The translations under genes were made by a program, and so were the position numbers. 64,000 nucleotides of DNA, from positions 146,533 to 210,532 of the forward strand of contig NIVC01000138.1 in the NCBI GenBank assembly GCA_002269645.1. Reading direction: 5' to 3'. Numbering within the stretch: position 1 is the first letter of the stretch; every line of letters begins with the position of its first letter. Below are positions 1-64,000 of this stretch, piece by piece. Below the pieces are notes generated by a model that was not told the DNA's origin, searched no databases, and worked only from the letters and a program-made list of their open reading frames with translations. Source of the DNA: Macrostomum lignano. Lineage: Eukaryota.

Positions 1-155
1 GTCGCAATTGGGAAGAACTAAGTCACAATTAGGAGGAACTAAGTCGCAATCAGGAGGAACTAAGTTGCAATCGAGAGGAACTAAGTCACAATTGGGAGGA
101 ACTAAGTCATAATCAGGAGGAACTAAGTTGCAATTGGGAGGAACTAAGGTGCAAT
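1..155. repeat. Minisatellite, ~21-bp unit (gggaggaactaagtcgcaatc-like), ~7 copies, truncated by the window edge
   Basis: 'ggaactaag' recurs every 21 bp. Confidence 0.9.
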
Positions 156-1344
156 CGCGAGATTTTTTGCCTGTCTTCTACGTGTTGCAGTAGTGTATCT
201 AAGTGTTCTATATATGGCAAATTTTCGAAGGCATGATACATAGAAGGCTTCAATTTGTGTGCAGCACAATTGTGCTAGAAGAAATTGTTTCTTGCCCATA
301 ATTTTAGTAAACTTGTAAGTCCAACTTGACTTCCTGTCATCACAGATTCTTTATCTGTTGTAACGTCCCAGTCTTGCAAAACAACTGTCACAATACTATC
401 TTGGGTAAATAAATCTTTTAGCATATCATGCTTTGTCTTGTTTCTGTGACTGGCAGTTGCTTAAATCTATAGAAGTACATTATTGGTTTGTTTTTCTCAA
501 GCATCCGGAAATATATCATTAGGTAACTATTTGTAACTGTATAACTATATATCTTTGTCTTGGAGGACTCTTACTTCTTTGGCCATCAGTCTTAGTCTCT
601 GAATCTGAGTCCAAATGAATAGCTGTATGTGATTGTTGGATCCACGCTTCAGTATCAGCATTAGTTGATGGGCAAGATTCTATAGCAATAGATTCAGCAT
701 GAGCATTGTGCCATTGTGGTCCCAGCAAGTAGGTCACTGATTTTTCGCGCTATTCTATTTTTTGCACCTAGCTTAAAGTCACGTGGCATGCAGAACCTTG
801 AAAAGGGTGTACTGTAATTTTTAGGTACAAATTTGTGCCCCACTGGGACCACTGGCCATTGTATAAATTCTGTTTCAAGACATCTAGTTTCTTCATTCAT
901 TTCCAAAACAGCTTCTCTTTCAGCTAAAATTATTTGAGAAGAGCAATATGCGTGGGTTGTTGCATCTCCACCACAAATCTCAATTTTTTCATTCTGCATA
1001 GATAGATCTCTATTAGAAGCAACAACCTCTGGATTTTGTGCTGCCATTAACAGTCCCTCTGTGTGAGCTTGCTGAACATTAAGATGGTGAGTGCTTCTAG
1101 TTCTCTTGAATGTGCTGCAGCTGCATCATCACCTAATCCCTAAGCTGCATCTAAGATTGCTAGTAAATTTTATTTTAATATCCAATATGCACCAGAACAA
1201 TCATTCACTTCTAGAGTTACACAACCAAGTTTCCATCATGTAAAGAGCAATGGCTTTTGCTCTTCAGCTGCAGAAAGAGGGCACTGGTTGATAGAATAGT
1301 CTTCGTGGCCTTTTTCATCCCATTCACAGGCAGAATTCAATATA

Positions 1345-2651
1345 TGAGGGCTGAGCAATAAGTTTCTGGGTGTGTATAGTTAAGAGGCGGCTAACAAAAT
1401 CTGACACAATAGGTGTCAAGTACATTATATAAGTACAATGTTTGCATAGTTTCAAACACACTGGTCATATATAGCTAGTGCAGCATCCAAACCAAGCTAG
1501 CATAGCCACTCTATCTATCAAATTCATAATGGAGCTCAATAGAAGTCATTTTAGAACAATGATTTATTACAATTTCAATAGTAGGTTTGTGGCAGCAAGA
1601 AAGTCTTGAGCAATTGCAAGGAGCTTTTGGGGATGAAGAACCTTCTAGATCTACCATTTTTTACTTTTTTTACCAAATTTCAATGCAGCAAGCAGTCTGG
1701 ATGATGAGGAGCGCAGCGGCTAGTCTGTCTTTGCAACGACCAAGGATAATGTTGCTGCTGTCTAGGCCATGGTTGAGGATGATGCCCGAGTGACTGTGGC
1801 CTAAATAGAGGCAAAGGTGGATATCTCATCAGGATCCATCAGGATGATCCTGCATTCACAGCTCAACCTAAGCAAGATTTCTGCATGCTAGGTGCCTTAT
1901 TAGCTGACTCCAGAGCAGAAGGCTCAGGTGACCTGGTGCTGCACTATGCTTGACAGATTCAATGGAGGCAACTCAAACTCAGTCTAGGATATCATCAGTG
2001 GACAGGTCCTAGATCTATAGTTTCAACCCGGAGACTAAGCAACAGTTGGCCCAATGGAGTCCAATTAGTGGCACCCTACTATACAAGCTTTGGTGAGAGT
2101 GCAGCGTGGCGAAGTAGATAGTGGCTGTTTTTGTGGCGAAAACTGGTCATCTGGCCACAGTTCCACTTGTGCAGCAGTGCACAGTCACCGGTGACTAGTA
2201 TGCCAATGTTTGCCTGCCAGAAGTGCTGAGCATTCTCTCCAGGCATTGCCTAAAGACTCAAGCTCAAGGCATCCTTCTCTATCACAACAATGCCCTGGAT
2301 GACAAGGCTCGACAGGTGGCAGAGTTCCTGGCCAGAGAGTACATTCAAGAGCTTGGTCATCCACCCTACAGCCCTGACCTGGCCCTTTGCAACTTTTGTG
2401 TATTTCTACAAATCAAGCACAAGATGTGTGGAATCTGCTATGAATCACCAAAAGCTACAGTGGAGGCCTTCATCTGGCATGTAGAGGAGGTGCCTACTTT
2501 AGATTGGTCCAGCTGCTTCAGCAAAGGGTTAAAGGCATGAAAATTTGCATTGAATCTGTCTGCTAGAGAGTACTTTGAAAAGATGTAACTGCTTTTTTCT
2601 TTCTAACTATTTCTATCTAGGCACATCTGGAAACTTACTGCTTAGCTCTCA
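1345..2651 (+). mobile_element. Degenerate full-length mariner (D,D34D class; irritans/Hsmar2-like TIR), 1307 bp, non-functional transposase
   Basis: Left TIR tgagggctgagcaataagtttctgg (1345-1369) matches the reverse complement of ctggaaacttactgcttagctctca (2627-2651). TA flanks both ends. Broken transposase remnants: ESLEQLQGAFGDEEPSRSTIF (HTH region), YSFNPETKQQLAQW, LYHNNA (HDNA motif) and HPPYSPDLALCNF (YSPDLAPxDF motif), with stops and frameshifts. Confidence 0.92.
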
Positions 2652-2781
2652 TATAGTCAGGTGCAAGTCTATCTTTAAGTAAAGTATATAATGACTCAAA
2701 GAATACATACATATATACATACATATAAAGAATACATATGTATATCATATATACATGTATATGAGTGCACAAGTATACGTA

Positions 2782-3596
2782 TAGGGGTCGGACGAGATCT
2801 CGATCTTGATCTTGAGATCCAAGATCTCGGGGTTTTCTTAAATCTCAATCTTGACTTCACAATCTCGAAAAAAAATGTCGAGATTCAAGATAAAAATTAA
2901 ATGTTCAAAAAAACATTTCAATCTATAAGAAGCATGCAGCATCATATCATAGAGCCTGATGGTGTCAATGTCAATATTTTGTTTAAATTTTGCATGTGTA
3001 TAGTTTAGTTATGTATGTATAGTTTATATATAGCTGGCATATAGATGCCAATGGTCATGGCTTGCATTAGAGAATTCGCGCTGTTTTGAACAATATATTT
3101 ACTATTTTCAATTTATTTGTAATGTAATACATTTCTCCTTCAAACAATTATTATTCCAACAATTCATCGGCTACTTGAAGTTGGCGTCCAAGATCAACAC
3201 TCAACATGTGACATTGATAGTTTCTTTAGTCTCACTAGTTTGTCAGTTAGGTACCTTGTATCCGCATGGGAGGGAATATTTAATGTGTGATCTGGTTATT
3301 TCAATGAGTTTTATTTTTGTTTGCTAATGATGGTTAGCAATACTGTTTTTCTGGGTTGGCAAAATTTTATTTAACATTTTGAATTCTATGCCTTCGGAGA
3401 CAGTTCTTGGGATCCTGGGAGCTTGTCTAATAGACCTACCGCTAGTAGTGGATTTAGAGGATTTACTTTATTTCACATATTAAATATTTTTTGTTGTTAC
3501 ACTATATGTCTCAAATCTCGATCGAATCTCAAATATCTCGAAGAGGCCAATCTCAAATCTCAAAAATCTCAAAAATTCAATATTGTCCGACCCCTA
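2782..3596. mobile_element. Non-autonomous hAT-type element (MITE), 815 bp
   Basis: Terminal inverted repeat taggggtcggac...gtccgaccccta. Flanks tatacgta and tataccta match at 7/8, consistent with an 8-bp TSD. Subterminal gatctc/aatctc repeats occur at both ends. Confidence 0.8.
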
Positions 3597-4963
3597 TATA
3601 CCTATAAAAGTTAGTTTACTAGAAATATACAGTACAGTATATAGAGTGTAGCCTATAGGGTACAGGCTATAGTGCAGTTTAGTACTGCAGTCTGCAATGC
3701 TACATAAGTGAATAAGTGAATGATAAATTGGTAAAGAGAGTAAGGGCAAGAGAAAAGGAATAGAAATGAGATAATTAGGTACTTCCATTTTTTAATAAGC
3801 CTAAGCACACATGAGGCATGCTACCCCCCTGGTCATTCAGTATGGTGGTACATAGGTAAGTCGCAAATCTAGACAAAACTAAGTTGCACCGCACAGGTGA
3901 AATTTTGAGGTTAGGCATGTATGTATATAAAACTAATATTATTGTCTAGAGTCTAGACCTTGGCAGTCCTAGGCTTAAGCTAAATGTTTAGCTAAGGTTG
4001 ATAACAAGAATCCTTAGGCTAAGCTAAAACCCTTAGATTTAGAATTTACCATCGCATCAATAAATTAAACTAGGCCTAAACTGAATAACAAACTGAATAT
4101 TGAATTATCTATAGGCCCTATATATATATAAATCATAGCCTTTTTATTTTAATCCTATATATATATATATATCCTATCCTAGGCCTAATTAAAATTAAAG
4201 GCTAAAAAAGTAACTAGTGAATTTTATTAAACTTAGTCTACACAGTGGCAGCGCCAGCAGTGAGCAGCTGTGTCATTAATATTAACTTAGTTCACACTTA
4301 AAGACATGTAGGGTGCCCGTGTACCTAATATAGAATCCATTCGACACTGGAGACGGCAGCGGTCTCTTTATTGCCAAAATTAAAAGCAACGGTACCATGT
4401 GTGCTTACACGGCGGACGTGCCTACTTTCTACCTATAACTATAAGCTCCAACATTATAGACACGGCCGCCGTTTACTAACTAGGGGGGCTAACTATCTAC
4501 ATCCATAAAGTTAGTAGTTACACCTGCCCGTTGCAAATTCCTGGCAGGCAACAGTAAGTCTGTAAGACTTTCATGTGATAGATGCATGAGACGGACGGAT
4601 AGATAAAACAGAACGAACGAACGAACGTTCTGTTCAGTCAGTCGATTTTGATAATTCGCCAGACGTTAACATTCAAAAAATATTTTTTTTATATGGAATA
4701 ACAAAATATGTCAATAGCAACGTCTATACTGCTTTGTTTTGTAAAGAAAATATTTTTTTAGCAAAAATATTTTTTTATTTACCTGAAAAAGCAATATAAA
4801 GTTTGATTTAAAATGTTGTTTACCTAGACGCTGTGTGAGATTTAGTATTCAATTTACCACCGAATTTTCAACAAAGTTTTCTGAATATACAAAATTTTGC
4901 AGCATTAGTATTTGGTCTGCAGTCTGCAAATTGCTTTCTTCTTGAGAATTCTAGCCAGAAAGA

Positions 4964-16096
<11,133 letters not shown>

Positions 16097-17264
16097 GCGC
16101 CTTCCCAGCTGCAGACAGGACGTGCATGTAGAATGTTTTTAGAGGCCCGTTTCCTGGAAAATGGAACTTAAAAAATTGACACGATTTTTAAGTTTTATAT
16201 ATTAAGGATTAATTGTGTTCACGATTTCTTACAACTTATCTTTTCCAAACATTCGTCCCTAAAACAAGAAGGATCCATATAGTTTGGATGTCTTTTTTTC
16301 TACCTATTTTTGTTTTAAAACTTAACGCAACAGTCCCCTAAAAAGCTTCTGCGCTGCTAGAGACCAGATTTTGTTTCGCTTTTTTTGGTGGGTTACATTT
16401 GGTATTATTTTGAGAATCCTGATTTTCACGACAGCCAAAAAAGTGTAGATAAGAATGCCCTTACAAGCATAGGCAATGTGGTTGAGTTGGTCCTTAGCCA
16501 AACGGGATGACTTACGTCAAGGGCAGGGTTATCTTCAGTGAGGGAATTCCCCGCTACCGAAGCAGCCAATCAGCTTTTGACGGCCTTGAAGGGAACTCTC
16601 TTTTTTGGGGGGGTTGGGGGTTACAGTGTACACGCGTAGATGAAGTATAATCTACAAGGCCTAGGAGTTGTGACGCATCCTTCGCGGGCATGTGTAATGC
16701 TCAGTGATTAACGGGGTCTGACAAATCCATAATTATATATCTTATATCATTATTATATGAGTTGTGACGATAAAAGATCAATATTGTATATCAACATTCA
16801 AGTAAACTTTGATTTGTTTTACCTGTAAATGCATGTTTGACTATTAAAAAAACACAATAAATTAAGACTTCTTTCTCATGAAAGCTCAACCGGATGCTCC
16901 TCTTATGCTGAGCCTTATCCGAACTTTAAACAGGATGTTCACTAGAGAAATCGAATCTCTGGTCTTTTTTAACTATCTAATAATTTCGCAATTTCTTTAT
17001 TACTTAATAGAAATGAAAATACACAGTTCGAATAGGGGAGTCGCATTTTCAATTCTGGAATTTATACGGTATAGATTTCTTTCGGATATAAATGCACGCG
17101 GTACGAAATGCTTTGGCGACTTCTCCAATGCTGACCCATTCAATTCTGTATTTGAGTCACATTTGCATTTGTGACACTTGCTCGATCAAATTGCTAATCA
17201 ATGTAAGTTTTTGCTGTGTTTCTTTCGGGATCTTTTAATTAGAAATTGTTTGCCAATTAGAATC

Positions 17265-17720
17265 CTCAGAATCCGCCCCTTCCTGCTTCTTCCTCAGACT
17301 CTGCCCCATCCTCAGAATCCGCCCCTTCCTCAGAATCCGTCCTTTCTCAGAATCCGCCCCTTCTCCAGAATCCGCCCCTTCCTGAGACTCCGCCCCTTCC
17401 TGAGACTCCGCCCCTTCCTGAGACTCCGCCCCTTCCTCAGACTCCACCCTTCCTCAGACTCCACCCTTCCTCAGACTCCACCCCCTCCTCAGACTCCACC
17501 CCCTCCTCAGACTCCACCCCCTCCTTAGAATCAACCGTTCCACAGAATCCTCTTCTTACTCAGAATCCGCCCGTGAGGATCCACTCCTATTCAAGAATCC
17601 GCCCATTTCTCTGAACCCGCTCCTCTTCAGAATCCGCCCCTTCCTCAGAATCCTCCCCGTTTTCAGAATCCGCCCCTAATTTAAATCCCACCTTAATCAG
17701 AATCCACCCCTCTTCCGAAT
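17265..17720. repeat. Degenerate ~18-bp minisatellite (cagaatccgccccttcct) containing many CCGCCCC GC-box motifs
   Basis: Recurrent cagaatccgcccc / cagactccacccc. Confidence 0.85.
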
Positions 17721-18680
17721 CCGGCGCGCCCTTCACCCGTTGCCACGAATTCAAACACAACAAGCATGAAAGACAAAGAAAGCAAGAGCCAGGAAGATTC
17801 TCCCCATACAAACAAACGACCAGCGATTGCACGCGACGACCCGCCAGGAACCAATCAAAGCCTGACCCAAATTAATATTGTTTTTCGCTTTTAACGTCAA
17901 ACCCAAACAACGTCTCAAATCATCGGTAAACAAGCATCGAAGGAGGAAATTTTGCGATTTTGCATAAATTGTAATCCGAAACTTTGCTCAAAAGACAACG
18001 TACAGCAGCGAGAAGCAACCGGCCCCCTCATCTATCATAATTATCTATTCCTACCTGCATAAAAATCGCCTTTGAAATAGGAACTATCGAATTTTCTGGG
18101 TTCTTTTAGGGGAGGAGGGCCGGTGGGGCTAATGCTAAAGGTTGTTGTTGGGGCAAAAAAACATGCGACTGCAAATGAATTGTGTGCGCAATTCTGTGTG
18201 AATAAATGCAGACAGACTAGAGCTCTCGCTCTCCGCTGCTAAGGTCCATAAGACTGGAACGCAGATATCAAAAACACGGAATAAGGGCCCGCTAAATACA
18301 TCTCTTCTTCACTGCTTCGTCCGCGCAGGTAAGGACGAGTGAGAAGCGGCTTAGTCAGTCAATTGAGAATGGAAGTTCGTTGAAATACAGACCTATTTAC
18401 ATCCTTATAATTCTGCATCTACCCGACAACCACCCCAACCCACCCCACCCCTTTGACAAACAGAACTTCGTCGGGGTTTCGCGCAGTTTCTAAAAATAGA
18501 ACGCAATTTCGAAATTCGCAACGCACACAAGTTCTATCCTAGCGCGCAAGACGAAATTGAGTCAGTGAGCTAAAAATAGATTAGCCAAACTTCGGGCTCT
18601 TGGCCCCCTTGCTAGGGCTGCACCAGCCAACAAGATCTGGAGGAGGATGAGACGGCTGTTCAGAGGGCCCGGCCCATGCC

Positions 18681-18688
18681 TATTTAAA
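18681..18688 (+). promoter_or_regulatory. Candidate TATA box (tatttaaa) of the zf-3CxxC gene
   Basis: Lies ~100 bp upstream of the ATG at 18790 in a GC-rich context; AP-1 consensus TGAGTCA at 18558-18564. Confidence 0.4.
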
Positions 18689-18789
18689 CTGGGAGCGCCA
18701 AGAATCGCAGGCAGCCCCGAAAAACATCCTCGTGTGTTTGTAAAAGTTACACATCAGAAATAAATTAGAATAGGAAAATATAACGCAAA

Positions 18790-20480
18790 ATGCCAATCCT
18801 GTCATATCCCGCGGGCTCGCAGCCTCTGATCTGCAGTATCCCGCCGCATCAGCCAGCCTCCTGGTACCAGAGGCAGCAGCAGCAGCAGCCGCTTCCGCCA
18901 GATCTAGCTGTCTATTACCATCAGGCCGGCTATTGCCAGGGTGCCACCCAGCTCAGCCCGCCTCAACAGCAGCAGCAGCAGTTCGCTAACAGGCCATACG
19001 ATCTCGGCTACGAGAGCGACACGAAAGAGCAACAGCAGCAGCAGCACCTTCTGCAGCAGCAGCAGAATCCGCCATACCTGTACCCGCATCCGGGTCAGCA
19101 GCCGCAGGCGCATCTCCTGCCTCCGGCCGGCGTTGCCGGAGTTGTCGCCGCGCCTCCGCCGTCGACTCCGCTAACAAAGCCGGCAGTGGTCAGTCCGGGC
19201 GGTTCGACCTGCGATTCGGCCAGAGCCGAGTCCCCAGCTGATGCTCAACTGGCCGAGGTGGCCAGCGACCTCGAGGGCTTCAGCCTCGCCGCCGGCGGAC
19301 ACCGGCCAGTCGATATGGCGCTGAGCCAAACGTGAGCGCTGACAGAATTTGAAATTGAAATTTTGATCTTTCTTAACCAACGACTTCCTCTGTGGGCCGC
19401 TGCCTCCTCCAAGGTCCTCCCTCTGTGGGTCATTGTGTCCTGGTCCTCCCTCTGTAGGTCTTAACTACCCTGTTAGTCAATTGAAGAGAGATGGTCAAAC
19501 ACATGGGTCAGGCATCTCATTTATCAACGCTGCCATCCCCGCACTCCAGGATGGAGGTCGTGTGGCACCAGAGATTCGACCATTTCTTCAGCCGGTTTCC
19601 CCGGGACACCTGGCACCTGACGCCTGTGTTCGACCAGCCTGACCTGCACAACACGGGCATCGCGAAGGCGCACTGGCGCTACTTCAAGGATCAGGCCAAA
19701 GTGCGGTTCATCTGCACGGTGAGAATCTGGTAGCTTTGGTCCTTTGGTTGGGTTATGGTTGGGTCACATTACTCGATGGTTGGGTCACATTACTCGATGG
19801 TTGGGTCACATTACTCGATGGTTGGGTCACATTACTCAATGGTTGGGTCACATTACTCGATGGTTGGGTCACATTACTCGATGGTTGGGTCACACTTGCG
19901 TCATTACTCGAAATGGTTGGGTCACACTTACTTGCGTCATTACTCGAAATGGTTGGGTCACACTTGCGTCATTACTCGAAATGGTTGGGTCACACTTGCG
20001 TCATTACTCGAGATGGTTGGGTCACACTTGCGCCATTACTCGAGATGGTTGGGTCATACTGCGCCATTACTCGAGATGGTTGGGTCATACTGCGCCATTA
20101 CCATTTTGCACATACAGAGCTGCCAGAAGGCGTGGACCAGCATGGGGGGCCAGGTGATATTCTGGATCTATCGGGACCCGACTCGCAACGCTGGCTACGT
20201 GAGCTTCAAGCTCTACGGCCAGAAGTGCTCCGACTGCTGCCCGGAATACTACGAGCACGCCATCTGGTACCAGGAGGAGGTGGAGAAGGTGGTTGAGAAT
20301 CTGTTCCAGCACGTCGGCCAGCTGTACTATGGCTACCAGCCGCAGCGCCGTCGAGTTGACAGACGAGCCGGGCAGCCCAGGAAAGAGCACAGCACGGCTA
20401 CATGCCAGGCCTGCCAAGAGAACGTCTGCCGCATGGGCCAGGTGTTGCGCAAGAAGATGCGTACAGAATTGGCGGCTTGA
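18790..20480 (+). CDS. zf-3CxxC domain protein (receptor-transporting protein RTP / ZAR1-type zinc-binding fold) with Q/P-rich disordered N-terminus, 357 aa. Exons 18790-19331, 19550-19718, 20118-20480
   Basis: GT-AG introns with continuous frame. C-terminal domain reads FIC-T-SC-QKAWTS...GYVSFKLYGQKC-SD-C...WYQEEV...YYG...H-STAT-CQAC-QENVC, the three CxxC plus H pattern of RTP-family domains. No C-terminal transmembrane helix. Confidence 0.85.
19746..20100. repeat. Minisatellite, 21-bp unit (atggttgggtcacattactcg) grading into a 30-bp unit, intron 2 of the zf-3CxxC gene
   Basis: Direct periodicity. Confidence 0.93.
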
Positions 20481-21404
20481 AGCAGAACGTTTTTTTATCG
20501 ATTGGTTAATTAAGCTGCTATTCTTAATTGCGGCCCGATATGCATACATGGATTTCATCCTGATAAAATCGGTCCTGATCCTGATAAAAAATGATAAAAA
20601 TTAGCAATAATTTGAATTGGCGCCAACAAAAGACTTCTGTCGTGCGCGCGCGCGAATTCAAATTTTTGAATCAACTGAGAAAAACTAACCTGCATATCCG
20701 TTACAGACTGCAGCGTTTTTGTCGCGACTGAAGGCCAACCTTTCCTATCATTTTTCGATACATTGCTCTCCCCCAATTCGTGTCTCCGTCTGCCTACTCG
20801 TCAGTAGAAATTCATGAATATTGTGCGATTATTTTACGTTGTTTATAAAAAATACTACTTATCGTTGAGTTCCAACTCTTGCTGTGTTAACCGCCAACTA
20901 GTTCGTAAATAGTTTTTTTTCTGTTGCCCGTCTTTACTTTGTTTATCTCTCCTACCAGCTGGTTATGCGATAGTTTAATATTAATATATAATTATAAATT
21001 GTTCTCTGTAATTGATGTTACAATCCATAGCGCGTGACATTCATTCCCTCATTAGAATTTTTGTTCTTTTGTTACACTCAATAATGTGTCTATATCTATA
21101 TACTTGTGTCTATTTGACTTGCAACATATGATTATCATTACTATTAATCTGTCGTAATTCAATATTGATTATTAATATTTCCATTACAAAGCATATAGAC
21201 ATGTATATAAGCATGTAGCCATTCATTGACATTGTGCGATCTCTGTAGGAAAATGTTTTACCGCATCTAAAAATAAAATAAATAAATAAAAATATCACAC
21301 AGTTGCATTAATGCGCTCTTTGTAAAATTCTTAGCTTTGAAATCAATTGGTTCGATTGGCCTCGAAACCCGTTTTTTATACATTCGGTTCTGATTATGAA
21401 TGAA

Positions 21405-21745
21405 TTAGATTGCAGTAGGGATCTGACTGGATTGCAGTAGGGATCTGACTGGATTGCAGTAGGGATCTGACTGAATTAGATTGCACTAGGGATCTGACTG
21501 GATTGCAGTAGGGATCTGACTGGATTGCAGTAGGGATCTGACTGGATTGCAGTAGGGATCTGACTGGATTGCAGTAGGGATCTGACTGGATTGCAGTAGG
21601 GATCTGACTGGATTGCAGTAGGGATATGACTGGATTGCAGTAGGGATCTGACTGGATTGCAGTAGGGATATGACTGGATTGCAGTAGGGATATGACTGGA
21701 TTGCAGCAGAGATCTGACTGGATTGCAGCAGAGATCTGACTAGAT
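21405..21745. repeat. Minisatellite, 22-bp unit (actggattgcagtagggatctg), ~15 copies
   Basis: Direct periodicity. Confidence 0.95.
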
Positions 21746-22569
21746 TGCTATAACCATAACAATAAGTTGTTCCTTAACTACTCATAGTAGTCACAAAAGT
21801 CTCGCTTTGATTACCGATTTGTTGAACAATTTTTCTCTAATTTTTAGTATAGTTTAACGGTTTACGGCCAGCAAGCGGTTGGTGATACTTGTATATATTT
21901 TGAAGTCAAATTATCTGCAGTAAACCATTGAACTGAGTGATTTTATTTCTTAAACTTAAGTGCGCAGAAAACTCTGTTTAAGAAAATTGCGCTTTAGAAA
22001 TCTTCTATACCTTTAAAATGAAAACTATGTGTTTCTGTGTACAATTTACTTCGCTATGGACTCCCAAACCGCTCAACCAAGTGTTGCACCCACCCTAAAC
22101 TCACTACAGGCTACCTTAAAATTTCATAAATTTAAGTCTTCCTACATACTAAAATTCTTACCTAAAAGTGCAAAAAAACTGCTCAAAATGCGCGATTTAT
22201 TCACTTAACCTTCCATAGCGCCGCTCCAGTTTTTCCAATCCTACTCAACTATGACACAATCGTGTAAAATTTCGAGTCAGAAAGTTAATTCTGAACGGCG
22301 CTGTGCACTTTTAAAGTTAGTCTCTGCGTTTTGTCTGCGAGACAGCCACCCCAACCTCCGCCTCTCTTACTTTCCTTTATTTGGCGAGATGTGGAAAAGA
22401 AGTTTTAAAATTGACTAACTTTCGGCTGCCATAAGTTTGCTCCAGGTAAAGCGATTGACTTCAAACTTAACACAATTTTTTATTCACTTATTATCTGTCT
22501 AATTATAAAGTTTCAACTCTGTAACTCAATCAGAACGGAAACTGTAGGCATGTAAAGTTTGTCTGATTT

Positions 22570-23290
22570 TTCTGGTCGGAAGACTTTTACCTCAAAGGCC
22601 AGATAAAGAATCCAGCTCACGGCTGCTGGTCAGATGAGAGTGAAAAAGAGAGAGAATAGACAATTATAAAAAGGGAGGAGAGGCGAGATAGGGGATGAGA
22701 GAAAGGATAGAAGATAAGTGGAGAGACGAGGTAAGGAGAGAGAGAAGGGAGAAGACAGGAGAGAAGAGGGGAGGGAGAAGTGAGAGGAGAGGGAAGATAA
22801 GAAGGGAGAGAGAGAAAGAGGGCCAGAGAAGCGAGAGGAGAGAGTAGAGGTGAGAAGACTGAGGGAGAATCGAGAGGAGAGAGTAGAGATGAGCGAACGT
22901 TGTGGAGAGAGAAGAGATAAGACAGGAGAGAGGAGAGATGAAAGAGGAGAGATTAGAAAGGAGAGATGAGACAGTAAAGGGAAGAATGAGAGAGAACAGA
23001 GAAGAGATAAGATGAGAGAGATGAGACAGATGAAAGGAGAGATGATAGGGAGAGAGTATAGATGAGAGAAGAGAGGAGAGGAGAAAGGAAAGAGACGCGT
23101 CAGAAGAGGGGGAGAAAAGAGTACAGAGGAGATAGGTGAGAGAACAGATAAAAGAGTAAAAATGACAAAAGAGAGAGGGGGGAGATTTGAGAGCAGAGAA
23201 GAAAGTGAAGAGACGAGAGATGAGAAGAGAGGAGAGGTGAGATAAAAAGAGGAAGGATAAGAGAGGAGAGAGGAGAGAGGAGAGAGAAGA
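22570..23290 (-). mobile_element. Inverted right arm and GA-rich core of the same Charlie-like MITE family as 12285-12665
   Basis: Reverse complement of 22575-22640 (ctcatctgaccagcagccgtgagctggattctttatctggcctttgaggtaaaag) aligns with 12595-12650 (ctcatctggcccgcagccatgagctggattctctatctggcccttgaggtaaaaa). The core 30-mer at ~22680-22710 matches ~12517-12546 at about 27/30. Confidence 0.8.
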
Positions 23291-23794
23291 CGTATCCAAG
23301 GCCGTTTCCAAGGCCGTATCCAAGGCCGTATTTAATACACAAAAGTTACCATAATCCGTGTTGAGAAGAAGACGCTTGTTGACCACTCAAAGGCATCATA
23401 CAGTACAGGCACTGTAGCTCAACACAGATTAATCACCTGCAAAAGTCCTGCCTTGTCCTCGGTACCAAATTACCTGACCTGGTCTCCAGCCTCTCATTAC
23501 ACTGTGTATAACAGATCAGATTTCGCATCCGAAACTGGAAACCCCAATTCAAAAGACAGATTTTTTAGGATTAACGGGGGCCAAATCATGTCAGTGGTAA
23601 ATGACCCAAATTTGATTGGTTATTTGATTTTGCGTTGTCTTCTGAAATTACAAGGCGATGCCTGACGATATGAAAGTCAGGACAGCTGTACACCCGGTGA
23701 GAGCGTGTGTATTGCAGGATGCGGGTTGACCGGAAGTCCCCCACTCCCATCAAGTGCTGCTAGAACCAATTTGAGTTTTAGCCACATGCAAGTA

Positions 23795-24050
23795 TTAGGG
23801 TGCCCAGGTTAGGGTGCCCAGGTTAGGGTGCCCAGGTTAGGGTGCCCAGGTTAGGGTGCTCAGGTTAGGGTGCCCAGGTTAGGGTGCCCAGGTTAGGGTG
23901 CCCAGGTTAGGGTGCCCAGGTTAGGGTGCCCAGGTTAGGGTGCCCAGGTTAGGGTGCCCAGGTTAGGGTGCCCAGGTTAGGGTGCCCAGGTTAGGGTGCC
24001 CAGGTTAGGGTGCCCAGGTTAGGGTGCCCAGGTTAGGGTGCCCAGGTTAG
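23795..24050. repeat. Minisatellite, 14-bp unit TTAGGGTGCCCAGG, ~18 near-perfect copies
   Basis: Direct periodicity; each unit contains the TTAGGG hexamer. Confidence 0.97.
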
Positions 24051-24149
24051 ACTAAAAAGTGCTCAACAAGAGTTCCTCCATCTACTGTAAATGCACGTCT
24101 ATGCGTGTCTTAGTCTGGGCTGACAGGATGTTCTTTTACTAGAGTTTTC

Positions 24150-25050
24150 TGTTCAGATTCATCACTCTTCTGAAATTTTGCTCTCTGAATCAGTCCTCTG
24201 ACATTTTCCCCTCACTCTGAACACTGGAGCACTCACTCTTCTGAAAGTTTGTTCTCTGAATCAGTCCTCTGACATTTTCCCCTCACTCTGAACACTGGAG
24301 CACTCACTCTTCTGAAAGTTTGTTCTCTGAATCAGTCCTCTGACATTTTCCCCTCACTCTGAACACTGGAGCACTCACTCTTCTGACAGTTTGCTCTTTT
24401 CTGACTAAGCACTCACTCTTCCAAGTTTTTATTTTTCTGACTAAGCACTCTTTTTACAGTTTGCCCTTTCTGACTGAGCACTGTTCTAACAGTGTGCTCT
24501 CCTCTGACTGAGCACTCTTCTGACAGTTTGCTCTCCTCTGACTGAGCACTCTTCTGACAGTTTACTCTCCTCTGGCTGAGCACTCTTCTGACAGTTTGCT
24601 CTCCTCTGACTGAGCACTCTTCTGACAGTTTGCTCTCCTCTGACTGAGCACTCTTCTGACAGTTTGCTCTCCTCTGACTGAGCACTCTTCTGACAGTTTG
24701 CTCTCCTCTAACTGAGCACTCTTCTGACAGTTTGCTCTCCTCTGACTGAGCACTCTTCTGACAGTTTGCTCTCCTCTGACTGAGCACTCTTCTGACAGTT
24801 TGCTCTCCTCTAACTCAGCACTCTTCTGACAGTTTACTCTCCTCTGACTGAGCACACTTCTGACAGTTTGCTCTCCTCTGACTGAGCACTCTTCTGACAG
24901 TTTGCTCTCCTCTGACTGAGCACTCTTCTGACAGTTTGCTCTCCTCTGACTGAGCACTCTTCTGATAGTTTGCTCTCCTCTGACTGAGCACTCTTCTGAC
25001 AGTTTGCTCTCCTCTGACTGAGCACTCTTCTGACAGTTTGCTCTCCTCTG
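24150..25050. repeat. Compound array: ~3 copies of a 71-bp unit followed by ~18 copies of a related 34-bp unit (ctctcctctgactgagcactcttctgacagtttg)
   Basis: cagtcctctg recurs at 24191, 24262 and 24333; 34-bp periodicity from ~24480. Confidence 0.93.
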
Positions 25051-25399
25051 GATGAGCTTGAGAAGCGAATAACTATAAGGAAATGTTAGAAGCAACGTTT
25101 TCATAAGGAAAGCAGTAGTTACTGATGCAGTATAACATCGATTTCTTGTAGAGCTCGAGCTCAGTAGCTATGTAATCCGCTTCAGACCGTAATCTCCAGT
25201 GCTCCTCATCGATAGAACTTCTCATACGAGTCTCCACTCAGCTTTCTCCGATCGATGCGCGCGCATAAATTTAAAGCTACTCGAAAATAAATATGACTAG
25301 GTGTTTACGCATGTGAAGTGCAGGACCATCTGGGAGAAAACGAATTGGAGATTGGGTTGGAGATGGGCTCAAAGGAAGATAACGAAAGAAATTTACATG

Positions 25400-26420
25400 A
25401 TGAACTGGAATGAACTGGAATAAACTGGAATGAACTGGAATGAACTGGAATGAACTGGAATGAACTGGAATGAACTGGAATGAACTGGAATGAACAGGAA
25501 TGAACTGGAATGAACTGGAATGAACTGGAATGAACAGGAATGAACTGGAATGAACTGGAATGATCTGGAATAAACTGGAATGAACTGGAATGAACTGGAA
25601 TGAACTGGAATGAACTGGAATGAACTGGAATGAACTGGAATGAACTGGAATAAACTGGAATAAACTGGTATGAACTGGAATGAACTGGAATAAACTGGAA
25701 TGAACTGGAATGAACTGGAATGAACTGGAATAAACTGGAATGAACTGGAATGAATTGGAATGAACTGGAATAAACTGGAATAAGCTGGAATGAACTGGAA
25801 TAAACTGGATTGAACTGGAATGAACTGGAATGAACTGGAATAAACTGGAATGAACTGGAATAAACTGGAATGAACTGGAAACTACTGGAATAAACTGGAA
25901 TTAACTGGAATGAACTGCCATGAACTGCAATGAACAGGAATAAACTGGAATGAACTGGAATAAACTGGAATGAACTGCAATGAACTGCAATGAACAGGAA
26001 TGAACTGGAATGAACTGGAATAAACTGGAATGAACTGGAATAAACTGGAATGAACTGGAATAAACTGGAATAAACTGGAATTAACTGGAATGAACTGCCA
26101 TGAACTGCAATGAACAGGAATAAACTGGAATGAACTGGAATAAACTGGAATGAACTGCAATGAACTGCAATGAACAGGAATGAACTGGAATGAACTGGAA
26201 TAAACTGGAATGAACTGGAATAAACTGGAATGAACTGGAATAAACTGGAATAAACTGGAATTAACTGGAATGAACTGCCATGAACTGCAATGAACAGGAA
26301 TAAACTGGAATGAACTGGAATAAACTGGAATGAACTGCAATGAACTGCAATGAACAGGAATAAACTGGAATGAACTGGAATGAACTGGAATGAACTGGGA
26401 TGAATTGGCATGAACTACAA
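25400..26420. repeat. 10-bp satellite (tgaactggaa)n, ~100 copies, with a 180-bp higher-order block
   Basis: Variant block ttaactggaa-tgaactgcca-tgaactgcaa-tgaacaggaa recurs at 25901, 26081 and 26261. Confidence 0.97.
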
Positions 26421-27059
26421 TGATCTGGTATAAAGATGGAATGACATCGAATGTCCGAATGAAATGAAATAAAATAGATGGAATTGGATCAAAGACTCAG
26501 ACACTGATAAAGAAGGATCGAGAGGGATATATTGTATAAGCTAAAAATAGAACAAAATTCGGTCAGAAATCGCAAGCCTACTTAAGAGTTGATAAGTCAG
26601 TCAGTCTCCATTATAAGCCACTGCTGCTGCTGCTGCTCTAAGCTGCGAATTCTATGAATCTGGGCGAGAGGACGAAAATTGGATTCGTCACCGCCCCGCC
26701 GCCCCCCCCCCCGGGGATATTCGATGACTAAAAGCTCTGCCTACTCCCCTTCCCTATCGTCTAGCTATCCCTAAACTACACACGATGATTCCAAATGCCT
26801 GAAACGCCTCTATCAACAGTTCTTTATAGGGCCCTGAGATTTTAGCTGCAGCATCAACATTGCTATCTTCTTCTGTACGGTCTCTTTCTTCCCCATCTCA
26901 TCATCCCTTCCCCTCCCTCCAAAGTTCCCTTTTCCCTCTCCCCCTAGCAGAAAATTTTCTTCCCAAAACCAAAATCATGTGAGCGAGCAACCCAGAAATC
27001 CTCCCCTATCTTACCATCCAGTAACTTCCCATGGCTTAATACTGCAGTAGTAAATACAG

Positions 27060-27690
27060 CAAGGATACATGAGATGGGAGATGAGAAGATGAGATGAGAG
27101 GGTAAGAAGATAAGATGAGAGGATACATAAGATGAGAGATGAGAGGATATACATGAGATGAGAGATGAGAGGATATACATGAGATGAGAGATGAGAGGAT
27201 ATACATGAGATGAGAGATGAGAGGATATACATAAGATGAGAGATAAGAGGATACACATAAGATGAGAGATAAGAGGATATACATGAGATGAGAGATAAGA
27301 GGATATACATAAGATGAAAGATGAGAGGATATACATAAGATGAGAGATAAGAGGATACACATAAGATGAGAGATAAGAGGATATACATAAGATGAGAGAT
27401 GAGAGGATATACATGAGATGAGAGATAAGAGGATATACATAAGATGAGAGATGAGAGGATATACATAAGATGAGAGATAAGAGGATACACATAAGATGAG
27501 AGATAAGAGGATATACATAAGATGAGAGATGAGAGGATATACATAAGATGAGAGATGAGAGGATATACATAAGAGGAGAGATAAGAGGATATACATAAGA
27601 TGAGAGATGAGAGGATATACATAAGATGAGAGATAAGAGGATATACATAAGATGAGAGATGAGAGGATATACATAAGAGGAGAGATGAAA
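27060..27690. repeat. Purine-rich minisatellite, 26-bp unit (gatgagagatgagaggatatacataa), ~23 copies
   Basis: Direct periodicity. Confidence 0.95.
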
Positions 27691-27696
27691 GTAGCT

Positions 27697-27762
27697 GAGA
27701 AGAGACAAACCTCATTGCTACTCTGAAGTGTCAAAGGATCCGAGGGCCGGAGTTGCCTATTG
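27697..27762 (-). mobile_element. Inverted left-arm remnant of the Charlie-like MITE family
   Basis: gagaagagacaaacc is nearly the reverse complement of ggtttgtctcttct (~12407-12420). tcaaaggatccgagggcc matches the reverse complement of ggccctcgggtcctttga (12343-12360). ggagttgcc is a TIR remnant. Confidence 0.65.
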
Positions 27763-28223
27763 ATAGCTGTGGGAAGCATGATTGACAAGATCGAGTGATG
27801 CAAAGCATAAGAATTGGAAATTTGAACAGATGCAAAAGCTCGTTGAAATGGTGGCGGAGAGAGTCCATCTCATCCTCAACCACTTGCCACTCACGCCATG
27901 CGCGGTTAAGAGACGAGCTCAAGAAAGAGGAGAAAGACTCGTTTCCCCGACGCCCCCTGCCTACCTTCACTTTCTCTTCTTCATCGAGATCCAGCTGAGT
28001 ACAGGGAGCTTCCCCATTGGTCCGAAATTTGTTCGCCAAAACAGCCGCGAGACAGACAGGCTGCAAGGGGGGGGGGCAACTCGGCCAGCACTCGGGCAAG
28101 AAGCAGGAGAGGCAGAACTGTTTTTAAGAGAATTTTCTAGAAAACTTTCTTCTCGGTCTTGGGGGTTAGCTCTCCTAGTAGAAACAGCAACAAACTTCTG
28201 GTTGAACTCTTCTTCTTGCAAGC

Positions 28224-31200
28224 ATGGCTGTTTCAGGCGGACTACTTTGTGGAGCTGCGGTGGTAACGCTGCTGTGTCTGCTGAATGGAGCGGAGGCTGG
28301 CGACCCGGTCCAGTGGGGCTACGACAAAGGAGACGGGCCGTCGGCCTGGCCGGACCTGTACAAGCGCTGGTGCTCCGGCAGGAAGCAGTCGCCGATTAAG
28401 CTGACAACAGCCCAGTCTGTTTACGATCCGTCGCTTGACACTTACACGATTAGCGAGCCGGCTTATGCCGGGAAACAGTACAAAATTCTCAACGATGGGC
28501 ACAAAGGTATTTTAATTTTTTTTCTTCTCATTGATGTTTCCTTGTAAAATAAACATTTTTTAAATTATTCTTTTGTCAGTATTGTATCATTCCCCGCCTT
28601 TAAGGTATAAACAACAGAGGATTCCCCGTATAGAGGGTATTCTCATTAGGGGATTCCCCTTATAGAGGGTATCCGCATTAGGGGATTCCCCGTCTATAGG
28701 GTATCATCAGGGATTCCCCGTATATAGGGTATCATCAAAAAGGGATTCCCGTATATAGGGTATCATCAAAAATGGATTTCCGAATATAGGGTATCATCAT
28801 TAGGGGATTCCCCGTCTGTAGGGTATCATCATGAGGGGATTCCCCGTTTGTAGGGTATCCTCATTTGGGGATTCCCCGTCTATAGGGTATCATCATTAGG
28901 GAGTTCCCCGTCTATAGGGAGATTATCATCATGAGGGGATTCCCCCGTCTGCAGGGTATCATTATGAAGGGATTCCCTTCTATAGGGTATCATATTTGGG
29001 GATTCCCCGGCTATAGGGTATCCATTGTAAATTGTAAATTGCAGCCATTGTAAATTGATAAGTCTGACGCAAAGTAATTCATAAATCCGGTATCTCCCAC
29101 CCCCAGTGCTGGTTGATTTCCAGAATATGCGAGTGAACCTCAGCCTCAACCGGCACGAGCGCGAGTGCTTCAGGCCGCATCACGTGCACTGGCACTGGGG
29201 CGACAAGAATTCTATCGGCTCCGAGCACTGGCTGGAGGGCAAGCAGTACCCGCTTGAGGTTTGAAACTAATCTGCACTGAAAATCTGTATTCGTTAATTA
29301 ATTTGCAATATTACTTTCTGCTTTAATTTAATACATTTCTTCTTACTTGACTTCTAGAGCTTAACTATAATAGACTATCTATAGACAGTGAAAGCTCAGG
29401 CCATAGACAGTGAAAGCTCAGGCCATAGACAGTGAAAGCTCAGGCCATAGACAGTGACAGCTCAGGCCAGAGACAGTGAAAGATCAGGCCATAGACAGTG
29501 AAACAGTGAAAGCGCAGACCATAGACAGTGAAAGTTCAGGCCATAGACAGTGAAACAGTGAAAGCGCAGACCATAGACAGCGAAAGTTCAGGCCATAGAC
29601 AGTGAAACAGTGAAAGCGCAGACCATAGACAGCGAAAGTTCAGGCCATAGACAGTGAAACAGTGAAAGCGCAGACCATAGACAGTGAAAGTTCAAACCAT
29701 AGACAGTGAAACAGTGAAAGCGCAGACCATAGACAGCAAAAGCTCAGGCCATAGACAGTGAAAGATCAGGCCATAGACAGTGAAACAGTGAAAGCGCAGA
29801 CCATAGACAGTGAAAGTTCAGGCCATAGACAGTGAAACAGTGAAAGCGCAGACCATAGACAGCGAAAGTTCAGGCCATAGACAGTGAAACAGTGAAAGCG
29901 CAGACCATAGACAGCGAAAGTTCAGGCCATAGACAGTGAAACAGTGAAAGCGCAGACCATAGACAGTGAAAGTTCAAACCATAGACAGTGAAACAGTGAA
30001 AGCGCAGACCATAGACAGCAAAAGCTCAGGCCATAGACAGTGAAAGCTCAGGCCATAGACAGTGAAAGCTAGGGCCATAGACAGGAAAAGCTCATGCCAT
30101 AGACGGTGAAACCTCAGGCCATAGGCAGTAGGCTTTTAGAAAATTCACTTTCACAATCGTTGGGCCTCATTGCCAATAGTTGAAATGCTTGAGTAAATAT
30201 TCGAGCTTCAAAAATAGACTTAACAAAATATGTCAAGTTACGAGTAGCCAATTCAAACTCGAAAACAATTTCTACTTGTATCCAGGGTCACATCGTGATG
30301 TGGGACTGCCGATTCTGGGACTCGTTCGCAGAGGCCGCTCATGGAATCGATGGACTGGCCGTTCTGGGTGTGTTCTATGAGGTAATTATGAGTATTAATA
30401 CTGAAGCATTGTGACAATAAAATATGGCACAATAGTTCAAATAAATAGTTGAATAGAGAAGCCGAAAAATCATAGCTTGCATAGCTCATACTTGCATAGC
30501 TTAATCATATTTGGCAACAAGTCGAAAATGCTACTACGAGTAGTTAAAAAATGTTAGTAAGGAATAGTTAAGCATTTGTGAGAAAGAATCAATGAATTCA
30601 TAAAATAATTTGACTAAAAGATTTGCCTATTGCATGTTGCCATGTCTCTACTGAATGTCTATTGAATGTCTATCGAATGTTACAAGGGCTCTATTGATGT
30701 CTCACATTTTCGCACCGTAACAGATCGACAACAGCGTGCAGCTGAGCCCCGACCGCGGCATCGGCGAGATCATAAGCTTCTTCGACCGGCCGCAGGTGTC
30801 CAGCTGCGACCAATGCGTGAACAAAGACTACAATAATCCGGGAGTCAACTTGCCCGCCTTCAGCATCAAAGAGCTACTGCCGAAGGATATGTCCAGCTAT
30901 TTTGTGTACTACGGCTCGCTGACCACCCCGGACTGTCGGGAGAATGTCATGTGGACCGTGTTCCGCGAGCCAATCAAGATTCCGCAGAGTGCGGTGAGTG
31001 TACACCAGGCTGAGGGCGGTGAGTGTACACAGCTGAGGGCGGCGAGTGTACACAGTTGAGGGCGGCGAGTGTACAAAGTTGAGGGCGGTGAGTGTACACA
31101 GCTGAGGGCGGTGAGTGTACACAGTTGAGGGCGGCGAGTGTACACAGTTGAGGGCGGCGAGTGTACACAGTTGAGGGCGGTGAGTGTACACAGCTGAGGG

Positions 31201-31712
31201 CGGTGAGTGTACACAGTTGAGGGCGGCGAGTGTACACAGTTGAGGGCGGCGAGTGTACACAGTTGAGGGCGGTGAGTGTACACCGCAAGCAGGCACACTC
31301 ACATAAGGTGTACATCGGCCCTGGATTTCTTTTCGATTTCGAAAATTTTCGAAAGTGAATGTACACTCTCTCCGCGCCTTGAGGGGGGAGCTCGGAAAAC
31401 AAGCCTTTGGGGCCATACAAGAGCCTCCAATTAATGTACTCGCACGCGGATTCGAACCCCCAGATGGACAAATTCCGCAACCTGTCGATGCCGCAGAACA
31501 GCACCACCGGCCTGCGCCGCCCAATGGTGAACAACTTCCGCGGCCCAATGCCGCTCAATCCAGCCGATCCGATTGGCGCCCGGCGCCAGCTGTCGCGCTC
31601 CTTCGGCAGCGATGTTGGCGCCGCGATGGCCGTCTGCGCGCCGGACAAGCGACTCCTGGTGCTCGCGGCCAGCTTGCTGGCAGTGGCCGGGCTGGCCGCC
31701 TGCCGGGGCTAA
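28224..31712 (+). CDS. Alpha-carbonic anhydrase, secreted and probably GPI-anchored (CA IV-like architecture), 349 aa. Exons 28224-28506, 29107-29258, 30286-30381, 30724-30993, 31464-31712
   Basis: Signal peptide MAVSGG...AEA; WGY...W...CSGRKQSPI; NDGH (His64 equivalent); HWHWG...GSEH...YPLEGH (three Zn-ligand His); YYGSLTTPDC.ENVMWTVF; NNFRGPMPLN; hydrophobic C-terminal tail. GT-AG introns in frame. Confidence 0.95.
28615..29025. repeat. Minisatellite, ~31-bp unit built around the palindrome GGGGATTCCCC, ~13 copies, CA intron 1
   Basis: gg(g)gattcccc recurs every 29-37 bp followed by gtctatagggtatcatca. Confidence 0.9.
29381..30126. repeat. Compound minisatellite of 22-bp (catagacagtgaaagctcaggc) and 30-bp units with a 282-bp higher-order duplication, CA intron 2
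   Basis: Variant ttcaaacc at 29691 and 29973; agacagcaaaagc at 29731 and 30013. Confidence 0.93.
30994..31286. repeat. Minisatellite, 23-bp unit (gagtgtacacagttgagggcggt/c) starting exactly at the CA exon 4 donor
   Basis: Direct periodicity, ~12 copies. Confidence 0.95.
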
Positions 31713-31954
31713 AGTGCCGGCCGGCTATGACCAGAGAGAGGCACGGGACTCGGGTGTATTATTGGGACTCTCCTCTCTTGAACCCGCAGCTGCGTACTGA
31801 GCATTACAATCTTCAATCCTGTTAAACCATGATATGCTTGTATCAATGTGATGTGGAACCCCTTGATTAGCTATGTAATTATAACCGGATCAGCAGGTAC
31901 AATTATGACTCATAATTAATGTACACTTTGGATCGTCAACATGCACTGTACATG

Positions 31955-32328
31955 CAATTAGGACCCAAGCCTGTACAATTAGGACCCAATCCTGTCCTTA
32001 CATGACCCAATCCTGTACAACTAGGATCCAATCCTGTGCAATTAGGACCCAATCCTGTCCTTACAGGACCCAATCCTGTACAATCAGGACCCCATGCTGT
32101 ACAACTAGGATTCAACCCTGTACAATTAGGACCCATCCTGTACAATTAGGACCCAATCCTGTACAACTAAGATTCAATCCTGTACAATTAGGACCCAATC
32201 CTGTCCTTACAGGACCCAATCCTGTCCTTACAGGACCCAAATCCTGTACAACTAGGATCCAATCCTGTACAATCAGGACCCAATCCTGTACAACTAGAAC
32301 CCAATCCTATACAATTAGAACCCAATCC
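31955..32328. repeat. Minisatellite, 21-bp unit (acaattaggacccaatcctgt), ~17 degenerate copies
   Basis: Direct periodicity. Confidence 0.9.
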
Positions 32329-32443
32329 GGTTTAAAGTTGGAATATAATTCAATACCAAACTCAGTCTTGAACAAGCAGATCGAGCCATATGATCCTAGT
32401 CATCTACTGTAGGAGCATGTACAACTGAATTAGAATGAGAGTA

Positions 32444-32632
32444 CACTCGATTTTCTTAGAAATGAGCCGGAGGAGGCCGCGGTAAGGAACGTACGTGTAC
32501 ATTTGTGTACAATCGAATTTTTCTCAACCGAATTTGTCTATGGCGAAACCTCATGCTATGTGTATGTAATTGATACGACAAATATCTGTTCGATCCTTAC
32601 CGTTCCCAGCTCATTTCTAAGAAAATGAAACG
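32444..32632. mobile_element. TA-flanked MITE (Tc1/mariner/pogo-type), 189 bp
   Basis: 24-bp TIR matching at 20/24, including a perfect 18-bp attttcttagaaatgagc, plus an inner cggtaagga/tccttaccg pair. TA on both sides. Confidence 0.7.
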
Positions 32633-33435
32633 TAGCGTCATTCTGCTTCAGTTGTGCATCTGTATGAGCTGGCAGTGGAACCCTATTGAGTATGTACAAT
32701 TGAAGCTACTGCTATAAACGTAAAATTTTAGTTAAAAAAGTAAATGTTACTAGCAAAATTAAAACAAGAAATTATACTAAAACTTTTTTGTTAAAATTTG
32801 AAAAAGTGTTGTCTTTTAAGGCTTTTCTCTAAATGAAATGTTTATGATAATTAAAATTATTAATTAATATTTTAATTATATCACAATGTTGCGCTTAACG
32901 ATATTTTATTATAACATATAATCTATCCTTTATCATTAGCATGCTTGTTAACATTAATATTCCCACTCCACGAATTAATAATCAATGATTTATTTACTTT
33001 TTTTTCGTTATTTCTCAGTTTTTTAATTTGAATATTAATAGTCAATTTAGCCACTATTAGTAGAACACAAACAAAATATCAAATTGAAATAAAAGACAAT
33101 CAAAACAGACAACAATGACGTGATTTTTCCACCTTTTCAATTGCTTTTCACCGAATTAGCTCTTTTGAAATGCTGGAGCCGTAATAGTTGTTCTATTTTT
33201 GTTTAATATGTAAAGACGGTTCTTTGCGATTGCTTTAAAAGAAATTAATAAAATTTCGTTTAAATTATTTGTGTCGAAATCACTGCAGCAATAATGAGAG
33301 TGAGGCTTGAATATATAATCGATTTATAAACAATTTGGATGATCAGGAGAAATATTTCCTAGTTTTAATTAATTGTATTTTCAGGCGATACTGAAATCGC
33401 TGACAGCTGATTTTCAATTTTGCTCTTTGCTCGAG

Positions 33436-34251
33436 ACTGAGGGGTGGGGGTTGTGCCAGCCACTGCGGGACTGAGGGGTGGGGTTTGTGCCAGCCACTGC
33501 GGGACTGAGGGGTGCGGTTTGTGCCAGCCACTGCGGGACTGAGGGGTGTGGGTTGTGCCAGCCACTGCGGGACTGAGGGGTGTGGGTTGTGCCAGCCACT
33601 GCGGGACTGAGGGGTGTGGGTTGTGCCAGCCACTGCGGGACTGAGGGGTGGGGGTTGTGCCAGCCACTGCGGGACTGAGGGGTGGGGTTGTGCCGGCCAC
33701 TGCGGGACTGAGGGGTGGGGGTTGTGCCAGCCACTGCGGGACTGAGGGGTGGGGTTTGTGCCAGCCACTGCGGGACTGAGGGGTGTGGGTTGTGCCAGCC
33801 ACTGCGGGACTGAGGGGTGCGGTTTGTGCCAGCCACTGCGGGACTGAGGGGTGTGGGTTGTGCCAGCCACTGCGGGACTGAGGGGTGGGGGTTGTGCCAG
33901 CCACTGCGGGACTGAGGGGTGGGGTTGTGCCGGCCACTGCGGGACTGAGGGATGGGGGTTGTGCCAGCCACTGCGGGACTGAGGGGTGGGGTTTGTGCCA
34001 GCCACTGCGGGACTGAGGGGTGGGGTTTGTGCCAGCCACTGCGGGACTGAGGGGTGTGGGTTGTGCCAGCCACTGCGGGACTGAGGGGTGTGGGTTGTGC
34101 CAGCCACTGCGGGACTGAGGGGTGGGGGTTGTGCCAGCCACTGCGGGACTGAGGGGTGGGGTTGTGCCAGCCACTGCGGGACTGAGGGGTGTGGGTTGTG
34201 CCGGCCACTGCGGGACTGAGGGGTGTGGGTTGTTCCGGCCACTGCGGGACT
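33436..34251. repeat. G-rich minisatellite, 33-34-bp unit (gggactgaggggtgggggttgtgccagccactgc), ~24 copies
   Basis: Direct periodicity. Confidence 0.97.
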
Positions 34252-35319
34252 GATAGTGCTATAATAGCTAGGACATTCGGCAGATCCGCCAAGCCAGCAG
34301 CAGAAAATCAGATAGCTTAGAGGCCTGTGTTTAGAACACAAGAGGCTGGTTTATCTTAACAGTGTCACCTATAGTATAGCAGTTTAAAAATCAAAGTAAC
34401 TAACACATATATTAAACAGGATTGCGAATTCAATGCTAGCCCATGCCAAAAGTCACTTTTTAACAGGCTTTTCAAAACACGAGAGACGAGGGTATTTTGT
34501 GTTTTGATAAAAATAAAAACATTGATTAAACCAATGCTACTCATTTGATTCAGACTCGATAGTAGTATACAAGTAAAAATTCGCCTAAAATTAATAGTAT
34601 TGTTTTAGATAAAATCATTTCGATAAAAAGAGACTATTATTGAACCAAAATACGCGAGAACAAAATGAGAACAGACGCAGAATGAACATGACGCTTGGGC
34701 CTCCCATTCACTTAGCTACTGGTTGGCGGCCGCAAAGCCAAGTCTTGTGCCATCCGCTAATTGCTATATTATTAGATTGTCACTAATAATTCCTCATGCA
34801 TATGTTGGCTTAACGGCCTCCGGATCAAACTCTGGGCTCTGCTGGCTGGGCATGGAGACATAAAAAACACAAACAAATGGCAAACAAATGTTTGTGGTCA
34901 AGTAAAAACACACATTATAACTAAACTGCTTGTACAGCAAAATATTTTTTTGCTTTTTTAAAAACGAAAAAAAACGAGTGAACACTGGCTGACTGCTCAG
35001 GTGTGTGTTAAGTCTTTTGCTAAATAAATAAATATTATTATATAACATATATATGTATGTATGCATATGAAAATGACCACGACAATTATGAACAAGTTGG
35101 TAAACAATATAACTATATATGTATTTATCATATTTGAAAATATAAGTGTCGGTATAATATATATATATATAAATATGCCTATGCACTCATGTAAAAACAG
35201 ATATAAGGTTTTTTGGTAAATCAGAGAGTGGGGCTGCGAGTTTAACAGACTGTCAACTGATCGCCTGGGAAGTTCAACTTTATTAGTCTGGAGAATTATA
35301 GTTCCATTTCCGAGAAATT

Positions 35320-35885
35320 TCAGTCCAACTTCCGGTGGGAATTCTAGTCCAACTTCCGGAGCGAACTATAGTCCAACTTCCGGTGGGAATTCTAGTCCAA
35401 CTTTAGGTGGGAACTCTAGTCCAACTTCCGGTGGGAATTCTAGTACAACTTCCAGTGGGAATTCTAGTCCAACTTCCGGTGGGAACTCTAGACCAACTTC
35501 CGGTGGGAGCTCTAGTCCAACTTCCGGTGGGAATTCTAGTCCAACTTCCGGTGGGAATTCTAGTCCAACTTTCGGTGGGAACTCTAGTCCAACTTCCGGT
35601 GGGAATTCTAGTCCAACTTCCGGTGGGAATTCTAGTACAACTTCCAGTGGGAATTCTAGTCCAACTTCCGGTGGGAACTCTAGACCAACTTCCGGTGGGA
35701 GCTCTAGTCCAACTTCCGGTGGGAATTCTAGTCCAACTTCCGGTGGGAATTCTAGTCCAACTTTCGGTGGGAACTCTAGTCTAACTTCCGGTGGGAATTC
35801 TAGTCCAACTTCCGGTAGGAATTCTAGTCCAACTTTTGGTGAGAATTCTAGTCCAACTTCCGGTGAGAATTTCTACTCAACTTCT
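35320..35885. repeat. Minisatellite, 24-bp unit (ttccggtgggaattctagtccaac), ~23 copies, with a 192-bp higher-order duplication
   Basis: Variant gaactctagacc recurs at ~35483 and ~35675. Confidence 0.95.
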
Positions 35886-36729
35886 GGAAGATATTTTCCT
35901 ACAAACTATTAAAAGGATTTTCATCCCAACTTCCGGATGAGTTCCGGCAGCATTTCAAATCGTTAAACTCGCGCCCGATACAAATAGAAAGATCGTAAAA
36001 ACACCTGTAAATTCACAGAAACGAAAAACATAATACGCGTGTAGCGTTCTTTATAGAAAAAAACACGCCAGCGGCAACAACAAGTAAAAAAGAAATACAC
36101 AATTAAGTAAAGTTGCAAAAAACGGTCGAAAACGCCAAATATGAAGCAAAGATCACACGCGCCTGGCACGACATGACGGGAGAGAAAAACCGAGTGAAAC
36201 AAAAGTCTTGGATCAGATTTGGGGGTGGCGGCTGGCTCCGTACACTGAGCCACTGTGCTAAGTGCTAAGATCTGCAACTATTTATAAAAGAAACAAGATG
36301 GCGCGCCGCTTTGCCATGGCTTGAACCAAGCCAACTCCGCTCTCCTACGAATTAATAAGTACATAAAGACAGAATCGGTATTGCAAAAAAACACTTGAAA
36401 CTTGTGATGATTTCAAACATCGGGGATTCTCTTATTAGTGCGCAATTGTTCAATAAGTGCTTCTCTCTTCTCAGTCAGTTGCATAGTTACAAATTTTATA
36501 AGTTGCAATAACTAAAGGTTATTAAATGTGTGCCAGCCGTGTAAACTGCCCAAGCGGCTGTTGGTGGCAGCGCGGAGGCAAGCCTTTGATACTGCGATAT
36601 TTAAAGAAAACGACGCACACCTTTTGGGGCCACCGGGATTACACCTGCTAATTTGTTGTGGCCTGTGGGCCAAGTTTCTGCTTTGACTGGATCGAAAATG
36701 CGCTAATTGCCTGGGTACGCTCGTAGAGG

Positions 36730-37450
36730 GAATGTATACCTTGCCCCCAAAGAGCACCCACCTCACGCCGGACTAGATGCTAGATAGTGAATGTACATTC
36801 CCCCCCACAGAGCACCCACCTCACGCCGGACTAGATGCTAGATAGTGAATGTACATTCCCCCCCCCACAGAGCACCCACCTCACGCCGGACTAGATGCTA
36901 GATAGTGGGAATGTACATTCCCCCCACAGAGCACCCACCTCACGCCGGACTAGATGCTAGATAGTGAATGTGCATTCCCCCCCACAGAGCACCCACCTCA
37001 CGCCGGACTACGTGTAGATGCTAGATAGCGGGAATGTACATTGCCCCCCACAGAGCACCCAACTCACGCCGGACTAGATGCTAGAAAGCGGGAATGTACA
37101 TTGCCCCCCACAGAGCACCCACCTCACGCCGGACTAGATGCTAGATAGCGGGAATGTACATTGCCCCCCACAGAGCACCCAACTCACGCCGGACTAGATG
37201 CTAGATAGCGGGAATGTACATTGCCCCCCACAGAGCACCCAACTCACGCCGGACTAGATGCTAGATAGCGGGAATGTACATTGCCCCCCACAGAGCACCC
37301 AACTCACGCCGGACTAGATGCTAGATAGCGGGAATGTACATTGCCCCCCACAGAGCACCCAACTCACGCCGGACTAGATGCTAGATAGCGGGAATGTACA
37401 TTGCCCCCACAGAGCAACAACCTCATGCCCGACTAGATGCTAGATAAAGG
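36730..37450. repeat. Minisatellite, ~60-bp unit (gggaatgtacattgccccccacagagcacccaactcacgccggactagatgctagatagc), ~12 copies
   Basis: The lines starting 37201, 37261 and 37321 are identical, giving a period of 60. Confidence 0.95.
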
Positions 37451-37599
37451 GAGTGTACATTTTCCCATTTCCCGCTACAGCACACAACCTACCAGCTAAC
37501 CCACTCGCTAATTGGGTGGGTCTTATAAGCAGTACAGAGAACAGGTGTGCGTCGGGCCTAATTCGCATTGCATGCACCGCGCGCCACCCAGAGAGCTGC

Positions 37600-37765
37600 T
37601 AGAGGTGCAGGGCTCGAACTGTGCAGTTTCTATTGATGAGGCCTCGATGCTTAGCTGGCCAGCTTCTCAGTAGCGGGGCACAGCGGCAACGTGACCGGCA
37701 ACTGAAAATGGATTAGTCGGTTGGGGTGGATTTAGGATTCGAACTCGCAACCTCATTGATTTGGC
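37600..37765 (-). mobile_element. Degenerate tRNA-derived SINE-like fragment
   Basis: Minus strand has gaggttgcgagttcgaatcc (T-arm/B-box-like) and a second agttcgagccctgc. No complete cloverleaf. Confidence 0.35.
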
Positions 37766-38641
37766 AATAAAAATACTATAAACCCTAAAAAGTGATCTTG
37801 GCTGTCAAAATAAAAATCAAATTGATTGCCTCCGGTCCTGAAGAGGCCTGTGAATCAGCCATGGGGCAAGGGCGGGCGAGGCCGGAAAAGGGGATTTGCG
37901 CGCCGTCGGGAAGAATACAGAGGGGAAATTTTCCCACCAAGAAGCAACCAACTGCCAAGTCACTGCCATCATCCCCTATTCCCGACCCCTTCGCTGGGGA
38001 TACGGGGTCAAAGCCCGCCCCCTACCGGGGTCGCAGCCACACCCGCGCGGAGCCGTCAATCCCCAATCCCAAAACGGGCCAAAAGCGATTCAAGAATTCG
38101 TGTGTACGGAAGAGAAATTTCGGGGACTAGCTAAGCAGGGAACTATGGCGGAAGTTTAGAATAAGGGAAATACAGAAACAGGAGAAGCGAAATTAATGGC
38201 AATAAAAATACGAGAGCTAAGAGGGTTGGGAAGGGGTGGATATACCTGGCGAATCTCTATCTTTCTCTCTCTGTTTTTGAATAGCGGAAGACACCAACCC
38301 AATGCAAATTCTATATATATTTATACACAATATATACTTGATGCCTTCAAAATGGAAATCTAGGGGGCTGCGGCTCGACGAGGCTTCAAGGATTGCAAGA
38401 TCCCAGTTTGGGATAAGCAATAGCTAAGGCCCCGGGGTCTCTAAGTCAAGAATTGGAGGAGGGAGAAGAGAGTTATGCAACCACTACGAGAGTGGGGGGA
38501 GGCCGCCTTCCCTACCAGCAGCAAACTAATTAGATTTCTGGTCCCAGTCTCGTTGCCTCCCAAACTGTCTGCAGCGCCATTGCTAACCCCTGTCCCGGCG
38601 TGCATCCTTCAAGATCCCGTTCTGTCTTTCCTCACTCCCAG

Positions 38642-38672
<31 letters not shown>

Positions 38673-39103
38673 GCTTACTTATAATATACTATTCTCTAAA
38701 CGGGGCGCGAGACCCGATACCAGCCAAACTGATCCGATACACCCTAGTGCCAGTATTTTCTGCATACACACACAGACAGACAGGCAGACGCACAGAGCAA
38801 AAGATTGGGCGATTCCTCAGCTTAGGACTGCTATAGCACTGCTATAAATTATCGTCATTGTGCGCTCAAAATCGATGGATTTCTTTAGGAGGCGGGAATT
38901 AGGGGGAGAGAAATCTGGGAGTTCTCTTTCCTAACTTGACTTCTTCAATCTGTTGTAGAGGGGGTCATCCTCGGTAAGTAAGTGGGTGGAGGACGGTATT
39001 TTGCATATGCATTGCCATCTGTGTTATTCAGTGTGCGACTGAAGCAGCTTGCTATAAACTTTAGAATGCGGACAGTCGGTCTGTCTTTGTCTTAGTAGTG
39101 TCA

Positions 39104-39520
39104 GGGGGCAGAGCAGCTTAGCGGTAAAGCCGAACTCTCGCTCCACGACCTGTGGTTCGATTCTATGCAAGACCACATTCATTTGGGGCTGCTTCTTCAC
39201 GGTGGACTGTCGTGCGATTCATACCTATGAGAGCCAGCCCCCAAGGCTCAGAAAGTGTACATGCCTGACGATTAGAAAGGGTGCCTGCAAACCTCGTGCG
39301 AGAAAATAGTTTGTCTTAGCGTCAGTCTGTCAATCTGTCTGCTCGTCTGTTATAGTTTTGTCCATCCGTCTGTCTCTTGTCTGTCTGCCTGCATCTGCTT
39401 GTCTGTGTGTGTCGGTACGTCCGCCAGTCTGTCTAACTGTGTCCTAGTGTCGGTCCGTCCGCCAGTCTGTCTAACTGTGTCCTAGTGTCGGTCCGTCCGC
39501 CAGTCTGTCTAATCTCAGTC
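39104..39520 (+). mobile_element. tRNA-derived SINE-like element with a gtct-rich simple-repeat tail including three ~38-bp repeats
   Basis: A-box-like cagcttagcggtaaagc and B-box ggttcgattc (39154-39163) at tRNA spacing, a unique body, then a (gtct)-rich tail. Confidence 0.5.
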
Positions 39521-41319
39521 TCTCATATCTATCTGCTTGTCTAGCAGCCAGTACCGCACCAAAGGAGTGCACACCACAAGCGCAGCGGTGCCCCAGACGG
39601 CCAGGTTATCACCCGCCATTAATTTGGAATTCCTCCTTCTGCTGTGTCGGGCCGTTTTCCTTCCTAATTTCTTTCTTTCGCCGCTGCAGCCGCCACCGCC
39701 ACCGCCACCGCCGCGCCAGCTTCTTCCATCCATCTGGCCGGCCATAAACTTGCCGAAGAGTGCGAGAAGAGAAAAGTGAATCCGGACAAGGGAATGGGTT
39801 GGTCAGCGCCCTAGTAGAATATGGCCCCAGGTTTTTACGATGGCTCACAGACTGATGCGCCTCCTCACCTCCTAGCAGGAGGGAAATAAGGAATTAGCCA
39901 TCGCAAGAAGACGACGAAGCTGGTGCTGCCTCTTTTCTGGCTGGCTAAGAAAATAAGTTTGCGGCGTTGAATAAGCTGCCTCGCTGACAGACAACAATGA
40001 ATTATGACCCGCTCTGCCGGGCATTGACCAGATGGGAACTGGAGACATCCAGTCCGCCAGATAAGGATCCCGCGCCGTCTGATAACAGAGGAATCGGGGG
40101 GAAGGGAGAGACGGGTAGGGAAGCTGGCGAGCTCAATTGACGCCTCATCCAGGCTGCTCAGTCGCAGCAGTCGACACCCAGCCTCCTCCACCTCTTTTGG
40201 TCTCCAGCGGTATTTGATGATGGATGACCGGATTATTTTTTGGGGCTTTTTTAGTGAAGGATTTAGGCAGCGAATTGGAGAGGCGAGCCTGACAGCAGAA
40301 TGTGCTCAAATGTATACTCGTAGATATACTTATATATACGCGCTCCTTGTATACATAAGAGGTGTATGCAGGCCAGACAGGGGTGCCTGCGCACAGTTTC
40401 CCCACACATGAGAGAGAAATACCTCACTTCCCCGACAGGCAGAAAATCTTGAGCTTCCCATAGATGACGCATCTCTCTCTCTCTCCCAGTGTGTGACTGA
40501 ATTTAGAGGAGAGAATGACTGAGCACTGCTGCTCATAGACGGCTGCTGGAGTAGGGAAACGAATTCAAGCCATACGGCCGCGTCTGGAAACTGGGGCCTC
40601 CCGGCCGAGGAAAATCCCCAAGGATGGAGCGGCAAATTGCCAACAATAATCTCGAGCTGCCAGGAGAGACCGACAGACCGGCGTCCGCCACCCCCTGACC
40701 CCCAAGGCTTAATAATCCTCGGAGCCAATTTGTGCGCACTAATGCAACTGGTCGGAAGGCTATTATAAATCCCATCGGTTTAATATATCCGCATACACAG
40801 CCTTGCGGTTGAATGCCCGGGGGAAATCGTTTAAATTAGTATTTCGGAATCGAAGGAAGAACGTGAAAACAGCGAGCCGATAGAGCGAAGACCGATTGGG
40901 CTCAAATTCCACTTGGGCCGCAAACTGCGACGCTTAATTTGAAAAAAATCGACGCGCTGGGACGCGTTGGAGGATTAAAGTGTGAGGGGGGGGGGTGTGC
41001 GCAGAGGCAAAAAGTCACGCATAGGCTCGTAATCTGGCCAGAATCTTGAATAGAAATTCTTTCAATAAAAATCGAATTTTCTATTTCAAAGACGAATCAA
41101 TTCTAGTTTAAATAAATAAAATTAACTCAGTAAACGAAGACTCAAAATCTTTCCAATCCTACAGGCAATATAGATCTGTTTGACACTTTCTCCTGTAATT
41201 AGCAAGCAAATATTCACTACCTGTACGCAGACTATTTTCCATACAGTATGTATTTTAAGAGGCAATTACTCTATTATTCTGCAGCAAACTATCCAAAACA
41301 CGGATGTTTTCTGACGGGA

Positions 41320-41870
41320 ATTATAACACAGGGAATTAATTTTCTTATAATTAATTATCTTATTCTACAGGGTATTATCCTACAGGAGAATACATGTATC
41401 GCACAGGGAATCATCCTATGGTGAATTACCTCAGGGAATTATACAACTGGGAATTATCTCGAAGGGAATCATCCTACCGGTGCAGGGAATTATTTCACAG
41501 GGAATCATCCTACAGGGAATTATCTCACAGAGAATTATCCTGCAGGGAATTATCACAGGGAATCATCCTACGGGGAATTATCTCAGGGAATCATCTCACA
41601 GGGAATCATTCTATAGGGAATTATTTCACAGGGAATTATCCTACAGGGAATTATCTCACAGAGAATCATACTACAGGGAATTATTTCACAGGGAATCATC
41701 CTACAGGGAATTATCTCACAGAGAATTATCCTACAGGGAATTATCACAGGGAATCATCCTACGGGGAATTATCTCAGGGAATCATCTCACAGGGAATCAT
41801 TCTACTGGGAATTATCCTAGAGGATCATCCGACAGGGAATTATCCCAAGGGAATCATTCTATTGAAAATT
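41320..41870. repeat. Degenerate minisatellite of ~15/30-bp units (gggaattatctcacagggaatcatcctaca)
   Basis: Recurrent gggaat every ~14-16 bp. Confidence 0.92.
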
Positions 41871-41964
41871 ATTCCCTTGCGACACACCTCACCCGAATGC
41901 TTTTATATCAGAAAAGCGACACGTATCTGAGTAGAAACAGAACATGAGAACTCACACAACTCAC

Positions 41965-44900
41965 ACGAAGTCGGGATGAAGGCGCCGTGAGTCTGAGCGC
42001 CGGGCACCTGGAACGGCGCCAACTGCTGATAGGAGGCGGCCGGCTGGTAGACTGGGATGCCGCTCTTGTTGTCCGCCACGGCAGGCCGCTTGCCGCCGTG
42101 CAGACCGGCGTAGGCTGCCGCCGTCGGCATGCACTGCGGGGGGACGGGGACCAAGGATCACGGATTAGAAGATTATGGATAAATTAGAGACACTGGATTA
42201 GTATATGATACGCTCGTGTAATCGGAAATCATCAACACAATTTATAGATCTGGGGGTGAAAATCGGGGATCGTGGATTAGGGATCAGGGACTGTGAATCA
42301 TGGATTAAGGATTAGGGATCAGGGACTGTGAATCATGGATTAAGGATTAGGGATCAGGGACTGTGGATCGTGGATTAAAGATTAGGGATCAGGGACTGTG
42401 GATCATGGATTAAAGATTAGGGATCAGGGACTGTGGATCATGGATTAAGGATAGGATTAGGGATCAGGGACTGTGAATCATGGATTAAGGATTAGGGATC
42501 AGGGACTGTGGATAATGGATTGAAGATTAGGGATCAGGGAATGTGGATCATGGATTAAGGATTAGGGATCAGGGACTGTGGATAATGGATTAAAGAATAA
42601 GGATCAGGGACTGTGGATCATGGATTAAGGATTAGGGATCAGGGACTGTGGATCATGGATTGAAGATTAGGGATCAGGGAATGTGGATCATGGATTGAAG
42701 ATTAGGGATCAGGGACTGTGGATCACGGATTAAGGATAGGATTAGGGATCAGGGACTGTGAATCATGGATTAAGGATTAGGGATCAGGGACTGTGGATCA
42801 TGGATTAAGGATTAGGGATCAGGGACTGTGGATCATGGATTGAAGATTAGGGATCAGGGAATGTGGATCATGGATTAAAGATTAGGGAATCAGGGACTGT
42901 GGATCATGGATTGAAGATTAGGGATCAGGGACTGTGGATCACGGATTAAGGATAGGATTAGGGATCAGGGACTGTGAATCATGGATTAAGGATTAGGGAT
43001 CAGGGACTGTGGATAATGGATTGAAGATTAGGGATCAGGGAATGTGGATCATGGATTAAAGATTAGGGAATCAGGGACTGTGGATCATGGATTACGAATT
43101 AGGGATCAGGACTGTGGATCATGGATTAAGGATTAGGGATCAGGGACTGTGAATCAAGGATTAAGGATTAGGGATCAGGGACTGTGGATCAAGGATTAAG
43201 GATTAGGGATCAGGGACTGTGGATCATGAATAAGGGATAATATTGGCTGTCTGAGTTGCTAATGCAGATAAAAAATGCAATTATTGTTATCTTTGCATTT
43301 ATTCATCGTTGATATTGCAATAGACTCGCTTGACTTTGACTGTGCGGTGCTGAGTGAGCTAAGCGACATTTAACAACGAAGGCGCGCAAAAGTTTCTAAC
43401 ATTTTCTGGAATCCATAGAGATTGCTAGCTTACTACAAAAAGGCACTGAAGGCAATCAAGCTAGCAGTGCTTGAATTGGTTTACTAGTGCGTGCGCGCGG
43501 GGAGATCCGCAGTGCACAAAGCGCGGGCTGACTGCTGTAGTTCGCTAAATCAGGGTACAAGCACTCAACAAAACACAAAGGAGAGATGACTAGTAGCTGT
43601 GACACGCGCTGCTGATGAGCAAGGCTTAGATGATGCTAGGAGAGGATGAACACGAGAGAGAGAGAGAGAGAGAGAGAAGCAGAGCGGAGTGCAGGCTTGA
43701 CTAGACTGATGCAGACAATCGGCATTGTCTTCCTTTAGTCAACCGCCCCCCGCCAACAACAGCCTATGCGACTCCAAAAACTCGCTTCAATAAAATATAT
43801 AACAAGTGGGGTTGGAGAGGCTTAAGGTAGGCCGGCTTAAGCCTAGCTTTTATTACTTTCTCGGGAAAAATTTGAAAATAGCGGCCCGGATTGGCACGGA
43901 TTTAGGATTTTATAGGGGAAAAATTTGTGCCAATTAAATGCCGACTATTGGTAATAAATTATACCTAAACCGAGCCTCGTTTCAAGATATTTCTTTTTTC
44001 TTTTTTAAGATACTTTCTGATAAATCTAAAGTCACCAACACTAGGCCTGCAGATGTACTGTGGCCTACTGCTGCGGTAGCCCCACCCTCCAGGAAAAATA
44101 GAGGTGGCGGAGGCTGCGGATCAAAGCCCCCCCCTCCTCAGTCACCTCCAAACCGGGCCAGCCGCCAATGCGTCCGTCTACCAGCCTTCGCCATGATAAA
44201 TTACTTTGAAAATCAATTTTCCCAAGGATATTGAAGGCAGGAAGAGACTGCAAGGGAAGAAAAGGGAGAGGGAGAAGTCTATAGGATAAACGGGAGCCAA
44301 GACTTTTTCTCCCAGACGACTTTGAGAAGCCATGGGGACTATTTCCCAAATGCCCAGGTCGGAGGGGGGGGTATGAGAAAGAGAAATCGGCGGGCTCCCC
44401 CGCTCCCACAATCGGCGATGAAGCTCGGGGGGGGGATGGTGAGGCCAATTTAATCAAGCCGCCGCCAGCTGAGAGAGGCGACTTTCCGAAAAGAATTCTA
44501 TGCGCCTTCTACACACTTTTAGTTTGGCTTCCGCGTGCCGCCAGCGGAGCCTGACGCAGATCGGGGTTTTGTTGCGCCCTGTCAGTTCCTTTTGGCCGCA
44601 TAAAATTAGTCGCTTAGCTACTCGTCTGTCTGGGCACCGGAGTCGACCCTACTACTTGCTATTCAGCTAGCCAATAGGGGCACGGCCCAATGCACACAGG
44701 GGACCCCAGACAGCGAGGCCCGCTCGCCATGCATATTTATAAATTTAATTAATTTATCCGGTCCCGTTGCATTCGAAACGATGCTGCCGCGTCGTAAAAA
44801 TGGCCTCAGTTAGTTGCTCCGATAGGAATATCTCGGATCTGTGTGCTTATCCCCGTCTCTGGTTCCCACAATCTCAACCTCCATCCACTCTCCTTTCTCT

Positions 44901-47900
44901 TTCGGAACAATTTTTCCTATTTTTCATATTCGGCTTGTCGGTCTGGGCCATCCGTTAATAGCAAAGTCTGGTCAGTTGCAGCGGCGGCATTAATGCGCGC
45001 GCAATTATGAATTATTAATTGTGTGCTTTATGACAGGGCTCGGTTGGCTCGAATCTGGCAATCGAGCCTCCTGCAACCGGGAGAGGATGTTAATACCGAC
45101 TGGGAAGGGGAGAGAACTCCCAGTTGGGAGATCTTGAAGGGATTGGGAAAAACCATGAAAAAGGCTATTGCACCCAGGAGGCAAAACGCTTCATGGAAGT
45201 CTGAATCCTCAGTGTCTGTAGTGGGATTTCACTGTCTGTACTTACAGCCGGATTTTACTGTCTGGCAAGCTCGTCTGTAGCTGGATTTATGGCATATTTT
45301 TTTATATCACTGCACAAGATAATTGGGGGACTGTTTGATGTCCGTCATTAGTCTGTGCTGTCTGTCTGCTTCACTGTCCGCTTATCAACTTGCCTCTCTG
45401 ATTGACCGATTTCTGACTGTCTGCCTGTCAAACCCAGACTGTCCTATCTGTTACTGTCTGTCTCTCAGCTTGTCTGTTTGTATGACACTGAGTGTCTGCC
45501 TTCTTTCCAGCCTGTCCGTCTGCATATGCCTCATTGTCTGTCTTCAGTCTAGCCTGTCCGTCTGCACATGCCTCATTGTCCGCCTTCCTAGCCTGCCCGT
45601 CTGCATATGCCTCATTGTCTGTCTTCCAGCCTGTCCATCTGCATATGCCTCATTGTCTGTCTTCAGTCTAGCCTGTCCATCTGCATATGCCTCATTTTCT
45701 GTCTTCCTTCCAGCCTGTCTGTCTGCATATGCCCCATTGTCTGTCTTCCTTTCAGCCTGTCCGTCTGTATATGCCTTAGTATCCGCCTTACTTTCAGCCT
45801 CTGCTCGTCTCTCCATCTGTCGATAAAGCGCCGACGTCTTGCCATATCGCGAAAGTAGCGAGGGAAAAGGACGCTTAGATCGCAATCGCTATCGGCTTTC
45901 ATTCAAAGTCTCAGTAGCTGTGCAGCCAGCCAATTTCATCCGTCCGCGTGCACAGCGGTTGCATATATTATGCTCGCCGATATAAAGATATTCAACATTT
46001 ATATCCATGTATGTATATTCCATTGAATTAACGCGACACAATGGAGCCACTAGTCATCTGGCTGCGCACACTGAACCGGCTGCGACGCCCCGAAGATGAG
46101 AGAAATAATGGGTAACACAGGCGACACAAGCTTTAAGCGGTCACAATGTAACCCCCCGGTGTTTGTTTTCCCTTCCCGCCACCAAAGTCAGCTGCTGCCG
46201 CGGCCTGGCCGCCGGCGATCTTTGCGTCGCTTCAGCTGCGGGTGTGGCGACCTCTTTCACAAATCCCACTTCGCGGCACGCGCTGGGGGCATAACAAAAA
46301 ACGGTTGCATTCCACGGGGAAGAATCTCCCCCTGCCGTTTTGCCTGGGCATCGAGATTTGCGGCATGACACTGCGCTGGGATGGCGGCCCAGAGGGAAAT
46401 AAAACAGAATAGACTCCCTTCGTGCTCTGCTGCGGCTTTTGCTTCTTGTGTCTGCTTTTCAATTGCTGCTGGCAATGAAGTCTGCCCGGGAGGGGTTATC
46501 AACCTCACTCCAATCTGTCCCTCTGTGCTTCCTTCAGTAGCAATTCGGTTGTGTTCAAAAGCAAAAAAGTTGATTTCCTTTCCACTGAAGCAAAGCGGCT
46601 GGCGACTGACAGCACCGGAAGGGTGGCAGTGTCCAAGGCGCTTCATAAAACCCTGACAGTAAACAGCACGATGCCAACAAAACTTTTTTTCACTGTCAAC
46701 ATGTTATCATTTATCTGGCCCTCGCTTTCATGCAATTAATCCATTATCACCACACTGCGGATGAGGAACCCTAAGGGTTCTTTAGAGTTCCTCAATTCAG
46801 CATGAAATTCTTTAATACATTGGGCTTCAAATTGCTTCAAAGGTTTGATTAAGTATAGAGAAGAAAAAAGGAAAACAAATTGATTCTATGTGGGAGAAAA
46901 ACATTTGTTTTCCTTTATCCACGGGATAGATTAGCAATCTGGGGAACAGCTTATTTTTGCCCCTTGCTTATTGTCGGTTGTCCGTCATCGCAACACTTAA
47001 TTATCGCACAGATCCGTGACGTCGGGTACCCAAGGACTACTTTAGTCGTCCTTGCGGGTACCGGCGCCCCGAAGGGGGGCACTAGATTGCTAGCCCATTC
47101 TATATCTCATCGTCGGGATAGATTAGCAATCCATTCTATATCTCATCGGCGGGATAGATTAGCAATCCATTCTATATCTCATCGGCGGGATAGATTAGCA
47201 ATCCATTCTATATCTCATCGGCGGGATAGATTAGCAATCCATTCTATATCTCATCGGCGGGATAGATTAGCAATCCATTCTATATCTCATCGGCGGGATA
47301 GATCAGCAATCTATTCCGGATTCAGCGGACCCTCTCCATCATAGATAAAATCACCCAGCAAATCCATTATTTTGAACTCATTCGCTGACTAGACTTTAGC
47401 AATCAGTTTCACTCCGTCATCCGGACTCATCAGTCCTACGAGCGTAGCACTATATACTTTTTTGCCTTCTTGGCTCACAAAGCCCAGTTATACAGCAGTC
47501 GATTCTTTAGCCACAGAGCGTCGCGCAGAAGGCCGCAGACTGTCGATAAATAACGCTGAGCGCTCAGCTATTGTTCGCATAATTTATCCCACCCTGCGCT
47601 GTTGTGCGGCGCTGGCGGGGTTGGCTTGGGAGCAATAATTAAGCAGCTGCCAAGGCCCCACCCCAGCCGCCGCCGCTGCCGCTTTTGGTCTAGAAAGCTG
47701 AGCAGCAATCGCTCTTTTAGGCCGGACGACAGTTTGGCCTAATCTATGGATGGGGGATCAGGCCGCTGTTGGTAGGGGGGGGGGGGTTGGGAGAGCGGAG
47801 ATCAGCTTAGGGATGAGTTACCCCGCTTTTCACGGGACTCCAGACAGCAGAGCCGTGCAGCCTTGACTTGGGAGGGGGTGGGGTGGCGCTTCTGTCTAGG

Positions 47901-50900
47901 ATCTCAATAAATCACCGCATTCTCATCCTGTTCTCCTGCTCTCTTCCTCCCTCTCAGCAATTCTCCTCTGTACTGAGCGGCCAAGCAAAATAGAGATAGA
48001 TATACTTGGGACAGGAGAGAGCGGGGGGCGACAGACAGACAGACAGACATTGCGGCATTGCGGCAAAAGAAGACTAGGCTTTGAAGCCGGTGCCGCAGCC
48101 CAAACTGCCGTACTCTTTTGTTCAACTCTTGAATTCAAAGGAGCCCAGACTCGCTTCTCAGGGTGGAAGGAAGGGACAGCAATATTTTCTCCCTTCAAGA
48201 GGCTTCCGATTCCGCTGATTATTGTCCAGCACCTCCGACTCGCCCCCCCCTTTAACCGGCTGAGAATTTACAGCGTCTTCTTTTTCAGAAAGAGAGGGAC
48301 AATTTCCTCTAGGGCATTTCTCCTCACCTTGGCTGCATCAGCAAATCTGTATGTCATTCGCAGCTTTGCCTCCATAATCAGCAGGCCAAGTGGACATCCA
48401 TTTCCAGCTAGGATTTTTTACGACAGCCGATGGGGCCATTTTTCAGGCTATAGATTTTTTTGGAAGCGAAAATTTATGACTGCGACAACCGCGACGCACG
48501 TGCGGCCCTCCCCGTAGCGCTCTGTACGACAGGTGATTTCCTGACTAAATAATAATAATAAAACTATCGATAATGCCCGTCCGTCTCCCTCCCAGATGAA
48601 GATTGAGGAGGCTGACTGAGGAGACAAGATTCCAGATTTCGAAGCCTAATAGGTGACAGTGCCAAATCAGCCGTTTGAAATCACCAGTCAGTATTAGCTA
48701 TAGCTAAGTAATAAATAATTGGACTAATTTAGCCGGTGCAAAAGAAGCAATAAAGCGCAATAAGCTTGAATCCGAAAAGCGAAGATAAGAAGCTAATAAG
48801 CGTAAATAGGTTAGTTAATGTAGAAAAACAGAGTCCGATAGGATTGAACAAAAAAATGAAGCCTGCACCCAAAGCGGCAAGGTAAAGCCAGCATGCTAAA
48901 AGGAGACTGACTAGAAAGATCTCGATAAATATTGAAGCATTGATGGCGCTCTCTATGTAATAATGGAAAATAGTGGCAGGCGCTCTAAATATGTACAAGG
49001 TAGGGCAGACTGGAGCAGCTTGGGATTAAGCTGGCCGCCGCTGCTGTAACTGCTGTCGCATACTGCGGCTGCTGCTGCTGCTGCTGGTTCAGCATCGGCA
49101 TAACAAAGGGCACGGCCAGTGCTGCCGCCGATGACTCATCACTGATTTGAAGCTGCTGCTGCTCAGCCATCAGCTTCCTCTTTTTAGCGACGCCAGCCAG
49201 CGACTGAGCATCTGACGGCGGCGGCGGTCGCAAGCCGGCAGCTGCGGCGGCGGCCGCGGCCGCTGCTTGGTGATGATAAGCCGCCGCAGCAGCAGCCGCA
49301 GCCGCCGCTGGGCCACCGTCAGGGCCGCCGCCATCACCGCCGTCGCCGGCAGTGGAAGAGGATGAGGAGGAGGCGAAGGCGGAGGCAAAGCCGGTGACGC
49401 CGCTGTGCGCAAAGCGGCTCTATAGCAGGGCAATGGCAGAGTAAAAAAAATTTGGAGCAAAGACGGTACAGGAGAGTCGCATGCGATGCTCAGTGCTTGC
49501 TGGGGGGGGGTTTAGATTTTGAAGCTGCTGCACGCAACAGAGACCAGACGCACTGCTTAGGTGTATTTTATGACTATTTTTGCCATTTAAATGTTTCTAT
49601 TATGAGCGTATTTGAGCTACTAAAGTCCAGCCTGAACGGTGGAAAGGTGAGTGCATTAACCTTTGATGCGCGTCTGATCTGTGCTGCCAAGGCGCATAGC
49701 TCGTACAGTAGCGGCGGTGCATGCGCTAATATTAATTATTAGTATTTAAAATGTAATATAAAATGTAATTATTAATAGTAAGCAAAGGAAAGGTCAGTAT
49801 AGCATTCAACGGGTCGCGCAGAAGCGGATTGTTTATACGACGACTTAAATTTGTTAGTAAAAGTTATTCAGTTAGTTTAAAAATTGTGCGAAAATAAACT
49901 AAATAAATCGCGATAATGTTAGTCTTATTCTTATTTTATTAAACGACCATACGTAGAAATGTAGAAGAAAGTTGTTTTACAGCTAATGTGTGGGCACGCC
50001 ATCCCATTCTTTGATTTTCAAGGCGATTTCCAAATCCTTCATCCCTTCTCTCACCTATCCAGTTAACTAATTTGAGCGCACTAGCTAGTTCCGCCTTTGA
50101 GCGCAGCAGCTCCATAGTGGCACCTGCTGCTCCCTTGCAGTGACTGCATAATTGCTCTAAGCTGTGCGGCCTTAATTTTAGCTAGCAGGAGGCACAAGGA
50201 GAGGAGTTGAATCCGCAGTCGCTGAGAGAGGCGAACAGCGCGGGTAGAAAATGATACGCTTGAGACGAATAGGCAGTTTCGCTGCCCGATAATAGGGACT
50301 ATTTATTATGGTTAAAGAGAATAGGGGGCTTTTTTTAGGCAAAACGAGATGCAGAAAGGGGGGACGCAAGGTCGGAGAGAGGGTGAGATCTCGGCTTTGT
50401 CCTCAAATTAGGCCTTCCCCATACCTGTGTATTTTGTTTCGGGGGCCTTCTCAGTCTCATCCTCCATCCCCCCCCCCAGCCTGTCATCTGAAGGGCTGAG
50501 CGAATTTTTTGCCGACTCTTTTGCGTGCTGCGCTGATGGAATAGGAGACTGAAAGGAAACGGAGCAAGCTAGAGTAGTGATAGGAAAAGGGTGCCGGAAG
50601 CAGACAGATCCGAGTCTACGAAGTTGCAGATGCCAGACGGCGCTTGTTGCATCCCAACAACAGCCAACCACCCCCGTTTTCCTCGTTTCGTGCCAGTTTA
50701 CCGATCACGAAGCCCTCCGCTCGTTGATCTGCTCGGGCTGCTCTGTGGAGCAGTTTAAACTTTGCTTTTTCCCGTCCTCATTAGTTAAATTCTCCTTTTG
50801 AGAAGCACAAATTCGTCCAATAATTATGTTTAAAAACAACAAGATACGAGTATGTGTCTTGATGCTTCAATAAATCTTGTTTCACAGTTCAGCGTGGAAG

Positions 50901-53900
50901 GCTGTTTGTTCTATAGTTCACCTTGTACTGGAAGGCTGTATGTTCTATAGTTCACCTTGTACTGGAAGGCCACCTGTTCCACAGTTCACCTTGTACTGGA
51001 AGGCTGCCTGTTCCACAGTTCAGCGTGTGCAGGAAGGCTGCCTATTCCACAGTTCACCTTGTACTGGAAGGCTGCCTGTTCCACAGTTCAGCGTGTACTG
51101 GAAGGCTGCCTGTTCCACAGTTCAGCGTGTACTGGAAGGCTGCCTGTTCCACAGTTCACCTTGTACTGGAAGGCTGCCTGTTCCACAGTTCAGCGTGTAC
51201 TGGAAGGCTGCCTGTTCCACAGTTCAGCGTGTGCAGGAAGGCTGCCTATTCCACAGTTCACCTTGTACTGGAAGGCTGCCTGTTCCACAGTTCAGCGTGT
51301 ACTGGAAGGCTGCCTGTTCCACAGTTCAGCGTGTACTGGAAGGCTGCCTGTTCCACAGTTCAGCGTGTACTGGAAGGCTGCCTGTTCCACAGTTCAGCGT
51401 GTACTGGAAGGCTGTATGTTCCACAGTTCAGCGTGTACTGGAAGGCTGCCTGTTCCACAGTTCACCTTGTACTGGAAGGCTGCCTGTTCCACAGTTCAGC
51501 GTGTACTGGAAGGCTGCCTGTTCCACAGTTCAGCGTGTACTGGAAGGCTGCCTGTTCCACAGTTCAGCGTGTACTGGAAGGCTGTATGTTCCACAGTTCA
51601 GTGTGTGCTGGAAGACTGTATGTTCCACAGTATGTTCCACAGTTCACCTTGTACTGGAAGGCTGCCTGTTCCACAGTTCAGCGTGTACTGGAGGGCAGCC
51701 CGATACACAGTTCAGGAGAGTATCGCGGTCCACATATCAACAAAAAGTTACAAGATTACGGTCATAAAATCTCTTAGCCGTAAAAATCAGTATATCAGCG
51801 ACCTTCCAATAACTCCTTGTCACTTGAAAACAAACGGTTTCCAGTGTAAAGCCATGCAAATATATCCAAAAAGGAGTTGCAGCCTATAGCAGGGGATTTC
51901 GCTAAGCCATCTGGAATGGGGCACGTGGGGTAGAACCGGAGTGAAAAACAAGCATTCCAGGATGCAGAAAGTGAGCCGCCAGCCGGAAAGCGTGATTGAT
52001 GGTCACTTCAATAGCGAGAGGACCCGAGTGTCTATAATATAGCTGGCTTTTTGAAACCCTAAAACGCGCCTAGCCCCGATCGGATGACTAAAATCTGCGG
52101 CCACTAGTCCTGTCCGTCGTTGTTTTTACTTTTGCCTTTGTGCATTAAAAGCAGTTTTAGAACGGGAAATCGGAAAGCAAAAGCCACCAGCAGGGATAAA
52201 TTTGTCCATGTCTAATTCGTTCACCTATCGCTGAAGTGCCCGTATTTTTCTCGCATAAAAGTAGAAGAGCGATTAGGCAATGATGGTTTTAACGCTTGGG
52301 ATATAACAAATCCGTGAACCCCGCCATCCTCTGATGCATTCTACTTTGAATGCAAATCCCCCGGGGAGTCGATCCACTCCCAGCTCGGTGGGCAACAACA
52401 ATACTGGCGGGATGTTCCACTGTTGGGGAGCGGCGATGGGAATCGCGATCCCGGTTAAAATAGTAGTGGGTCCGAGACCATCAGGCTGTAACAACACGGG
52501 GGTGTCTGTGTGCGCGGATCTTTTACCAACTCGGCACAGGCTACGGAGAGCGAATTTAGAGGGCCAGCTAGGAAGGAAAGCAGAAAAAATGGTTTCCAGA
52601 AATCGGATGGGCAAGCAAGCCACCTCATCCTCCGCTGGGAGCCCAACAAAAAGAAGAAAGCTGTAGAGGAACTACGAAGTTGATGAAAAGTTCGGGTTCT
52701 CTCTCCGGATGCTTTTCAGCTTTGCCCCCTTCGCTTTCTTTCAGGGTTTACTTGCTTTTGCTGAGAGCGACTAAGTCATTAATCACTGGGTTAGGGAGCG
52801 GGCCTGAGACTCGGAGCCGTGCCACGCCGGACCCGCAACCACAAGACAAATGGGGGTGGAACAGGATGGCACCGAGGCCTGGCGGGCAAGGGCCGCCTCT
52901 CTCCCCACTCTTTCGCATAATTAGCTTCTCTCCCAAGGACCAGATCCCCCTATTCGTTTCTTTGCATTCCGCTCCTATTTTTGCATCCGCATAGAAACTT
53001 TGCTTGTGGCTGTTTGGCCCGCCCGTCCCAGCCTCCGCCGTCTGCCCCTCTCCAGCTGCAGATGCAGTCAGAATTCGTACCGCACGGCACCCGGCCTGTC
53101 AAAGTGCCCCCGACTGACCGACTGCGCCTCTCCCGGAATTGGGGAGGGTAGGAAGAGACGAAGAATGAGGCCAACGAAGGGAGATTCCAACCGTTCGCTG
53201 CTCGGGTGGTTGCAAGTACCAACTTTGCCTTAGAAATGAGAGAAGGATAAGGTTTTGCCTCGGTAGCTACTCCCTCTTCCCGGATTCCTTCCACATAGCC
53301 CTCGTCATTTGTCATTGGGCGCCTTGGGGCTTTGCAGAATCCGGGAGGCGGGCGCATTCAGCAACCAACTGTTACCCCCATTTGAGAGTGTCTGCTGCCG
53401 CGAATGCATCAACAGCCGATGCTTGACGAGAAGGGAAGGGGGAAAACAGATTTACCTCTCATCTGCCTTGTTTGCCGTCTTTTGCTTGCTCCTATTACGC
53501 TAGGACTTCCAGGTGACTCACTTACAGCTTCTTACTGGCCAGGGGGCATTAGCCACATCTTGATTACACCAAAGGAGCCCGAAATTCTTTCCCGCTTACT
53601 CTCGTCTTACACGCTTCGTGCGACCATCTGAGTGTCTCGCCAATGGTGACTCACGCGAGCATAGTCGGCGGGGCAGCATTTCTGCCTTGCTGCGTCGGAG
53701 TGCGGCGCAGCGCAGCTGATCCGAGGGATTTTTTTCTGCGAACCGACCGACAGCCAGCAAGTCAGGCCAAACCAAGCGTCTCCCTCCCCCTCTCCCTATC
53801 TGCCGTGACTCACGTTTGGCAAGATAAGACAGCATCGCTTGTATTCGAAATAGCTAGCTATAGGCATGGCACGTGTGGCTTGGCTGCACGCAGCAATCTT

Positions 53901-56900
53901 TAATCCCAATGTGCACGACGCAATGCGCTGTTTGGGGTCTGCGCATGGCGGATAGGGTCAGGGAATAGGCACGGCCCGGACCACAACAACCAGTTGGTGG
54001 TCCCGCGGCCTGAAATTCGATACAGACGGAGAGGCAATCGTGCGCCAAGAGCTAACTTTCAAAGACTTCTGCTCGATTTTTGGCAAATTCCTTCCTTATA
54101 GTAGATAAACAAGTAGTCCGTGAGTAATCAATTCCAGCTATCTGCATCGGCGGAGAAGCATGCCTGTTTATCGTACTACATATCAGAAAATGTACGACAG
54201 CAACTGTACCTTTTGTGTACTGTTGCATTAAAGCGATACAACAGGCAGTTTATATAACGCCGTACAACTTGCATAATTCTTATAGTCAAGCAGTATAAGA
54301 CCTAAGGCCTGTACTTAGAATTGCTTGTCCAAAAACGAAAACTAGACTGGGCCGCATTTGCCCGCAGTTCCACAGCATAAAACAACATTTTATTGGCCCA
54401 AAATAAACCCCCCGCCATACACAAACAATCATCATGGCCTTTCTCTTGTGCTCACACCGACACTCGTTCACTGCAATTATTCACACTAGCGGCTTCTAAA
54501 TTTGCGCAATAGAAACATTTTTATGCACCAACCGCCCTGTTGGTCAAGTGCGCAAGGATTATGCTAATTTGCAGCGCAATTCTAGCCCGGAACGCGGGAG
54601 AGCGAATACAAAGAAAGGATATATTGAAGACAGAGCAGGCTCTAATTAGACTTATTTGACTCAACCTTCCAGCCTTCGTACATGTAGGGCGTCGTGGACC
54701 AATGTGTCCATTGACGGCTAAATGACACGTACTCCGAAAGTATTCTCCTCTCATAATATGTTGAGCAGCAGCAGCAAGCACGATGAGCCAATTTTAGCGG
54801 TTCCGCATTCGCGGTATCGAGTGTCATCGCGCGGAAAGATGGGCCCCCAACCAGCCAGCCCATTTTCGGTCGCTGCTGGCACATTGCGGTTAAATATATG
54901 CGGTCCCGGCGGATGGGATGATGGATGCTGCAGGCCGCATCAGTGCTATCGCGCAGTCGGCCTTTTCTATTCCCTATCTATTTCCCCGATGCCAATGGCT
55001 TAAAAAGCTCGAGCCTTGTCGCATTGCCCGGCTTTAGATGCATTTTGCCATCTTTTCTGCCTCTCTATCTCTCTCTGCGCTACTCTGAAATCTAGAATAC
55101 TACATGCGACAGCGGCTCGGGAGCCAAGCCAGCAAGGCCATAGAGATACACTGCCGGTGCGCGTTCCTCCTCATCTGCTGCCTCCCAGCGTTCGATTCTT
55201 GCGCCCTCGATTCTCCGTCCGCGCGCATATTTCTCTCTCCAAATTTAATATGCGTGCCATTACAATTTTCATTGCGATTGCGAGCCAAAATTTGCATACC
55301 GCCCCCGCCACCGCCAAACCCTGCTGCACGGCGCCCTGCGCAATAGTCAGAAACGCGTGCAATGCCGCAATGCCAGTGCGCCCGTTGCGAGGCTGGCTTG
55401 AAAAGAAGAAGCATTGAAAGAAAACGAGAAGAGGGGGGCATCGATAAAGTAAAAGACGAGAGAAACTCCCCGACTATTAGGATGGCATTTGAACGAAACT
55501 AAAAACCCAATTTTTTTTAAAAACTGGAATGCTGGGCTTGTAATAATCACGCATAAAAGCATCAGATAGAATCAAAGATTGCTACTGCTGTACTGGAAGA
55601 TCAAATTTCAACGAATTTAGCCAATTCTCGTCTTCTCTTTAAATTGCGTATTTTTTATCTTGAACTATTTCCGAGCGATTTTTTATTTTGTTTGAAAAAC
55701 TTGTGCCATTTTTATTAGGCAGATTATTAGCAGTTAATATTTCTTTATCTGAGGTATTATAGTAGAGCTTCCATGGTTTGAGCGGAGTGCATTGGCGTGT
55801 GAGAATCTGTCTCTCACTCTAAAATTCTATTTCCATTGCATTTACTTGGGTAATTTAGGCAGACACCAGCGTGGCATTGGATGGCGTGCAGAAGCTGGGA
55901 CTTTGGCAAACGGTTGACAGACACCCGTTGTTTCTTATAGCGTGACCAGCACGGATTCGCAAACACACTGACAGGCCACTCGTTCACACAAAGTGTCAGT
56001 CAACGCTATAGCAGGCTGAATGCTCCTTTCCTCGCTGCTGCGCCCTCTGTTGCCTCTAACTCTACCAGCCCTTTTCTATCGCAATTGGAATTCTTACCAA
56101 TGGGATTATGAATTATTCCGCTACGCCAGACCCCGCGCGCAAACGGCAGAGAGGAGAAAATCCCCACCGATGGACGGACTGTGCCAGTTGCAAAAAATAT
56201 GCCACAGAAAAAATCGTGCAAGCCATACAGTAGCTGGATAGCCACAGCGATAACCAACCACGGCGCCGGTCCCCGGCAGACGACAAAGTTTCAACAACAA
56301 AAAACAATAGCAAAAACAGAATCAGCTGTGGCTGTAGCAACAGTACACGATACGCATGTACGAATGAAATAAAAAAGGACAGGCGCTTAAAGACCAGGCG
56401 AATATCGCATTCCACAGATAAAGTGGGATAAACACGGTGGCAGGCATAGCGATTCGTTTCCCAACCGCTTCCCTCTGCTGACAGCGCGAGGCCTCTCCCC
56501 TCTCCTAGTGTCCGTGTAGTGACCTATTGCGCCTGGTCATGTGCAAAAACAAACTGTAAGGTCACTGCCAGACATGTAGACCCGAAGTTGTAAATTTGAT
56601 AGCAACCCGCCTTCAACCAGGCATTTTCAGACGCCCATTCCACCTTTAACGTGTCGCCTCCCAATAGAATCTTATCCATAAGGCAGGAGTGCCGTTGTCG
56701 TAGTCTGAACAAACTGACAATTCCTTTGCCAACCAGATCCCACCTACGTCCACTTCCCCCAAAATCCTACTGGAGTTGGGAAGAAACACGCGCATTATGC
56801 GAAGCAGCATGATCATATCGCCATTTCTTACCCATAGCTACTCACTAAACGGCGCCAACACGGTGCTGGGCAGAATAAAAGAGAAAATTGCGAGTGAGAG

Positions 56901-59900
56901 AAGAGTGAAATAATCTGACTGGCTTAGGGGCGCCTTGTGAAGGGGTCACCGCGCGTCAGGCGACCTGCAATGCAGCATTTTCCCCTTTTACCTCTCTCTC
57001 CCGCGCTTTCGGGCTCACCCGCACTTCACAACCGGAGAACTTGGGGGGGGGGGTATCCTCGGATATCGCGGGTCTACTGAAGAGTTACACAGACACTCGG
57101 CAGTTTACTCCAGTTAGATCCCCCTTGCATAGCTACTCAGCTCGCACACCTGGCGCCTTCAGCACACCCGAGAGCAGAATTAGAGGCTTAACAGACAGAA
57201 GAACCGGAGGAAGGAAGAAGGGCCAGAGCAAAAACTCGATCTATGTCTATAGTAGCGGCTAGCTAGTCTCGCATATAATGCATTGTTTCGTCTCTTTATT
57301 ATATTGCGCGTTCCTGACATTTGGCAAGCTTGATTCATACAGCTTGACTAGGACCACACGGCAAGCGGATTAGGTCTCACTAGATAGCTAAACTATAATA
57401 CCGAACTCCAAGTTATTCAACTTTGTAGCAGTGCATAGCTAGGATACACAATTTGTCCTCAATGGGTTAATAGCGACTCTAGGAATTGCTCTGTATCTCT
57501 CTGACTAACTAGTTACAGCTATGACTCTTATATACCCAGCAATATGACTGCATTTTGTAGAGGCGAGATAACAGCTCTCAGTCTGTGCGCTTGTGCGGCA
57601 TAGCAATTTTACCGCACCCACACACGCACAAACATATTACAGTTGAGTCTGGCTTCAGCTTATCTATTCGATTGCGAGTGGGTTTTTTTAGAGAGGCTTT
57701 CGGTTTGTTTTACTGCCGAGGTTCCCAGATTGCTGCTGCTGCGGATAATGGCCGGGAGGTAAGGGGGCGCTGCAGAGGGGAGTCGAACTGCAGACTTGCG
57801 CGGTATCTATCAACCAGTTCACTGGTTGTATTTCGACGAATGACCGACCCCTCGGTGTGAAGTCATTTTTATTGCCTTCTTACGAATTCGCTATCTTGTG
57901 TGTACCGAATGTGAGCAGCACCCAAAAATCCCCCCGCCACTCCCAGATTTCCTTTGCTCTTATCGATGAGCAGAAATAATCATAATAAATAATACTAAAA
58001 TACAATATATTGATGAAAAAAGTAATAAAAAGGAAGGAATGGGAAATGGATAGAGGGGAGTCATGGAGGGGTCATAGATTCATGTAGGGAATCATTGAGT
58101 CATGAAGAAGATTATAGTCATGGAGGGGGTTATAAAGTCATGGAGGGGTTATAAATTCATGGGGATTATAGATTCATGGAGGGGGTTATAGATTGAGGAG
58201 GGAATAAGGAATTAAGGAGGGAATCATTGAATCATGAAAAAGATTATAGAGTCATGGAGGGGGTATAGAGTCATGAAGGGGGTTATAATCATGGAGGGAA
58301 TCATAGTCATAGTCATAGAAAGTCTCTTTGAGTCAGAGGGTCAGTGAGACTCAGATGACATGCAGAACAGAGCCTTTGAAAGACATAAAACGCATTTGAC
58401 CTTGAAAGCACACAGTTATCAAGAGCTAAACTATGATTATTTAGTGGCATTGACTAGTAAGGTACAATTAAAGGGCAAATCAGCCACCACCTCCCCCCCA
58501 AAAATGGTACTTTGCCAATTGTGAAAAAAAACGGTCGCCATTAATTAAAAGCCGCTATTGGCCAATTGCTACAAATAAACGCTTAGAAAGCGGCGCTTTG
58601 CATAAACTGCACATACACTGAAGCGGACGAAGAGGCAGAGATGAAGGGCAGAGAGAGAGAGATGAAGGGGAGAGAGATGAAGGGGAAGAGAGAGATGAGG
58701 GTTAAAATTGCATACTGCCGTAAAATTTGATTTATTCATGAGAGCTAGCTCATGGCCAACCTCAACTTGCATAGCGCAAGAGAAAGCTGCGACTGCTCCA
58801 AAATGTACCCCCCCACCTAACTTGTGACCCGCTTTCGGCTGAGTACCCGGTATAAGAGCCCACTCACGACTCTGTTCCCTTTAGCTTCTCTCCCTGCCTC
58901 TGCTGCTCCATCTGTTTGCGGCGCGTTCGCTTTTGCGGCGCGTCAGTCGCGCGCTTTCTAAACGTAAAAAGAGCATCGGCATTGGATTTTGAGCTAGCCG
59001 GTGTGAGCACTGCTAAGGCATTCAGAGTAGCTAACTGGCCTAACCCTATATTCAAGGATGCTCATTCTCTGCCAAAGCCTTACTGATGTGAGAGCACGAG
59101 TCTAGAGTCTCAAGTCGTATATTACGGTCTCTGACACTGAAATGTCACCCTGTGCTGGGTGTCTCTGACACTGAAATCTCACCCTCTGCTGGGTGTCTCT
59201 GACACTGAAATCTCACCCTGTGCTGGGCGTCTCTGACACTGAAATCTCACCCTGTGCTGGGTGTCTCTGACACTGAAATCTCACCCTGTGCTGGGTGTCT
59301 CTGACACTGAAATCTCACCCTGTGCTGGGTGTCTCTGACACTGAAATCTCACCCTGCGCTGGGTGTCTGACACTAAAATCTCACCCTGTGCTGGGCGTCT
59401 TTGACACTGAAATCTCACTCTGTGCTGGGCGTCTCTGACACTGAAATCTCACCCGTGCTGGGCGTCTCATCTCATTTAGGCGCCCCAAACGAGCTCGAAC
59501 TTGCTTTGGGATTGGGAATATTATTGATTTGGAAATCGCACACCAGATCCCGGCACCCATTATTCCAATCCGACAATCAGCAAATCCTTCATTCCCCGTA
59601 AATGCTATCTAGACGCTAACCTCGGGAGGACTCATTCCGGGATTGCAATTCCAATAGGAAAATTTACATGCAAATTCCGGTCAAACCCCCATTACTGGTA
59701 TCAGCATTTTTTCTAGGTTCAGCCGGAAAAATCATTGGGGTAAAAATTGGCCCTAAGCCTGATGGATGGCGGGCCCGCATAGCGGTCTATACAAATTTGT
59801 TAATAATAGGGAGTAAGTATAGTATTAATAATATATATAATACATGTAAGTAGTTCTGACGCACATATTTAGTTATAAGTTGATAGCTCGTAAATCTATC

Positions 59901-60789
59901 CTACGAAAGGCAAAAGTTATAGCAACTTACGCTCATATGCAGCAAAGCGGCACGTACAAAGCGAATATAAAAAGTATAGATATTTAATTAGTCATCCTAC
60001 ATGTAACTAAATTAAGCGAATTGCAAGCGGCGGTTATTAAATATATAAATAATACAGTCATGATTATCCAGCCAATTAAATTTGCAGGCTAAAAACGCAG
60101 ATCTAGGTAATTTGGCAACAACATTTATCGTTAGAAATGGATTCTATTATAGCTGCTCAATTCAATAATCTGAGGGGATTTATTAGCTCCAGTCAACCCA
60201 AACCGCAATACCCATACGGCCATACTAAGCTATCGCTTAAAAAACTGATAAAAAGTAAGCAATTAAAAATCACAAATTAAAACCATTAGCCAGCAGAGCT
60301 AGTCAAGCGGGGCTGGTTTAGCAAACAAACTAGACTCCCTTTAAAAGCTTGAAACTTGCGTTGTGCGGCGGTGAAGCAATCGTTGCTGTTTTAGATAAGT
60401 CTCAAAACTAATTAGTGATCCCCATAGCTGCTCTAGGTGAACACCAGGATTTGAAAACTCACATCTCGATTGTCAAGCTTCATGCCTTGGCCGGCGCTGC
60501 CTCCTCCGCTGTTGCCGCCACCGCCGCCAGCTCCGTTGATTCCGTTCATGCTCTGCTGCTGCTGCTGCTGTTGCTGATGTTGTTGCTGATGTTGTTGCTG
60601 CTGCTGATGCTGTTGCAGGGACGCCGTCTGAGACTGCGGCGGCGGCGGCGGCGGGGGTGGCGGCGGCCCTCCGCTAAGAAGAGCGTCGGCTGCGGCGGCG
60701 GACATGACTGGCAGGCCGCCGGTGCCCAGGTAGCCGGTGTAGGTCGGCGCCGAGGTGACCGCGGCCGCCATGCCGCTGTTGATTAGCGG
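41965..60789 (-). CDS. mbl: Muscleblind-like (MBNL/mbl) gene, partial. Exons 60789-60463, 49419-48997, 42133-41965; 5' zinc-finger exons presumably outside the window; last exon not located
   Basis: Exon 42133-41965 encodes GKRPAVADNKSGIPVYQP...YQQL...AFIPTS, the C-terminal signature I recognise from invertebrate Muscleblind. Exon 60789-60463 resembles the linker exon (P...YLG...AAAA...KL..RD). Exon 49419-48997 has RFAH, poly-Ala and KKRKL. Phases 0-0-0 join in frame. The donor at 48996 (gtacat) is weak. Confidence 0.75.
42268..43235. repeat. Minisatellite, ~35-bp unit (ggattagggatcagggactgtggatcatggattaa), ~27 copies, mbl intron
   Basis: Direct periodicity; each unit contains TTAGGG and TCAGGG. 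Confidence 0.96.
45490..45790. repeat. Degenerate ~41-45-bp minisatellite (gcctgtccgtctgcatatgcctcattgtctgtcttc...), ~7 copies
   Basis: Recurrent ctgcatatgcc.cattgtc. Confidence 0.85.
47095..47310. repeat. Minisatellite, 36-bp unit (gggatagattagcaatccattctatatctcatcggc), ~6 copies
   Basis: Direct periodicity; produces the HRRDRLAIHSIS repeat ORF. Confidence 0.95.
50877..51690. repeat. Minisatellite, 34-bp unit (ggaaggctgcctgttccacagttcagcgtgtact), ~24 copies with two interleaved variants
   Basis: Direct periodicity. Confidence 0.97.
58060..58320. repeat. Highly degenerate ~20-bp repeat (gtcatggagggggttataga-like)
   Basis: Recurrent tcatgga/gggg.ttata. Confidence 0.7.
59128..59465. repeat. 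Minisatellite, 34-bp unit (gtctctgacactgaaatctcaccctgtgctgggt), ~10 copies, mbl intron
   Basis: Direct periodicity. Confidence 0.95.
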
Positions 60790-60827
60790 CTGCAAATTGT
60801 GGGATGGGGGAAGGCATAGTTGCATTT

Positions 60828-61040
60828 CAAATCCCAGTTCCTACTGGTCAAATCCCAGTTCCTACTGGTAAAATCCCAGTTCCTACTGGTCAAATCCCAG
60901 TTCCTACTGGTAAAATCCCAGATCCTACTGGTCAAATCCCAGTTCCTACTAGTCAAATCCCAGTTCCGTCTCGTCAAATCCCAGTTCCTACTGATCACAT
61001 CCCAGTTCCTACTGGTCAAATCCCAGTTCCTATTGATCAA
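60828..61040. repeat. Minisatellite, 21-bp unit (caaatcccagttcctactggt), ~10 copies, ~40 bp upstream of the mbl exon acceptor at 60790
   Basis: Direct periodicity. Confidence 0.95.
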
Positions 61041-64000
61041 ATCGCAATTCTCTAATCCTTTAAAGTTATGACTGTAAGTTAAATAAACAAACACTAAAGC
61101 CTCCGATCCGATGATTAGTTAAAACTTATTAATATGCACAATTTAACAAACTGCGCCTCATCAAACTGGACCTGCATGGATTGCACCTGGCCCAGTAATC
61201 TACGCGGACTGGCTATATGGACATTGCGCGCACACACACACACGGAGGCTACCCAGCCTCTTTGAGCTGAAACCCTAGCACACACCAATAGCCCAAGATC
61301 GAAGCCGGGACAAGAGGAGAGGCGGGCTCAGGTTGACGAAGATTTCGGTAGAGATGAAGCAAATATGTTAGCGGACGGGAGAAGAACGCCAGGAGAGCAA
61401 AGTGGAGAAAAGCAGCTAAGCCTGAGAAGGGATGATGAAGGGGGTTTTCAAAACAAGAGGCAGCAGTAGAGACAGTCAGTGCTGCTCACTCAGCATCCTC
61501 CCCAAACCTCCATCATCTCTCTCTCTCGTTCTCCGTCAATCCTTTGTGAGCAAAGTCACTCAGCTCTATCCTGTAGCTATCTGAGTCCGCTGTGTGTGAG
61601 CAGCTGCTTTATGTAGATACATATTTATTTGTCTCCTTATTTATATCTACCCTTGTACAATATCTAGCTACTAATAGACTCTGATTTGGACTGTTTAATC
61701 CTTTAATCCGGAAGACTTAGGACTTTGCAGCTCTTTCGCACATGTGGACGAATAAAATGGGACACCACACAGCAGAAACTAAATGAGATAAAGCGCAACA
61801 AGAGACGCTGAGAAGCAACAAAGGAAACCATGGCTACTCTGCCTAAGGGATTAAATCCATCTAAATCGAATCCTTGTTCCACTTTTAACAGTATGAAAAC
61901 GAAGAAATTGAATCGATAAAGAGATTGCGAGGCGGATGGAGCAGGATACTCAGGTAGGAGAGAGTGAAGCTTATCAGCCCCTCTGCCTGGAGGCACAAAA
62001 CTGCAAATTTAATTAACTAAAATCTGGGTACTCATTTCTCAATATCGCTGACATTCTCGCCTCCTGTATTTCCTGTTTTGCTGTCCCATCGGGAGATAGA
62101 TAAATGTCTTTCAGCTGACTCAGTTTGACTCACTATGGAATCATACCTAACAAAATATGCGATAATACCAGCGACGAATGACTCATAGGTCACAGGTCGA
62201 CATTCACCTCCTACAAAAGGATTTTTCTTATTTGCCGCCAGCTTTGCCTTCGTTTGCGATTTACTAAAAGACGAAAATGGCATCGGCAGTGAAAAATGAC
62301 GCTTTAGGATCAAATCCGGCATTAACGGGAGCGGAGATTGGGATGTCATTTTTGGGGGGGGGGTTACATATTCGGCATTTTCAGGCAATATAGCTTCAAG
62401 TACCGAACTGTCGATAGCTGAGAAGCAGTTGAGTAGGTGACGTCAGTGTTTTAAGGAGTGAGTGAAGCCGGGCCAAGGAGGAGTGAAGTCAACCTCCCCT
62501 CCTCATCCCAGGGAAGGAGAGACGAAACCTAGCCCTCCCCCCAACCACAGTTTCTTTGAACTGCTGAATGAATTTATTTCGCTATCTCTCTGTCTGCCCC
62601 ATCATGCAGCCCAAGCCAGCCTCCTCCCCCTACCCCAGTCCACAGTCCAGACCAGGCAGGCCAGCAGAGCAGGCTCAAAATCCAAGCCCCCCCCCAGTAG
62701 TGTGCTATGTTTATGCCGGCGCGAGATCGACGCCGCCGCCCAGAACTCTAGCAACAAATCTAATTGGGTTTACTAGCTGGGCCCCGCAATGCAATTATGC
62801 AGAGAGCGCGAGATGGCTGCTGGGGTGAGAAGGGGAGTCGGGATGGTAAGAGAGCTGGGAAAGAGGAAGAGACGGAGTGGAAAAACGAGTGTCAGTGTGG
62901 GCGAGTTTGTAGCGAGAAAAAAATGGGGGTAGGTTAGTCGATTTGAAACTGAGATATCGTTAAGGGAGCCCCGTTGGATCAAAACGCAGTCGGCCAATCT
63001 CTATCTGCATCTCCTCTTAATATCCAGCGGCGCCCCCCCCTTGGGCGGCCTTTTTCGCAATTGAATTTGAACGCGACTCAGTTTTTTCCTGTGACAAACA
63101 AAGCTCGAGAGTTGAGGTTTGAGATAGGGCTTGAGTTGAGTTGGGATGGGGCAAACAGGAAAGCGAGATGATGCGCCAACTAATAAATAGCCGCCTTTTA
63201 TCTCGGGATGACTCGGATTCGGGATTGAGCAGGGAAATGGATGCTGCATCCAGCTTCCTGAGTTGAACACGGAAGTTAAACAGGATTAGTATAGTGTAGA
63301 TTTTTACGATGCAAAGCTGATATTTCATTTTTCGACAATCTATCTAAGCATACACAAGTTTATTTAGAGACAGGTTTAATAATTAGGAAATTGTGCCAAG
63401 CAGACAGACAGAGAAGGCTAGTGTTTAAAACTGATTTTTAGACGAGAGTTTAATACGACTAATTTAATCAGTTTTTGAAGCTGTATGAACCTTCTCCGTA
63501 CCGACCGTACGTTAGAGAAAACCGATCTTACATGCCTTCCCAGGCCTAATTGTTGATCCGTTGGTTGATTTAAGCGCGTACACAATGTTATATCCATCTA
63601 TACTCTATCAGTGATCAAGTTAAGACCAAGTCCCGCCAATACTACATGTACAAGTATTGGGGGTGTGGGGCCTGTGGGGCTCTGTCTGAGTTAGTAAAAA
63701 TCCAGGGTAGGCTTGTAAAATTTTAGGCAAAGCGCCGTTTAGGAATACCAGCCTGAAAATAAGAAGCTTAACTAACACAGATAATGGTAAACTAAAGTGG
63801 TTGTTACTCGTGTATGGGCTACGGAGGGTTTTAAAAGCGAGCAATAAAAATCCAGCGCCCTCTTTTAACGATCGTGATAAGGAACGATTTTATTTGTAGT
63901 AAATGATAAAATATATATACTCGCCCACAGTACTAGATTAATAATATCATTACAATGAAAGTATTATTAGTTAACCTTGTTTATCCGGTTTATTCAGGGC

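Follow-up and report, generated by a model that had tools for sequence, protein, structure and literature searches.

Gene structure and family identity

On its minus strand, the window (the whole stretch of 64,000 nucleotides that was analysed) reads as the 3′ portion of a muscleblind (Mbl/MBNL) gene, probably from a macrostomid-like flatworm. We recognize a linker exon (e1), a putative low-complexity exon (e2) and an exon with a KRPA motif, mutually compatible in phase (0/0; Table 1). The residues, exon coordinates and Met codon (60771, within e1) described by the first-pass annotation are all present on this strand.

Table 1. Features of the muscleblind-type gene in the window
Feature	Position	Strand	Basis and remarks
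Linker exon e1 (MBNL1 exon 3 equivalent)	60789–60463	-	Translation and splice sites; phase 0 at both ends
Intron e1–e2, 11 kb	60462–49420	-	Minisatellites (tandem-repeat search); no zinc-finger exon
e2, putative optional low-complexity exon	49419–48997, or to 48985 without donor	-	Open frame, acceptor, composition
Interval e2–KRPA exon	48996–42134	-	No finger exon (tblastn, HMM)
KRPA exon (MBNL1 exon 6 equivalent)	42133–41965	-	Phase 0 start, phase 1 end

Exon e1 is bounded by ttgcag/CCG...GAT/gtgagt and reads PLINSGMAAAVTSAPTYTGYLG, followed by a run of ten prolines, a polyQ/H tract and GQGMKLDNRD; it opens with PLINSGM, includes YTGYLG and closes on MKLDNRD. Its GC content is 0.63 (GC3 0.70) versus a background of ~0.47. 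The KRPA exon, bounded by cccgcag/TGC...TCGT/gtgagt, reads CMPTAAAYAGLHGGKRPAVADNKSGIPVYQPAASYQQLAPFQVPGAQTHGAFIPTS plus one extra base.

Muscleblind proteins are characterized by an N-terminal tandem CCCH pair (CX7CX6CX3H + CX7CX4–6CX3H) after a LEV box, and those with one pair bind YGCY RNA through fingers 1–2 and regulate splicing with aid from their linker and exon-6 portions. Searched with HMMER, 1.84 billion representatives yielded a single true relative, M. lignano PAA79040.1 (hypothetical protein BOX15_Mlig007431g1, handle P0002; copies PAA82042.1 and PAA82014.1). This protein carries Pfam zf-CCCH_10 and one finger pair, and its N terminus matches the MBNL1 ZnF1–2 structure 5u6h in one single stretch (E = 1.8e-33). 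Both e1 and the KRPA exon align end to end with exons of PAA79040.1, with identical junction positions. For e1, the alignment begins at residue 1 of each exon (tblastn, E = 6e-8), the acceptor position is shared and the donor (...GAT/gtgag) falls at the identical place; the KRPA exon is 61% identical over its full length (E = 2e-12), and its junctions (..cag/TGC and ACTTCGT/gt.ag.) match at both ends. The two conserved donors, of e1 and of the KRPA exon, score 8.1 and 6.8 bits with a crude consensus matrix.

Similarity to the vertebrate family is fainter. The likeness between e1 and human MBNL1 exon 3 is loose (P-x..., YLG and K-L-x-x-D-R), and the KRPA exon matches human KRPALEKTNG...YQQ (MBNL1 residues 281–325) weakly (tblastn, E = 0.37). 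With an approximate human MBNL1 sequence as query, tblastn over the whole window yielded weak matches for e1 and for the KRPA exon, at E = 0.4–1 in a search of this size, and none for fingers. The earlier assignment of the gene to muscleblind is nonetheless borne out, since its linker and KRPA exons match PAA79040.1, whose N terminus in turn matches MBNL1 ZnF1–2; the alignments and junction positions shared with M. lignano likewise uphold e1 as the linker and the KRPA exon as the exon 6 equivalent.

The two genes share an ADALLS–polyPro motif, the KLD..DRD element, a GAFIPTS segment followed by a phase-1 donor, and a locus that lacks a second finger pair. They differ in three respects: PAA79040.1 contains nothing resembling the e2 exon, the long polyQ/H and polyG tracts of e1 have no equivalent in its linker, and the linker-to-KRPA intron spans 7–8 kb at its loci versus 18 kb in the window; no match to its terminal exon was found in the window. 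Comparing the window with the M. lignano locus by blastn and tblastx, we found only two conserved segments, the KRPA exon and, within e1, its polyPro stretch. A synteny test with the M. lignano flanks gave minisatellite matches alone, and no synteny was detectable.

No exon for fingers 1–2 is encoded in the window, whereas the PAA79040.1 relative has the pair. The first finger pair of the window gene should lie upstream, past position 64000; at the PAA79040.1 locus, the exon preceding the linker exon sits 7 kb upstream. Because the finger exons fall outside the window, the description 'one pair' for this gene rests on the relative, from which we infer a single upstream finger pair. It had also been proposed that translation from Met 60771 would yield a finger-less isoform; the codon exists, but the isoform itself finds no support, the aligned M. 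lignano residue being Leu.

Three word-indexed protein searches (with the full spliced query, with low complexity trimmed and with the KRPA exon alone) returned nothing, low-complexity words saturating the candidate list, and for the KRPA exon no protein had three 5-mers in common with the query. A literature search on muscleblind in Macrostomum found no paper. PDB sequence searches with two further open frames in the window were also negative.

Absence of a second finger pair

In vertebrate MBNL1, the linker (exon 3) is followed by exons 4, 5 and 6 in that order (Konieczny 2014, PMC4176163). We found no CCCH finger by regular expression in the 11-kb intron, the 18-kb linker-to-KRPA interval or the remaining window, and none by tblastn of the window with human MBNL1; a small HMM of the finger pair, run in six frames, found no pair in the window, with a best match of 9 bits. 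Neither strand of 42134–60462 holds an exon for fingers 3–4. The second finger pair is thus absent from the locus, and for the 11-kb intron all three methods agree with the first-pass annotation, which had seen no such exon there.

Among the candidates inspected, a minus-strand frame at 43371–43309 (KCRLAHSAPHSQ, or KCRLAHSAPHSQSQASLLQYQ; E = 1.9) was rejected as a chance match, being AT-rich and short with nothing finger-like upstream. The plus-strand segment 57762–57800 (RGRCRGESNCRLA; E = 2.5, HMM 5 bits) was likewise rejected: it lies on the wrong strand, has Arg in place of His and is not followed by a finger 4. HMM matches of 7 bits in the M. lignano introns fall on the opposite strand and were also judged to be chance.

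The M. lignano genes show the same absence. In PAA79040.1 and its cluster mates, ...SSFKLDCSDRD is joined directly to CLPTSGFPGGKRAAVADAKSGIPVYQP..., passing from linker to KRPA exon with no exon between, and the homologous 7.3–8.5 kb intron contains neither a second finger pair nor e2-like sequence in any of the three copies.

Character of e2

The acceptor of e2, ctatag/AGC at 49419, is strong, with a T-rich stretch that includes a T8 tract. From it the proposed frame stays open for 144 codons, and the other two frames carry 3 and 6 stops. The encoded segment starts with SRFAHSGVTG and continues through Ser/Gly runs, A10-YHHQ-A10, KKRKL and polyQ to ...SLPYL; its 141 residues include a single Cys and three His, with no Cys/His spacing. 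GC content is 0.65, and the composition is exon-like, resembling that of e1 and the KRPA exon. Within the Ala, Ser and Gly runs, variation is almost confined to third codon positions: the 39 Ala codons are a mixture of GCG, GCC, GCT and GCA, and the two Ala10 runs differ from one another solely at third positions. Non-repetitive stretches (GLRPPPPSDAQSLAGVAKKRKLMAEQQQLQISDESSAAALAVPFVMPMLN) are found inside e2, and other parts consist of CTG/GCC/CGG period-3 arrays. An in-frame stop lies directly upstream and the first Met is residue 84, so the frame requires an upstream coding exon.

The 3′ end of e2 is less well defined. Its predicted donor, CTT/gtacat after 48997, scores <2 bits with the crude matrix and no good phase-0 donor was found; read-through past it adds VHI before a stop three codons on (48987–48985). 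As no AATAAA or ATTAAA occurs in the 1 kb downstream of this stop, a terminal-exon variant lacks canonical polyA support. The e1–e2 and e2–KRPA junctions are accordingly predictions, and use of e2 in mRNA would be an extrapolation from these features. No counterpart of e2 exists at the three M. lignano loci (L001–L003); in the blastn and tblastx comparison with the M. lignano locus, e2 matched nothing but CAG/GCN low complexity in an adjoining gene.

Given its coding character, e2 most likely is a genuine exon, though one restricted to its lineage, and would encode an intrinsically disordered stretch of Ser, Gly, Ala and Gln that includes a KKRK basic cluster. For the locus as a whole, we favour, with some reserve, the tail of a one-pair muscleblind gene that lacks the exon for fingers 3–4, in which e2 is a lineage-specific disordered exon, optional or alternative-terminal, and not a relic of the fingers. 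Its basic product would be a one-pair muscleblind with e1 spliced in phase 0 straight to the KRPA exon. The e2 segment may serve either as a cassette that is optionally included or as an alternative 3′-terminal exon ending ...SLPYLVHI and, where included, could supply a nuclear-localization or self-association module.

Alternative origins of e2

The absence of e2 from the M. lignano copies, together with its weak donor, means that it could instead be non-exonic, an island rich in GC and made up of imperfect trinucleotide repeats within an 18-kb linker-to-KRPA intron, the gene making the e1-to-KRPA product alone. The M. lignano models, which pass directly from linker to KRPA exon, are consistent with this, as are the poor CTT/gtacat donor, the want of a good phase-0 alternative, the period-3 arrays in parts of e2 and the abundance of repeat-derived open frames across the window. 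A repeat island does not readily account, however, for one frame free of stops across 144 codons beside two interrupted ones, for third-position variation with all four Ala codons in use, for the non-repetitive stretches, for a composition so close to that of the neighbouring exons or for a strong acceptor with its T8 tract. We regard this explanation as rather unlikely, though it deserves to be taken seriously.

The first-pass annotation had taken e2 for an eroded ZF3/4 exon with RFAH as its scar: a former finger exon whose Cys and His ligands mutated and gave way to low complexity, leaving RFAH, the Ala tract and the basic cluster as remnants. The position of e2 is in keeping with this, since e2, lying after the linker and before the exon-6 equivalent, occupies the place of MBNL1 exons 4–5 (PMC4176163), and the linker still closes on K-L-x-x-D-R, the motif found ahead of finger 3 in vertebrates. 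The opening codon of SRFAHS, AGC, is also one base away from the TGC of CRFAHP, and A10-YHHQ-A10 aligns loosely with human AAQYQVNQAAAAQAAA (p = 0.06). Ala and basic tracts are, however, generic low complexity, and the four letters RFAH are the sole likeness of e2 to fingers 3–4. Beyond them, aligning e2 locally with the finger region gives a score no higher than shuffled sequence reaches (p = 0.22), and the 25 best matches of the finger-pair HMM in the window do not include e2. Where a finger exon would read CREFQRG.C, the frame upstream of RFAH instead runs into a polypyrimidine tract and a stop.

To gauge chance, shuffles of e2 were scored for 4-mers from three finger-pair sequences, bearing in mind that RFAH was picked after the fact. 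A finger 4-mer arose anywhere in 7–11% of trials (11% with any of the three sequences) and within the first 10 residues in just 0.8%, a figure that speaks for the scar. RFAH is not clearly beyond chance, and to find it directly behind e1 is mildly unlikely on chance alone. The three M. lignano copies, which have neither the fingers nor an e2 relic, also argue against decay: if the loss was shared with them, nothing comparable is left there. The claim of a scar is thus unsupported. A finger 3–4 exon that was kept after loss of all its zinc ligands, and turned into a disordered Ala/Ser/Gly/Gln region bearing a basic cluster, would imply that the sister lineage of PAA79040.1 deleted the exon outright; we consider this history improbable. 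Were it nevertheless true, the locus would record an RNA-binding domain eroded in place to low complexity within a conserved splicing regulator.

That e2 belongs to a different gene nested on the same strand of the muscleblind intron is scarcely credible: nothing supports it directly beyond the fact that e2 is tied to e1 just by strand, order and phase, the stop and the late first Met demand an upstream coding exon, and the minus strand of 49420–60462 holds no further exon-like GC-rich open frame.

Comparison with other muscleblind genes

A one-pair tail with an optional e2, the reading that we prefer, fits the known picture, one-pair muscleblinds being common in invertebrates. The locus adds a second macrostomid-type muscleblind in which linker and exon-6-like exons are kept and the exon for fingers 3–4 is missing. 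If expressed, e2 would illustrate, on a small scale, how a conserved splicing factor can carry a disordered alternative exon that is specific to one lineage and may bear a nuclear-localization signal; the significance of the locus is otherwise slight and chiefly a matter of annotation.

As in MBNL1, e1 begins at the equivalent intron position (P-M/L...), contains YLG and ends on K-L-x-x-D-R, and MBNL1 exon 6 is weakly similar to the KRPA...YQQ exon of the window; exon 4, with fingers 3 and 4, is what the window lacks. MBNL1 exon 5 and a motif of exon 6 form a bipartite nuclear-localization signal, and splicing activity resides in exons 3 and 6 (PMC4176163). If e2 is included and adds a module of the kind proposed above, it would be a functional analogue of the alternative exon 5, and not a remnant of fingers 3–4. 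With its linker and exon-6-like exon conserved, the window gene would be consistent with a canonical type that lost the second pair.

One finger pair is the usual state of invertebrate muscleblinds (PMC3315501, PMC4978528), with examples in flies, worms and planarians. In Drosophila melanogaster, the second pair is encoded by a single cassette exon (exon 5) and one-pair isoforms (MblA–C type) predominate (Irion 2012, PMC3315501), generated, as predicted for the window gene, by joining the linker exon to downstream exons. The fly locus may further resemble ours in its C-terminal exons, rich in polyA/polyQ low complexity (PMC3315501), and in its several alternative 3′ ends, but unlike the window it still carries one intact exon that encodes the second pair; the linkers also differ, that of the fly lying in exon 3, which also encodes the end of finger 2. 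Among flatworms, Schmidtea mediterranea has a two-pair mbnl-1 and three one-pair genes, mbnl-like-1, -2 and -3 (Solana 2016, PMC4978528), the latter being already described flatworm muscleblinds that, as predicted for the window gene, have one finger pair.

A muscleblind gene on the minus strand

Muscleblind proteins bind YGCY RNA through pairs of CCCH zinc fingers (fingers 1–2 and 3–4). The window is eukaryotic, with GC of ~45% and minisatellites throughout. Translation and splice-site reading located the three minus-strand blocks that the first-pass annotation had described: e1, a linker exon (MBNL1 exon 3 equivalent), e2, and a KRPA exon (MBNL1 exon 6 equivalent), all with GC of 0.63–0.65 and GC3 of 0.65–0.75 against a background of ~0.45–0.5. 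Human MBNL1 matches the window by tblastn at E = 0.37 (KRPA exon) and 1.1 (e1) in a window-sized search, which is weak by itself, and word-indexed protein searches found no relative. When e1, e2 and the KRPA exon, spliced together, were run as a HMMER query against 1.84 billion representatives, seven matches came back, six of them low-complexity noise and one real: P0002 (M. lignano PAA79040.1), a macrostomid flatworm protein and the closest database relative of the window gene. P0002 contains Pfam zf-CCCH_10, and its N terminus matches the solved MBNL1 ZnF1–2 domain (5u6h) as one single stretch, E = 1.8e-33. Its linker exon aligns with e1 by tblastn from the first residue of each exon (E = 6e-8), its KRPA exon aligns over the full length with 42133–41966 (61% identity, E = 2e-12), and junction positions are the same in window and relative (...GAT/gtgag, ..cag/TGC, ACTTCGT/gt.ag.). 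The alignments and matching junctions indicate that the window gene is a true muscleblind, represented here by its 3′ part, and, with the 5u6h match, uphold the family assignment made at first reading. Insects and vertebrates share conserved muscleblind intron positions (PMC3315501).

Coordinates of exon blocks and other features in the window (slash, splice junction)
Feature	Position	Strand	Remarks
e1	60789-60463	-	ttgcag/CCG ... GAT/gtgagt; translation PLINSGMAAAVTSAPTYTGYLGTGGLPVMSAAAADALLSGGP(10)...polyQ/H...GQGMKLDNRD
e2	49419-48997	-	T8-rich tract, ctatag/AGC ... CTT/gtacat; translation SRFAHSGVTGFASAFASSSSSSTAGDGGDGGGPDGGP-A10-YHHQ-A10-GLRPPPPSDAQSLAGVAKKRKLMAEQQQ...SLPYL
KRPA exon	42133-41965	-	cccgcag/TGC ... 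ACTTCGT/gtgagt; translation CMPTAAAYAGLHGGKRPAVADNKSGIPVYQPAASYQQLAPFQVPGAQTHGAFIPTS
Minisatellite arrays (examples)	7297-8453, 12672-15559, 25400-26444, 33435-34253, 42274-43235, 50895-51715		
Perfect (TTAG)78 array	9016-9326		
14-bp array, 18 copies	23795-24050		TTAGGGTGCCCAGG; TTAGGG telomere-type hexamer internal
Open frame with Tc1/mariner-type transposase C-terminal motif	2223-2540	+	HPPYSPDLALCNF...; by eye; probably a transposon remnant
Exon-like frames	5952-6290, 8267-8995, 15653-16096, 18790-19335, 19755-20480	+	

Absence of the second finger pair

The pattern Cx6-9Cx4-6Cx3H matched only twice in the six frames of the window, both times spuriously and far off; tblastn with human MBNL1 gave no finger match there, and a finger-pair HMM built on three sequences of such pairs reached no more than 9 bits at any position. 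These scans bear out the claim that the locus lacks the second pair. Because no CCCH finger lies anywhere in the window, fingers 1–2 are outside too, and the gene's 5′ part is beyond 64000. Finger-like fragments at 43371–43309 (-) and in M. lignano introns were at chance level, as was a frame at 57690–57800 (+; fragment 57762–57800; GREVRGRCRGESNCRLARY), which has E of 2.5–4, no His and no following finger 4. That frame sits within the intron where a finger 3–4 exon would be expected, on the strand opposite to the gene.

In each of three M. lignano gene copies (L001–L003), human MBNL1 and the HMM match finger 1–2 exons only, and the linker-to-KRPA intron (7.3–8.5 kb) holds minisatellites and no finger exon; the missing second pair is thus common to window and relative. 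P0002 is a one-pair muscleblind: in it and its cluster mates, ...SSFKLDCSDRD runs straight into CLPTSGFPGGKRAAVADAKSGIPVYQP.... One-pair muscleblinds are the long-known invertebrate state (PMC3315501, PMC4978528). The second pair of Drosophila is a single cassette exon, mostly skipped (PMC3315501), and planarians have one two-pair mbnl-1 gene plus three one-pair mbnl-like genes (PMC4978528). After GAFIPTS the C terminus differs between P0002 and P0011, another M. lignano model (WTGDLFQEASCPTLTWV versus YNI, L001 26011 onward), which points to alternative 3′ ends in M. lignano; the window showed no match to the terminal exon of that species.

Status and origin of e2

Judged on its sequence, e2 is probably an exon. 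Its frame stays open for 144 codons, where the other two contain 3 and 6 stops; e2 also has non-repetitive stretches and a good acceptor. Its 39 Ala codons are distributed among GCG, GCC, GCT and GCA, and its two Ala10 runs, Ser run and Gly-rich segment vary essentially only in third codon positions, as expected if the amino-acid sequence is under retention. Against exon status, e2 is not common to the window and the M. lignano copies, L001–L003 having no e2-like sequence; its donor is poor (<2 bits on a crude matrix that gives the conserved donors 8.1 and 6.8), and a good phase-0 donor is absent inside it. Past the proposed donor the frame reads VHI-stop, so e2 could be an alternative terminal exon; no canonical polyA signal lies within 1 kb after it.

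The first-pass annotation further suggested that fingers 3–4 had eroded into e2, leaving RFAH as a scar. The sequence observation is real and the second pair is indeed missing, but the erosion is unsupported, and descent of e2 from a finger 3–4 exon is very improbable. RFAH is the sole match to finger sequences, and beyond it no likeness exceeds that of shuffles: local alignment with the human finger 3–4 segment is not above shuffled e2 (p = 0.22), and the p = 0.06 reached when the human Ala-rich tail is added is owing to poly-Ala. A finger-pair 4-mer from any of three sequences occurs somewhere in 11% of shuffles (7% for human fingers 3–4 alone) and inside the first ten residues in 0.8%; the position of RFAH is mildly notable, but the motif was chosen after the fact. 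In frame upstream lie a polypyrimidine tract and a stop codon, with no CREFQRG.C, and the 1 Cys and 3 His in the 141 residues of e2 make zinc binding in the CCCH manner impossible. The e1 linker retains the terminal K-L-x-x-D-R that precedes finger 3 elsewhere, from which it is reasonable to infer an ancestor with a finger 3–4 exon after the linker. Loss of that pair appears complete in the window and M. lignano, with no link to e2.

Predicted product

As in M. lignano, the likeliest product would be a one-pair protein in which e1 and the KRPA exon are spliced together. If included, e2 would add a disordered Ala/Ser/Gly/Gln segment and a KKRK cluster ~70 residues ahead of KRPA, and could alter nuclear localisation or self-association. 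Much of the splicing activity of MBNL resides in the linker (exon 3) and in exon 6, and alternative exon 5 plus a basic motif in exon 6 form a bipartite nuclear localisation signal in MBNL1 (PMC4176163); Drosophila C-terminal exons are rich in polyA/polyQ (PMC3315501). A finger-less isoform starting at Met 60771 in e1, also proposed, finds no support: the aligned M. lignano residue is Leu and the upstream flank of e1 is minisatellite.

Other features of the window

That minisatellite (~60826–61060, -; ~11 copies of ~21-bp units, aggaactgggatttgaccagt) ends ~35 bp short of the e1 acceptor on the upstream side, in the region suggested at first reading as an internal promoter. Minisatellite density is very high (>20 arrays, units of 10–60 bp, up to 116 copies), as in the likewise minisatellite-rich M. 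lignano loci, and many arrays yield long spurious open stretches in several reading frames. Additional genes are evidently present downstream of muscleblind. The exon-like plus-strand frames, which found no match in a PDB sequence search, include a long coiled-coil segment, one frame rich in Q and P and another rich in Cys (...CSDCCPEYYEHAIWYQEE...CQACQENVC). An alpha-carbonic-anhydrase exon at 28224–28547 (+), probably continuing to ~31100 (WGYDKGDGPSAWPDLY...), matches human CA7, CA3 and CA2 structures at E ~1e-8.
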